A stretch of DNA of 64,000 nt, from NCBI GenBank assembly GCA_973895155.1, contig OZ316893.1, positions 17,080,645 through 17,144,644 on the forward strand. Direction: 5' to 3'. A program made the translations under genes and the position numbers. The notes beneath the pieces were generated by a model. The model did no database searches. It saw only the letters and a program-made list of their open reading frames with translations, and had not been told where the DNA came from. This document shows, piece by piece, positions 1 to 64,000 of this stretch (positions are counted from its first letter, which is position 1; each line of letters opens with the position of its first letter). The DNA is from Marsupella aquatica. Its lineage: Eukaryota; Plantae; Marchantiophyta.

Positions 1-1680
1 CAGGCTGACTCCCCCTTCCCTACATCTTAAGAGGCATAATCTGAGATGACCTATATGTTGCTCTTCCTCTCCGTATATGGTGAAGTCACCTAGGAAGATT
101 TGCATAAACTGATTCAAATACTCATGAAATAACATCATCATTAATCGCTGGAATGTACTAGGCCCATTGCATAATCCAAAGGGTAATACGAGACACTAGA
201 AAGCGCCCCATTCCGTAATGAAAGTGGTCAGCTCCCTTGCTTCTGTGGCTAACCGGACCTGACTGTACCCGCTGTACCCATCTAAAAATGAGTAAGCTGA
301 CTTTCCTGCTACCACATCCAAAACTGCTTCTAGAAAGGGTACCGGAAAAGGGTCTTTTATGGTCGTTGCGTTTAATTTTCTGAAATCAATGCAGACTCTT
401 AACTTCCCATTTTTCTTAGGTACTACGACTATCGGGGATAGCCACGTATAACGCTTAACAGGTTCAATGAATTTGGTATCAAGGAGCCTTTGGATTTCTT
501 CTTTTACCTTTTCCGCATAGTTGGGGTTCATCCTATATCGTTGTGTCTGCACCGGTACTGATCCTGGTACGAGTCGGATTCGATGTACGCCAATTGACTC
601 TGGAACTCCCTTTAACTCTGTGTAATCCCAGGCAAAAACATCTCGGAATTCGGCGAGTAGGGTAACAAGTTCCTCTTTGAGCTCGGGGGAAAGGTGTTTC
701 CCTATCTTTACTTCTCGTGGTCGTTCAGTGTCACTCAAATCGACCTTCTGAATGTGCTCTTCTTCGGTGGCACTCCATCCCACCACCTTCTCTGCTAGAT
801 CCTGCAAGGTGGTCTGTGCTTCTTCCTCCTTTAATGAGCACTCCTGAATGCCTTGCGGGTCTATGTGTTTAAACAGATCGTTTCGTAGATCATGATCCAT
901 TTTTTCTTTGGTCATTCCTTGCATCTCGTCGAGCTTGACTATTTCCATATCTGAAATTGGGACTAAGTCTGGACGGCATTTTAAATAGGTCTCTTCTTCA
1001 TCCTCATTCAACCCCTCTGCCCAGTTCAAGGTACAGACTCTGGCCATAGGTGGTACACCATCCTCGATAGCCTTGGTTCTGATCTTGAAAGTCTCTCCTC
1101 CGTGTTCTATTTTTATATAATCCTTCTCTTCCCCCCAGTGTTGTTTTACTTTGGCCTGTCTTAGCCAAGGTCGTCCTAACAACATGGGTTGTCCTCGGGT
1201 GGAATCTGCTTCTCTCAAAACTACCACTCCTAAATTGTACTTGATGCCTGAAATCAGCATTGGTAAGTCTCGCACGTAACCCAGTGGGTGACAGCTGCTT
1301 TGATCGGCCATTATTAGATTAAAAGGGGCTGGTAAGAGTTTGACTCTGCCTAGCAGTCTGTAGGTCTGCTCACTCATGAGGTTTACGGCTGACCCTCCAT
1401 CCAGCAATACGTTCTTTAGTTTGATGCCCTTTACGCTGATCTGTACTACGGCTCCTTTGTCGATTAGGGGAATCTTCCCAGCTTGGTACAGTGGTACTCC
1501 GGGTAATGTGGTAGGACTAATTCTGCCCCCCAACCGTCTCATTACTGCTTCCTTGCACTGTGGTGCTAACTAGAATAGTTCCTCGACAGTGATGTCAACT
1601 CTGGTCTTCGCGATGAGTTGCACTAGCTTATCCACTATTCGCTGGTTCGCTTCGGCAGGGTTATTCGGTGGTTCTTCGTC
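1..1680 (-). pseudogene. pol: gypsy pol: aspartic protease and reverse transcriptase, with premature stops
   Basis: ORF 196-1542 has LLDGGSAVN (protease), LLGRPWL, WLSPIVVVPKKNGKLRVCIDFRKLN and FLDGYSGY. It continues past a stop as LPFGLCNGPSTFQR. Confidence 0.93.
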
Positions 1681-3091
1681 TCATGGAAGTTGTCCCGTTT
1701 CTTGATCGAATCCCCCCATCGTCACTCCCTCCTCTAGAATTTCCGTATCTGTCTCTGCGTAAGGTTCTGAACGCATTAATCGTTCAGGTCGTGGCAAAGT
1801 CTCGTTCCGCTGTTTGTGGCGAATTTCATCCGCCATTTCTTGGGTGGTTGCATCCATTTGGCTCCAATCGAATCCCCCCTCCATCTCCGGGGAATTGGTT
1901 TGGGTTGAGTTCTCTGGCTGCCCTTGAGATCTTGTCACCACGTATGTTGACACCTGCATAGTATTCACAGGTGCTGGGGCTTTCCCCGCTATTTCTTCTT
2001 TTTCTTTCATGTGCTTCATCCATAATTCACAATCGGGCCCCCTGATGTGGCCAGTTAGTCGACAGTAATAGCAAATCGATGGGTATTTAGTACCACCATC
2101 CTTATAGGGCCTTCGGTTTGCATTACGATCCGGATTGTAATATCCCTGACTACTCTCCATCCTATCCCCATCTTGTTTGCTTGTTCCTACCTGATTTACA
2201 CCTAGGCTAGGTTTCTTTTTAAAAGGATTCTGGTTGCATTCCTGAGTGGTATGTCCAGGCCTCATCTGTATTTCACAGAATTTACGAGTACTAAGCTCGC
2301 CTTGCTCTCGGTTTTCCTTGACTTCTACCTTAGAAGGTTCTGTTTTCCGGTTAACCCTCTCTTCATCCTTACTGCTCTCGTTCTTTTCCTGGTTAAGCAT
2401 TTGAGTAATGTCTTCTAGCCGTATTAATCTTTTCTCGTATTCGTCAGCATTAGAAGTGGGATTTTGTTCTACCACTATGACTAGACTTCCCTTCATAGCC
2501 TTTCTCATCCAGCTAATTCGTTGCCCGTCGGACGGTTTGTTAGTTAATCGCCCTCATTGTTACCTTTAACTCTCCAATATAGTTCTGTACTGGTTCTCCT
2601 TTCTTCTGAGTCATGTTTTGCATAATGCTATACAAATCAGATTCTTCCTTAGCCCTTCTGTAATGATCTAAGAATTCTTTTGAAAACTCAGGCCAAGTTT
2701 TGAAATGGTCAGCTGGGTATTGAGTGTACCATACAAAAGCCTCCTTGTCCAGTGAGCTGGGAAACAGCTCTAATTGGGCTGTGTCATTCTGTTCGTGGTT
2801 AGCTCTGAGCATTTCTTCGAAATGTGCTAAGTGGGTATCGGCATCTTCATCAGGTGCTCCCTTGAACATGGGTATTTTAACCCTTCTGGTAGGAGCCGAT
2901 CTCGAACTAATGCCAGCTCCTTGGTGGGTTTTAAGTCGTTCCATGGCTTCTTCCACGGGTTCTTCGACCTTATCTTGAGCCCTTGAAGTCTCGATTCGTT
3001 CTTCGACCTCAAGTCTGAGTCTGCTTTCTTGGAAAGTTTCGAACTCCTCTGCCATTTCCCCTTCGTTGGGATTGATGGGCGTCTTGCCCAT
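1681..3091 (-). pseudogene. gag: gypsy gag (retrotransposon gag domain plus zinc knuckles), frameshifted
   Basis: ORF 2540-3091 has FPSSLDKEAFVWY..F.TW..F..EFL. ORF 1681-2508 has CYYCRLTGH..PDC and is in a different frame. Confidence 0.88.
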
Positions 3092-4730
3092 TTATCTTCT
3101 GGGTTAGCAAAGCCTTTTCTCTGCCTTCAAGCAATATACTCAACGATCAGGTCTTTCTTTACAAGGGTGATGTCAAGATCTTATTACTCGTTACTTTTCA
3201 CAAAAACGGAGACCTTCTACTGTCTCCTTTACTTGTCTAATGCTATAACTTCTGTTAATCAGTTCCTCTCTCTCCTTTGCTCAACTGCGGCTATGCCCTC
3301 TGCGAAATGACTCCTATTCGCTTAAACTAGGAGTGCAGGCTTCTGGAGCCATGAGTTCCTCGTTAAAGCACATCGTTAATAACTGGTTTAACATAGAAAA
3401 CTCAAAACTGTCATGTTGACTCCACATCATACATCTTGGGCAAGCTCCTGCGGTTTCCTCTAGTTTAGAACTTAATTTCCTAGCGATTTTGCCTATCTGG
3501 AATGCTATCGCAACCGAGTACTCATTTTGATTCCAATGACACCATTCTAAGAGTTTCTAAGGTCCTTCTTTCTCTTGGGTAGGCGGTACTGCATGTAGCC
3601 TTGAGGTAATCGATCACTTGGTGGCATGGTCGCTGCTGTAAACGCTACTCCGAACAGAGGATTGCAAATGAATTGTTCGCCTCCTCACGTTCCAGGTTCC
3701 TCCATGCGCTTCTCGAAGTACCAACTCTGTGTGTGTGGGCGTGGTGTAAGCAATTATCATAACATCGCCTTCTTGTGCCCTACTTCTCCCGCTGGCTAGT
3801 ATCGAGTGCTCTTTCTCATTCAGTGTTGCTATGATTGCTGCTTCGGCATCCTTCTCAAAATAGAACATCGTCCAGAACTCCTTCAACGAGTTCATGTCAC
3901 CCATTCACCTTTTTGGATTTGCGCGTTTCTCTCTTGGTTCGGACTGCTGGTCGTAGCAGTTGCTCCTCTTTCGGAACCCTCAACGAGGCGTTCCCCAGTA
4001 TGGTCGCCAAAAATGTTAAACGCCAACTTCGACCTTGCGATTAATGGCCATTTAACTACCTTCTCCTCAGTAATCTCATTTAAACGATTAACCGACCTTC
4101 GAGAGGCGGCACTCTTTCTATCTTGACACAGTCCCCGTAAGTGAATCCGACCAAGTGCTCTTGAATGTCGAGTTCCGTCTTCCACTTCTTAGGTACTTCA
4201 GCCTTGACCAACACTAACCCCTCTCTATACACAATCTCAATGAACCCACACCACTCGCGGTAAGTGATCAAGCAAATCGGAATGTTCTCGTATAGTGACT
4301 GACGGGAAATAAGATGGGTGCCGATAGAACAGATCCACAGTTCCAGTGATCTTAAGGTAATCAAGGAGCAAGACTTGTCGTCACTGCTGTCTGCGTTCAT
4401 GGTTTTTAGTAGCCGTGACCTGATTAAGTCCGGCTGTCCTTTGAATCAGCCTGCCTGGCAATTGATTTCCGGATTGTGTGGGTGACTATGACAGGGTTAC
4501 CCTAAGCAAGTACCCCAGTATCACGTTTACCCTTGTATGATGGAGGTGTATGACGACCAGTGTATCGCCTTCAAAACACACTATCTCCAACCAGACACCG
4601 CTTCTCACTAGCTGTTTGTTCAACCTATACCTTGAGACGCTGGCCCGTAAGGTTCTGGTTCGCAATGAGGCGATATTCATTCATCATTGCGATTAACGAG
4701 TAACGACTTGCTGCATAAGGCAAATTCCTT

Positions 4731-4754
4731 CTCTCTCTCTCTCTCTCTCTCTCT
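4731..4754. repeat. (CT)12 microsatellite
   Basis: Direct reading of the sequence. Confidence 0.95.
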
Positions 4755-5289
4755 GATTTGACGTTCTCATTCACTGCTCAAGTGCGGACTTCACTCTGTT
4801 GCATTCATTCCAAACTCTCTCTTTATACTCAAAGACTACTCAACTGAGTAGGGACACTATTACAAAATTGCTGGCATTCCTAAGGTGAGCGGAGCCCTAC
4901 CTTGCCCCAGACTTCTAGCAAAAAGTGACAGAGCGCCTAGCTCTCCACAGGCTCTAAATACCTATGCCTCGTGTCCGTCTCTACCAAAGGCCTCTACTAC
5001 TTCTTGGGGTGCGCCGATTACAGTTGGACGACTCACGCCTCCTCTTTGATCTCCTTCGCTCGTTCATCAAGAACGCTAACTAATGCCTACCAGAACGATG
5101 AGTGGAAGCCAAGAACTGCTGATTACTATGTCAAGAAGTTTTGTCTTCCTGGTTACTGAACTGTGCAACGGCCTCCTCGATTCCCTTCGGTTGCGCCTGA
5201 TCCGGAAGCTTCCGGACTCCCGATTGTTAATCTTGCCATATGTGCCTCGACCTCCTGACTTCTGTCATCTTCCTTGGGGTTTCTCGGTT

Positions 5290-5764
5290 CGCCGGCAACG
5301 ATTACTTGTTCGGCGGTGATTAATCGCCACGTAATCCGCTGATCGTGGCTGTTACCCCGTCTTAGCAGCAGATTCCATTTCTTCCGCATGACCTTTCTAC
5401 AGAGTTCTTCGATGGCCTCGCCGGTGGTGAATCATTGGCGGAACTCTTCGCCCTTCATTCCGAACAATTGTTGCCCCGCCGCATCCCATACACGACAGCT
5501 TCCTTCTTTGATCCGAATAGTGAACATGAACATAGGCACTCCTTCTCCTAGCGACTTACACTCATGAGCTAACCGATTCCTGCTAATAGGGGTTCCTATA
5601 TTCGCCCCCCCTTGCCTTCTCTGTCGAGCTCTTGTGCCTAAGGCACATACTCTGCCATCTGCTAGTAGGCCATCGTAGCCTTCATAGCAGAACTCGACTC
5701 CTACACGACCGTTAATCGAGATGATCGTCGCCTCCCCTACTTCCAGCCTTTCTGTCATCTCCAC
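5290..5764 (-). pseudogene. extra ORF upstream of gag with possible RPA1 C-terminal OB-fold similarity
   Basis: FCYEG..C....HEC....FMFTIRIKEGSCRVWDAAGQQLFGMKGEEF resembles the RPA70 DBD-C pattern by eye. One internal stop at about 5432. Confidence 0.4.
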
Positions 5765-5885
5765 AAAATGAATAACCGTTGGTCCTTGCTTACTACTTCC
5801 TAAATACTCTTGGTTGACCTCTAGTTGACACTTCTAAACCTAAAGAAAAACTATAATATCGCCGGTGTAATTTTTATCGTTTACA

Positions 5886-7379
5886 GTGTCACCTTCCCCG
5901 AGCCAGTCACGGGGGAAGAAGAGGAAGGAATCCGCCACTGCATCCGGGTTACCGTTGGCCACGGTAGTCGTAGCCAAGGTGACGATGCACCGCATGGGGG
6001 AAAACGTTCACAAAAACATCCTCCATCCCAAGCATGCGGTGTACCTGAAGACTCAGGGATTCGAGCACCTCGCCTCCCTCCCCTGGAACACTTGCAGGTA
6101 CTACGGGGAGGACATGACGGAGTTCGTCAGGAATTATGACGACGCGCGTCAACATACTTGGTTGCAGGGAAGGAGTATGGCCCTCACGGAAGAACGGCTT
6201 AGGATGATCTTTGGGTTACCCGAAGGTGACCATCGAGTCGAATCACGGGCTCCCGGGGGCAAGGGAGCCAAGTACCAATCTTCAAGCTTTCCCTCAGAGG
6301 GAGCAGTGGACAACGGGTTCGTGATGAGGACCTGTCTCATCCCGGAGATAGCTGAGCGACTAGGGTTCCAGAGGTATGCCCTCCACATGATGGAACCCCG
6401 GGGAGAGATCTCCGCCGCCCAGGTTATCCAGGTCGAGAACTATCGACCTAGGAGGTGGGCATTGTACTTCGCTAAGAAATTCCATGAAGAGATGGAGCGG
6501 CGAAGGAAGACGCTGTACATTGGCGGGAAGGCGTATTTTGCTAGCCATATCGAGATCATTCTTGAGTGGTACGCTCGGTTTGATCGACGAACCCTTCCCC
6601 GTGTCAACGTTACAAAGCTGGTCCCAGCTAGGTGGGTTTTCCTGGCCTTGGAGAGACGGCCCCAACCCGAGGCCCGAAGTCCAGCGGACATGCCAGCTTC
6701 ACCCCCCCACCTCCACAAGTAGCTGTAGTCGTAACCGAGGAGGTACCGGATGGGTCGGGTGTCGCAACCGTTGATGCGGCCCAACAGGCCGGGCTAAGTA
6801 CAGAAGTCGGTACGGCGGAGGTCTTACCCGAGCCCGGTTCTCCCAGAGACCCACCGGTGGCTATTCCGGAGAACCGGACATTGCTACAGGAGGACACTCC
6901 AACCCCTTCCAACGTTACGTCCCCAGGGCTGGACGTCACTGCCCCGGCCCCCGCGCGTGTTGACGTCTGCCCGTGCCCAACTCCGGACAGGGATTGCCCG
7001 GGATACCGGGGAGTTCATGGCCCGAAAGGTAGCCTGTTTCTTCAATCAAGAGTTGGTACAGTAAAGGCAGGTCGGGCCCAGTCAGAGGCCCTTCAGAGGA
7101 TAGAGCGGTACCGGGTGGAGTCCGTGTACCTAAAGAACGAAGTTGCGGCTCAAGAGGCTGAGCTTCCAGCAAGACCAGCTGGCGGGTAAACTAACGAGCG
7201 ACGCCCAGCAGCTGGAGGAGGCATGTCAGGAGGCAGCAGAGGAGACGGACATGGCAAGGCAAGAGAACGAATCTCTGCTGGACCAGGTCTAGCTCCTCAA
7301 GGCGGACAATGACAGGCTTCGAAGGCAGCGGGATGGCCGCTCCCATTCAGGCGGCTCTGGCAAGCGTGCCAGGCATTAG
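5886..7379 (+). pseudogene. LTR-encoded protein, family X (core domain plus deleted coiled coil)
   Basis: ORF 5886-6722 and downstream frames end ...GSGKRARH*. Homologous to ORF 57337-58749. Confidence 0.8.
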
Positions 7380-8271
7380 CGGGGAAGTAGGAATAGATTA
7401 GGATTAGGACTAGCTTAGTCAGGCTCTTGGGACAGGCACCTGCCTTAGGTATAGCATCGTTGCCATGCTGTCCAGCCTGCGTAGATTAGGATCTTCTAAT
7501 AAGACACAGCCATTTTCGGCCTGACTGTCAGCTTAGTTAGGACCTTAGTCAGCAAATCTTTGGCGAGAGGACACCCCATCCCTCGGCCCTTAGTATTTAG
7601 TGCACCCCTCGGTAGAGGTAGGGGGGTTTTTAGTTTCAGAGTTGGACATCCGCGGTATGTGCGGGGAGTCCCGACCTCTGGGAATGAAAGAGTACCAAGG
7701 GGGGGTAGGACTAAGCTCGTCGGGCAAGTGCGGAGCTGGGCTCCGTTGTAGTGTGCACCCTCGGCCTTGAACCTGTTCATTCCGGGGCTGTCGGGTCAAC
7801 TAAGTGTACGCATATGTTCCCTTTGTAGTAAAATCCTTTCCCATCATTTTCCTTCGTGTAAATCGAGATTGTATGCATGTGCGCGTGTATGTGTGTGGGT
7901 TTCTCGTATATGGGTGGCAGCGCCAGGCCGAACGCACTACCCGAGACGTGCACAGGGTGCAGCCTGCGGGTAAGTGGTTGCGAGCACGGGTTGAGGACCT
8001 GTATCATCGAATCCGGATCGAAGGTGGACAGCACGAAGGCTTAGAAGCCCTTAAGCCGGGGTCGATCCTGCTATCGACTAAGGTACGTTCCGGCGGCGGA
8101 ACACAAACCATACCTAGGAGGTGTTCGTATTTAGCAGTATGCGCACTTAGCGCTAGTTTACGAGAATAAGGTGCATTACGTGCTTCCCTTCCTGCCTGAA
8201 CCCTCAGATTTATGAGGGATGTGCCCATCTAAGTTGAAGTCTGAGTTAAGGCCAAAGCCGATGACGTGACA
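5886..8271 (+). mobile_element. protein-coding LTR family X, copy 1 (3' portion)
   Basis: Colinear with 36860-39096 and the reverse complement of 56435-59530. Ends GACGTGACA at 8271, matching the GGCGTGACA end of copy 3. Confidence 0.85.
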
Positions 8272-9979
8272 GCGACACTTCAACGAATGGAAGTGATTCC
8301 CTCGCAAACACCCCTGAAGCCAGAGGAACAACAACATCATCGCAACCCCCACTCAGTGCTCTGGCTGTTCTTCAACGTTTGCCGATAGAGTCAACTCCTT
8401 TGGAAATGGACGTTCCTAGAGGGACCTGGCATTTGCGGCGGACGGCCAAATATGGGGCAGGGCCTCAGTGCAATGGGACTTTGCATGGAAATTATGAGAG
8501 GGATGAGTGTCGAAATCGTGTGAAAAAAGTCGGGTTCCATTCGACAGCAGGTGTTGTCGGCATTGTTGTCAGCGGACATCGCATTTTTAGAGGCACACCC
8601 ATTGCGGAAATGATATGGTTCTGCCCAAACAAAACATGCTACAAGAGCTACCCGCGTCGTGGTGTTGAACGCCTTCCTCCTGTGTCGGATATCTTGCCAG
8701 TTGTGAAAGGGACCAACCTGTCACCTACCGAGGTAGAGTTCCTTGAAGCACAGGGAGTCTCGATGGTCCAAACAGCTGCGACATCTCGCGCTGCACCTGT
8801 TCCATTCGACTTGAGAATTAATGTAAACGCATTTCCTGAAAGAATCAATTTCGCCGATCCCAATGTACGCCTTCGGACCAGGAATGGGAGAAACTCCAGA
8901 CCTCGATCAAATCTAACACTGGCTCACAGTACACGAATGGAGTCGGCTCGAAAAAAAGCTATGATCCTGGATGGCGAGTGGGATGTGGGTATTGGAATTG
9001 CATTTGGGAAGCAATTCAAAATCCGGACCCACAAGAACCTTCGATCCCCAAACACTTACTTTGTCCAAATTTGCGTCTTCCCAACCTGTTCCTGTGAGGA
9101 TTTCTTCCATCGTCATTCTCGTGGCAAGCCATATATGCCTTGTAAACATTTGTATTGGGTGTTTATAAATGTCTTCAAGTTTCATGTAGAGGAGTCTACC
9201 CTGTGTAGCTAGCCCATTTTCACAGTTGCGGAAGTCAGACTCGTGCTGGATAGGCAGAACGCGAATGGTTTGTAGAGTAACATGACATTCTAGAGACTAT
9301 CGTTTTTCGTAACGGATACTATGGTTTTTGTCTGTAGTCAACGGATATTACACTTGTTTTTTCTTGCTTTTGGTTAGCACCTGGCGCTCGTTCCAGAACA
9401 TTAATATTTTTAAATTTTGAATTTGATCTGGTTATTGTCATGTCGTTGTCCCTTAACTTAAACTTTTGTCCCTGTTAAAGCTTTGTTAGCGTCGGGCGCT
9501 AGTTTTCACACTCTGTCCGGCTCCAATATTGCAAATTCCAGAACCCTTCTTCGTCGATTGGTTGTTTAAGCCTATAACTGGATTTAGGGTGGGTCCCACC
9601 CTAAATTACTCCATCCCTGCATGGATTTTATTTTTCCTTCTTGTAGGCCGAATTGCGCTTTCTGAACTGGACTGTTCTGAAATGATGTTGTATCTAAATA
9701 GCAGGGATATTCAATGACGACATTATTCATGTAGAACAAATGGACACTCGGTTTGGAACCTCTCTTTGCAGCTGTGACCACACCCTTGGCTTATATCTGA
9801 CCTCGTCACATTTGGCACTAACAAGACGTTCAACTTGATGATGTGGTGGAAAATGACGTTAATTTTTTGCAAACTTAGCCAAAAAGTACACTTTTACCAT
9901 AAGACTTTCCTGTTACCAGTTAAGAGTTATCTGATAACAGGAATTCTGTTACCTGTTTCCTGTCACCACTGTTATACCC
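8272..9979 (+). mobile_element. right part of a SWIM-encoding, MULE-like DNA transposon
   Basis: Ends in CCTGTTTCCTGT...ATACCC, the same terminus as the 9-bp-TSD MITE at 59157-59494. It truncates the neighbouring minus-strand transposase. Confidence 0.6.
8379..9212 (+). CDS. SWIM zinc-finger protein fragment
   Basis: YFVQICVFPTCSCEDF...PCKHLYWV fits the CxCx(n)CxH SWIM motif. The 5' part is cut by LTR X. Confidence 0.75.
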   Translation: MPIESTPLEMDVPRGTWHLRRTAKYGAGPQCNGTLHGNYERDECRNRVKKVGFHSTAGVVGIVVSGHRIFRGTPIAEMIWFCPNKTCYKSYPRRGVERLPPVSDILPVVKGTNLSPTEVEFLEAQGVSMVQTAATSRAAPVPFDLRINVNAFPERINFADPNVRLRTRNGRNSRPRSNLTLAHSTRMESARKKAMILDGEWDVGIGIAFGKQFKIRTHKNLRSPNTYFVQICVFPTCSCEDFFHRHSRGKPYMPCKHLYWVFINVFKFHVEESTLCS

Positions 9980-12900
9980 GACATGACATGTTAACATCAT
10001 GAAAAGCCTGAATAGACATCATGTCCTTCTCAGTGTGTGCTGCAAAGTTCCCACCCACTGAATGGTCACCAAACCTCAACCACAATCTCCACAAACGTAG
10101 AAAGAATGAAACCTTGGATGCTAACACAATACGGGACCTCAAGTCATGAACTGGAGAAAAGAAAATATCTAAGTAATCTGCACAAATCTCCAAGTACAAC
10201 TGAGTTCCTAAACTTTGTTCATGTCGTACATCTCTCCTCTCATACATATCTTTCAGACATTGCTGCACTCTTCTTGCTGCAATTCGTTGTGGACCTGCCC
10301 AATTCTGCCGGTCAGTCCTATTCACATCATCCCAAGCCATGCCATGTTCATGAATTGGATAATGATTGTAGACATTAGCTACATAACATAAAGATGCATG
10401 TTGATCTCCTAGCACCAGTAAAGAAGACACTTTGTCTAAGGGGTTTATCATCTTTTTCCCATTATGAGGTTGGTCTTGGTCACCAAAGCCATACAAATCC
10501 CCATTTGGTAGAATTGAAACACGGTATGTCCACCCTTCCCACCCAACTCCGTATCTTGGGTATGATCCATTCTGCCCTCTGTAATCTTCCAGCATCAACT
10601 TTCGGCGACGTGCATCACCATCACTAGCATGTCCAAGCAAAGGGCCTACCATAGCTCTACAATATTCATCCCAAAAAGCCTTTAACTAGACCCAATGCTC
10701 TCGTACCCAAGAAGCTGTGAACTTATTACAAGTTGGAAGTGCACACACAACCAATTTAGGTAAGGACTTATGTAGAGGATTCACAATCACAACTCGGGCA
10801 TACATGCACTTGGGGCATTGTTCAAATGTACTTACAATTTTATCATACCCCTCATCACCTTCACCAACTAGAATTTCCAAACCATAGGAGCATACATTAT
10901 GCTCTGAGGGTCCACAGAAACCAATGAGAGTATCATACTTTGCCTCCCACCTGAAACACAGACATGCAATTTTTCAATATCACAACAATTCCAGCCAAAC
11001 TGTGCTACTTGTAAAGTCATTAAAAAAACAATTGGAAAAATGTCCAGTTCCAATTACCTAGGGCGTTCTTTGATCCTTGTTTCATCCTCAGCAAAGATAA
11101 CAGGCACATCCCCCTCATTAATGCCCAATGAGTGCTTTGCAGCAGACAACACTCTAGCAATCTCCTGAAAGGTTTCCTTCCGTAACCTGGTTCGAAAAGG
11201 TGTGAGTTTTGCTCTATCACGTTTTAGGGTCACAAGGCTAGGGGCTGTCAAGTTTCGTACAAACAATGAGCAACTTGACGGCCCCCAAATTGGAACATAG
11301 CCTGAGCAATAGCTCGAGTCCTATTATTGTAACGATTACCTTTTGGCTTCCTGCCTAAATTGCGAGCTACATCCTTCAAGAAATCCCACAAACCCTCCTT
11401 ACCACCAAATGCACCATTCCTGTGTCCATTCAAAATACTCTTAAGAAACAATCTCAAATCCTTCCTATCTGCTGCAACTCCTAACAACTCCTCTAGTTTT
11501 CTTTTCCTGGTGCTCAAGGCACATACTTTCTGAGCCTGCAAAGCTAACAACCAACGCCCTTTTCATCGCATAGAGTTCAGCTTGTGCACTTGATCTCTTA
11601 ACTCTGGGTTGGTCAAAGAATCCAATTGTATACCACCAGCAGTGGTTCGGCTTCCTCTGTGGACTACTGCTTCCGCTTCCCTGTGCACCCGTCCACGAAA
11701 ATCATCTTCTAGTGTTATAGAATTACATTCACTACAAGTTAGATTTTCAAATCCTCCTCCATTCTGTGATAACCTCAAGCAATCCTTGTGTCTAAAACAG
11801 CCTGCATACTCACAACACAGTCTCTACTTGGATGGAAAACATCCAAGCAACAACGACTGATCATCCAAAATGCCGGAAATATCAAAAGATATACCCTTCC
11901 ATAACACTTGAGGCACACCTCTCTCTACCCATAATCCCCAGCAAAGCAAACTCAGACCAAGATCAACAGATTCACACACACCTGAACCTGAACTGCTGCC
12001 TGTTCGGGACCCATCATCTTTAAAGAACTTCAAAATCCCACTCTGACCAGGATGTAGGTCCCTAGAATCAGTCCTCTTTGGCCTGCCCCTCTTCCCTGAT
12101 CTCAAGGCAAGCATTTTTGTGTCATGCCTAGTCTCCAATGCATCCAAGTGATCTTGACTCACTAAGTGTGTCCTCAAATTGGGCTCCAAGGTAAGCTTCT
12201 TGGGGCACAAGTCAGTGTGAAGCATTCCACAGACAGTACAACGAACCTTAAACAGGAAAGACCTGTTTGCATACTCAGGAGTACTGGGATCAGGAACAAT
12301 AGAGAATAGTTTGCCATCATCCCCAAGCTCCACATTCAATCGCTGAACTATCTCAATGCCTACTTTGATGGCGTCTGCATGATCATATTCTGGCTTCTCA
12401 GAGATGTCTGCTACCTGAACCAAAGTAGAAGGAATGCCCCTTCTCCGACAATAGTTATCCTTATTGAAGACCAAGTGTTTGGTCTTAAAATTACTAAAGT
12501 AATTGGAGATGGATTTAGGGTTCTGAGAGTTGTCTACATTGCCATAAGTTTCCCTGCATTCAAGACACTCTAGATGCCCTCGAACATCTGTCCCCTCATC
12601 CCAGGTACGAATTCTCCAATTGTGATCACTATAACCCTTCTTATGAACCCATTTCTCTAACCTCATCCACTCATCTTTCCATAGCTTTGATGGGACATCT
12701 CCCATCAATTGTGACTCAAAAGAAGCCCTTACAGGGGAGGGTGCTGGTGCTATTGGCCCCAGCTCAGGTGCAGTATTCGGACCCAATGATGCAGGAGTGC
12801 AAGGATGACAGGGTACTGGTGGGATCCTCCCACCAGTACCAAGTTCTTGTTGTACAACAATAACTCTTCCATCCAGCTCAGACAGATCAATTAATTTCTC

Positions 12901-13095
12901 ATGTACAGGTTTCACTCGACCAGGAAGTCTCTCATCCCAAAAATCAAAGTCAAAGTCTAGAGTAGAGCCAATACGAGCCCTGAAATCATGTAGGGTGTGT
13001 CCTTCTTTGAATGACAAAACACAGATTGGTAAATCAGCCTTGTCATCCCCAACTTTGCGTATTAATTTAACAGAGTTGGGTTTAGGGGCTGCCAT
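9980..13095 (-). pseudogene. degenerate P-element/THAP9-like DDE transposase with N-terminal zinc fingers
   Basis: Fragments in order: CLEC..H and CTVC..H..H fingers, FAEDET, GHASDGD, QDQPHNGKK (DxxH), DRQN, FFLRLW. The C-terminus, which would carry the catalytic E, is cut at 9979. Confidence 0.55.
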
Positions 13096-13575
13096 TGCAA
13101 TACAAATCTAGAACATGCATAGCACCATTGCTTTTGGAGTCGAGCACAAAAAGACCTGCACAAATACATTTGAAATACACACAATGCAAACACATTAGGA
13201 TCTTCAAGAGATGCAATGACAACATACACATTCTCATGTAATATACATAATGTCAGCATACATTTAACAATAGAAGTGCTAATAGGCCAAAACACTTTAT
13301 AATGCAATCCGTCATACATGCAAATGTATTCAGTGAAAATCATGATATACCATTAAAGCTGGACAAAATATCCTTTTCGCCTGGTTTTCTAACAATTCCC
13401 GAGGTTTAGTGCTTCTGCTCATCAAAATGCAGCACTATTAGTGACCGTAATTATGACAAAATGTCAACACTAATAAAATTGGGTACTACCACCCATGATG
13501 CAGCTTAAGTATTTGCCTAGCTCATACCCCACTAAGACGTTGAAACCTAAGTAATAGGTTTGTTCATTATTCAGA

Positions 13576-13895
13576 TCACTGGAGCCGTGAAATGTGGTCC
13601 CTGATTGGAGTCTTCAGGTGTGGATCAATAGGATGATGGGGGCAATAAAACATATGTCGCTGTTATCCATGTGCTTCATGTTCCCAGATGTCCCTATCAT
13701 GAGCAAACCCTTTGCTTTTGATCATCTGGAGACAATCTGTATGCCAGGCATTTGGACATCGTAGACATTGTACCATGTTCTTGACCATCTGACCCTCAAG
13801 ACTCTGATAACATGTCACACATGTATGCAGTGGGCAGGACTTTGCATCAGCTACCAAACACCCAAAGCAATAAAATTGTACACAAAAATGATCAG
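13576..13895 (-). pseudogene. EDM2-type PHD finger module, 3' half
   Basis: CPLHTCVTC...CLRCPNAWHTDCL...(stop)..MFYCPHHPIDPHLKTPIRDH. Joins in frame with 27309-27596 once the copia is removed. Confidence 0.75.
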
Positions 13896-14038
13896 TGTTG
13901 AAACACCACCAGAATAATGTTGATCTTCTCATTCATGTGTGTAGTCTTTATACATCAAGGTGGTTACTTTAATAGTAACTACCTAAGGTTTGGTGTTAAA
14001 CCTTACCCTAGAGTAGACTTAACCTATGGGTTCTAACA
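13896..14038 (-). repeat. copia 3' LTR
   Basis: TGTTGAAACACC...TTCTAACA, with an adjacent PPT (minus strand AAGGGGGAG, about 14039-14047). Confidence 0.93.
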
Positions 14039-14701
14039 CTCCCCCTTGGGTGCATCGCATCATAGGTTTGGTTAAGGTGATGCAACCATATTGAGTCTAC
14101 TGTGAGGGTGTTAACTATTTGATTGTGTAATGTAGTTTTAGTAAAAGAATGAGAAGATGGTGTTGATGTAGCCTCATTAAAACCTCCTCTCCTTTCTTGT
14201 AGGAGGAAAGAGTGCTACCATCTTTGGATGAAAAATGAATAGAGTGTCATATTGTAATTTACTATGTAGAGGTTGGGTTAAAATTGGTGTCGGTTGTTAT
14301 GGTCTTTAGTGGGGGAAGAATCCATGTATTGTGGGTTCTTGGTATTTGTAGTTTATGCGGTGTATTCTCTACTATGGGGTACGTTACTAATGTGCGGTGC
14401 TCTTGTAGTCGGGTTTGGTGTTGTGGTGTTTTCCCGAGTAATTTTGCGGATTCGTAGTCGGTGGCGTTGTGCCCTAGTCTTGGTTGGAGCTTGTGTTCTT
14501 GGTGGTCATGGGTTGCGCTCCGGTTGTCGGCTCCTTTCCTCTGGTGATTGATCGTCCCATCTCCATTCTAGAGGTTGTCCTCATCGCTTTTGTGAATGGT
14601 TGATGTTCAGATTCTTCTGTGTGTTGTTGTTGTGGATTTGATTAGGGTATCTGTTCTTCAATGCCCTCGGTCCGTTGCGTTCTCCCCCTGACATTTGGAT
14701 T

Positions 14702-17217
14702 TCAATTCGATTCCTGTAAGAGGGTGGACAAACGACGCATGCCGATTGATCGTGTTAGTGTTTTATGTATGGCAGGCGGTAACGATTTGGTTAGCAGGTC
14801 TGCATTGTTCAATTTGCTTGGGATCCATTTCACGTCGATGTTGTTGCCATGCTGTTCTCTTGCAAAGAAGAATTTGGGGGCGATCTGTTTAGTGCGTTCT
14901 CCTTTGATGAAGCCCGCTGCGATCTGTTCTACGCAAGGTCTGTTGTCTTCGAAGATGACGGTCGGTGAGGTGAGTATTTTCATACCTGTGTGATGTAGGA
15001 TATGATTAATTACGTTTCTTAGCCATAAGCATTCGCGACTTGCTTCGTACAATGCTATGATCTCTGAGTGGTTGGAGGATGTAGTTGTTAGACTCTGTTT
15101 GGTGCTCTTCCATGATATGGCTGTGGGTCCGGCCAGGAAAACATATCCTGTTTGTGACTTCGCATCTGCTGGGTCAGAGAGATAACCGGCATCTGTATAG
15201 CCAGTAAGAGTTGGTGTTAAGTCAGTAGGGAAGTATAATCCTAAATCTATAGTGCCACACAGGTAGCAAAGTACCCTTTTGATTCCATTCCAGTGTCGAA
15301 TGGTCGGCTGTGAGCTGTGCCTTGCTAGTAGGTTCACAACGAAGGCAATGTCTGGCCTCGTTTGGGTTGCCAAGAACATAAGCGCTCCTATTGCAGATAG
15401 GTAGGGCTTGTCTGAGCCAAGTAGTGGCTCGTTTTCAGTACGCTTTCGGAACATGTCTTTGTCCCTATCTAGGGATCTGATGTCCATAGGTGAGTTCACA
15501 GCGTATGCTTTGTCCATGTTGAACTGCTGCAGCATTCTCTTTGTGTATGTGGACTGGTGGAGGAGTATGCCTTCTTTGAGGTGCTCAAATTGTAATCCTA
15601 GGCAGAATGTAGTCCTGCCTAGGTCCCTCATCTCAAAAACTCTCTTGAGTAATTGTATTGTTTCCACCATGATTTTCTTAGTGCCGAATAAGTTCAGGTC
15701 GTCCACATATATTGCGATTATGATAAACTCGCTGCCCTCTCTCTTGATGAATAGGCAGGGTGCTATTTCGGAGTTTTGGAATCCCATTGCAATCATTTCT
15801 GATTTAAATCGCTGGTACCATGTGCGTCCGCTCTGCTTGAGCCCATACATTGATCGGAGCACTTGGACTGCAAGGCGGATACGCGCCTTCATCCTCTTTG
15901 GGTCCGTTATTACTTCTTTCATGGCGATGTTGTGTGATGTGCGTTGTAGTACTGATGCATCAGTGTGCCCGAATGATCCTTCTCTCGTCTGAGTTAATTC
16001 TTTACTTTGGTGCTGCCCCTTTTCATGGTATTCCACTCGTTTGATTAACTCAGGAGGGGCTTCCATGTATATCACTTTGTCAAGATGGCCGTATAGGTAG
16101 GCCGTCACTATGTCCATCTGGTGCATGGATAGCCCGTGGTGTATGGAGAAAGCAATCAAGTATCGATATGTGATAACGTCCATGACTGGTGCATATATTA
16201 GGTCGTAGTCCCTTCCTGGTATTTGGGTAAATCCTTTGGCCACCAATCGGGCCTTGTACCTTGCGACCTCTCCATTTGCATTTCTTTTTATGATGAAGGT
16301 CCATTTGTAGCCAGTCAGGTGTATATCTAGGGTTGCTGGTGTTATTCTTCTGAATACTTGTCTGGAGATTAGTGAGTCGAGTTCCGAATTGATGGCCTCC
16401 TCCCACTTGGGCCAGTCAGGTTGTCTCTGTGCTTCTGCTGTCATCTTCGGGTCTGGTAATTATTTTTCCAGTACCTGTGATATCTGGAATGCGAACTGGT
16501 CGTCTATCTGAGTATTTTCTCTATCCCAAATTTGACCCGTTTGTTGGTAATTTATAGCGATTTTGTCATTCTCAATATTTGTGGTTGGTTGAGTTGGTAT
16601 TGTTGTTGATGACTGTCTTTGAGTTGCTGTAGGTATCGTTCTTCTTTGGCGTGGTTGATGATCCGTGGCCCCAATCGGGCGTCCCCGTTTGGCCCATGGT
16701 GGGGCCTCGGTTGCGGGTGTGCCCTCTTGTTCGATTCTTGCTGGTGTATTCGCTGCAGGTACATGTGAGCGTGTCACCTTTGCTGCATCTGCGAAGGAGT
16801 CTGGCAGTTGTTCCATCATTTTGGTAAGATGGATTATCCTCTGAACTTCTGTGTCAGCTTGGGCTGTTCTTGGATCGTTCCAAAATGCAGATTGTATTTG
16901 CCATTCAAGCTCAGTATTTATGTTCTTATCTCTATTCGTTCCTGTTATCAGAGTAGGGAATATATGCTCGTAAAAATGGCAATCCATGAACCTTGCTTTG
17001 AATATGTTTGCTGTTGTTGGTTCCAGGTATCGGATGATGGAGGTCGAGTCAAAGCCTATGTAAATCCCTTTCTGCCTCTGGGGTCCCATTTTTGTGCGCT
17101 TAGGGCCCAGGATCGGGACTAATACTTGGCATCCGAATGTCCTTAAATGGGATATATTTGGAGTTGTTCCGAATGCTAGGTGGTGGGGCGTCTTATCGTT
17201 GAATGCAGATGGTCTGT
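14702..17217 (-). pseudogene. pol: copia pol: integrase C-terminus, RT and RNase H
   Basis: YKARLVAKGFTQ, YGLKQSGRTWY, YVDDL, GYTDAGY, SSNHSEIIAL, RTKQIAPKFFF. Confidence 0.95.
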
Positions 17218-20200
17218 TGTGACACGGGTAACGTGTCACTTAACCAAACCCCGGTCGTAGATTAGGTCTTATACGGTCGTTAGGACCGTAGCCATAGTGT
17301 AGGATAGCACGTATAGCCGTCTATTGCCTTTATGAATAGATTAGGAGTAGGTTAAGTTGACCGAATGATTACGAGTTGAGGAGGAGGATTATTACACGCG
17401 ACCAAGGTACGGTGGCGGCGGCGGAGTAAAAATCCGTTAGAAGAATCACGCTTGGACCGAGGCGCCGACTTCAGGTCATTATCAACAACTAAAACGGCCT
17501 AGCCTTCTCACGCTCGGGCTCATCCTGGCACCTCCATAAGAGAGGAGCCGATGGCACTACGGGCCATTTGCTCATTTCTACCTTTTGGAATTCGCGGACG
17601 CTGCCATTCACTCGCCTTTTTGGCTCGAATCAAGCTAACCTTTACAAGGAGATTATCGAGGGATAAGAGCGGAATGTGGCGAGATTTAGTCAGGACGAGC
17701 AAGGCCTCCACAAGCACGAGGACCAGCCGGGTGGGAACGTAGACTCAATGAACCGGACTACAAGGTTAGTATGACCCTTACAGCCTTGGGATTTTGGACC
17801 TTGTTTGGCGAGGTAGGTGCTAAGTTCTCCGAGACTTACTGGTACTCTTGTCCCAAGAAAGCCACTTACGAACAAAGATACGCGAAGCTGGTGGCCAAAG
17901 TAGCACTGGTTAATTGCGAGAAGATAACCATCACCAGGGATTCCAGCTACAACGAGCTGCGAGACTACGTCACCGAGCTATATCTCAGCGAGGAAGGGCT
18001 TAGATCGGTAGCAGAGGTGATTCTTGAGGTCCCAGCAAAGTTCTTTAGGCTGAAGGGCAGCCAACGGCTTACTCAAGCGGAGTTCGACAAGATTCTGGGG
18101 TACCTAGACCAGCAAATCACAGCCAAAAAGCGCCAAGAAGACATCAGCAGACAACGGGAAGCGGCGCGTAATCTTATGTTCCTCGGGGAAAGTTCCAATG
18201 CCTTTGACTGGGATATGGCTACCCCAACACCACCAGCACCTCAGCCGATGACCACCGGCATACCTCCGAACCGGTCCCAAGTCTGTCCAGTGATCAACAC
18301 AGAGTGTTCTTTGGGTTCCGAGCGAGTTAGTCCGCAACTCGAGCAGCGTTCTCGTAAGCGGGCAAGGACGATGCCGGCCCTCAAATCAACAACGCGAACC
18401 AACACCGCGCCTGTGCCTGCCCCGACAAACCCCCCGGCCAACCAGACCCGACGTCCCCCGGATAACCCGAAGTCCAACTTATTACAGGTAATCCGTGTCC
18501 CCGAAGTAGTCTGGATCGCGATCAAGAAACTCGACCATGCGGACTATCTCAAGGAGCATCAGTTGGAGCAGTTCGCCCACTTGCTATGGAGGCCGTGCGC
18601 CACCGGGCCAAAGGAGATTTGTGAGTTCATCTCCAATTTCGACACAGACGCATCAACCACCAAGGTTTCGGGACAGGTTTTATCACTCACGGAGCATCAG
18701 TTAAATGCAAATCTTCTGCCTACCAACCGGGCCGGTGCCGGTTGAACTCCAAATTCGGGATAAGGAGTATACACCTCAGCACTTCAAACCCGAGGGTAAG
18801 ATGGACAACGGATACAAGTAGGGGTCGTGCACCAACTTAATCTGCATGGAGCGGCTTAACTTCATACGGACTACCCTACACATGATTGAGCCACGATCTG
18901 AGATCTCCCTCTGCACGATCGTGCAGGTGGAACAGTACAAATGGCGGAACTGGGCCCAATTCTTTTACCGAAGATTCTCGGGGGAGCTGAAGCGGGCTCA
19001 GGGTGGTATGGCTATTGGGGGGAAGACTTACTTGGGAAGTCATATCGCCATCATCTTCGCCTGGTACAAGGCACGGCGGGAGGCCAGGGGAAAGAATATG
19101 GCCACCTCAGCCCCGACTAATGTCACCCCTGCCCTAGAGGAGGCAACCCCGAGCGCGCAGACTACCGCTCCTCGGCCAAACCCCGACCCGGAGGCCCCGA
19201 CTAATACTCCGTCACCTCCTCTTGTTGAAAATTCCACCGCCCCCTTCCGTCGAGCCTCCGCTACCTGCGATACAACCACCCCCAATCCCTCCACCACCTG
19301 AAGAAACCTTCCCCTCCCCAGCGCAGACTACGGAGGAGATCGTTGCCCCGCCCGAGGAACCACCGGTACCCGAGAGGATGGAGGACTACCAAGTAGCCTC
19401 GGGGACCATGGCCTACGACCTGGTCCAGAAGTTTAGCCAGACTATGTCTGGGGAGCTGGCGACGTACATCGGACAACAAGTCGCGGTGTACTTTCAACCA
19501 GCCTTCTTCATGTTAGAGCACCAACCACGGATCGTGAGCCGCTTGGAAGAAGAACTCATGGCGAAGGGGAATGAGATCGGGCGCCTCCAAATGCTGGTAG
19601 AGCACCTCAAGGAGGAGGCCACTACCCGCCGCGAGGAGTTAGTCCGCACCGTCGAACAGAGGGACGGACTAACATAGGAGTTGAGCGGAGCGCAAGCAGA
19701 TCTCAAGAAGCTGGACGACACCGTGCTTCAATTACGCTTAGAATCTTCGGCTCGGGTTACCAGCCTGACCGACCTCAACAAACAGTTCCTGTAGGCAGCT
19801 CAGCAGGTAGCTAGTCTCTCCGCCGAACGGGATAAATTGCTAGCGCAGGACCAGACCCATCGCAACTCCATTAACCAGCTCAATCTAGAGGTAGCGCGGC
19901 TCCAGATAGAGGCCGATGAAGCTGCAAACGAGGCGGAGGAGGCGGTGTGGGACAACAAGGCCTTGCAGGACCGCGTTACCCTGCTTGTCCTCCAGCGGGG
20001 AAAACCTGGGCCCACCTCTGATCAAGGCGGCTCGAGGTCTCGCCCCGACAGGGGGACCAACCCTGGTCCAACCACAGCACACACATAAGGGGCGGTTAGC
20101 AAAGGGTGGAAGCAGGCGCCGCGCGGGGCAGTTAAGTCAGCGGCATCTTTTGGTTAGGCGTAACGATAGAATAGCTGTCATTAGGCGCCGATTAGCGGCA

Positions 20201-21055
20201 GTAGGAAGAATTAGGGCCGGATCAGTTAGGATCAACCAACGTAGGATGGAGTCCATCAACGGACTAGATTTTTGTCAGTAGGCTTGGTCGCTGCCATTCC
20301 GGTCAGCACCCTTGTCGTCGACGGTCAACCAGTCAGAGCGGGCGGCCGTTAGTCAGTAGGTAGTATCCCGGAAGGTAGTATCCTCCCGTTCTCTTCCGCA
20401 ACTGTAGTATTTAGGCTTCCCCTTCCGCTATGGAAGGGGGGGAAGGCTTAGTTATCTCGGCAGAAGAAAAGGCGAGACACGGGGAGTCCCGGCCTGAGTA
20501 GGGTCAGAGCGCACCAAGGAGTGAGAGCCAGAGTCGAGCTTGTTGGGCAAGTGCGAGGCGGGGCCTCGTAGAGACTGGGCATCGACTGCCATTGGGCCTG
20601 CTGACCCCCTTAGAAGTCGAGTCAACCATGTAAACTGATGCTTCGCTGAGTAAATATAGTCTTTTCCCTCTAATGTTTCCGCGAGTAACTGGTGTTTTGT
20701 GTATGCTTTGTCTGGGCAAAGGCGCCATTTCAAGGGACGTACCGGGTGCGGACCAATGGTAGGGATTGCCACCCATTGCATGTCAAAGGTTCTATCGCAT
20801 CGATGGCTTGAAAGCCCCAAGCCGGGAGTTAGTCAGAGTCACTAACTGAGGGGATATTCCAGCGGTGGAAAACAAATATACCTATGACTAGTACGAATTA
20901 TGTAAGTGTTATACCAGTAAGTTTATCGACTTAGCCCGACTTAGGGCTAAACGGGGCCACTACACACCTCCTTGCCCGAACCCTCACCCCTACTGGTGGT
21001 CGAGGTTGCGCCATGGAACTAAACTGGATTTAAGGCCCAGGTTAGGGACGCGACA
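17218..21055 (+). mobile_element. protein-coding solo LTR-like element, family Y (3838 bp), inserted in the copia integrase
   Basis: TGTGAC...GCGACA termini and perfect TSD TCTGT (17213-17 and 21056-60). No gag or pol inside. Confidence 0.9.
17771..20088 (+). pseudogene. LTR-encoded protein, family Y (frameshifted)
   Basis: ORFs 17771-18745, 18846-19301, 19222-19677 and 19837-20088. ERLNFIRTTLHMIEPRSEIS...GGKTYLGSHI aligns with family X ERLGFQRYALHMMEPRGEIS...GGKAYFASHI. Confidence 0.82.
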
Positions 21056-22378
21056 TCTGTATTGGAGGAGGGCAGCTGCATGGAGTACCGCGTGGCCCCA
21101 TGCTGATGTTGGGAGTTTCGTCTGCATCAATAGAGGTCTGGCTATAATCTGTAACCTTTTGATGAGGGATTCGGCTATTCCGTTCTGGAAGTGGGCATGG
21201 GCTACTGGGTACTGTATATTTATCCCTGCTGTTGTGCAGAAGTCTTCGAATGTCTAGGATGAAAATTCGCCAGCATTGTCAACCCTGAGGTGTCTTATCG
21301 GGTTGTCAGGGAATTGTGCTTTCAATTTTAGGATATGTGCCAATATCCTTGAAAACACTAAGTTTCTGGTTGATAGGAGTGATACTTGTGACCACTTCGA
21401 GGAAGCATCAATGATCACTAGGAAGAATCGGAAGGGGCCGATAGGTGGGTGTATGGGACCGCATACGTCTGCATGGAGTCTTTCCAAGAAGCTCGGGATG
21501 TTTTTGTTTGTTTTGCTTGGTGATGGTCTTGTGATCATTTTTCCCTGTGAGCAGGCGAGGCATGGAGTCTATATGGATCTTGGATGTACTGTGTTTGGTA
21601 TTCCCTGTGTGTCCTTTATGATTCTGTGAAACATACTGGTGCCTGGGTGTCCCAGTCTCTGGTGCCATATGTCTGTGATTGAGGGTGGCTGTATGGCAGT
21701 GTGGTAACTCTGTGTTTTTGTGGCATAATATCCCGTAGGGTAGGCATCGAAGGTCTCTTTGACTTCGTTTCCATTGGGGGTTTTGGCAATAATATGTAAT
21801 ACTTCTTGTGTTTTTATCATGTTGGTGTGTATGTGCAGGTTATTTGCACATATGTCTTTGAAACTGAGCAAGTTTCTCGTGGCTTTTGGGGCGTATATCG
21901 CTGCTGAGATGTGGATGATTGACCCTCTCGGTAGTATTATTATTGCAGGTCCATATCCTTCCTCTAGTTGGTGTTGGCCTAGTATGGTAGTAACTCATCT
22001 TTGGGAAGGGATTATTTTGCTAAAGTCTTTTCTCTCCCGCAGGATTGTGTGGGTTGTCCCACTATCAACGATGCAAAAATCCAAATCATTCATGGTTGGG
22101 TTTTGGTTTACCAAGTGGATTTCTGGTAAGATTTCAGCAGATTCTAGAAAAGCTCCATGGGTCTCAAATTCCGGTTGTGTTAAGCTCTTTTTGTATAGAG
22201 CTACCAGGTGGGTTGGGGCGCGGCATACCTTTTGTGTATGGCCTCTAGTTCCACACTTGTAGCATGTTATCGGGTTGTCTTGTCTCCCTCTTTGGCTGCT
22301 TCTGTCTTGGTCTCTCTGTTGTGGGTATCTGGATCCTCTCCTCCAGGTTGTTCTTTCGTTGTTGTATCTCCCCCTGCC
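21056..22378 (-). pseudogene. pol: copia zinc knuckle, protease, GAG-pre-integrase and integrase N-part
   Basis: CIVDSGTTHTIL, WHQRLGHPG, and FLERLHADVCGPIHPP..FRFFLVIIDASSKWS (Bianca-like). Confidence 0.88.
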
Positions 22379-23140
22379 TCAGCCCCTGCCTCCATATTGT
22401 GGTCTTCTTCCTCCCCCTTGGTTATACCCTCCTCTGCCTCGGAATGTTCCTCTGCCTCTTTGGTATTGACCTCTTTCTCTGTATTGGTTCCTGTTCCTGT
22501 TTTGTGTATTTTGGGGTACAGTATAATGTGTTTCAGTGTTGGGTTGCGGGGGAAGGGTTCCAGGGGGTCTTTCTCTCGTGTTTTGTAGTAGGAGGATTTG
22601 ATGCTTTTCTGCTAGTAGCATGTGTGCCATTAATTCTGAGTATTTGGTGAATCTCATGTTCCGATATTGAGTAGATAGGATCAGATTTGTTGCGTGAAAT
22701 GTTGATAAGGTTTTCTCGATTTGTTCTTCGTCTCCCACCGGTTGGTTGCAGATGGCTAGTTGTGAGGTAATCCTGAATAACTCACTGTTGTATTCGGCAA
22801 TTGTTTTGAAATCTTGAACCCGCAGGTTTACCCAGTCGTGCCGTGCCGCGGGCAGGAATATCGTCCTTGTGTGATCGAACCGTGCTTGCAGCTCACCCCA
22901 TAGGATACGAGGATTATATTTGTTCATATATTGCCGCCTTAGTGGTTCTGCCAAATGATGTCTTACGAGTATTAGAGCTTTAGCTTTTTGCTGAAGTGTT
23001 GGTCCCGCGTCCGTTAGAGTAGCATCTTGGAGGTCCTTTGATGTCAAATGCGCCTCTACATCGAGTGACCATGATAGGTAGTTAGATCCGTCGATGCTTA
23101 ATGCTTGGAAGAGCAATTTTTCCATTGTATTGGTAGCCAT
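22379..23140 (-). CDS. gag: copia (Bianca) gag
   Basis: ALSIDGSNYLSWSLDVEAHL...W.NLRVQDFKTIAEYNSELFRI is typical of Bianca gag. Confidence 0.9.
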   Translation of the reverse strand: MATNTMEKLLFQALSIDGSNYLSWSLDVEAHLTSKDLQDATLTDAGPTLQQKAKALILVRHHLAEPLRRQYMNKYNPRILWGELQARFDHTRTIFLPAARHDWVNLRVQDFKTIAEYNSELFRITSQLAICNQPVGDEEQIEKTLSTFHATNLILSTQYRNMRFTKYSELMAHMLLAEKHQILLLQNTRERPPGTLPPQPNTETHYTVPQNTQNRNRNQYRERGQYQRGRGTFRGRGGYNQGGGRRPQYGGRG

Positions 23141-24144
23141 CTGCTTTCACTAGTTATATATTGGTTCCCAATGTTTGGAGAGGATAATTATGATCCAAAT
23201 CTCAATTGGTGATTGTAAAGTTTCAATATGTGGTATAATTCTGAAATTTCGGAGGGAGAGGAAAGAAGTGGATTATCTTGATTGGTGTCAAAGTGTCAAA
23301 CACTTGTCAAGGAGCATAAGCGGCTTTTCTCCCCAAAAGACTACCTAATACCTGCTCCATATCATACCAGGGTCACAAAGGATTGACAAAACTTCTGAAA
23401 TGTGCCTACAATGACTAATCACTCCATACATAAGTAGTTTCAACTCTCCACTTCTAGAGAGGTAGTCCCCTTGACTACTTTTGTACTCACACCCTTCCCC
23501 TCTCCTCTACTCCAAGGATCAGCAAGGGGGATCTCTGCTCCAAGCTGTCACCTTAGAGAAGAGTCTCACACAAACACCCAAGAACCAAAGTACTTTCCTC
23601 TTCAAGCTTAATCTCCTCAAGACCCTCAAATTAGTGTTACCCCTCAACCTTGCCCCCTGGCCTTGGTTTGGGTCCACACATCCCCTTTGAGCTCTAGAAA
23701 AGGCTCTTCTATCTAAGTACTCTTCCTCTTGTTCTTACTTCTTGTTAACACCATACACCAAGCAAAATACTTTCCACCCTCAAGCTATAATCCTCTCTAA
23801 GTCTCAAAGTAGTGCTCTATCTTAACCTTGCCTCTTGGCCTTGGTTTTGTACTGGCACATCCCCTTCAAGCTTAGACCAAGATTACATCATAGCATGGAC
23901 TCTTCTCTTGCTCTCATATGCTTCAAATGCACTCACACTTAATGGTCACAATGAAGATTAGCAAGTCTCCTTTTATTGCATCACCTTTACAACAAAAGTT
24001 TACTACACATTCTCCACACTAAGCATGGACCACCTCTCCCTTCTCAAGCTTAGCCCTACCTTGGCAAGGTAGAGATTCCACTTAAGAGATGAGACTCCCG
24101 GTCCCTAACAAATGAAAACTTCCTCCTTATATACTATTCTCCTT

Positions 24145-24350
24145 CCACACCACACCACACCACACCAAGGTAGCCCACCAAGGACCAAGGACCAAGGACC
24201 AAAGTAGAGGACCAAGGTAGAGGACCAAAGTAGCCCACCAAGGACCAAGGACCAAAGTAGAGGACCAAAGTAGCCCACCAAGGACCAAGGACCAAAGTAG
24301 CCCACCAAGGACCAAGGACCAAGGTAGCCCACCAAGGACCAAGGTCCAAT
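24145..24350. repeat. compound tandem array (CACAC)n followed by GGACCAA/AGTAGCCCACCA units in the copia leader
   Basis: Direct reading of the sequence. Confidence 0.9.
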
Positions 24351-25620
24351 CACCAAAGTCCTACTAACTACCAAAGTCACACTACAACAAAAGTCCAACT
24401 AACTACCACTCCCACTCAAGCTCCTTCACCTTGTGATTGCCTGGTCTATTCAACCATCTCCTAGCTGCCCTTGTGCTTGACTTATTCCTGCCTTGTGGTA
24501 GCCTCGTCGAAGCGTTTTTACACTTAGTCGGATTTCGTTATTTGGGAAAAACTATAATTCCCCGGCCCATATTGTACCCACCGCCAAAAATCACCCATAA
24601 GGCCAAAAAGACTTTTGAGTAGATCCATAGATTTTCTTGACATAGGGCTATGTCCTGGTTTACTAAGATCTAAACAAAACCCTATAACCAATTTTCTAAA
24701 ATTAGGTAAAGAGGGTTAATTCTTATGTTTTCCAAAATTCTTCTCAACTTTGAGATTCTCCCAAAAAGTAACCAAAGGTAACCAAGTTCTCCCACAAGTT
24801 TCCAGGGATAGAGTGGACCATATTTAACCTATTTTGCAACTTGGAACCCCTACCTTTTCCCATCAGCTATTTTTCCCAAGACCCGCTATTTGGTAACTTT
24901 AAGTTTTGCCAAAATACTTACAACTCCTAGGTTAAGACCCCACTTGACTTTGTGACTTTTATGTGTGGTCTAGGGACTACCTAGCATCCATAGGGTGAGT
25001 CTTAGCAAAACTTATCACTCAAAAGTATCGGTCATGCCTTCGGCCCGACTTGCCGACTACCGTAACTTTTTTCCGCCCTTACCAAATAACTTACTCAACT
25101 CTTGATACTTCTTAGAGAAACATGTCCTCTCCCTCAATTTATTTCCCTACTCTACTTCCCTAGTTATTAAGTTACCTTAAACCTAACAACTCTGCTAATC
25201 ACTAAACTATGTAATTACTACTCCTTGAAAGCAAAAAACTGACGCATTTCCTACTCAAGCCTCCCTTGAGCCATTCCACACAGAGCTTGGAGTGGGTGTT
25301 GTAAATTCGCCTCAATTAATGTCGTTTCTTTTCTTTGGAATTCTGCTCTTCTTAGTTGTGAATGTTGCATTCGTTGCTCCAATAACCGTTTTTAATCGTT
25401 GGATGCTATTTGTGGTGTCATTCAACGTGGGGGACTTCATCCTCATCCTCCTCGAATTTGTGGTCCCATTTTTTGTGCCAATTAGATTGTCTAAAAGGGA
25501 GAAGAGAAATCTCCCTCGCGTCCAATGATTTCTCAGTCAGAAAAAAATTTCCTTGATTTGTAGCCAAGCCACTCTCATTCGGTTCTACATCGATTTCCTT
25601 GAAAACAATTGTAGAGCGTT

Positions 25621-25635
25621 ATCGTGCTGATAACG
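25621..25635 (-). promoter_or_regulatory. Bianca-type primer binding site (half tRNA-iMet)
   Basis: Minus strand CGTTATCAGCACGAT immediately after the 5' LTR. Confidence 0.85.
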
Positions 25636-27308
25636 TGTTGAAACACCATCAGAATAATGTTGATCTTCTCATTCATGTGTGTAGTCTTTATACATCGAGG
25701 TGGTTACTTTAATAGTAACTACCTAAGGTTTGGTGTTAAACCTTACCCTAGAGTAGACTTCTTGGAATGGTTTTTTTTATAAATTTTAATACCGTGAAAG
25801 ACCCCACGGATAGGGGGAACAACAGCCCTTAATACAGGGACAGCAACAGCACACTAGCGAGCCACAAAGAGAGCCCAAAAGCACAAAAGAGAGCATCAAA
25901 GCCCCAGGGAGAGCCCCCCCTCAAAGAAGGGAAATAACACCGATCAAGAGAGCACCCATGCCCTTCCCACAGCAGCCCCCCAAAAAGCAGACCCCTCAAT
26001 CAGCAACGCCGCCGCTAGAGGGCACCAAGAGAATCCTGTCCCCATCCCGTCTCAGCCAGATTTGCCTCGTTCCCCGCAACCATTCCTGAGCCCGGTTCAA
26101 CCGAGAGCGACGCCGCCCAAAGCGTAAACCAGCCCCAACCGCATGGATGTGGTTGGCAGTCTCAGCAAGCATCAGGCCCATGTCAAATGAACGTCCCACC
26201 TTATCAGCGAACATATGTTCATTTCTTCCCAGCCAAATCATCCAGAGAGTCTGATATACACAAAAGATCCTAGCAGTGTGAATAGGCTCCGGTCCTGTCG
26301 ATGCATCAAGAATAGCCAGCAGACCACCTCCAATGGGTAAGCGAAGCTTCGTCAAAATCCTGTTACACATCCTCCAGCAACATGAGGCATGGGAACAGTC
26401 AATGAACAAATGTTGCATCGTCTCCAAGACCCCACAACAAAGCTTGCAATTCCCAGTACCAGCCTGGATACGGAGGGCCCGTTGACCAGTAAACAATCCA
26501 CCAACCAGGATCCGCCAGATAAAGGTTTTTGCTCTGCAGGAGAGGTCAGAAATCCACAGCTTCTTCCATCCAATGCACCATTCAATTTCCGACCAGTGTG
26601 AGGACCAGCACCTATTAAGCAGCACATGAAGGCTCATCTTGGGTCTCAAGAACTGGTAGACCCTGCAGTTGGTGATCTGAAAGTCCTTGAGAGGTTCTGC
26701 CCTGTCAGACCAGCGCCACTGTCTGGCCGGAGGATCCCTGTCCCACCTGCAGGCAGTTGACTCCCAAATTCTCCCTAGGAACGCTCTAGCCAGCCCTCTG
26801 TGCTCCCCCGTGAATCCTCGCAGCACCTGCCCCCTAAGCGGAAGGTCTTTCCAGCCCCCTGTCTCAACCGACCATCCGTCCTGAATTGATCTCATTCCCA
26901 AGTGTCCGCGAATAGCAGTGACTCCTACAATGTCCACATTTGGCAATGAATTGAAATCTACCATACATCTAATTGCATCGTTAATGCTCCAGCATCCAGG
27001 GGCACCATATCTCCCAAGACAAAAAGCCAGATGGGCACGCAGCTCCTCCCAAGCCTTCCATAGACCACTTGTATACCTGAGACCACCACCTGCCCTAGGA
27101 GTACAGAGCAGAAGCCTATCCTTGAACGTGTAATTGTTTCTTCTGATCACCTTGTAATTCAACCATCCCATTAAAGATAAGTTGGCTGCCAGCATCTTCG
27201 ACCATTCCCTGTCTAGATACTCTAGGGCCTTAGTGAACCATTGTGATAATAATGCATTGGAGTGGCTTCTGAAGACCCTAGAGTAGACTTAACCTATGGG
27301 TTCTAACA
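25636..27308 (-). repeat. copia 5' LTR, split by a LINE insertion
   Basis: 25636-25760 plus 27291-27308 reconstitute the 143-bp LTR. Confidence 0.9.
25761..27274 (-). mobile_element. 5'-truncated L1-clade LINE (zf-RVT C-terminus)
   Basis: 16-bp TSD ACCCTAGAGTAGACTT (25745-60 and 27275-90). ORF 25996-27195 has CKLCCGVLETMQHLFIDC and WMIWLGRN. Confidence 0.92.
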
Positions 27309-27596
27309 ATCAGAGCATTTTTGCACAATTGTAGGTGACAGTCCCACAGTGCGGCACCCATAACACATGGCCTGGTCCTGGTTACAATTTGGGCAAAACC
27401 ATGGCTTCCCTCCATGATGGAGGGGAAGGACTACATAGGGGCAAGAGTCATTAGGGGCTTCATCTCCAACCACATAATGAAATTGCCTGTGACATGGCCC
27501 ATCACAAATTACCAACATCCCACCATGCTCACAAATTGCACAAACATGAGGGCTGGTTTGTAGAATCTCTTGCTCAGAGAACAAGGGAATACACAA
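27309..27596 (-). pseudogene. EDM2-type PHD finger module, 5' half
   Basis: CAICEHGGMLVICDGPCHRQFH...WFCPNC...CYGC. Confidence 0.8.
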
Positions 27597-29325
27597 TACC
27601 TCTTCTAAAGCGGACTGTTGTTGCTTTCTTCATGTTTGAAGTCCTTGTCGGCATGGTTACAACTGAAATCATCACAAAGCACATCACATATGAGAGGGAC
27701 ATGTATGATACTGGGCAATCCATAGACAAAGATAAGGTTAATCATAGCACTTGGAGAAATCCACATTTGAAGTAGTTACAAACTTGCTCCAATGATCTGC
27801 AAACCTCCCTCCTAGATGAAGTCAACTACACAGTGCAGCCTGGACACCCACCAACCAAGACATACATAAATACAATGCCAGCTTGCAAAACTTTGCCACA
27901 TAATGGGAATGAAAATTATTCTCATATATCATGGATGGTACAATTGCAGCCTTGCAAACAAAGGCCTAGTCATCCTGGACCTCAAGTCATGAACAACGCA
28001 TCCATGTACTATCAGGGACTACAATGTCAAGCATCCATGGGCTGTAACCTTAGCTTGACCTGGAATACTATCTGGGGCTACAATATCAAGCTCAGTTATA
28101 TGTGGAATACTATTTGGGACTACAATGTCAAGCGTGTCCGAGATGACAATCTTGCGTAAAAGACACTCATTTTGAGGCCAAATGGTTGGCCTTATACAAG
28201 AGCACCTCCAGCGACGTGTGACAACTTTGCCATGCTTTCCCATGTATGTCCTAGTAACAAGTCTTCCACGCATTTTTAAGCAGAAGCAATGGAACCATTC
28301 AAAATTGCCATCACCAACCCTGCACTTCACACAAGATTCATAATTTGCTTCTAATGTAATGCCCAATTTAGCCATGGCACTATTTTTTTTACTCGGTGAA
28401 TGGCCAGGCGATCAGACGTGCAATGACAGGCAACTTACAATTCACTAGGTACAATATGTGCTCTAGCAAACTGCTTCACCGCAAGTGCTGGTGCTCACAG
28501 CTGCAAGCGCTGATGACAACCTCTAGAATTGCTTTTGCAACCTGTGAACAAAATTAAAACCACCATTTCAATAAGTTTCAAATGCTGCAAGCGCTGAAGA
28601 CAACCAATTGGCCATGATGCATGTTACGACAACAATAAACAAATAATTGGGCTCAACAGACCTGAATAGCTAACATGAATAGCTACCCTGAATAGGATCA
28701 TGGACCTCTCATAGCTATGGTGTCCTTCCTACATTACACATTGGTCTAATTTATGCAGTGTTTCACTACGATTGTGTTCCATAGAAGAGCATCCAATCTG
28801 GCTGACCATTGGAGGGAGCTTGGGCTGGGTCACAGCTACAGCAATTACTCCTCTGCAAATGTTGTTTGTTGGTAACACATGTTTACTCATCAGTAGACGA
28901 ATGAAGCATCTGAGGTTTTCAAAACTTGTGCTCTGATGAGGGAGTGAGTGACGTGGGAGCCATGATAATCATAGATTCAGTGCGAAAGCAAAATCCATGC
29001 TCAAAGGTAAACGTGGCGAAATTGGGTATATGTTCTTCGCTGCCAAAGCTTCTGTTTGCGCAGCGAAATCCACGAAAGGAATGAAGGAACAAGGGGGAAC
29101 TCCAGACTCAAGAGCCTCAATTGCTGCATTGTGGAAACGCGTTGCGTGGGAGCGCGAAGGCGGAGGAAGATGAGGAGGTAGAAGAACCAGACCACCAAAC
29201 AGAGAATTTACTACATCAAAGACACTACAGAGATGAGCGCATCAATGTGCATTATGGGCTACACATATTCAAGTGCGGATCCCTTTTTTGCAATCAACTC
29301 ATGAAAATAGAGGATTTACACTTAC

Positions 29326-29479
29326 TTGCCCCACCACAAATCATTCTTGGAAGTGTCTTCCTTGACAACACGTTTGTCCTTCGGAGATTGGCCAGTTTTC
29401 GCCCCGGAAAGCGTGGCAAGAGCCCCTGTCGAGGTGATGTACAAACTCTTCTCGTGCTTCAGAGCCTGTTTGTAAAGCG
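29326..29479 (-). pseudogene. PCK1: isolated exon of ATP-dependent phosphoenolpyruvate carboxykinase
   Basis: Manual translation gives [51 protein letters not shown], bounded by TTTGCAG and GTAAGT splice sites. Confidence 0.8.
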
Positions 29480-29869
29480 CTGCAAAGAGAAATGGCAAAA
29501 ACTTTAGTCATTATAATTGAATCAGACCATGGGAACAGACAGAGACAGCTTCCAATCGCTCAACTAAATCCTAACGCAACAACCATGACGATTGTGACCC
29601 GTATGCGGCGAATGGATCACGAGCATCGAGAATTCATCGTCCCTCAAAGACACAGCTATGCTAGGACAGGACACGACGAGAGGGCACCGATCACCATATC
29701 TAGAGAGCTGATTTATTCGTCTCCTACAAATCATAAGTCGCACAGTAGAGTTACTACGCATCTTAACGCAGGAAGGAAGGTAAAAGGTAGTTTTTTTACC
29801 AGGCATCCATTGGAAATGAAAGCAACTTCTGAACTATCGACATGATGTGATAGAGTACAAGAAAGAACA

Positions 29870-30545
29870 AGCAGCGACGCCACACTCCCGGCACCCACCT
29901 CCTGTTTGAGCAGCTACAACGCAGCACTTGCAACAGCCACACTCCCGCCCGCACTCCTTGTTTGAGCAACAACACAGCAGTTCACATAAACTTTCCTATC
30001 ATTTCAGCAAGCAGGAACGTAGCACACTCCCTCAACCAAGACAATAGCACACCTATACACTCCAACCTTGCAGCGCAACGCTCTCGCCCGATCCTTCACT
30101 CCCGGGTTCACTCCAAGCAGCAGTGCAGCCGAGAAGTCTCGCTCTCCCCTTCACTCTAAGCAGCAGTGCAGCTGAGAAGTCTCGCTCTCCCCTTCACTCT
30201 AAGCAGCAGCGCAGCCAAGAACGACCTCGATCCTTCACTCCCAAGTAGCAGCGCGCAGTCAAGAACTCTTGGTTGATCCTTCACTTCAAGCAGCAGCGGC
30301 AGCAACGCAGCCGAGAGCGCAACACTCTCGCTCTCCCCTTCACTCCAAGGCACAGCCAACAACTCTCGCTTGATCCTTCGCTCTAAGGAGCAATGCAGCC
30401 GATAAATGTTGCTTGATCCTTCACTCCAAGCAGCCGTAGCAGCAGCGCAGGCGAGACCACAACACTCTCGCTCAATCCTTCTTCACTCGCATCCGAGGTC
30501 ACAACACTTTCTCTCGATCCTTCTTTGCTCCAAGCAGCAGCACAC
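29870..30545. repeat. degenerate tandem array (about 40-bp units, TCCTTCACTC(C/T)AAGCAGCAG core)
   Basis: More than ten diverged units are visible. Confidence 0.75.
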
Positions 30546-32304
30546 TCGTTTAGACCCCCGTTTACACCATTTATTGCAAGGTACAAACAAAAGAGTCTCT
30601 CATCCCAAACAGCGGGTGGGGCCAAAGGGATAGTGGAGGGAAACGACACGGGAGGAGACTGACAAGGGCGGCCAATTGAGGGAAACTAGACATGTTAAAC
30701 GGAACAATTTCAAACTTAATCCCACTCAAACCCTAAACGTGAGTCCCCAAAAAACCAGACCCACTTAAATCATTCTCAAATTAGAATCCATGTTAAAATA
30801 AACATGACTTAGGAAAATATATTGGGAATGTTATGTGTGCCACGTGTACCAATGATATAGTGACATGTGTAATTTACATAGTCCGACACAAAGACCCCCT
30901 AAATTCCTTGTATGCCTTCCATCTACATAGTCAAAAATATTAATATCCCTATTGTTCTTACAAGTTGTCCAACATATAAAATTGACCCTATTGTTCTTAC
31001 ACAAATCTTCTTAAGTCTTCCTAGAAACCCAATTAACGGACCCTATACTTAGTCGCACGTGATATGAGATTTTCGCAAAGTGAGACCCTCGAGCGTCTAT
31101 GCTCAACAATCCCCTGGCCACCTGACCAAATCCAGTTGGTTTATATAATTATATACTAAATGAGTTTGGGATATAGGGTTTTATGCAAATTTTGAGCTCA
31201 TTAATTTCAAAGACTTAATACACAAAGGTCCCCAGTGGAGAAGCTGCAAGAGCTGAAGGGTGCTGTTAGCAGAGCTTGGACATGAAGGTCAAGTAGTGGA
31301 TATGCCATGGGCCTTGGTAGAACTAATTTCAGTCAGTTGGCAAACCTGAGGACAATTCTCAATAGTGGAAGTGTCTTTCGGGAACAGGTCAGAGCAAGAT
31401 CTGGAATAGGGTATCAAGTGAAACACTGCTCTAATTGTAAGCAGGAATTCTGTTTATTGTTTACATTAAACCAGACCTACCCATTATAAAAGCCCCATTC
31501 CCTCCCTCACTACTGCTCATTTATGTCCTGTGGTGAAGAGTGTCTCGCCATAAAAGGTGGAACACTTGCAAATAAAAGGTGGAGCACTCACCACCTTTTG
31601 TGGAGCTCAAGCCCATTCCTGAACATGTGCACTTAATAATGAGAGCTATAGGTTACCCATACCTTTAATAGGTGCAATTGTGGTTTAGAATTGTGAGAAG
31701 TTGGGGGCTCTATGGATCAAGTCAAAGCTGATCGGGTAAAGTTAGCAAGGCCACTGGATCTTAATTTTTGTCATTTTGCTCTGTCCAGGTTGACTTTCAA
31801 ACAGTAGAAGGCGGCCATGAGGTGTTGGCTGTCTTCCTAGTGTCATTCTACCTTGACTCAAAACATTGGTTCATGGGAGTTCAGATTGGAGAATAGACTG
31901 AGTGAGCAGAAGGATGCCAGGAGATTATTCAAATGACTTGGCTTTTGTGGAGGTTTTGCCTGAAGCATTCAGGCTGAGCTGCACTGCAAAGTACTGGCAA
32001 CTGACCTTTGACTTCACGCTCTGCAGAACTAAGGCACTATTAACTGAGGAATTCTATGGTGCGAGCAAACAGGAGTTTTTGCTAGCAAGGCAGTATTGTT
32101 ACCGAGGCATATTTTATGGTCAAACTCACAACACATTACTGGAAAAAATGGCCAAATTTCACAGTTTTCCCTCTCTTATAGTAATGAAAGTATTATAACT
32201 ACAAAAATTCATGCATGATTGTCATATGCATTTCATACTTGACTCTCCGCACAAAGATATTGGTAAACAATAACCGAATAGCAGGCACTTTCATGAAAAC
32301 ATGG

Positions 32305-34700
32305 TCACTCTTTACATTGAAAGTATGGATATCCAAAAACCTCCACCCACAAAAACTGTGAGAGTCGATGGTAACCAATACATCCAGTTTTACACATTCC
32401 TATTACTTTAGTCAAAAACCTCATCTTCTGAATCATCAGATATTGAACTTCTCTGGGATTGCTACTGGTCTCCCTCTCAGTAGACGCGGCAGAGTCATCT
32501 AAATACTGGCTAACTGTCCCCGCCTCATTGTCAATAAATCTTAAACAATCCAGATATCTACGAGCTCCTCTGATTGAGTGAAGCCCTTTCGCCTCCCAGG
32601 TCAAGACCATAGGAGCTTCATCAACCTCCTTTGCCGACTTCTCAGCATTACACGGAAGAGTGAAAGGCTTCTCTAGAGTGACCACAATGGATTCCTCCAC
32701 TTCCTTCCAAAGACAAAATCTCTCCTCAGAAAACCAATCCACCCTCCTATCACTGAAGCAACCAGTGGCATCAGTTGAAGAAGTGCAACAAAATGAATAA
32801 AACAAAAGAAACCAAATTGGGAGTCCAACACCAGAAGAGGCCAAGTACCTTTACTCCGGGTTGAATTTGTCTTTCTCGCTTGAAGGTCCAGCTTGTTCAT
32901 CTGCTGGTATCGTGAACTCATCATCAGACCCAGGGTCCTGATTACCCTTTGTTTCCTGATCCTTAATCATCTTGGACTTGATAGAGTGCCTCTCCATAAC
33001 ACTTCTTAAACCTTTTTGAGCATAGGAATGGAGAATGTCCCTGTCCTCAACACCAACAACAAACCGACCAGAGTATTCCCCGGCAGAAAACGAGCTTCCA
33101 TTGCACACAATCCAGTCAAGGACTATATCTCACGGCTTTGTGAGGAACTCCATCACGGCTTGCATGAAGCCAATTGATAGCCTTTTTGATCCAGCAATGG
33201 CTGCTGTTGGACAGGGGTCAAGCTTTGGGTAACAAACACTCAGCATTGACTTATGCCTGGCATCTTCCGAAGATGTCAGAGGAACATAGGCTGGGTCTTT
33301 GGGAATTTTAGCATTAAATTCCACTCGACAGAAACGTCCAGAATGAGAGTGCACACCTGAAGGAAGAAAGATATCCCATTAGAAAACCGGAAACTTTGTT
33401 AGCGAGTCGCTAGCATTAACTAGAAGATAAAGAGTATCATCTTGGAGATAGTGAAAATGATAAGATGTTTGTTAGCAACATCGCTAGCATAAACCACATC
33501 AAAATATCAATGTAATATTTACCTCAATATCCATATCGGTTCTCCATAGGGGAGTGGAGAACAAAACTGTATATTACTGAACGTGTTTGAATTTATTTTT
33601 TTACTCACTAACAATAAATATTTGCCGCATGTGATTGAAATCCAAGCTATAAACCACAGCCACATATCCTATGTCCAAAAGCATGGGTCTCATGACTCCA
33701 AAAAATAACAAGGTAGCTTCTTGCTCCACACATTCCAGGACGGGACCTCTTTGTCTGTAACGCGTGTTCAATGCCCTGTTGGAAGAGAAATGAATCCCAA
33801 ATGTGCTCCAATCCCAGCATATGGCTTGCCGTTAATGATGATAGGGTTTGGGCATTCCACGCTCTCGACATCCCAGCAATCCATCGATCTCCATCTCCCA
33901 TCCAAGATGGCCTAACTTTCTTTACGCTGATAGAATTCACAGTGTCTGTCAAATTACTGTGAGCAAGGAAATGTCTCTGGCCATCCATCTTCAACCCACG
34001 CATCCAAGCAACGACTTGAGAAACTGAAACTTCATCATCGTCCAAATCCAAAAGAATCTGGACATTCCTCTTTTGTTTCAAACGCTTTATACTTCCTAAA
34101 TCCATTGCGCTCTTTGTTGTAACTTTGACATCTAGGGACTGAGGTTCCTCGCCATCATCTGCCCCACTCTTCAAACTCTCAGAAGCAGCACGCTTCCTCC
34201 TCTCTGTCAAAAGTAGCTATTAGAATCTGTCTCTTGAAAAACACATAAGATCGTGAAAAGAAAATGAAATGTAACATTGACACACTTACTTGGCTTGCCC
34301 AATATTTGGGACCCATCTTTGGATGTGTCTTTCACTACACCTTTCCTTGGTTTTCAAGCTCAACTCCTATCCACTATTGCAGCTACACCAAGACAAGCCT
34401 TTTCCATAGCCTTGCAACCACCAACTTCAGCGTCAGTGGGTGCCAATTTGGACCCCAAGATGTAAGATTCTGGAAGGAATCCACGATTGATCATATGAAG
34501 AGCGGCTTTCTTTGCAGTGTCAAAGGTCACAGACCACTTGTCCAAGTCCAAATACCATGGACAATGAAGAATCTCCCACTCACTCATTCTCCTCAGAGCC
34601 TCACATCCCTTGCAAGGAAACATAGAATACTCCCCAAACTTGTCAACTGTAGGATCCTCTTTAACTCCTGCAATCCATGGGGAGAAGCAAGTTGGGTAGA
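32305..34700 (-). other. degenerate minus-strand coding-like region of unknown identity
   Basis: Several co-oriented ORFs (179, 85, 74, 187 and 87 aa) with no recognised motif. Confidence 0.25.
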
Positions 34701-34807
34701 ACCACCAGTAGAATTTGTCTGCTACTTTTGTATCTACAAAAAATCAATACATGTATCTCTTCGCTCTCCTTAGGAACAATGCAATCTTGATCTTCTCTAC
34801 TGTCTTC

Positions 34808-35310
34808 CTTGAAATGATTTTTTTATAAAGATAAAGGCGGCCGCGAAAAGCCCCACGGGCAGGGAAAACAGACAGCCAAACAGGCCACAAACCAGGACCC
34901 CATTCAACAAGGGGACCAAAGCAACAATGTGAAAACAAGCACATGGGGGCCAAAGCAATAGTGTGAAAAGGCCCAATACAATAAGAGAAGCACTGAAAGC
35001 AGCCCCTGCGGCAAGCAACTCATAAGCCAGATGTGATACGGCCGCAGCCGTGTCGTATCCAGTTCCTACGAAGGGCATCAATCCATGTTTTGGCTCTAAG
35101 GATGCGGGTACCTTTCTGGCCCAAAGGAAGCCCCCGGCTAGCCGCATAAAGGTTATCAGCCGTCTCCGAGAGAACCAGGCCCAAGTCAAAGACTCTACTG
35201 CCACCAGCCTGGAACATGTGCGTGTTCCGGCCCAGCCAGATAGACCACAAGATCTGATACAAGATAAAAAGCTTTGCAACATGGGCAGGGTCTTGGGAGG
35301 CCAAATCTGC
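34808..35310 (-). mobile_element. LINE 3'-end fragment
   Basis: LYQILWSIWLGRN motif and the same 3' tail as 25761. No TSD found. Confidence 0.8.
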
Positions 35311-36038
35311 TTTTGAAGAAACAAGTCTTCACACGAGTTTGGAAATCCTAAAAATCCTCCTCAATGTCAAGGATGAGCAAAGCTTTGGTCTTTTCTGAAG
35401 AACTAAGGATCCGGGACTCGGGGACAGTAGGCATAACCTTAACAACAATTTCAGACATGAGGGAGGATGCAATTGACTTGACTTGCTCCCACATTGCCCA
35501 ACGGTGAAGCCAAAGCTTTTCACTATCTGAGAATTGACCTGGATGAAAGAACTTCTTCCGAAGCTTTGGACGACATTGCGCCTCTAGGAGAGTACATTGG
35601 AGTTTTGGGGATAAGGACATGACCCCAGTGAACTACCGAGCTCGATCAAGACCACAAGAAACATTTCCCCTTCCTTTGTGTGACGCCACCAGCACGGCTG
35701 GTAATGAGTAATCCGGCCTAATTTGTGTTGAGCACATACGGAGTGGGCTTAGTAGTCCGTAGTTATTAGCATAGCAACACAAAATTAGTTAGTAATGATG
35801 AATAGGACAAATTTAGTCAATAAAGAGCATTCACGCTCAGGCTGGTGGTGCGGCGCTGAATGTACCATTGGATTACGAGCTTGTTTTGGACGTCTACCTT
35901 GGATCCGTATAACTGATCCGAGAGGCGGCCCTCTGACACGCCCTGACTCGGACCTGCGGAGTGGCTGGTACACTGTAAGCGTGAGGGACTTGGCCTATCA
36001 GAAGTAGGCAGGGCCAATCGGTCGACACCCCACAAGGG

Positions 36039-36045
36039 TATAAAA
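36039..36045 (+). promoter_or_regulatory. TATA box upstream of the LTR-encoded ORF
   Basis: GGGTATAAAAGGC, conserved in copy 3 (minus strand, 60394-60400). Confidence 0.55.
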
Positions 36046-36095
36046 GGCAAGCCCTTTCCTGCCTTTGAATTGTCAGTTCACTCCTCGCGCCAGCT

Positions 36096-38707
36096 TTGTT
36101 AGCAGCTCCTCCTTCTCCCTTAGCAACCAAGCACACCTTGCCATATGACCGGCCCTATCCTGTCCAACTCAGCTGTCCGGTTTTGGTATCAATTCCTTGC
36201 GATAGGATTGCTTCGCTCGCTGATATCAATCCGCAAAGGTATGCCATTGAAAAGCATTTTGAACGCCGAGTCCATTTGCTAGGCTGTTCCCACTGGATTT
36301 GTGATTTTGGACTCAACTTTGAAAGCAAGTATTGTAAGGACGAAGAGATATCCAAGCTCTTCTTTGACGGAGATAAGTACATTGGCTTCAAGGAAGCCAT
36401 CCTCCGCCTCCCCAACAAGGTCTTCCAAATTCCAGGGACCATCGACCTACAACGGCACCACTTCAACGAGATTTTTGTGGAAGCCCAAGCACTTGCCTAG
36501 TCGAGACCTACCACGACCCAGAGGTATGGTTCAACCTTGGCTACTATGGCACCCATCTAGCCCGGGAACAACCAAACACTGCCTTGGCCTCACTCAAGCC
36601 GCTCCCCACCACCAATTGCACCGCCCGCTTGGGTACGATCCGTGGTAAACGCGGTAAACATAAGCTCAGAGGACAAGGAGGATCATCCACCCCTTGTTCG
36701 GAAACCACCAAGGATGCACCGACATGGGATAGGTAACACATTGCCGTCCGCACAAGCCCAAACCCGAGAGGCGGCTTTGGTGGACAACATAGTGATGGTT
36801 GCAGCATCGGCACCAGTTCTAACGGCGGTAGCACTACCCCTACCGGATAGGGAAGATGGGGAGATGTCCCCTTCTACAAGCCACCGCGGGAACCAATCTT
36901 AGGGTAGGAAGAGGAAGGAGCCGGCTATAGTATCCGGCTTACCTGTGGCCACCGTTGCAGTGGCCAAATTGACCATGCATCGCATAGGGAGAATGTCCAC
37001 AAGAACATCCTCCATCCGAAGCATGCGGCTTACCTGAAGACCCAAGGGTTTGAACACCTCGCCGCCCTCCCTTGGAACACTTGCAAGTACTACGGGCAAG
37101 ATATGATGGAGTTCATCTAGAACTTTGACGAGGCCTGCCACCAAACCCATGTGCACGGACAGGTAATGTCCTTGAGCAAGGAGCGACTAAAGCTCATCTT
37201 TGGCCTACCCGAGGGACCAAACCGGGTGGAATCACGAGCCCCAGGGAGCAAAGGAGCAAAGTACCAATCATCTAGCTTCCCAGCTGAGGGTTCAGTGGAC
37301 AACGGCTTCCTGATGAGGACATGCCTCATCCTAGAGATTGTGGATCGGCTAGAGTTTCAGCGGTATGCCATCCACATGATGGAGCCGCGGGGTGAGATAT
37401 CTGTCGCCCAAGTGATCCAGGTCAAGAACTACCGGCCTAGGAAGTGGGCTTCTTTATTCATCAAAAAGTTCCACGAGGAGATGGAACGACGAAGGAAGAC
37501 CTTGTACCTCGGGGGAAAGGCGTACCTCACAAGCCACATCAAGATCATCATCAAGTGGTATGCCTGGTTTGACCGATGAACCCTCCCAAGGTACGTGCAA
37601 CGAGCCCAAACTCACCCCGCCTAGGTGGGTCTTCCCGGCTCAGAAGAGGCGGCCACAACCCAATAGCCGCAATCCGGTACCAGTGGTGTCCACCCCGGCC
37701 CCACAAACAACTATTGAGGCACCTTCTTCTGTGCAGGACTTCGCGGTTATTGCAACCTTGGATGCCCAAAACCAGGCCTGTGCAATCATAGCCGATCGGG
37801 TTGAAGCTAGCCCCAAACCCGAGGCCGTCATTCTGAAGGAATCCGTGGTACCTTTTGCGCGTGTGCAAGTGGATCCCCTTGCTGGACTCCCCTCCCCTTC
37901 TACCCTTACTACCTGGGGCTGGATGTAACAACCCTGGCCTCTGCCCGGGTAGAGGTCTGTCCCTACCCTAACCCAACTGGGCACAGCCTGGTGGACCTGG
38001 AACTCTTTGCACCGGGCACGTATTTGAATGGGTTGCTGGGCAACTTCTCCCAATAGATTAGTCAGGAAATGGGGGAGTTCATGGCCCACAAGGTGGCTTA
38101 CTTCTTTAGCCAAGAGCTGGTGCTGGCAGTAAAGGCAGGGCAGGCTCAAGTGGAAGCCACAACCAAGATTGAGCGGTATCGGGCGGAGGCAACCCAACTA
38201 TTAGATGAAGCCTCAACTTGAGAAACCGAGTTGCAACTTCTCCGGCCTCAGCTTACGACCACCCTGGCCCAGGTCATCAATGCTGAAGCCAAGTTAGCCT
38301 TGGCCGTACAAGCCAGAGCCGAAAAGGACGCTGAAATCTCACGGCTCTGGGCCCAGATTGACAGCTTGAAAGGGCAAGCTGTAATCTGGCAAAAGGACGT
38401 AGAGAAGGCCAACGCTCAGGCCCAAAGGGATACAGCCGAGGTGGATGCCTTGAAAGCAGAACTGGCACGGCTTTTACAAAAAGCTACTAAACAGGACCAA
38501 TTGGCGGTACAGTTGACGAGCAATGGCCAGCAGTTGGAAGAGGCATGCCAGGAGGCCGCGAAGGAGACGAACGTGGTGAAATGAGAGAACTAGTCTCTCC
38601 TAGACCAAGTCTAGATCCTCAAGCAGGACACCGATCGGCTGAGGAGGCAACGGGACGGCCGCTCCCAATCCCACTTGGGCGGGTCTAGCAAACATGCTAG
38701 ACATTAG
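36096..38707 (+). pseudogene. LTR-encoded protein, family X, full span (about 870 codons, disrupted)
   Basis: ORFs 36096-36500 and 36642-36902 are in one frame. They lead into GRKRKE, the core (37151-37579) and the coiled coil (38231-38584). Confidence 0.78.
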
Positions 38708-40673
38708 CGGCGCAGCGAGTTTAGAATAGCGTAGGTTTAGCCGAGGAATTGGACACTGCAAACAAATGCCAAAACTAGTTAGCAGCGCTGTCAACCCTCT
38801 TTTAGTATAGAATCTTAGGATAGAAACAAGCCGGTTTGCGGCCTGGCATTTGGCTAAAATTAGAATAGACTAGATTTGAGCACGTGACTATTCCAGGCCA
38901 CGGCTCTTAGTTAGTATTTAGTGCACCCCCGGTAGAGGCAGCGGGGGGAAGACTTTAGGTTTTGAACCGGGTATCTAGAGATGTGTAGGGAGCCCCGACC
39001 TTAGTGAATGAGAGAGTACCACGGAATGAGGGTACAACTAAGCTCGTTGGGCAAGTGCGGAGCCGAGCTCCGTTGTAGTGTATGCCTCCTTGCCGTACGT
39101 TGGGCTATTTGTTCCTTTGTGCGATTACTAACATAGTTTCTAGAAGTGGGTTGGAATTATTTTATGCCGACCTGACTATGTTATCTTGACAGTTAGCATT
39201 TTAATCTGGTATGTACAAGCTTAAGCAAGATAGTTTCACGAATAGTTTACACTTGAGATAATTTCAACCCAATAGTTGGAGGAGGGTCAAAATAATTCCA
39301 ACCCAACTTGTATATGTTTAGTCAATTCAATCATTTTAAGACATTGTTGGCAGAGGGTCGGAATAAGTTCGACCCAACTTGAATGTGTTTAGGGGTTTTG
39401 AGTTATTTTACAATATTTTTGGGAGGAGAGTCCCAATTTTGAAACATCATGATTGTAACATGCAAAACTTAACAATTTCTAACTTGATTTGGATACAGAT
39501 AGTCTGCCATCATGATCAATTTTACATGAGGGGATGAAGTTTCATTGGTGATCGATGGATTTGAAATGGCAATTGGGATAGTTCAAAAGGTTGACTCCCA
39601 GGATACTATACAGAACATTTGTCTGGGGGATAATCGAATTGGAGTATTGATCAAAAAGTGTTTTGATGGATCACGTCAACTTCCATTTCCTTCACCAAAA
39701 TTTTCTACATTGGCCGAGGTAGTTGATTCGTGCGTGATTTGGGATTGTGCATTGGCATACTTGAGGTCATCAACTCTTTGTCAAAGAATTAATGTAGATG
39801 ATTTCTCTTTGGCTAGAGAGGTTGGAAATGATAAATCCAAATCGGACGCAAGGGTTGAAGCGGACATGTTCAAGAAAGGAGATGAAGTCCAGTTGTTCAT
39901 TTTTGATCAATTGGTTGCAAATGGAGTTGTGTTCAAGACAAATCCGATGGATATTTGTCATACTGAAAGACTAGGGGTTTGTCGCATCAGTATACTAATA
40001 TCTGATATTGTTAAGGGAAATCAAGAATTGCCATACCCGCACCCTGGAGCTGATACAATAGAAGAGGTCTTGCATACGTGGGTCATGTGGGATGTTGCAA
40101 ATGTTTCTAGCAAAGGCACTCTACAAGATTTTGGCATGTTTGGTAGTGCAAACATTTTCAATGATCCATTAAAAGATTTTACTCTATGTTCCAACTGGAT
40201 GGCGGAGGAGGTTGATTTGTATGACACTTCTCGTTATCGGAAGGTTGCAACAGGTGTTATCATTGTCCCATTTGAAATAGGTGCCGTTGATGATGAACTT
40301 CGTGGTGCAGATCATGTGGGTGTAGCTGTTGTGAATATCCATGAACCCGGATTATTTCCAAATATCCGTGTTGGTACCCCCAGCTTGGTGAGGTGGGAAA
40401 TCAAATCCCTTCTATTGATTTTATCTCAAAGGTTTCTTGGGGATATCCTCAAGGAAGTTTCAAGAGGTGGATGGAGTCGGGTCGAACTGAGGGCGATCTG
40501 GATTTGGATGGTGATGGCAAACCTACAAAAAGACCATACAATTTCATTAAGAGGACAAAAGTGGATTTGGAGGAGAAGAAGAAAAGGTATTTGGAGTCAA
40601 GGGCACTTTTGAAAATTACGGAGGAGTCCATTCATTCCATCCAAAGAGAAGGTTGTTGCAAGTTGAAGTGTTG

Positions 40674-43600
40674 TGTGATGCCTAGCCAGGAATCACTAGG
40701 CCAATTTAAATGGTAAAGTCAGGAGTGTACCCTGGAAACACATTAGTGTAGTAACAAACACAGGGAAAATATAAACAATTAAGGGTGACTATGGAACCCG
40801 AGCCAAGGCCGGAAGTAAGGACGCCGGGGGAGGGAACACGGTTAGGGTTAGGGCGCGCTAAGTGTCGGCGGCTATGGGTAACCAACGGGAAGGAAGACCA
40901 GGCAAGGGGGGGTAAGGACCGATCGCAAGGAATGGTGGCTCATTTGCAAGCACAAACTAAGCAAGACGACTACGGGAGGCCAACTACTATCAGCTGCTTA
41001 AGCAAGCACTCGGGGTGGGAGCAGATACTAACTATCAACTCAAGAAGGGTATGAGCAACGTCAATCAAGTTGCTCATTTTTGGGGATGCCTGTTCGAACG
41101 GGCAACTGAGTACATTGGGACCTACAAAGACAAAGAATCAGATAGAGCAGCTCGAGAACGGCAGGAGCTCGCTTGACTATGGGAGCTGCAAAAGTTTACC
41201 TTCTTAGGAGGAGAACTCGTCAAGGCTGAATTCCTGTGGACACCTACTGGCAACAAGCTAGATGACCTTCTGTTTTGCGAGAACAGAATCGTCGACATCC
41301 GGGAAGCCATCAACCGCTACAACGACATACACTAGGAGTTGAAGGGTAGCACGGAGGGGTGGACGAAGGCAACCGTGCTTGGAGAAACATCCACGACAGC
41401 CGCTATGAAGAGGAAAGGGAACAACAACAAAGAGGCCACCCCTGCAAAAAGAACGAGGTCAGTGGCACCCAGGAAGCCAGCCGAGCAGGGAAGCAGGAGG
41501 CAGGGAGAAGCCAAAGAAGAAGAGGTCAATCCCATCAATGCCGTTCCAACAAGAGATGACACGTGGAAAGGCTGGGCGGCGACCCTCCCCAAGGAAGTGC
41601 AATTACACTTTGCACGTGAAGAGGATGCATGCTTTACGGCTATGTAGACTCGGAAGTACTAGGGCTTCATGGCCGGATCCGGCTTGGAAGCCTTCATGAA
41701 ATTACCATGGTTGAAGCCGGAGGTGCCGGATTCAGACTTATTAGAATTTGTGGGATCATGGGAGCCCGAGACCAATTCCACAAGGGTGTATGGGAAGGAT
41801 TTCTATCTCACTCCCCGGGTGATTTCCAAAGTGTTTGGCTTGCCAATGGGCAATAAGACCAAAGTAGATACTAGGAAGACCTTGCCAGACAAGGAGTTCC
41901 GGTCGTTTCCAAGGCCATCAACAAAGAATGGCTTCTTTCGAAACACCTGCACCAACCCGCACATCGGAGAGATGATCGATTTCTTGCGGGTAACCATGCA
42001 TTGCAACTTGCCAAGGCCAGAGATTGGCAAGGCACAGGTCTACCTGGTGGAGAGGCTAGACCCAAGCCGGGACTACAACGGGTACCTCCTCACCCAACTA
42101 AAGAAGATCTTGAAGGAGGAACAGCAGGTGATCGACATGGGAAGCGTGTCCCGACTTGGCTATCACATGCCGCTGTTGTGCCGGTATACCCGAAGTCAAA
42201 TCTTTGCCCCGGTACTTCCCTTGCAGGCAAGGGCACTAGAGGAGGTTTCGGAACAGAGGCCGATAGTAGAGAAACCCAACTAGCCTGATAGTCCTACAAT
42301 CAAGCAGGTGTTTAGGCCAAGGACGGAAGACTTGCAGATGCAACAACCAGGCATGCAGAATCTGCTGAAATTGTTGGAGAAGGAAAAGAGAACGGCAACG
42401 GCAACGGTACAAAACACTACTCCAGAAGTTGGCCTAAGCCGACTTACAAGGGAAAACCCCTTTACCGGAGCCAAGTGGAGAAGGAGGCCGGAACATGAGC
42501 CAGGGGTTCAAATGTATGTGGGAGCCTCAAGCCCCGAATCCGAGGGAGAGCAGCCTAAAGCTCTTGTTCGCGGTAAACAGAGGGAGAAGATAGCGTGGAA
42601 GCCGGAGGAGGAACCAGGACCCGTGAGCTGTGAGGCCATGTTCACAGCAAGACCAGGGGAGTAGCGGGGGGAGCTGGTAGTCCAAGCCGCGGAGGAGGCG
42701 ATGGAGGACTACGGCAATGATAACTTTGGCTACGGGTCGGACCATCATGTTCCAGGATTAAGGACAGGCTGTGGCCGGTTCATCCCCACGCTTCCAAGAG
42801 TAGTTTGAGGGGATCCCACCCAACAGAGCAACCCCGAGTCTCCCCCACCAAATGTCGCTCCCCTGAGCTTTGATGGAATAAAACAGATGGCACAGGACTT
42901 TCAAGAGCGACTTAGGGAGGAAGAGAAGGCAGCCCTGGCTAGGGAGAAGGATTTACCTAGGGGAGAATGGCCAGAGGACATCCAACGGCTTGCAGAAAGA
43001 CGAGGCAGCCCTCCAGCCACGATAGAAGAAATACGAAAGGCGGCTTGGGAACAAAGGCCGCGGTGGTTGATGCCGATGACTTCTACTCACTCCACCTATG
43101 CTAAAGAAAGAGCCATGGAGTATGGGGAGATGTGTGGGGAACTTGCGCTCAGCATCTTTGGGGAGGAGTTGGAGCAGGGAGATGTTGGAGAAACGCAGAT
43201 TGGAAGAAGCGGTGGCTTTGGAGAGAAGAAAGAAGGACGAGGTCATCCGACGACTTAGGGAGAAGGTAGCCGAGGCAGAGGACCTAAAGGCGGCCAAGAA
43301 AGCCCAAGATGAGCTGCGAATTAAGCGGCATGAGCTAAACATCATGCAGGGGCAACTAGATACCACTCAGTCGGATAATCAAATTATCAAGGATAAACTG
43401 ACTCGGACCCAAGGAGAGTTGGCTGATGCGATCAAGGAAAGGGAGAAGTGAAAGCGGGAGCTAAGGGACGCAAAGGAGGCCCACATAGCAGCCAACAATC
43501 AGGCCATGGCGGAGACCCAGAGAAGAGAGAGGGCGTTAAAGGGGGAACTTGAGGATATCCACAGAGCCCTTGAGCAGAAAGAGGCCAAGTTAGGGAAATC

Positions 43601-45408
43601 CTATCAAGGGATTATTGTGCTGCAACAGGAGCTTGCATCCCTGACGGCCAGCTTCAAGGCCGACTTGCGTGAGAAAGATGACCAACTCGATTAGACTTAT
43701 GCCAAGATGAATAAAATGGAGTCTAAGGTCGTAATGGAGCTCGACAAGGAGCTAAGAGCAACCCAGGAGGAGAGGGCTACCTTAAAGAAGGGATTGGAGG
43801 AAGCCCAAAAGGAACTGGAGGAAGCCCAGAAGGAGTTGGAGGAGGCGCAGAAGGACCTGGACAAAACGCAGGAGGAGTTGGAAGAAAGCACGAGGAAGAT
43901 GGAGAACTTACAACGGCGGCCCAACAACCAAACGGAGCGGCTAAAGAAACAAGCCGTAGTATTTAAGTGCTTGGCTTCATCAGTTCCAACTCCATTTGGG
44001 GCAACCAAGTAGCCAGGAGTAGTACTGGCCGAAGGACAAGCCGCAACACTTGCACCAGTGCCAGAGGTAGGTGGCAAGGGGAAGGGACTGGCCTGCCGAA
44101 ATAGGGAAGAAGAAGAAGCGGAAACCTTCTGGGTCAGGCAGTAATGCGGCTTCTCAAGCCGTCGTGACCAAGGAGGTAAACTCGGCACCAACCTCAAGCA
44201 AGGTCACGGCAGAGGATCCAACTGCCGGGCTAGAAGGCGGGGATGGCAAAGCCGAGGCCAGGACACTCAGTGATGAAGCCAAGGTACCGGATCCACCACT
44301 AGAGCATGTCGGGGAGGCCGTGGCCGTATTAGAGGCCGTGGCCGTATTAGAGGCCGTGGCCGATGCTGAGACCAAAGCCGAGGGTGGACCTGGTCAGGCC
44401 ACGGGTGAGTTGCCTGGGTTTGGGGCAGGTAATTTGTCAGAGGACGGACCTACAGCAATGGTTGCGGAGGAAGTGTTGGGGGCATCCATTGAGGATCAAC
44501 CACCGCTACCATGACGGTGGTGGAGCGCCGCTCCTTTTAAGGAGGGCGGACGTGGAGGGAGGAGGTGTGAGTGGGCAGGGCGGGCTCAGATCTCCAAGTT
44601 TAGAATTAGGACCAGGACCAAGAGGCGGCCCTGACACTTAGATGAGTGGGATTGCGGATCCACTGGTAAGAGCAACACTTGTGCTCCTGCCTCGCTTTAC
44701 ATAGGTAGATTACAGTTATGATAGATTAGGCTTACGCTGCAAGGAATTAGGCGGATCCACTGCCAGGATAAGTACCTGGGCAGCGGGGAGTTCAGGGCCT
44801 TCTTCCTTAGCAAGTTTTTAGTGCACCAGCAGGGCTGAGATCAAGTAGTAAAAGAAGCTCTCGGTTAGTTATACTATGACCCTTGTGTATATTCATGTTT
44901 CCTCATGCCTAAGAGATGAATAGAGTTGGCCTCACGGCTTAGTTCGCAGATCTTGTGTATGAGAAGTACTGTTTGTATGACAAGTGCATGGTACAATTCA
45001 GTCAGAAGGAGTCATTTTGCTATTTGTGTGTCGCATTAACTTGTTTGAAGATTGCCCACATCAACCAAGAGAAGGGATTAAGCAAGGTAGTAAGAGTTGG
45101 ATGTGTCGAGCTGAGAGAGGTCTTAGCGGCTTACCCAAGCCAGTTGGGGATCATTCTGGCGGCAGAATCCAAACATACCTAAAGGAAGATCAGGAGAGGA
45201 GGACAAGGGAAGGCATAGAAGAGGCCGACTACGTATCTCATGACCTGATGAAGGATCTGTCCAGTATATGTGTGTAAAATGTTAGTAGAGAGTTAGCAGC
45301 GTCCCATGCCGCTAAGCCGCGGAATCGGCCTTGCCGAGAGCAAAACCTGCGGGAATCGGCTTGTGCAGGGGGGTTTCTTGGGTTTAGGGAGCCATGGGAC
45401 GCACCACA
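40674..45408 (+). mobile_element. protein-coding solo LTR-like element, family Z (4735 bp)
   Basis: TGTGATGC...GCACCACA termini (7/8 inverted match) and perfect TSD TGTTG (40669-73 and 45409-13). No gag or pol inside. Confidence 0.9.
41339..44514 (+). pseudogene. LTR-encoded protein, family Z (multiple stops)
   Basis: LPW....EFV.SW......V.G..F.LT...I..VFGLP.G...NGF....C core, followed by a long coiled coil with (LEEAQKE)n heptads. Confidence 0.78.
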
Positions 45409-46180
45409 TGTTGCTTGAACATGCCCAGGGAGGACTTAGAGGCAATGAGGAGGGAATACCATGGAATGTCAAGTGACAACAAAGCGAGTCATATCTTTAG
45501 TCTCTTTGGGTGTAGAGAGGAGCAAGTCAAGAGAAAGGGACTTTTTGTTCAAAGGGACGTGTGGTTGGTAAGGATGCATTTATTAAAATGCACGGCTTCA
45601 GTACAACAAAGTATTATGACTACAAAAATCAATACAAAGCCGGTTGCACAATTGGTTTCCATGGAAATCAGGGACAAGGTAAGACACGATCAAGCACTTT
45701 GCACGCTCGCGCCTTGTTGGAGTCCATTTTAATCCAAAATGGGGAACCAATACCACCTCTTCCCTATGGTGGGTCCAATGGCACCGACACTATTGGATCT
45801 TTGAATTGAGCAGTGCTTGGATAGATTTTTCCACCTCCCCCTTCAGCCCATGGCCTAAGTTGAAAGACTTATCCATCCCAATGGTGTACTTCTGGTAGTG
45901 TTCCTTCCTTATGACTTCGACCTGGCTCCGCAATCCAGCTCGGCTAACCAAACTCCTCCGTACATAGGTGGAACCGGAACCGGTTTTGGATTCGGGGATG
46001 CTTCCTCCAATTGCAGGATGGACGGATCCCAGGAGACTGGTTTCTTATGCTTTGGTTTGTGTTTTTGGCTTTGGGCAGTTGTTTGGCCGGTTCCTGGTTA
46101 ATAGGTTCCGTATTGGTGGAGCCAGAATCGGTTCCCTGCTTAGCTGGAGCCGTGTCCTCCGTATTGATGGGCCGTTCTTG

Positions 46181-47992
46181 CTATTCATCTGCCGGGGCGC
46201 CAGAGAGGTTCAGGGTGGCTCCGTCTATAGCAACCTTTGGGTAATTTAGGAGATGCGTCTCCCGCGGGTTGCCTCTATCCCCAAAGACATCTTCCTTGGA
46301 CAGGGACAAAATGAGTTCAATCATGTCGAGCTCTTCCTCCTCCAAAGTCTCTGAATCATACTCCTCGGGTCCCTGTGGAGTCTTGCCCTGATAATCGTCC
46401 ACCGCCCATGATACCCGTACCGGGGGTGTCCCGAATCTTAGCTCCTTCTTGCCCCAGTCCATAACTACACGACCACCGTACAGCCACGACCTTCCCAAGA
46501 GGACCGGGTAAGAAGATGGTCGGACCGGCCTCATGACCAAAAAGTTTAGATAAAACTCCACACCTCCTACGAGGGTGAGAACTTTGGTGAGCGTGCCCAG
46601 GGGAAGTACTCTTGCACCATTTGCTAATCAAATAGCTTGGGCTGTAGTTTGATACGTGAGATACCCCCATTTTACAGATGTTTCCTCAGTCATAATATTG
46701 ACTCATGCTCCGCCATCCATGAGAACCATCTTGATAGTACAACTATTAATCTCGATCAAGATGTCCGGCGCTCCTAGGTCCTCGCAGATCATATTACAAT
46801 CCGGAGCTCCGACCCGTGGTAGCCATCTTCTCCATCGGCCCGTGAGCAACTCCCTTAGTTGTTGCCGATACTAGGGATTATTCTAGAGTAGTTGTCCTAC
46901 CGTTGCTGTAAATGGGCAACTCTTCACATCTTGTCAAATGTCGTATTCTTCCTTATTTTCTTCCTTTGGCTGTAGCTTAATTTTCTTTTGCTTCCCGCTT
47001 CTCTTGCTCTTCCCATTGCGCCGCCTCAGCTGCCTTTAGATCTTTATCGATTGCTTTCTTGTATTCCCATGCCTCGTATGCTTCCAACTGTTGTTTTACC
47101 AACTCTTCAATGCGAGGGTAGAATAGCTTTGGGTCATCCCGGTGGTAGTCGTTGTCCTTCTCCGGAGGTATTTCTACCGTTGGCTGCACTGGCGTGGTGT
47201 CTTGCTTATGTCGGCATTTCTCTTCGTGTTTCTCTTGCTTTCGTTTGGATCTGGTTGACACTCGATAACATTCGGCCTCATCCGACAGATTGGGGTGTTT
47301 CATCACATCGACCAAGTTGACCCACTTAGTGTTATCATCTTGCCATTCTACGGTGATCATTTGAACGACAGCATCGCTTGGAGCCGGTCCACCTGGGGCC
47401 AGCCGAGCCGTGCTCACTTGTGCTACGATTACCAACGGGCAATTGGTCATGGAATGAGCCTCCGTTTTGCACACTTGACATAGTGGCCTTGGCCATCTCC
47501 TTGGTTTCTTTGTTCTGTGCACTCCCTCGCAAAGTGACCGGGCTTCTCACAGTTGTAACAAACCGGGGATTGCCAAATCCCTGGTTTAGGAGTGATGCTC
47601 AGGTTACTTATCACTTGGAAGCCTCTGCCACCATTTGGGTATGGATACACAGTTATGCCAGCCAAATTCTGAGGACCCACCGTGGAAATCTGATACACGA
47701 AGTCAGGTGGTTCTTCAAAGAAATACTCCGTGGACTCCGGTTCTGGCCCTGGGCTGTCAACATCATCCAATTCCACCTGATGGACTCGATTCTTCCATCT
47801 TGGGCATTCCTGCACCACATGCCCCGATTGAAAGCATTTGGAGCACCACGCATGTGCTTGGGTTTTGGATGGCTTCTTCTTCTCCACGGGCTTCTCCGCC
47901 AGGTATACCGACAACGCTTTGAGGCGATCAGTGATTTCATTGAGCTTGTCGGTTTCAACGGCCTTAGGATCTGGCTTGATTTTCCCCTCCTT
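46181..47992 (-). pseudogene. gag: gypsy gag C-terminus (three zinc knuckles) and protease
   Basis: CSKCFQSGHVVQEC, CYNCEKPGHFAREC, CQVCKTEAHSMTNC, VLMDGGA*VNIM, YPVLLGRSWL. Confidence 0.85.
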
Positions 47993-48429
47993 TTAAATTT
48001 TATTTTTTTTTAAATTTTATTTGAAGTTTATTCCGCATGAACCCCACGGATGGGGGGAGCAGCAGGCCAAAAGGCAAAAAGGTTTTCAAGAGAAGTGACA
48101 ACAGCTGGGCAGAGTCAAGCCAGGTGCCTTGCCACTAAGCAAGATCATTCAATAGGCTACCCAATAACCCTGTGAGTGGGAAGCAAAAGTAAAGTAGCCA
48201 ATACCAGCCAAGCTAACAAGTAGCATTCCGAAGCCTGTAATAAGAATTTACAGGGAGTAAACAAAACAAGACCCTGGGGTGAGGGTCCTGCCCCCCGTAA
48301 ACCAGATATCAGTGACAAGCATCTGAGCCAGTAAACTAATGCAAACATGAGTAATCCTAATCAACACTCAGAAAGAGGTCAAACATCTCACTTTGCTCCT
48401 AATAATCCTAATTTGTTCCTGCACTAAAA

Positions 48430-51400
48430 TCTATTTCGCCTGTGTAACTCTGTAAAACTTATTCTTAGAACCAGTAGCAGTCGCCACTGTGGTCAGGTGG
48501 TCCAAAGTTTCGGAGATGGTAAGTATCTGGTTAAAAACTCGTTTTTTGCCAAGGTCAAACGTCTGATCATTACGTGCCTTCCAAATAGCCCACAGGATCT
48601 GATACATCAAAAACAGACGAAGCGTGCTCCGAGGGCTCTTCCTAAGCGATAAGGAGATTAATTCAACCAGGTTCTGATGTGGTTGAATGATTGTACCATT
48701 CAGCCAGCCCTGCGCTTCCCTTCAGCAGCGCTGTGCATGTCTGCATTTAGTGAAAAGATGAGGAATAGTCTCTATCATCCCAGGGCACAGAATGCAAATT
48801 CCATCTGACTTGGCAATTCTCATTGCTCTTGATCCAGAGAATAGTCCTTGTGCCAAGACCCGCCAGAGAAACATTTTTGCTCTAGTGGAAAGGTCTGTCG
48901 TCCAGATCAACAACCAAATCTTGCTCCATTCTTCATCGGTATGGCTCACTTCCCATATCCTGTTCAACCTGAGGTGATCCGTTCCTTTAGGCCTCAACAT
49001 TTCGTATACCCGCCAGTTGGGTAGGCCAAACTGCCGAATCCGTATGTCCTTGTCAGACCACTGCCATTGACAAGCGAGGGTATCAAATCCACTACCCAAG
49101 AAAATGGATCTGTGGACCACTCTGATCAGTGCAAGGCATAAGGTTCGGTCTCCATCGGTGAGGCCTCTCAATCGGTTCAGCCTAGTATCCAAGTTCCTCC
49201 AGTCATTCGTAGCAGAGGACCAAAAATCCCCAACCTTCCTGATTCCTAAGTTGCCACAAAGTCGAGTCACTGTCCCAATGGATGCCTCAGGCAGGTCATA
49301 GAAATCCTGAGAGCATCAAACTAGATCTTCCAGTATCCAGTGTCCAGGGATCGCATCCACCCCAGGGTGGAAAATCAGGTTTTCCCTAGCAAGTGCCCAT
49401 GCGCCCCAGAGTTGCCCCGTGTAAGTCAATTTCCCGAACGATCATGGTGAACCCAGTAGCATTAGATCTGACATAGAGTAGTGGTTCCTGCGTATAGATC
49501 GATAGTTTCTCCATTTTGTCAATCCCAAGTTTATAGCAAAGAGTTTCGCCCATTCCGTCTTTGGGTGATCCAACGCCCCTATGAACCACTTACAGAGGAG
49601 TGCATCAGAATGACTTCTGAAGTCTTTCAGGCCAAGTCCGCCAACATTCTTTGGCCTGCACAGCTTATCCCACGCCACAAGGGGTAACCTTTTACCCCCC
49701 GTCCTGTTGTTACCCCAAAGGAAATTCCTGCTTAATGCTGTCAATTTCCTAGCCAGTGCAGCCGGGGAGCGTAAAAACATCATATGATATATGGGTATAG
49801 CCTGCAAGACATGTTTAACATGCAAAAGGCGGCCCGTAAATGACAGAAAGTGTGAGGACCACGAAGACCGTCATGCGCTAATCCTATCCAGACAGAAGCC
49901 ATGTAACTGCGCTTCTGACAAGCCAGCTCCCAATGGAGCACCCAAGTATTTCTGCACCATTCCTGATTCACTGATAACACATCCCGTCGCTCTAAGCCAT
50001 CCAGGAATCTCCTCTACTCCCAAGGGGATAACAATGGACTTTTTGAGATTGAGTTTTGCTCCAGTGGCACATTCGTAAGTGTTCAATGTGCTTGTAGCCT
50101 GTTCGAATGCTAACTCCGTAACAGGGATGAATAGACCCATGTCATCCGCAAATAATCTAAATGAGATATTCAAGTCAGGAGTAATTTGAAATCCTTGTAA
50201 TCTCCCTGCCCTGATTTCCGCATTACAAAAATCCATTAGCGGTTGGGTCAAAATTGCAAACAATAGAGGGGAGAGAGGGCATCCCTGTCTCACCCCCCGA
50301 CTCAACTGAATATCTTCAGTCCAGATCCTGTTAACTAGAGCCTTGGAATTCGCATTACTTAGTAGCGACTTGACCAAGAAGATAAAATGAGACCCAGTGC
50401 CCAGTAGGTGCATTGTTTCCCAGATGTAGGAGTGATCCACTCTATCAAACGCTTTCTCGAAATCCAGCTTCAGGAATAGAGCCGGTGTATTCGTAATGTT
50501 AATCCAATCATTCATCAGCCAGGTAATGGAGTTATTCTCTAAAATATTTCTGCCAGGGATGAATCCTGTTTGTTGTGGGCAGATCAACTTAGAAAGCAAC
50601 GGTTTTAATCGTTGTGTCAGTAGTTTGGCAATAATCTTGTAAATGATTGTCAACATTGTGAGCGGTCGCCAATCCCCCAGCCTTTGTTTGTCAGTCTTTT
50701 TAGGAAAGAAACGAATGACTCCCTCCTTTATCTTGAATGCAAGATGTCCCGTACGCCAAAAATCAGCCACCATGGAGTGTAGATCCTCCTTTAAAAAATC
50801 CCAGCATGCGCGAATTCCCTCTGCTGTCACCCCATCAATCCCCGGAGCCTTGTCACATGGTAAAAGTAACAGGGTACAATGCAACTCCTGTATTGAGGGT
50901 AGAGCCTCTAATCTTCTGATTTCATTACTCGTAAGTGCAAACCGAGTATGAGCATAGAGTACACGTCGAGCGGTGAGCATATCTGATAGCGCCTCCTCTA
51001 AGAGGATCGGTGGTGAATATAGCTCCTCGCAATGTCTCTGCACCTCCTTGATTACTAGCCGTTCATCCCGAATCTCTCGTCCTCCTTCCACTACCAGGTA
51101 CTCCATGTTTTCCCTCTGCCGCTTTGCCTTGACAGTAGAAAAGAAAACTTGGAAGTTTCTTCACCCTGGCCAAGCCATCTGATCCGAGATAGACGTCGAT
51201 TGTGATGTGCCTCCTCTATCTCCATTTCACGTACACAATCCTCTGTATACATGAAATTCAAAGTGCAAGAGGATGAGTGATCCTCAACAATAGCCAACTT
51301 TAGCATTCATAGCTTATCCTTCATTAACAGCATCTCTTCCTCCCAAGGTAGGGGTGCAGCTTGTAGCTCCATATAGCATTTTCTTAGCCTTTGATATGCC

Positions 51401-52283
51401 AGTGTGAATCTCAGGTGCGGGTCCAAGGGAGGAATGTCAACCCCCCAAGCCCTAGTGAGTAGTTCTACATTGCCTTGTTTCCGTAGAACCGCAGGATTGG
51501 CCTTGAAATACGTCGCTCGCCTTTGGTCTGCTCCAGCCAGTATTGGGAGGGTAAATCTAAAAGTAAGTATCACCGGATCGTGGTCAGAAAGTGCAGATGT
51601 CCCATCGTGCAGGAGAGCCAATACTTCCCCCGTCCAACTCCCTTTTTCACTGAGATAGAATCGGTCTAGGCGTGACTGTATTAATCTGCCATTGCGAACC
51701 CTTCTCCAAGTGAATTTGGATCCAGTAACCTGACCCAAGATTCCAAACACATCTTGTAAGTCCAATCTTGTAGTAAGGAACCTCCAGAATTCTTTCTCTC
51801 TACCGCAAATCAAGGGGGAGGAACCAGTGGAGTCACCCCTTAATTCCGTCATATTAAAATCGCCACCGAAGATCCACCGATCCTGAGGCAAAGCATTCCG
51901 AAGATCATTCCATAGTAGAGTCCTTTCTCCAGTGGAGCAAGGAGCATACACACAGATTAAACCAAAATTTCCTTCAGTATGTTCTACTTGGATCCAGACC
52001 GCTCGGCCCTTATCCAACGTGCCGGATGTAAGCACTTTAAACAACGGGTGCAATAGAATGGCAGTACCGCCTCTGCCCGCATCCGGGAGAGAGTAAAAGT
52101 GTTGATATGTAGGTAAAATGATTTGAGAGCAATGTCCAATCTGAAACTGTCAGCCTTAACCTCTTGGAGCATCAGTGCATTGAGGTGAGGTCGGTTGGCT
52201 GAAACCCATTTAGATACCACAATTTTCCGATTTGGATCGCATAAGCCACACACGTTCCATGTGGCCACCTTGAAAGTTGTCAT
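48430..52283 (-). pseudogene. LINE ORF2 (APE endonuclease, RT, zf-RVT), frameshifted
   Basis: WNVCGL, GGDFN, SRLDRFY, SDH, LDFEKAFDRV, GVRQGCPLSPLLF, LFADD, CILC..ETIPHLF. Confidence 0.93.
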
Positions 52284-52348
52284 GAAAATTCAACTTAATC
52301 AATTAACCTCCCTGCTCCAGCCTAAGGCTAAATGACACCTCGTAGGAG

Positions 52349-54601
52349 TTAGACACTTTCCTGCAGGGAGCCCATCGAGGGCCCAGCAGGTAAAAGTAGC
52401 AGTGCCGCCTCAGGTGACCTTACCATAGCATTAGGATCAGGTGAAAGAATTGCTACCACCTCACAGGGGGAATCCAAGACATTCAGCATTACATCAGGTG
52501 ATAGAGGAGGAGCCTCAGTAGTGCCCGAAATCGTCAAGGCACCAATCGGGTGTTGCAGATCTCTTCTCGCTCGCCGACTGGGGGTGCTCCATCCATCATC
52601 ATCCTGCAAGTGGTGATCAGCAACAAATTGTAAGGCACGCTGATTCCTGGCCTTCTTTTTCCCCTTTTTCTTTTCATCCGGTGGGGACCGCTTAGCCAAT
52701 TTCCTGGCCCGATCCTTTTTAACCGTTAAATTAGAGATGAATCCTTCATACTCCAACAACTCCATGTCAGAGGGCTTCTCTAAAGACGACAGCCCATTGC
52801 CTTCTTCCATTTCCTCCGAGGTTTCCACATCCTGACGCGGTAGACCCGAATTCTCATCTGGCTCCGCAACAATGAGAGGAGTATCAACTGATCCTGTTCT
52901 AGTCAGGTCTTTTGAATTGTTCAGATTATCATTTAATATAGCCGAGGCATAGTGCATTGTTTGTAGGTTCTGCATGACCCCAGAGATAGCGGCGGCACCA
53001 GCCCGCAGGTGAAGAGCAATCACTCCCGCCCTTCCTTCATCCGTGCATTCATCTACTTCTCGCTCAATTACCACCGAAGGAGGCACCACATTCCCCCCCA
53101 TCGCACTCCCAAATAAAACAAAATCCCCGGCTCCATTCGCCGGTGGAGGCGCCCTGCTCGCAGTCAGAGTGTCACTCTTAGCAACAGGTGTTTCCTTGCC
53201 CACTTGATCCACCACGGAAGGGAGTGCATCCACTGTTGCAATAGATCCAGCGGGCACCGTGGCAAGAGCCAACGGTGGGGCAGCGTCCGGGGGGTCGACG
53301 GGTGCAATACTCACCGGCTCCACAGTCTCATGTAATCTGCAATCCCGAGCAAGATGACCTTTTTTATTGCACTTAAAGCAGTGAAACGGGATATTTTTGA
53401 AAATGATAGGCTGCCAAATCGAAAGATCCACTTTAATCCGGACCTCCACACTTTGTGGTAGCTCCCGCTGCGTATCCCAAAGAATACACACACGATCATG
53501 CGGATAAGTGCTCAAATCATCCCCTTGGGTGTAATGCAGTATATCTCCCAGAGAGGCAACCAGCTTGCGTCGACATGGTTCAAGAATAAGTGCCCGGAAT
53601 GGGATTTCTATCCACACCGGCAGCAGCGTAAAGGATTTGTTCTGAATGTCAAAAGAGGGATCCCAAGGGAAAGTAAACACATATTTCCGATCCAGAAACC
53701 AAGGGACCCCCTCCAATGCCAGGTCACGATGCTCCGGATTTTTGAAAGCCACCAAATAGAAGCTCTTCCCCACAAACTTTACTTGTGTCACAGGCCAGTG
53801 CATCTCCTTAACCAAGGTTTTCTCCACCCAGAATTTGAAGGTGGGTAGCATGGGAGCCCTGTCAGTAAAGTAGCACATCATGGCACAATTAAAGAGCTCC
53901 GTGACACTGACCGTTGCTTCCTCCAGGGACCATTCGATAGTCGTGTGCAGTTTAGATGGCCAGTCTTGAACTGAGAGATCCGCAATGCGCTTGAGTAAAG
54001 GAACACAGGCCTCAGCCGCCTGCTTGTTGGTCTCCACGGGTCTCCCATGTTCCGGAGCAACAGTCCTACCCGGAGTTCGCGCCACCGAGCCAGACCACTG
54101 CACAGCATTTGCATTCCTCCCCGCAGATTCCCCAGCAATTATTGGCTCGTCCTCCATTCTTTCCCCAATGTCGTCATTGAATCGCACCCCAATGTGTTGT
54201 GGCCTACGGCCTTCCAGCTCGTCCATCGCCAATCTCTCTATCTTCTCCCGATCCCAACGAGAGAAGCCATCGGAATTGTCACTAGAGGGTCGAAGCCCGA
54301 ACCAGCTCTGGGCCGCAGCAGCAGGCATGACTGAATAATTTTCCTTGACGCCATCAGGTCGATTCTCCTGGTTCTCCCTGGAGCGCACATCCTGTCCGGA
54401 ATACCTATGTTTCAATTCTTGACGGGATGTATCGTGGGAGGTGGACGCATGAGAATCATGTGTTGGTGGTTCCGACCGAGCAACAGGGTCAGCCCAGTAT
54501 CCAGCTCCACCTTCGGCATTGCGCCGGGAGGTCTTTTCTCTCAAAAGAGCAGGTCCAGCTCCATGACCATGATAGCCATAGTTGGGGCGGGTGTTCTCCA
54601 T
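52349..54601 (-). CDS. LINE ORF1 (DUF4283/RRM-like domain plus zinc knuckle), 750 aa
   Basis: PW..D...F..WDPSF...LPVWIEIP and CFKCNKKGHLARDC. Confidence 0.9.
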   Translation of the reverse strand: MENTRPNYGYHGHGAGPALLREKTSRRNAEGGAGYWADPVARSEPPTHDSHASTSHDTSRQELKHRYSGQDVRSRENQENRPDGVKENYSVMPAAAAQSWFGLRPSSDNSDGFSRWDREKIERLAMDELEGRRPQHIGVRFNDDIGERMEDEPIIAGESAGRNANAVQWSGSVARTPGRTVAPEHGRPVETNKQAAEACVPLLKRIADLSVQDWPSKLHTTIEWSLEEATVSVTELFNCAMMCYFTDRAPMLPTFKFWVEKTLVKEMHWPVTQVKFVGKSFYLVAFKNPEHRDLALEGVPWFLDRKYVFTFPWDPSFDIQNKSFTLLPVWIEIPFRALILEPCRRKLVASLGDILHYTQGDDLSTYPHDRVCILWDTQRELPQSVEVRIKVDLSIWQPIIFKNIPFHCFKCNKKGHLARDCRLHETVEPVSIAPVDPPDAAPPLALATVPAGSIATVDALPSVVDQVGKETPVAKSDTLTASRAPPPANGAGDFVLFGSAMGGNVVPPSVVIEREVDECTDEGRAGVIALHLRAGAAAISGVMQNLQTMHYASAILNDNLNNSKDLTRTGSVDTPLIVAEPDENSGLPRQDVETSEEMEEGNGLSSLEKPSDMELLEYEGFISNLTVKKDRARKLAKRSPPDEKKKGKKKARNQRALQFVADHHLQDDDGWSTPSRRARRDLQHPIGALTISGTTEAPPLSPDVMLNVLDSPCEVVAILSPDPNAMVRSPEAALLLLPAGPSMGSLQESV

Positions 54602-55296
54602 ATGTTACCAAGTGTAGCCAGGTCTAGAGGATTCAGCAATATACACCAATCTAGAGGCAGAAAGGGGCACTTAATAGGTGCAAGATTAGATCAAAAACAG
54701 AGGGTTGGCTAAAGTAGAAGCTTTCTGGACTTAGACACTAGAACAGATTACGTTCAAAGAGAAAGTTCTCACCTCCCCGCCCACAGGTCCACCCTATGAT
54801 GTTCGTTGATACAGACTTCTGTGCCGTGAATTCTTCTCCAGGGATAAATCAGCTCACCAATCGACAGCAGGTGCTATCAATAGAGCGCAGCGAGTCCCCA
54901 AATCTATAGCCTAGTTTAGCAGTTTCCCTATATCAGTCACTCTACATTGAGGTAGGATCACATCAAATCAGATTCTTCCACCACGCTCACATGCCTTATC
55001 ACGCAAACACTGCTTGGGCTCCCTTGATCAACTCCACCAACTACTTTAGGGTGGACAAAAACCGCGGCCGTGAACCTTGCACAGTGCCCTATTCACGTGA
55101 AAAAACCTCCGGCTTCCAAAATCCCCCCAGATGGTTCGATTGATAGCAGAATCACCTCCGTCTAAGAGATAAGCAAGATTAGAACATGAAAAAAACCATC
55201 CAATCGATCAAAAACCCGAGAGAAACCCAAACCCTAGTGCACCTCAGCTCCGTCAGTTCTCTTCTTCAGCTCCGTCAGTCCCTTGTCACCACTTCT

Positions 55297-56306
55297 ATTT
55301 TCCCCTCCTTAGCACGCCGCTTCTTCTTGCTCCAGGTCTCGCTCTCCGAATCACTTCCCGATGAGCTTGAGGTGGAAGAGCCACTGGTCGAAGTTGAGTC
55401 TGGACTAGACCCTGTCTTTGAACTGGACAAGGTCGAACACTGTTTCTTCTTTTTCTTACGCTTCTTCTTCTTCTTCTCATCGTTAGATTTGGAGTCACTA
55501 TCATTGAAGGTCTCGTACTTTCTCTTCTTATGTCATGCCCGTTGGCTTCGGCGGGAGTTATAGGTGGACTCCTTGTATGTTTCGGTGCACGCTATGGCTG
55601 CTTGCATTGAAATTGGGTTATTCTGGCGTACCCAAAATTGCATATTCATGGGCAAATTGTGGAGAAACCACGTAAGCTGGAGCGCATCACCTGGCATGGG
55701 CTGGATCTTGGCAACAAGTTTTTGGAACTTCTGAATAAATTTTTGCAAGGACTCCTTCTTTCCCATGCGAAGCTGACCAATCTTCAACAAGGAACGTTGC
55801 TCCGCTCCAATGGCACAAAACTCTTGTAGCAACGTAGCTTGGAATTGGGGCCATGTGATCCCAGGCGGTAGCGAGTTGTACCATGGACGAGCTTCTCCCC
55901 GCATTACTCCAGGGAGATTGGTCAGCTTAATGGCATCCTCTCCGTTGGCCTTAGTAGTGGCTTCAAACTCATCCAACCATTCATTCGGATCATCCCCATG
56001 ACGTCCTTTGAAAGGTCAATAATGAAACCGTGATCGCTGTGATACTTGTGGGGGAGCTTGCGCAGCGCGAGCCACAGCCGGAGGGGGTGCCACCATAGGT
56101 ACCGGTGGCGGTGGTGGCACTGGTGGTATAGCAGGGACCGGAGCAGGACCTGCTAGACTAGACCCCAAAGGTCCTGGTGGTATGTTCATCTGTCGAGGCA
56201 ATTGTGAGTCCTCCGAGCCTGAAGATTCAGAGTTTGTTGTGGTTGCACTCTCTCGTTCGCTTGTCAATCTCCTCAAGTATGCCGCTTGAGAACGAGTGAT
56301 GGGCAT
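55297..56306 (-). pseudogene. gag: gypsy gag N-terminal part
   Basis: MPITRSQ start. MRGEARPWYNSLP..ITWPQFQATLLQEF is a retrotransposon gag motif. Confidence 0.85.
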
Positions 56307-56402
56307 TTACTTGTACAAATGCAATGATTAACAACTATCAGGACCCCGGGTCCCGTGATCAGGTACATACGCACATGTCTCCATTCTACTATACGTAGAA
56401 TG

Positions 56403-56421
56403 CCCCCTCCATCTAGTGCCA
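56403..56421 (-). promoter_or_regulatory. primer binding site complementary to plant tRNA-Asn
   Basis: Minus strand TGGCACTAGATGGAGGG versus the expected TGGCGCTAGAAGGAGGG (2 mismatches; tRNA sequence from memory). Confidence 0.7.
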
Positions 56422-57336
56422 AAAACAAAGGCTATGTCACGCCAAAAGCCTTGTCCTTGTGTGGATTTTGGCTTTGACGGGCATAATCTTCATTAGTTTT
56501 GACGTTTTGGGCAAGGAGGGATGTGCAAACTAGACCTTATTCCCGCAATCTAGCGCTAAGTGCGCCTATTCCTACTTGTAAAAACGTCATTGGTATAGTT
56601 TGTGTTCCGCCACCGGAACATACCTTAAGTCGATAGCTGGATCGACCCCGGCTTAAGGGCTTTTAAGCCTTTGTATTGTCTGCCTCTGATCTGGATCCGA
56701 TGATATGGTTATCCAACCCGGTCTCGCAACCACTATCCATAGCCTACACCCCATGCATGGCTTGGATGATGCATTTGGCCAAGCATTCTCGATCTACCCG
56801 TATACGAGATTCATATAGGCAACTGAACTCACACACATACAATCTCGGTTTACACAAAGGAAATGGTGGGAAAAGACTTTACTTCAGAATCCGTCATACG
56901 CATACACACGGTTGACTCGACATCTCTTGAGTAGACAGGCCCAACGGCAGAGCGACGTACACTACAACGGAGGCCGGCTCCGCACTCGCCCAACGAGCTT
57001 AGTCGTACCCTCCCTCCATGGTATCTCCTACTCACAAAGGCCGGGACTCCCCGCACATCCTGCGGATACCCGGTTTTGAAACTAAAATCCTCCTTGCCTC
57101 TACTGAGGGGTGCACTAAATACTAAGAGCTGGGGTCCGGACCGACCACGTGCTCAAATCTAAGCTATCCCAGATTCTAAACTCTGCTAACTATTAGGCCG
57201 TAAAATGGCATGTCTTAATTCTAAGATCCTAACTACAAAGGTTGGTTGGATAGGACAGTGCCGCTAACTAGTTTTGGCGCTTGTCCTTATCGCCTGACTA
57301 TCCTATTTCTAACTCTATCCTACACCTATCCCGTTG

Positions 57337-60330
57337 CTAATGTCTGGCACGCTTGCTAGATCCGCCATAGTTGGATTTGGAGCGGCCATCCCGCTGTCTT
57401 CTGAGCCTATCGATGTCCTGCTTGAGGAGCTGGACCTGGTCTAGCAAAGATTTGTTCTCTCGCTTTGCCTCGTCCGTGTCCTCTACGGCTTCTTGGCATG
57501 CCTCCTCCAGTTGCTGGGCGTCGCTCGTCAGCTTGTCCACCAACTGGGCCTGCTTTGAGGCTTCTCCTTGAAGCCGTGCCACTTCCGCTTTCAGGACGTC
57601 TATCTCGGCTGTATCCCGCTGGGCCCGAGCGTCGGCCTCCTCCACATCCTTTTGCCAGATGACGGCTTGTCCCTTCAAACCGTCAATCTGGGTTTGGAGC
57701 CGTGCAATCTCAGCATCCTTCCCAACTCCGGTCTGCTCTACTAAGGATGCCCGGGCCCTAGCTTCGGCCACCTGATCTTCAGTGGCCACTACCTGAGGTC
57801 GCAGCTGTTGGAGTTTGGTCTCTTGGGCTGCCACTTTGTCTTTTAGGTGGGTAGACTCAACCCAATACCGCTCTATCCTCTGCGTAGCCTCAGCCTGCAC
57901 ATGACCTGCTCGCACGGCCGTGACCAACTCTTGGTTGAAGAAGTAGGCCACCTTTCGTGCCATGTACTCCCCGGTATCCCGTGCAATTTGTTGAGAGAAG
58001 TCTCCCAGCAACCCATTCAGAAACGTGCCTGGTGCAAAGAGTTCCGGGTAGTCCAGACTATGTCCCTCCAAATTCGGGCAAGGACAGACCTCAGCCCACG
58101 CAGGAGTTGGAGTGGAGACATCCAGCCCTTGAGGTATGACGGTAGAGGGGGTTGGGTTCACTAGGGCTGGGCGGTTCTCTTGAACAGCCGTGGAGGGTGG
58201 CGGGATCCCCTCTGCCACTGTCATCTCAGGCTTGGGTCTGGCCTTTGCCAACCCGGCTTCAATCGCGGTGACCCAGTTGATCGCGTCCAGGGTCACGATA
58301 ACCGCATCTTTGGTTACATTTGGAGGGGCGGCAGCGGTTGCTTGCGGGGCCGGGGTAGTAGGGCTTACGGCCGCCAGACTTTGGGCCTCAAGCTGAGGTC
58401 GTCTCTCCTGGGCTGGGAATATCCACTTTGATGGGGTCAGCTCGGGCTTGTTGATACGAGGGAGGCTTCGACGGTCAAAATGGGTATACCACTCGATGAT
58501 GATCTTGATGTGGCTAGCAAAGTAAGCCTTTCTGCCAAGGTACAAAGTCTTCCTTCTCCGCTCCATCTCCTTGTGGAACTTCTTGACAAAGGACGCCCAC
58601 TTCCTAGGCCGGTAGTTCTCAACTTGTATGACCTGGGTGACGGATATTTTGCCCCTTGGTTCCATCATGTGGAGGGCGTAACGCTGGAACTCCAGTCGTT
58701 CTGCTACCTCCGGGATGAGGCATGTCCTCATCAAAAATCCGTTGTCCACTGCCCCCTTGGCCGAGAAGCTAGAGGACTGATACTTGGCTCCCTTGCCCCC
58801 GGGAGCCTATGATTCTACCCGATTTAGTCCTTAGGGTAGGCCAAAAATCATCTTAAGACGTGCCTCATTGAGATACATCACTCTCCTGTGCACCCCAGGT
58901 TTGTTGGCAGGCCTCGTCAAAGTTCTGGATGAACTCCGTCACGTCCTGCCCATAGTACCTGCTCCCATTCCAAGGGAGAGAGGCGAGGTGCTCAAACCCT
59001 TGGGTCTTCCAGAAGCATGCATGCTTGGGGTGGAGGATGTTTTTGTGGACATTCTCCCCCATGCGATGCATGGTCAGCTTGGCCACTGCAACTGTGGCCA
59101 AAGGCAGCCAGATACAGCTGCGGGTTCCTTTCTCTTCCTACCCCGGGACTGGTTCGGGGTATTTACAAACGACAGGAAATAGCAAACAGTAATAGGAAAC
59201 AACAAACAGTAATAGGAAACAGAAACTGGTAACAGGAAAATGAGTGGTAATTTTTTTGAATTTTTTTTGAATTTTTTTTTGAATTTTTTTGTTGTTGGAA
59301 AAAAACATTTTTTTTGAATTTTGAATTTTTTTTGCTAGCGCCCAAAGCTAGCCAAAAAATGTTGTAATTTAATTTTTTGTGGAAAATGTGACTTTTTAGA
59401 AAATATTTTCACATGGTTATTTTTCCTGGTAACAATAATTTTTTGCTGGTACCAGTAAACCTGTTTCCTGTTGATTGTCACGCATGCCATACCCACTGGT
59501 TCCCGGGGTGACTGGAAGAGGGGGACATTTCCCCATCCTCTCTATCGGGTGGCGGTAGTGCTACCACCGTAAGTATTGGTGCGGGGCCGCTACAGTCACC
59601 GTGTTATCCCCTCGGCCTTGTGGGAGTGGCGTCGGGTTGCTCGGCGCATGTTGATTTGGACCTCGCGGCCGCCGGTTCAGGGGAGGGTGAGCCTCCTCGT
59701 CTTTGGAACTAATGTTCACCGCGTTTACCACGGATCGCACCAGGAGGGGTGGTGCGACCGGTGGCGGAGATCATCTTGGCTGAGGCCGAGGTGGTGTTGG
59801 CGTGGGCACCAATGAGTTGGCGCCGGTTGTATCTAGAGGAGGCGCCATAAGATTCAGGAAACTTGTGGGGAAGCTGAGTGAGGTCAGGATAAGCGCTCCA
59901 CCCGTGGATGCGGTACCAAACTGGTAGTCTATGGAGGCCTGGACTTTGGCGGGGATGTGATCGAAGTGGTGTCGTTGTAAGTCGATCGTGCCCGGGAGTG
60001 TGAAGACCTTATCGGAAGCCAAAGGAGTGCCTCCTGGAAACCAACGTACTTTAGGCCGTCGAAGAAGTATTCGGAGATCTCATCGGGACAATAGAGCTCG
60101 CTCTGGAACGGGAGGCTGAAATCTCCATTATAGTGAGAGCGCCCGGCCAGATGGATGAGTCATTTGTACTGCCTTTCGGTTTCGTACCAGCGCGGATTGA
60201 CCTCGGCTAGTGACTTCGCTAAATGATTTCCGATGGATAGAAATTGAAGCCAAAACCGAAGGGCAGAACTGGACATAATAGTGACAGACATATAGGGGAA
60301 AGGCGGTGGATGACTAAAGAGCAGATGAGT
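57337..60330 (-). pseudogene. LTR-encoded protein, family X; intact 470-aa C-terminal ORF at 57337-58749
   Basis: ORFs 59771-60022, 58865-59101 and 57337-58749 match copies 1 and 2. Confidence 0.82.
59157..59494. mobile_element. 338-bp MITE, MULE-like
   Basis: GGGTAT...ATACCC termini, inverted subterminal ACAGGAAA motifs, and 9-bp TSD ACTGGTTC(G/C). Absent from copy 2. Confidence 0.82.
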
Positions 60331-61353
60331 GAGCTGGGATCAGAGCTAGCGCGACGGGTGAAGTGCTGGTGCTTCGCGAGAGAATGGCCCGCCTTTTATA
60401 CCCTGAGAGCTCATCGGCCAAACGGCCCCTTCCTCCTTTTGATAGGCCAATCCTTTCACGCTTGCAGTGCACCGGCCACTCCGCAGGTCCGGGTCAGAGC
60501 GTGTCAGCAAGCCTCCCCTTGAGTCTTTATACGGACCCGAGGGGACCTCCCCACACATCTGAAAACCCGGGGGTACGAATGGCGCTCCGTCGCCAGCCTG
60601 AGTGTAAATGTTCCTTATTGACTAATGATGTCCTAGTTGTGATTACTACCTACTTTAGTGTCGTTATGCTAATTATTACGGACTACGATGTCCATAGAGC
60701 GCGTGCTAATCATGGATTAGGCCGGATCACTCATTAACCGCCGTGCTGGCGGCGTCACAGGTGATGTTGTTGATAACATATTCTAACAAAGGTTGGGAAG
60801 ATTGAAAAATAAATATGGACTTAGAGAGGGATCTCAGAAAAAATTTAAAAACATTAAGAGGGGGTAAAAATAATCTTAAAGTTCAAAAATACAAAGGATA
60901 CACCTTGTCTAAAAAAATCTGAAAAAAACTTTAAAAATCTCTATAGTACAAAATAACCTCAGTAGGCTCCCCAACAAAGTAACAGTCACCATAGAAATAA
61001 CTCTAGTAATGACTCTAATGGACCAAACACTTTTCTTTTGCCACCCAAATAACCCATAGGTGTAGGAAAAAGTTGCCCCCCAAAAAGCTGTCAAAGCAAA
61101 TTTTGACATACTTAAGGGGAATCTTCACACAAAGCAAAGGTATGCTATCTACCAAAATCTACATCTATAATATGGAATCTTGCCACTATTAGTCCCTTGT
61201 TCGCTTACAAAAAACACAAAAGGCTGAATCAAATTGTAGCCGTTCATTAAAAAATTAGATTTTAATCACCATCGGATGATCCAAAAACCACCTTAACTCC
61301 CCCCTCATTGTCCATTAGTGGTCCTGCAGGCATGCGGAAGCTACCAATGTGTT

Positions 61354-61523
61354 AGTGAATCTTAAGTACAATCTAGGGGTTCATGTTCTACTTATTAGTC
61401 TCTCTTGTGTAAGTGAATCTTAAGTACAATCTAGGGGTTCATGTTTATTTATTAGTCTCCCATGTCTAAGTGAATCTTAAGTACAATACAGCGGTTCATG
61501 TTCTACTTATTAGTCTCCCATGA
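61354..61523. repeat. three tandem copies of an approximately 57-bp unit
   Basis: AGTGAATCTTAAGTACAAT...GGTTCATGTT...TTATTAGTCTC, three times. Confidence 0.9.
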
Positions 61524-61567
61524 GATAATAAGTGCAAGCAATGACAAATGTGCCATTGATGAAGTTC

Positions 61568-62040
61568 CTTGGAATGGATTTTTTATAAATTTTAATACCG
61601 TGAAACCCCACGGATAGGGGGGGGACAACAAAGGCCAATGCAGCCAGAACCTTACAACACAGCAGGGGCAACAGTCCGGGGCCAACACACCCCAGCAGCC
61701 CCACACCCCCAACAGGGCAGACCACCGCAACATTAGCGGCCGACCCCTGGGAGCCCAAGAAAACTAATGAACAACTAACAATGACACTACCAAGCTAAAA
61801 GACATCCCACGCCACCACCAAAGCGAAGCCGACCAGCCCGAAACCAATCCTGACGATGAGAAGCAAGCCATTCGCCGGCCCGGCTCACCCGGGCATGACG
61901 CCTGCCAAGCGGAAAACGGCAGCCCACAGCAAACAAGTGATCTGCCGTCTCAGTGAGCACCAAACCAAAATCAAATTTCCTACCAACACCGGCCTGGAAC
62001 ATATGATCATTGCGGGCCCTCCAAATCATCCACAACATAA
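61568..62040 (-). mobile_element. LINE 3'-end fragment
   Basis: LWMIWRARNDHMF motif, with a tail nearly identical to 25761-25820. Confidence 0.82.
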
Positions 62041-63178
62041 ATAAGACATAAAATATAGTCAATATAGTCCAATACTGCTTTGAAACAATGCATGCAAAGT
62101 CTATCGAACCTTTCAAGTAAAAGTATATCTAAGCAGCTTGCTAAAACGTGATGGTCTATGGGAGCGAACAACCGTAAAATGGGGAAGCAATGGCGAGGAA
62201 AGGATAAAGCGACGAGCTAAACCGAGGATAGACGGGACCACCATAAAAGCGAGGTCTTCATATTGCAGGGTTGAGAGGATGCCATGGCTCTCAGGTTGCG
62301 TGGCCATAATTGATTCACGCTGATGGGAAAACCCTCTGCAGAGTGAAATGAGCGCATCCACTCGAAAAACGAACAAGCATAGAAACCTGAAAGTCAGTCG
62401 GCCATATGATGTGGTCTAACGCTGATGAAAATTGACATGGAGGATCTTTACAAAGCTCTGTATCTCCCATCATTTTCCGAGTCACTACCGTAGTATCTCG
62501 CAGTCACCCCGTGATCCCTTGCTAGGATTAACTGCAACAACGATGGCAGCCACGACAATTTTCTGGTTTTGGTTGTAAGCCTAGACTTTGCCGAAACTAC
62601 TAAGCCTTAGTTAGCTGCTGCTCGGAGCTGTACTGAGCTGCAGACGATCAAGTTTGCTCCCGCTGATGAGGGACGCACTTTCAGTTTTTCAAGTCTTCAT
62701 GCCGATCCTTTCGGGTGTGCCGTCGAGCTCGCTCATGTGGTGTCGCTGACGGGAGTGCAGGAGAGCAACGGGCTCTTATCACCAGAGATGCTGTCCCGGG
62801 AGCTCTCGAGACTGACACATGGGCTGTAGTTTTGGGAGGGCATCCACTCCAAACGTATTTTTCCGACTCAAGGTGAACATCGTGAATGCAAAGGAAGCGC
62901 CGCGGAGGTTGGTCATAGTTTGTAACTCCGTCACTATTTGAAATATGTGTGTGACTCAGAGCAGCTGGTCATCGTCCACACCTGGAACTTTACGGCACAA
63001 TCATGGGTCGGCTCGAACGCGAACAAGTTACTTGGCGGATGTATTTGACGTTTCGAGGTTGGTATTCGCTTTGATTTCCATCTTTGCGCTGAACCGACTG
63101 GCTTTTTTCGTGAGCTGCTGTTCTGTTAATTAGACAGTTGTTGAGCGAATTTTTAATCAACATGGTGTTGTCGTGCAG

Positions 63179-63791
63179 GTGCTCCTCGGGACAGAAGCGT
63201 GGAGGACCTTACGTTTTGGCATTTTTAAGCCTGGAAGTCGAGCCTACGTCCACCTCGAAGGTTTTTGGAGGAGACCACTCCCGTGAACCGAAGCGAGCGG
63301 TCCAAATTCTCCAATTTGGAGCTCGGAAAACACGCACTGTAGGAGTCCTGTCTTCAAAAGGCAAGAAGCATGGACATGGTATCCAAGCTGTGACAGAGGA
63401 CGAGACGATTCTGCAGAAACACACGGTGCTACAATTGAGAAGGCCACCTTCTGCTCCACATAATGAACTTGAAACGGCAAAAATTGAAACTAGGGACCGA
63501 ACTAGATACCGCCACGATGCTCTTAAAGTTAACAATTCTCAAAAGCTCTACCGACAGAAGACCCTAGAGTTTCTCAGGGCAGAGCATCCGTTTCGCGAAG
63601 CAAGGGCAAGCGTTAGAAAATTTCAACGGCGTCCTGTGGTGGATGAAGTAGTTGTTGCTTTGCAGCAAATACAGGGCAAGTGTGGGGATGTAGATACTGT
63701 AATGAAGAAGTATCACAGCATCTCAAAAACAGACATATCAGGCATTCTAACAGAATTCCAATTGAGGCGTGATTGGCGAGGCGCACTCCAG
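63179..63791 (+). CDS. exon of a probable pentatricopeptide-repeat (PPR) protein gene, N-terminal region
   Basis: TGCAG acceptor and CAG|GTAAGC donor. The exon ends ...DISGILTEFQLRRDWRGALQ, typical of the region just before P-class PPR repeats. The repeats themselves lie outside the window. Confidence 0.6.
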
Positions 63792-64000
63792 GTAAGCTTG
63801 AGCATGTTTTTGGACTTTTGTAATGGTAAATTAAGACAGTGTTGATCCCCTCGTCAGTGTTAGATGGAGGGAATGGACGATTGTGGTGTTGCCCGGATCA
63901 AAAGTTTCGTGTGAGTATGGTCGTCTGCAGATGCATCTTGGTCGTCCCGAGGGCATTAGGTTCTATATCAACAGAGGAATGAGTTCTTGTGGTAAGTAGT

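Follow-up and report, generated by a model that had tools for sequence, protein, structure and literature searches.

A 3838-bp unit (family Y) in the 64,000-nt stretch of Marsupella aquatica DNA analysed here (the window) carries a gene of its own and neither gag nor pol, which raised the question of what kind of mobile element it is and what its product might do. We put at roughly two in three the probability that the insert is a solo Ty3/gypsy LTR with a broken gene of about 770 codons, likely in U3, whose product has a core of predicted VANC21/PMD fold and would likely be a nuclear, DNA-binding factor opposing silencing of the family.

Ends and flanks of the insertion

A preliminary description had placed a TGT...ACA insertion with a perfect TCTGT duplication in a copia integrase, and all of this was borne out at the positions given in Table 1. 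The insertion point lay in minus-strand copia pol, past the integrase DDE motifs and just ahead of an SH3-like domain (PF25597, E 3.5e-14 in the Pfam scan). The copia element that received the unit, probably Bianca-like by its motifs, is young. Units with TG...CA ends and flanking duplications are frequent by chance (1357 candidates in a scan), so it was the empty-site joint that decided that the insertion is real. Contigs from three of the four runs (X1, X3 and X4, not X2) connected 17212 directly to 21056, with five letters assignable to either side of the joint. These contigs represent other copies of the host family without the insert, indicating that the TCTGT duplication is not a chance match.

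The family-Y unit is a high-depth repeat with fixed ends. Contig depth stepped at both ends of the unit; the summed contig depth in run X1, which is not a copy number, was 21,617-170,764 across the family-Y bins compared with 885-2,192 in the flanks. Dissimilar flanks began right after 21055 in three of the four runs (9, 3 and 7 contigs; agreement 0.44-0.53). A 22-nt pattern taken from the 3' end of the unit had no exact match in metagenome and viral contigs.

Neither self-search nor a repeat search revealed terminal direct repeats at the ends of the unit, and no terminal inverted repeat extended beyond 3 bp. None of the five ORF pieces scanned held a gag or pol Pfam domain, in line with the preliminary description. 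A TRIM/LARD non-autonomous element was rejected because the unit lacks two terminal direct repeats. Hairpins at the extreme 5' end were unconvincing in family Y (z -1.97), family-X copies 2 and 3 (-0.50 and -0.37) and family Z (-1.84). A folding test on family Y gave z -2.78 at 20405-20500 (3 of 200 shuffles) and z -1.32 at 20800-20880. Rfam gave no match, and the 64-kb window had no tRNA gene.

Table 1. Positions of the family-Y unit, its parts and the related features in the window.
Feature	Position	Strand	Remarks
Family-Y unit, 3838 bp, TGTGACAC...GCGACA	17218..21055	+	probably a solo LTR from a Ty3/gypsy family
Target-site duplication TCTGT, left copy	17213..17217	+	from sequence and empty-site joint
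Target-site duplication TCTGT, right copy	21056..21060	+	from sequence and empty-site joint
Host Ty1/copia element	13896..27308	-	LTRs of 143 bp, 2 mismatches between them; flanked by its own ATCAG duplication
Perfect 8-bp hairpin at extreme 5' end of unit	17219..17239	+	weak: z -1.97, 7 of 200 shuffles equal
Accessory gene, ~770 codons, broken	17771..20088	+	ATG position as in relatives
N-terminal helical domain, ~120 aa	17771..18130	+	common to family X and P0078/P0008; model pLDDT 84
Conserved core domain, ~190 aa	18524..19076	+	homolog of family-X core, whose model fits VANC21 best
Helical and coiled-coil C-terminal part	19375..20088	+	homologous to family X: score 117, shuffles <=68
Non-coding 3' part	20380..21055	+	colinear with family-X LTR 3' ends, aligned columns ~69% identical; likely R/U5
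Conserved box TAGTATTTAG	20405..20414	+	651 bp from 3' end; likely TATA-like promoter element
Family-X copy 3, 4325 bp, homolog of family Y	56435..60759	-	likely 5' LTR
PBS-like site	56403..56421	-	13 nt past end of family-X copy 3, then gag (ATG at 56306)

The accessory gene and its relatives

The gene starts 554 bp into the unit and ends 967 bp short of its 3' end, covering about 60% of the likely LTR. It was disrupted by two frameshifts (near 18705-18720 and near 19228) and three stops (18819, 19675 and 19792), and other copies differed at four of these five breaks. The depth differing from this copy was 98-100% at stop 18819 (all four runs), 94-100% at the first frameshift (all three covering runs), 67-100% at stop 19792 and just 21-65% at the second frameshift. 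Stop 19675 was absent from the best 40 of 762 differences listed.

The product is a protein homolog of that of family X, as the preliminary description had proposed; the peptides it quoted were present, and tblastn matched the three family-X copies in the window (5871-8271, 35679-39096 and 56435-60759) with E values of 2e-25, 1e-24 and 7e-23. Its view that the N-terminal domain of family Y is a different one had to be given up. The domain is the same but diverged, and was matched both directly and through P0078, an intact relative of 906 aa which covers the N-domain, core and coiled coil and whose N-terminus is matched by both families. No specific fold match was obtained for the N-domain: the 4280 rows at Z>=2 were all of generic helical bundles, the highest reaching Z 6.1, and the Atlas gave no usable match. 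An NLS-like basic motif, K[KR]x[KR], was present in family-Y piece 1, in family-X copies 1 and 3 and in all three intact relatives.

Families X and Y have in common TGTGAC...GACA ends, a gene that corresponds from end to end, the 3' non-coding blocks and the box. However, core identity was only about 36-51%, and no DNA match was found in the coding part or in the 5' 550 bp, where the comparison gave z 1.0 and 2.5, neither beating the best shuffle, and no clear homology. Judged by sequence, X and Y are separate families.

The core is under purifying selection across these related families (dN/dS 0.055-0.11, with one short part at 0.70). The dN/dS of the family-X cores was 0.075, 0.055 and 0.065, and that of the family-X C-terminus was 0.20. 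When family Y was compared with family-X copy 1, the value was 0.11 in the C-half of the core and 0.70 in its N-part (56 codons). Homologs at E<=0.001 numbered 74 among 1.84 billion representatives; the named relatives are from a leafy liverwort, and five of the ten top homolog clusters looked up bore the name of Calypogeia fissa. Word-based protein searches, which are weak evidence, gave one match among 215 candidates for the family-X copy 1 core and none among 1132 candidates or 2331 longer proteins for the N-terminal piece of family Y. A scan for loci related to P0083 yielded 74 pattern stretches, of which none was confirmed.

Predicted fold and possible roles of the product

The fold of the core was predicted from the family-X copy 1 sequence and not from the broken family-Y core (model pLDDT 95). 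The best of 48,161 chains was VANC21 in complex with DNA, with Z 7.5, which sits below the caution line of 8, over 186/198 residues (rmsd 4.2, identity 11%); the next row had Z 2.6. For the same match 9LNJ also gave Z 7.5, the TM value was 0.47 and the Foldseek E was 1.1. Foldseek returned no match at E<=0.001 in the PDB or in the viral library, and profile searches of solved structures gave nothing real, VANC21 not being among the matches. The Atlas leads were DUF1985 and PMD (0.89), with a cluster in which 14% of members were PMD. Pieces of families Y, X and Z had no Pfam match to PMD (PF10536) or DUF1985, and both were absent among the 25 families listed, of 31, for 60 aligned members; a weak homolog, P0047, matched DUF1985 at E 8e-5, under the cut-off. 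PMD and the DUF1985 of VANC are described as structurally alike in the available parts of bioRxiv 2024.09.27.615353 and PMC13547354. The family-Y core is predicted, through the family-X model, to have a VANC21/PMD-type fold.

VANC21 of Arabidopsis VANDAL21 (PDB 9LNK/9LNJ; PMC5735166, seen in part) resembles the family-Y product in being transposon-encoded and the best fold match to the core, and VANC has a predicted coiled-coil multimerisation part as well (PMC13547354). By contrast, VANC is the gene of a eudicot Mutator-like DNA transposon, has a DUF1985 match and, according to the accessible text of PMC5735166, binds a tandemly arrayed motif, whereas the family-Y gene lies in a retroelement LTR, shows 11% identity (family-X core model) and has no DUF1985 match. 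In the non-coding parts of family Y, no 4-6-mer rose above shuffles (best p 0.055) and no tandem array was found.

A protein made up of a helical N-domain, a VANC/PMD-fold core, a coiled coil and an NLS-like motif could bind the DNA of its own family and oppose silencing in trans. We hold an anti-silencing function at somewhat under even odds. PMD-A is gypsy-encoded and the host PMD proteins MAIN and MAIL1 favour silencing, as far as the consulted part of PMC5418596 describes them, so the PMD/VANC fold alone leaves the direction of the effect unfixed. The insert may instead be a solo LTR with a gene whose product is another chromatin- or DNA-binding helper, acting in control of LTR transcription, in tethering of the integration complex or as a coiled-coil scaffold. 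This minority reading has real weight, given that the fold match is middling, that motif arrays were not found, and that the same fold supports silencing in MAIN/MAIL1 and counters Polycomb (bioRxiv 2024.09.27.615353); the ORFs of Retand TRP28, too, have been proposed as transcription regulators (PMC11963269, in the sections available). However, the sole solved match is a DNA-bound, transposon-encoded anti-silencing protein standing 4.9 Z above the next row, and the core has nine conserved basic columns with at least half K/R, both of which argue against the helper.

Identity of the insertion

The last 676 bp of family Y were homologous to the ends of family-X copy 1 (z 14.3) and copy 3 (z 15.5; 100 shuffles each), compared with z 0.0 to -0.6 in three controls; the 3' end of family Z had no homology to that of family Y (z 0.0). 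Exact matches to TAGTATTTAG numbered four in the window, all at the equivalent spot of family Y and family-X copies 1, 2 and 3. This box is likely a TATA-like promoter element and stands downstream of the gene, which would therefore fall in U3. The gag beside family-X copy 3 (Retrotrans_gag/Ty3_capsid, E 6e-7) was accompanied by a protease, and the PBS-like site may resemble a tRNA-Asn PBS. Because the last 676 bp match a family-X copy that has a PBS-like site and gag next to it, the unit is best read as a solo LTR whose gene sits in U3. The proposal in the preliminary description of a solo LTR retaining a whole gene has accordingly gained support of an indirect kind, from the LTR-type ends, the 5-bp duplication, the lack of terminal repeats and the 3' homology to family-X copy 3.

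Entry of the unit into the young copia element duplicated 5 bp of target, and the repeat family to which the unit belongs has fixed ends. On the solo-LTR reading, a full element would have landed there, and LTR-LTR recombination would have deleted gag-pol and left a single LTR. The gene occupies the likely LTR and is maintained by purifying selection across related families. Lying in U3, it would occur a single time in the genomic RNA, near the 3' end, and reverse transcription would copy it to both ends, leaving it whole in each solo LTR. Its place in U3 probably arose when the U3 boundary shifted upstream across an additional sense-strand ORF like those of Athila/Tat elements. The sag gene of MMTV is also a U3 gene that persists in solo LTRs, and in 490 of 527 contigs with sag it was the only retroviral gene (PMC4667437, partial text). 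MMTV is a vertebrate retrovirus and sag encodes an unrelated immune-stimulating protein; only the layout is in common.

A standalone, non-autonomous one-gene unit with integrase-type ends, never with paired LTRs and mobilised in trans by an unknown route, is improbable. No paired copy of family Y was seen, and contigs after 21055 entered mixed flanks; their consensus showed no PBS, which is not decisive since shared junctions collapse into one contig. No RT was linked to family Y or family-X copy 3 in the window. The gap of 13 nt is longer than the usual PBS spacing and the flanks of family-X copy 3 agreed at three of five letters, so that copy could be an old solo insertion whose duplication has decayed. 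Against a standalone unit, the 3' end is homologous to that of a copy adjoining a PBS-like site and gag, and we know of no route to cDNA for a unit without PBS and PPT.

It is very improbable that the unit is a DNA transposon of non-autonomous kind, VANDAL/MULE-like or Ginger-like, with a VANC-type gene. Ginger elements also have TGT...ACA ends, but MULE duplications are usually 9 bp, compared with 5 bp here. VANC does belong to a MULE (PMC5735166), yet the terminal inverted repeat is at most 3 bp, no transposase domain appeared in the Pfam scan, and the homology is to an LTR adjoining a PBS-like site and gag. Just as improbable is an env-like membrane protein, a name often given to sense extra ORFs of plant elements (PMC7264820, as available); four of 60 aligned relatives weakly matched Transposase_32, but no hydrophobic 19-mer in eight sequences exceeded a Kyte-Doolittle value of 1.46, so none is of transmembrane grade, NLS-like motifs are present and no viral fold matched at E<=0.001.

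Among the closest parallels to the unit are plant non-chromovirus Ty3/gypsy lineages with extra ORFs, namely Ogre (PMD, PF10536), Retand (Transposase_28) and Athila (ORF1). There too, an accessory gene is conserved across a retrotransposon family, a globular plant-TE domain is combined with a low-complexity linker and a coiled coil, LTRs can be very long, reaching ~5 kb, and duplications of 5 bp are found (PMC6317226, PMC7264820, PMC11963269 and PMC5418596, each in part). In those sources, however, the ORFs lie in the internal region, either ahead of gag or after pol and before the 3' LTR, whereas the family-Y gene is inside a TG...CA unit bounded by a duplication, matches no Pfam family at cut-off and has an additional N-terminal domain without a match. 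Athila is marked by a tRNA-Asp/Asn PBS and a 5-bp duplication, and of these family Y has the duplication.

Plant LTRs are usually regarded as non-coding, and solo-LTR formation as host removal of retrotransposon genes. Here about 60% of the likely LTR would be a conserved gene that outlasts the removal of gag-pol. A literature search that left most subscription papers outside its reach gave no report of protein-coding genes within the LTRs of plant retrotransposons, and the available parts of PMC13468544, PMC12885004, PMC12859917 and PMC11728184 held nothing on genes inside LTRs. A broader proposal, which we consider rather unlikely, is that liverwort Ty3/gypsy elements brought an anti-silencing gene of VANC/PMD fold into the LTR itself, giving each integrated element two copies and making each solo LTR a free-standing trans counter-defence gene, and that the fold used by eudicot DNA transposons as VANC was already so used in early land-plant retroelements. 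If true, the recombination that normally disarms a retrotransposon would spread its anti-silencing factor. To our knowledge, the function of plant gypsy extra ORFs has been unknown for two decades, and the link to the VANC21 fold makes it directly testable. The locus also bears on whether the PMD/VANC fold originated in retrotransposons or host genes, adding a likely bryophyte branch. Gene-calling programs take LTR genes of this kind for genes of the host, five of the ten top clusters being annotated Calypogeia proteins.

Ends, insertion site and repeat status of the family-Y unit

The family-Y unit interrupts the minus-strand pol of a Ty1/copia element, at a point after the integrase DDE region and before the SH3-like domain; its position, length and flanking TCTGT were as the preliminary description had placed them. 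Because TG...CA ends with a matching 5-mer were common by chance in the window (1357 candidates), independent evidence for the unit was sought in contigs assembled from four public sequencing runs (X1-X4). In contigs from three of the four runs, 17212 was connected directly to 21056, exactly 5 letters being ambiguous at the joint, which is the empty site in other copies of the host family. Summed contig depth in run X1, which is not a copy number, was 21,617-170,764 across the unit vs 885-2,192 on the flanks, and the step at the edges was alike in all four runs, which come from two studies and one of which may be the source sample. Behind 21055, 9, 3 and 7 contigs from runs X1, X2 and X4 diverged into unlike sequence (agreement 0.44-0.53), and in two contigs from a run whose label names a third organism the match likewise stopped at 21055. 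Empty sites, depth step and divergent flanks together showed that the unit is a genuine repeat family having these ends.

Features of the family-Y locus and related elements
Feature	Position	Strand	Details
Family-Y unit	17218-21055	+	3838 bp; start TGTGACAC, end GCGACA; TCTGT flanking each side
Accessory gene of family Y	ATG at 17771, end 20088	+	~770 codons; 2 frameshifts, 3 stops
Host Ty1/copia element	13896-27308	minus (pol)	own duplication ATCAG; 143-bp LTRs, 2 mismatches
Family-X copy 3	56435-60759	minus	flanks TCACC/TAGCC, no matching duplication (3/5 letters agree)
PBS-like site	56421-56403	minus	13 nt past end of family-X copy 3
gag linked to family-X copy 3	from 56306, resuming 47992-46350		Retrotrans_gag and Ty3_capsid matches, then protease
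Conserved box TAGTATTTAG	20405-20414 (Y); 7591-7600, 38912-38921, 57115-57124 (family X)		exact match
Family Z	40674-45478	+	4805 bp, TGTGA...TGACA; flanks TGTTG/ACAAA unmatched

The few mismatches between the host LTRs suggest that the copia element, putatively Bianca-like by its motifs, is young and the family-Y insert younger still. A 5'-truncated L1 piece (zf-RVT match) with a 16-bp duplication lay at 25761-27290 within the host 5' LTR. Short tandem arrays were present at 24168-24362 (13/27-bp units, host copia leader), 30096-30539 and 61344-61522 (43-bp and 58-bp units).

The solo LTR reading and the position of the gene

The last 676 bp of the family-Y unit were colinear through the final GACA with the 3' ends of copies 1 and 3 of family X, a related gene-carrying family (z = 14.3 and 15.5, 100 shuffles each; three controls, z = 0.0, -0.3 and -0.6), and the 5' 550 bp gave no clear alignment with family X (z = 1.0 and 2.5). 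Copy 3 had unmatched flanks and a PBS-like site, possibly of tRNA-Asn type, followed by a gag-protease region that was split by an L1 insertion of ~7 kb and ended before RT. From this arrangement, copy 3 is most likely a 5' LTR and its homolog, the family-Y unit, a solo LTR. Several points stand against this reading: the PBS-like site lies 13 nt from the end of copy 3, a long gap between LTR and PBS; three of five flank letters agree, so copy 3 might be an old solo insertion; the 5' 550 bp of family Y align poorly with family X; and no family-Y copy next to a PBS, PPT or gag-pol was seen in the window or the run contigs. A flank consensus behind 21055 of family Y contained no PBS, which carries no weight either way because shared junctions collapse to a single contig. 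No terminal inverted repeats were found in the family-Y unit, and TRIM or LARD identity was rejected, as it has no terminal direct repeats. Supplement 3 of PMC6317226 gives tRNA-Asn PBSs together with 5-bp duplications for Athila (12%), TatII (15%) and Retand (4%).

All four exact matches of TAGTATTTAG in the 64-kb window stood at the equivalent spot of family Y and family-X copies 1, 2 and 3; in units that retain their 3' end, the distance to it was 651-690 bp. The family-Y gene ended 317 bp upstream of this putative TATA-like box, so the gene would lie in U3. The box also fits the first 7 letters of YAGTATTAY, the target motif given in PMC5735166 for VANC21, the anti-silencing protein of the Arabidopsis DNA transposon VANDAL21; the TATA-like role is likelier since the box occurs once per LTR, and the likeness may be chance. 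The family-Y unit is real and likely a solo LTR whose accessory gene would be embedded in U3. Genomic RNA would contain such a gene once, reverse transcription would place it at both ends of the element, and LTR-LTR recombination would leave it intact; it may have arisen when the U3 boundary moved upstream over a sense extra ORF. MMTV sag shares this layout, being a U3 gene kept whole in solo LTRs, the form in which most copies persist (PMC4667437). Plant gypsy elements are known to carry extra ORFs that encode PMD-type domains and coiled coils (PMC7264820, PMC11963269, PMC6317226), described there in the internal region, whereas the family-Y gene sits within a likely LTR. No literature on a gene inside plant retrotransposon LTRs was found, most subscription papers and Repbase reports lying outside the search coverage.

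Family-X copy 1 (5896-8271) lacked the 5' part and copy 2 (35679-39096) the 3' part; ~340 bp of A/T-rich DNA within the copy 3 gene (59156-59496) was missing from copy 2. Another Ty3/gypsy gag-protease-RT piece, at 196-3091 (minus), aligned in its gag and protease with those linked to copy 3 (scores 95 and 147), and no LTR or PBS was found for it. Right behind copy 1, 8265-13107 held unannotated frames (315, 237 and 427 aa) without Pfam hits, the first with a CxC...CKH motif, presumably SWIM-like, which suggests a decayed DNA transposon.

Accessory gene: breaks, relatives and selection

Two frameshifts, one near 18705-18720 and the other near 19228, and three stops (18819, 19675, 19792) broke the family-Y gene. 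Sequence unlike this copy made up 98-100% of depth at stop 18819 in all four runs, 98, 67, 100 and 98% per run at stop 19792, and 100, 96 and 94% at the first frameshift (three covering runs), with only 31, 38, 21 and 65% at the second; stop 19675 did not appear among the 40 (of 762) differences listed. Most breaks therefore look private to this copy. No unbroken copy was seen in contigs from the four runs.

When 1.84 billion representatives were searched with a profile built from six window pieces, 74 proteins were retrieved (E ≤ 0.001). Of the top 10 clusters, five were annotated in Calypogeia fissa, a leafy liverwort, four were unnamed Logan entries and one bore 'hypothetical' names only; a liverwort is therefore the likely host. 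The preliminary description had given family Y a different N-terminal domain from family X, which proved wrong. An intact 906-aa relative (P0078) matched the N-terminal 120 residues of family Y (E = 9e-13) as well as the upstream frames of family-X copies 2 and 3, and beyond these the core and coiled coil. In direct Y-vs-X alignments of three N-domain pieces, only 1-3 of 1000 shuffles scored higher, and relatives started at the same 'M...FW' position as the family-Y gene. With the C-terminal alignment (score 117, reached by 0 of 500 shuffles), the two proteins are, on these alignments, homologous end to end.

Among family-X copies, dN/dS was 0.075, 0.055 and 0.065 in the core and 0.20 in the C-terminus. 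Between family Y and family-X copy 1, it was 0.11 over 73 core codons, with dS near saturation, and 0.70 over the 56-codon N-part of the core. These ratios point clearly to purifying selection on the family-X genes and on the 73 core codons.

Protein fold, possible function and family Z

No Pfam family passed on pieces of families Y, X and Z; four of 60 aligned members weakly matched Transposase_32 and one weak homolog DUF1985. The unbroken core of family-X copy 1, folded with 60 sequences, reached pLDDT 95. Its best match among 48,161 solved chains was VANC21 with target DNA (186/198 residues, rmsd 4.2, identity 11%; next row Z 2.6), at Z 7.5, beneath the caution line of 8, and a further search gave the same result. 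Foldseek ranked VANC21 third (TM 0.47, E 1.1), and DUF1985 and PMD clusters in the Atlas, at 0.89, served as leads only. The N-domain model (pLDDT 84) matched generic helical bundles only. Basic NLS-like motifs occurred in the accessory protein, whose sequence showed no membrane segment. PMD and VANC DUF1985 are reported to share a common fold (bioRxiv 2024.09.27.615353; PMC13547354), PMD-A clades to be gypsy-encoded (PMC5418596), and PMD to occur in the extra ORF of 57% of Ogre elements (PMC6317226). VANC21 targets a 9-base motif in tandem arrays and strips methylation from its family (PMC5735166), whereas no motif arrays were found in family Y. Our preferred but tentative reading is that the accessory protein may be a nuclear DNA-binding factor countering silencing of its own family; caution is due because Z is below 8, identity is low, family Y yielded no arrays, and in MAIN/MAIL1 this fold acts to promote silencing (PMC5418596).

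Family Z, a third family, carried a long, decayed gene that shares the core domain (26-28% to family-X copy 1) and has a long coiled coil; its 3' end had no homology to that of family Y. Small hairpins of differing sequence stood at the unit starts of families Y (17219-17239), X (35679-35718, 60720-60759) and Z (40674-40713), with weak folding z-scores of -0.4 to -2.0.

What the first reader, a model, noticed from the sequence alone, without database searches (positions are those of the whole stretch)
56306..60759. Giant LTR that itself encodes a large protein, directly upstream of PBS and gag
Seen: a ~4-kb TGTGACGCC...GGCGTGACA unit followed by a tRNA-Asn-like PBS and gag, so it occupies the 5' LTR position. 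About 2.6 kb of it is one disrupted, sense-strand reading frame: N-domain, GRKRKE basic patch, conserved core, Pro-rich linker, coiled coil, KRARH tail. Known: extra ORFs of plant Athila/Tat/Ogre/Retand elements lie in the internal region, and LTR-resident genes are mainly a retroviral feature (MMTV sag, HIV nef overlap). Inference: a gypsy lineage with a gene inside the LTR, duplicated in each provirus and retained after solo-LTR formation. It may encode a nuclear transactivator or anti-silencing factor.
Basis: partly seen in the sequence, partly recalled or inferred. Interest (0 to 1): 0.88.

Follow-up and report, generated by a model that had tools for sequence, protein, structure and literature searches.

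The report
Anti-silencing-like gene inside giant liverwort LTR
A 4-kb repeat in the end-repeat (LTR) position of a jumping gene, likely from a liverwort, carries a conserved protein gene whose core is predicted to fold like the transposon anti-silencing protein VANC21, so the element likely keeps a self-protection gene in a part that is normally non-coding.

Summary
Confirmed and extended. The unit (60759-56435, minus strand, TG...CA) lies 13 nt before a primer-binding site and gag. Its 5' end is a sharp family boundary with varied flanks in 108 public contigs. A relative (17218-21055) is a lone unit with a 5-bp target-site duplication, as solo LTRs are. The unit holds a broken gene of about 868 codons under purifying selection (dN/dS about 0.2, core 0.08-0.1). 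An intact, colinear 906-aa homolog exists, and most of the named relatives are liverwort proteins. The 206-aa core models confidently (pLDDT 96). Its only structural match in the PDB is VANC21, the DNA-binding anti-silencing factor of Arabidopsis Mutator-like elements (Z 7.9, next 2.3; moderate). It links by profile to Transposase_32, with weaker leads to DUF1985 and PMD. All five copies carry a same-strand TTAG cluster just after the gene. Best reading: a gypsy lineage keeps a VANC-like anti-silencing gene in its LTR, probably in U3. Not shown: an intact two-LTR element, a polypurine tract, expression, DNA binding or any anti-silencing activity.

The parts
56435..60759 (-). Copy C: giant LTR-position unit, TGTGACGCC...GGCGTGACA, 4325 bp including a MITE-like insertion
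   Evidence: 5' boundary with varied flanks in public contigs
57337..60291 (-). LTR-resident gene, about 868 codons, broken in this copy (4 stops, 4 frameshifts, 1 insertion): N-domain, linker, basic patch, VANC-like core, Pro-rich linker, coiled coil, basic tail
58474..59080 (-). Conserved core domain, predicted VANC21-like fold
   Evidence: profile hits; model of the copy A core and fold searches
59930..60291 (-). N-terminal domain of about 120 aa, shared with liverwort homologs, no known family
60388..60403 (-). TATA-like GGGTATAAAAGGC about 110 nt before the ATG, conserved in copy B; candidate promoter of the gene
   Evidence: function inferred
59156..59494 (.). MITE-like insertion with 8-bp duplication GAACCAGT, specific to this copy
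   Evidence: (joint skipping 347 nt, 8 letters fit on both sides)
57037..57336 (-). Same-strand TTAG cluster (10 sites), with TAGTATTTAG at 57124; candidate protein-binding array or second promoter
   Evidence: function inferred
56845..56890 (-). AGTAAA and TGTAAA motifs 449 and 420 nt before the end, at like distances in copies A and D; candidate poly(A) region (R/U5 border)
   Evidence: inferred
56404..56421 (-). Primer-binding-site-like sequence, 13 nt after the unit's end
   Evidence: tRNA identity recalled, not tested
55297..56306 (-). gag, 5' part, up to the LINE insertion
   Evidence: PF03732 and PF19259; 14-bp duplication
46181..47992 (-). Continuation of gag (zinc knuckle) and protease-like region beyond the LINE; no RT detected
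5886..8271 (+). Copy A: 3' part of the unit with an intact core domain; ends GACGTGACA with no PBS behind it; 5' part cut off by another gypsy element
35679..39096 (+). Copy B: same 5' start in an unrelated flank, no MITE, 3' end lost
17218..21055 (+). Copy D: lone 3838-bp relative, TG...CA, flanked by TCTGT on both sides, inserted in a copia integrase frame (solo-LTR pattern)
40674..45478 (+). Copy E: distant 4805-bp relative (TGTGATGCC...GTGACA); flanks do not match, so its ends are uncertain

Best explanation
The unit is likely the LTR of a liverwort Ty3/gypsy lineage; it carries a gene kept by purifying selection, whose product is predicted to have a VANC21-like DNA-binding core and would likely bind short repeated motifs in the element's own LTRs and lift host silencing from them. 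Shown: ends, PBS and gag position, solo-type relative with a 5-bp duplication, selection on the frame, conserved domain order. Predicted: the fold. Inferred: the gene sits in U3 with its own TATA promoter (+360) and ends at the LTR's own poly(A) region, so each LTR, solo LTRs included, would be a self-contained transcription unit. A second promoter near the TTAG cluster would start the genomic RNA, keeping R short and gag the first long frame. The basic patches would take the protein to the nucleus and the coiled coil would oligomerise it on the motif array.
For: LTR position: TG...CA, PBS, gag. The 5' end is the family boundary: loose ends with low agreement (0.36-0.41) at 60759 in 17 of 72, 37 of 193, 21 of 92 and 33 of 151 laid contigs. 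Contigs of all 4 runs show a 1-nt length variant in the end-to-PBS spacer, so other copies share that junction. The gene occurs before a PBS (C), before a PBS-less end (A) and inside a lone duplicated-flank unit (D). dN/dS 0.206 (545 codons, 95% 0.16-0.27) and 0.203 (435 codons, 0.15-0.27); core 0.094 and 0.075; N-domain 0.187. 81 homologs at E<=0.001; intact colinear 906-aa P0097. Model pLDDT 96, pTM 0.91. VANC21 is the top hit in both PDB searches: Foldseek probability 0.99, TM 0.58, next TM 0.16; VIA Z 7.9, rmsd 4.1, 194 of 206 residues, next Z 2.3 among 48,161 chains. Sequence-side links: Transposase_32 in 3 of 80 homologs and DUF1985 in 1 of 80; atlas leads DUF1985 and PMD at 0.89. TTAG 7-11 per 300 nt after the stop in 5 of 5 copies, reverse word 0-1, 0 of 300 shuffles reaching it. 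VANC21 is reported to need dense same-orientation motifs in non-coding DNA (PMC5735166, passages).
Against: No intact element with the unit at both ends and no polypurine tract was seen. The solo evidence comes from relative D (core about 33-44% identical to copy A), not from C's own family; copy E has no matching flanks. The 13-nt spacer before the PBS is long. The fold match is moderate: Foldseek E 0.015, Z just under 8, 11% identity, and a shared fold shows no function; host proteins of this fold both silence TEs and oppose Polycomb (PMC5418596; 10.1101/2024.09.27.615353). No window protein reaches any Pfam threshold for these families, and the DUF1985 bridge P0078 scores only 20 bits (E 28) on the family profile. 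The TTAG segments were chosen after seeing the profile, TTAG has no longer consensus, the clusters at the LTR start are weak (5-45 of 300 shuffles reach them), and an unrelated gypsy LTR in the window is also TAG-rich. The TATA box is seen in B and C only. All five window copies are broken.
Confidence: 0.5

Rival explanations
1. The gene is in the LTR, but its product does another job: a transactivator without chromatin effect, a self-repressor that limits copy number, an integration-targeting or RNA-export factor, or the unknown role of Athila-type extra proteins.
For: The closest sequence link is to Transposase_32, found in an Athila extra ORF of unknown function (PMC11728184, passages). MAIN/MAIL1 of the same structural group are needed for TE silencing (PMC5418596, passages). 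The TTAG clusters are not clearly family-specific.
Against: The only solved structure matched is a DNA-bound anti-silencing factor, over 194 of 206 residues, and core plus coiled coil is also the described layout of VANC21 (PMC13547354, passages). No transmembrane or enzyme family was hit.
Confidence: 0.3
2. The unit is not a true LTR but a separate mobile cassette (a non-autonomous element or a TG...CA transposon moved in trans), and copy C abuts a PBS and gag through insertion or rearrangement.
For: Only one end of the host element is in the window; no polypurine tract was shown; the spacer to the PBS is 13 nt; three of four relatives are truncated or lack a duplication. Two Riccia homologs are annotated with a DDE Tnp4 fragment, so this domain can also lie near DNA-transposon genes.
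Against: No target-site duplication around C (TCACC versus TAGCC). The end-spacer-PBS junction recurs with a length variant in all 4 runs. The inverted ends are only 8 of 9 nt. A unit's own 5' and 3' non-coding parts are not similar (z 0.2, 1.6, -0.4, 0.9). No transposase family is hit in the unit.
Confidence: 0.12
3. (Concerns placement only and is compatible with the best reading of function.) There is a single promoter at +360, so U3 is short and the gene lies in a giant R region of over 3 kb. The gene's mRNA would come from polyadenylation in the 5' LTR and the genomic RNA from read-through.
For: The only canonical TATA boxes in C are at +229 and +360, none after the gene; the poly(A)-like motifs lie about 430 nt from the end.
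Against: It needs a strong-stop DNA of about 3.6 kb and translation of gag behind an 868-codon frame (inference). A conserved non-coding block with a TTAG cluster and TAGTATTTAG follows the stop, as a second promoter would.
Confidence: 0.25

Closest known systems
VANC21 of Arabidopsis VANDAL21 (Mutator-like DNA transposon; PDB 9LNJ/9LNK; PMC5735166)
   Same: Predicted core fold over nearly its whole length; element-encoded accessory gene; coiled coil; dense same-orientation short motifs in non-coding parts of the element.
   Different: Here the carrier is an LTR retrotransposon, the gene lies in the terminal repeat, the named relatives are liverwort proteins (VANCs are described as dicot-specific, PMC13547354), identity is 11%, there is an extra N-domain, and binding and demethylation are untested.
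Extra ORFs of non-chromovirus gypsy elements: Athila Transposase_32/ORF-1, Ogre PMD, Retand Transposase_28 (PMC6317226, PMC7264820, PMC11963269, PMC11728184)
   Same: Gypsy-borne accessory protein, profile link to Transposase_32, globular domain plus coiled coil, large LTRs (up to about 5 kb reported), tRNA-Asn among the PBS types of Athila and TatII.
   Different: In the passages read those ORFs lie in the internal region; this one lies upstream of the PBS, inside the repeat, and survives in a solo unit. Pfam thresholds are not reached.
Host PMD proteins MAIN/MAIL1/MAIL2 (PMC5418596; 10.1101/2024.09.27.615353)
   Same: Reported structural homologs of VANC (PMC13547354); act through DNA motifs against Polycomb silencing.
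   Different: Host genes of angiosperms; the link here is only an atlas lead (0.89) and the shared VANC fold.
Retrosat2/RIRE8 of rice (PMC3485330)
   Same: LTRs over 3 kb, nearly the same termini (TGTCACACCC...GGGCGTGACA), an extra ORF0 before gag-pol.
   Different: ORF0 is described as upstream of gag-pol and treated apart from the LTR; no homology was tested or is implied.
MMTV sag (PMC9412291)
   Same: A complete gene inside an LTR, with its own LTR promoter.
   Different: Retroviral superantigen acting on the immune system; unrelated protein, and much shorter than this gene (recalled).

Membership tests
LTR of a Ty3/gypsy retrotransposon | TG...CA ends with short inverted termini | tested here: met
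   TGTGACGCC...GGCGTGACA, 8 of 9 inverted; family-wide 5' boundary
LTR of a Ty3/gypsy retrotransposon | PBS and gag directly behind the 5' copy | tested here: met
   PBS-like site after a 13-nt spacer, gag PF03732; junction seen in other copies; tRNA identity recalled only
LTR of a Ty3/gypsy retrotransposon | Solo copies with a 4-6 bp target-site duplication | tested here: met
   Met for relative D (TCTGT both sides); not testable for truncated A and B; E's flanks do not match
LTR of a Ty3/gypsy retrotransposon | Second copy at the 3' end of the same element, preceded by a polypurine tract | tested here: inconclusive
   No genome held; contig loose ends at 60759 are mixed and show no shared tract
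Named gypsy lineage (Athila, Tat, Tekay, Phygy) | RT/RH/INT phylogeny | not testable with these tools
   Only gag and a protease-like stretch of this element are in the window
VANC anti-silencing proteins | VANC21 fold | tested here: met
   Sole match in two PDB searches; Z 7.9, rmsd 4.1, 194 of 206; TM 0.58; moderate strength, from a predicted model
VANC anti-silencing proteins | DUF1985 or DUF287 domain at Pfam threshold | tested here: not met
   No hit for window proteins; 1 of 80 homologs hits DUF1985, below threshold
VANC anti-silencing proteins | Encoded by a VANDAL (Mutator-like) element | tested here: not met
   Carrier is a gypsy LTR unit; so it may work like a VANC without being one
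VANC anti-silencing proteins | Dense same-orientation, family-specific target motifs in non-coding DNA | tested here: inconclusive
   TTAG clusters in 5 of 5 copies, but short, chosen post hoc, and TAG-richness also in an unrelated LTR
VANC anti-silencing proteins | Sequence-specific binding and loss of silencing marks | not testable with these tools
   needs bench work
Transposase_32 (PF20167) / PMD (PF10536) | Pfam gathering score | tested here: not met
   Best 30.3 bits versus 45 in homolog P0070; no PMD hit in 80 homologs
Transposase_32 (PF20167) / PMD (PF10536) | Transitive profile homology | tested here: met
   Profile of 47 strong rows scores P0070 at 50.2 bits (best of 50 shuffles 3.8) and P0045 at 83.1; holds for Transposase_32, only an atlas lead for PMD
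Non-autonomous LTR element (TRIM/LARD) with an internal ORF | Terminal direct repeats around the ORF | tested here: not met
   none by blastn self-comparison or by local alignment against shuffles
TIR DNA transposon | Extended TIRs, a transposase, and a duplication around each copy | tested here: not met
   9-nt ends only, no transposase hit in the unit, no duplication around C

The most novel reading that the evidence does not exclude
Liverwort gypsy elements carry a VANC-type, sequence-specific anti-silencing system inside their LTRs: gene, promoter, terminator and target array in one 4-kb repeat, so solo LTRs remain working anti-silencing cassettes that act in trans. The lineage is old (five diverged copies in three or more families here, relatives in Calypogeia and Riccia), which would put the VANC/PMD fold on retrotransposons long before angiosperms and make them a candidate source of both VANC and host MAIN-like genes.
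Probability: 0.3. Interest if true: 0.92.

Novelty: new variant of a known kind. Interest (0 to 1): 0.8.

Why it matters
The sequence-specific anti-silencing proteins in the papers read come from Mutator-like DNA transposons of dicots, and the extra genes of plant gypsy elements are described in the internal region with no known function. This element joins the two: a gypsy accessory protein with a predicted VANC21 fold, placed in the LTR. It offers a testable function for the Transposase_32/PMD class of extra ORFs. It bears on the open question of whether this fold began in retrotransposons or in host genes (left open in PMC5418596; host origin proposed in PMC13547354). It also means that solo-LTR formation, usually seen as the host removing an element's genes, would leave this gene whole. 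Standard annotation masks LTRs as non-coding (own knowledge), so such genes are easy to miss.

Tried and rejected
No whole genome was held. No RNA holder was listed among public runs, which says nothing about expression. Word-index protein searches limited to longer proteins found nothing and the alignment search found 1 protein; the full HMMER scan later found 81. No related loci in viral or metagenome contigs by peptide patterns and none by a DNA pattern in metagenome or prokaryote contigs. No convincing match among viral structures (best E 0.01, TM 0.24), none by sequence in the PDB, none in Rfam at threshold. The N-domain had no atlas hit and was not folded. I first read the AT-rich 59156-59494 stretch as an intron and rejected that: it has inverted ends and an 8-bp duplication. 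Contig depth falls sharply beyond about 60760, but the tool says depth is no copy number, so I did not use LTR-versus-gag depth. A polypurine tract before 3' copies could not be read from the mixed loose ends. The hairpin pairing the LTR end with the spacer is not significant (z -0.89). An old internal duplication of the LTR was not supported within any unit; copy D's 5' part scored z 2.8-4.0 against the 3' parts of C, A and E, probably through shared TAG-rich composition. An RT-like stretch near 45900, seen by eye, was not confirmed by tblastn. The PBS tRNA could not be confirmed from papers. Two N-terminal segments gave dN/dS 0.52 (partly out of frame, redone) and 0.45 (linker); these and the 58893-58810 segment (0.12, 0.17) were left out of the pooled values. 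The VANC21 structure paper and Sasaki 2022 were not held. No complex prediction was run.
Full report
What is there. Read on the minus strand, the unit (copy C) starts TGTGACGCC at 60759 and ends GGCGTGACA at 56435. Thirteen bases later comes a PBS-like TGGCACTAGATGGAGGGG (56421-56404) and at 56306 the ATG of a gag (PF03732, E 6.1e-7; Ty3 capsid, E 8e-5). A LINE with a 14-bp duplication (55310 and 47992) interrupts gag, which resumes with a zinc knuckle (PF00098, E 3.2e-9) and a protease-like stretch (tblastn E 9e-12 to another gypsy pol in the window); that search found no RT for this element. The tRNA-Asn label is recalled; the supplement of PMC6317226 lists tRNA-Asn among the PBS types of Athila (12%) and TatII (15%), but no call matched this sequence to a tRNA.

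The gene. A sense frame runs from ATG 60291 to the stop at 57337, about 868 codons once a 339-bp MITE-like insertion (59156-59494, 8-bp duplication) is set aside. It has 4 premature stops and 4 frameshifts in this copy. Contigs of all 4 public runs skip the insertion (347 nt, 8 letters fitting on both sides) and carry an extra base at two of the frameshift sites, so these lesions belong to this copy. Against copies B and A, dN/dS is 0.206 (545 codons, bootstrap 0.16-0.27) and 0.203 (435 codons, 0.15-0.27); in the core it is 0.094 and 0.075, and shifted frames of the pooled segments give 0.65-4.2. The N-domain gives 0.187 (104 codons, 0.09-0.37) and the upstream non-coding part 0.76-0.89. One linker gave 0.45 and the A-C linker 0.53. 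This is a real gene under purifying selection.

Is the unit an LTR? The window holds four relatives, all hit by a profile of the core. B (35679-39096) shares the first bases in an unrelated flank. A (5886-8271) shares the last bases with no PBS behind it. D (17218-21055, 3838 bp) is complete, TG...CA, flanked by TCTGT on both sides and inserted in a copia integrase frame, the pattern of a solo LTR. E (40674-45478) has similar ends but unmatched flanks. In four public runs (two studies; one may be the source of this assembly) loose ends pile up exactly at 60759 with low agreement: 17 of 72, 37 of 193, 21 of 92 and 33 of 151 laid contigs. Contigs of all four runs (4, 5, 4 and 3) show a one-base length variant in the spacer at 56421, so other copies share the end-spacer-PBS junction, and one contig joins the unit's 3' end to a different flank inside gag. 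C has no duplication of its own (TCACC versus TAGCC). No unit has terminal direct repeats, and C, A, B and D have no purine tract before an internal TG. The gene thus occurs before a PBS, before a PBS-less end and in a solo-type unit, which is what an LTR-resident gene predicts. What is missing is one intact element with both copies and a polypurine tract: no genome was held and the mixed loose ends show no shared tract. I put LTR residence at about 0.85.

What the protein is. Window proteins hit no informative Pfam family, only weak coiled-coil models. A profile search of 1.84 billion representatives gave 81 hits at E<=0.001, 39 at <=1e-10. Of 20 hits looked up, 5 clusters are named Calypogeia fissa, 2 Riccia sorocarpa, 1 (the weakest) Orobanche minor, and 12 carry no organism; the host is therefore inferred to be a liverwort. 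P0097 is an intact 906-aa homolog with the same order of parts, down to the DGRS...KRAR tail (29% identity over 492 columns; N-domain and core), and groups with copies A and B in a tree of 44 core rows of 140 residues or more (support 99/95). Among 80 homologs, 3 hit Transposase_32 (best E 4.6e-7) and 1 DUF1985 (E 8.1e-5), all below threshold, and none PMD. A profile of the 47 strongest rows scores the Transposase_32 bridge P0070 at 50.2 bits (best shuffle 3.8) but the DUF1985 bridge P0078 at only 20.4 (E 28). The atlas gave unnamed streptophyte clusters first (0.91-0.92) and DUF1985 and PMD as leads at 0.89. A model of copy A's core (206 aa; 76-83% identical to C's pieces) from 74 sequences reached pLDDT 96. 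Foldseek's top PDB hit is VANC21 on its target DNA (9LNJ; E 0.015, probability 0.99, TM 0.58; next E 1.9, TM 0.16). The Foldseek-independent search of 48,161 chains gives VANC21 again (9LNK; Z 7.9, rmsd 4.1, 194 of 206 aligned; next Z 2.3). The score is moderate and the tool warns that Z under 8 can be a common arrangement, but it covers the whole domain, stands far above the rest, and agrees with the sequence leads: DUF1985 is a VANC domain (PMC5735166) and VANC is reported to be structurally homologous to the PMD protein MAIN (PMC13547354).

Signals in the repeat. C and B have GGGTATAAAAGGC at +360, about 110 nt before the ATG; D and E lack it there. AGTAAA and TGTAAA lie 409-449 nt before the end in C, A and D. 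The 300 nt after the stop (for E, 44600-44899) hold 10, 11, 11, 7 and 8 TTAG in C, B, A, D and E, against 1.0 expected, with 0-1 on the other strand; 0 of 300 dinucleotide shuffles reached these counts. A scan of the whole window finds such clusters only there and once at the LINE's 3' end, and TAGTATTTAG occurs four times, once each in A, B, C and D. VANC21 is reported to bind YAGTATTAY motifs arrayed densely in one orientation in non-coding DNA (PMC5735166). The likeness is suggestive only: the segments were chosen after seeing the profile, the four sites are homologous and not independent, the word has no longer consensus, and the unrelated gypsy LTR at 4014-5885 is also TAG-rich.

How it most likely works. 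Shown: position, ends, selection, conserved architecture. Predicted: the VANC21-like fold. Inferred: the upstream TATA drives the gene and the LTR's own poly(A) region ends it, so every LTR, 5', 3' or solo, would make this mRNA; a second promoter near the TTAG cluster would start the genomic RNA, which places the gene in U3. The protein would enter the nucleus through its basic patches, oligomerise through its coiled coil, bind the motif array and keep that promoter free of silencing marks. Which mark is open: DNA methylation as for VANC, or H3K27me3, which PRC2 puts on TEs in bryophytes (10.1101/2022.10.24.513474, abstract) and which MAIN/MAIL proteins oppose (10.1101/2024.09.27.615353). I give the whole chain 0.5, another function for an LTR-resident gene 0.3, and a non-LTR cassette 0.12. 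A plausible origin (inference) is an extra ORF next to the 3' LTR, as in Athila, that was enclosed when the plus-strand start moved upstream of it.

Novelty. Each ingredient is known: extra ORFs in gypsy internal regions, LTRs of 3-5 kb, VANC anti-silencing in Mutator-like elements, and a gene in a retroviral LTR. The listings of six searches (titles and abstract starts only; subscription journals are mostly absent) showed no plant retrotransposon with a full gene inside its LTR and no VANC-fold protein in bryophyte retroelements. Earlier notes of this scan report LTR-resident ORFs in mosses, fungi and a flatworm, unchecked here and with no sequence look-alike to this one; they suggest the layout recurs. 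I file this as a new variant of a known kind: it works like a VANC by prediction but is not a member of that family.

Papers seen: passages of PMC3485330, PMC6317226 (plus two supplement rows; its large element table was not among the files searched and could hold such elements), PMC11963269, PMC5418596, PMC11728184, PMC13547354, PMC5735166, PMC9412291 and 10.1101/2024.09.27.615353; the first third of PMC7264820; the abstract of 10.1101/2022.10.24.513474. The VANC21 structure paper (Tanaka et al. 2026) was seen only as a reference and as PDB titles.

Noticed in passing
window 4014-5885 (-): A second, unrelated gypsy LTR (1872 bp, TGTAAACG...CGTTTAACA, TTTT, PBS-like TGGCGACCATACTGGGG, gag-pol below 3091) has a 133-codon stop-free sense frame (5833-5435) in its 5' part, upstream of a TATAAA near 4825. 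No Pfam hit; by eye it resembles an OB-fold (RPA-like) fragment. It may be a second LTR-resident gene.
   Followed up: partly
window 56422-56459 (-): The 13-nt spacer between LTR end and PBS can pair with the sequence just inside the LTR end, forming a hairpin around the end; energy not significant (z -0.89).
   Followed up: partly
window 59156-59494: MITE-like insertion with inverted ends starting GGG(G)TAT and an 8-bp duplication; contig depth over it is high, suggesting an abundant family.
   Followed up: partly
window 47993-55296 (-): Apparently full-length LINE with a 14-bp duplication, a 751-aa ORF1 and a broken ORF2, inserted in the gag of this element.
   Followed up: no
window 14702-23146 (-): Copia element whose integrase frame is interrupted by copy D.
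   Followed up: partly
window 39530-40612 (+): 360-codon frame with an internal repeat and no Pfam hit, between the truncated end of copy B and copy E; possibly part of a DNA transposon.
   Followed up: no
window 8265-13107: Three unassigned frames (8265-9212 +, with a C-x-C-x-H pattern like a SWIM finger by eye; 9972-10685 -; 11824-13107 -), no Pfam hits; likely DNA-transposon remains.
   Followed up: no
proteins P0063, P0066: Two Riccia sorocarpa gene models join a DDE Tnp4 fragment to a distant copy of the core domain, hinting that the domain also rides on, or lies beside, Harbinger-like elements.
   Followed up: no
window 24164-24362, 30069-30539, 61344-61522: Short tandem arrays (13/27-nt, about 43-nt and 58-nt units).
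   Followed up: no
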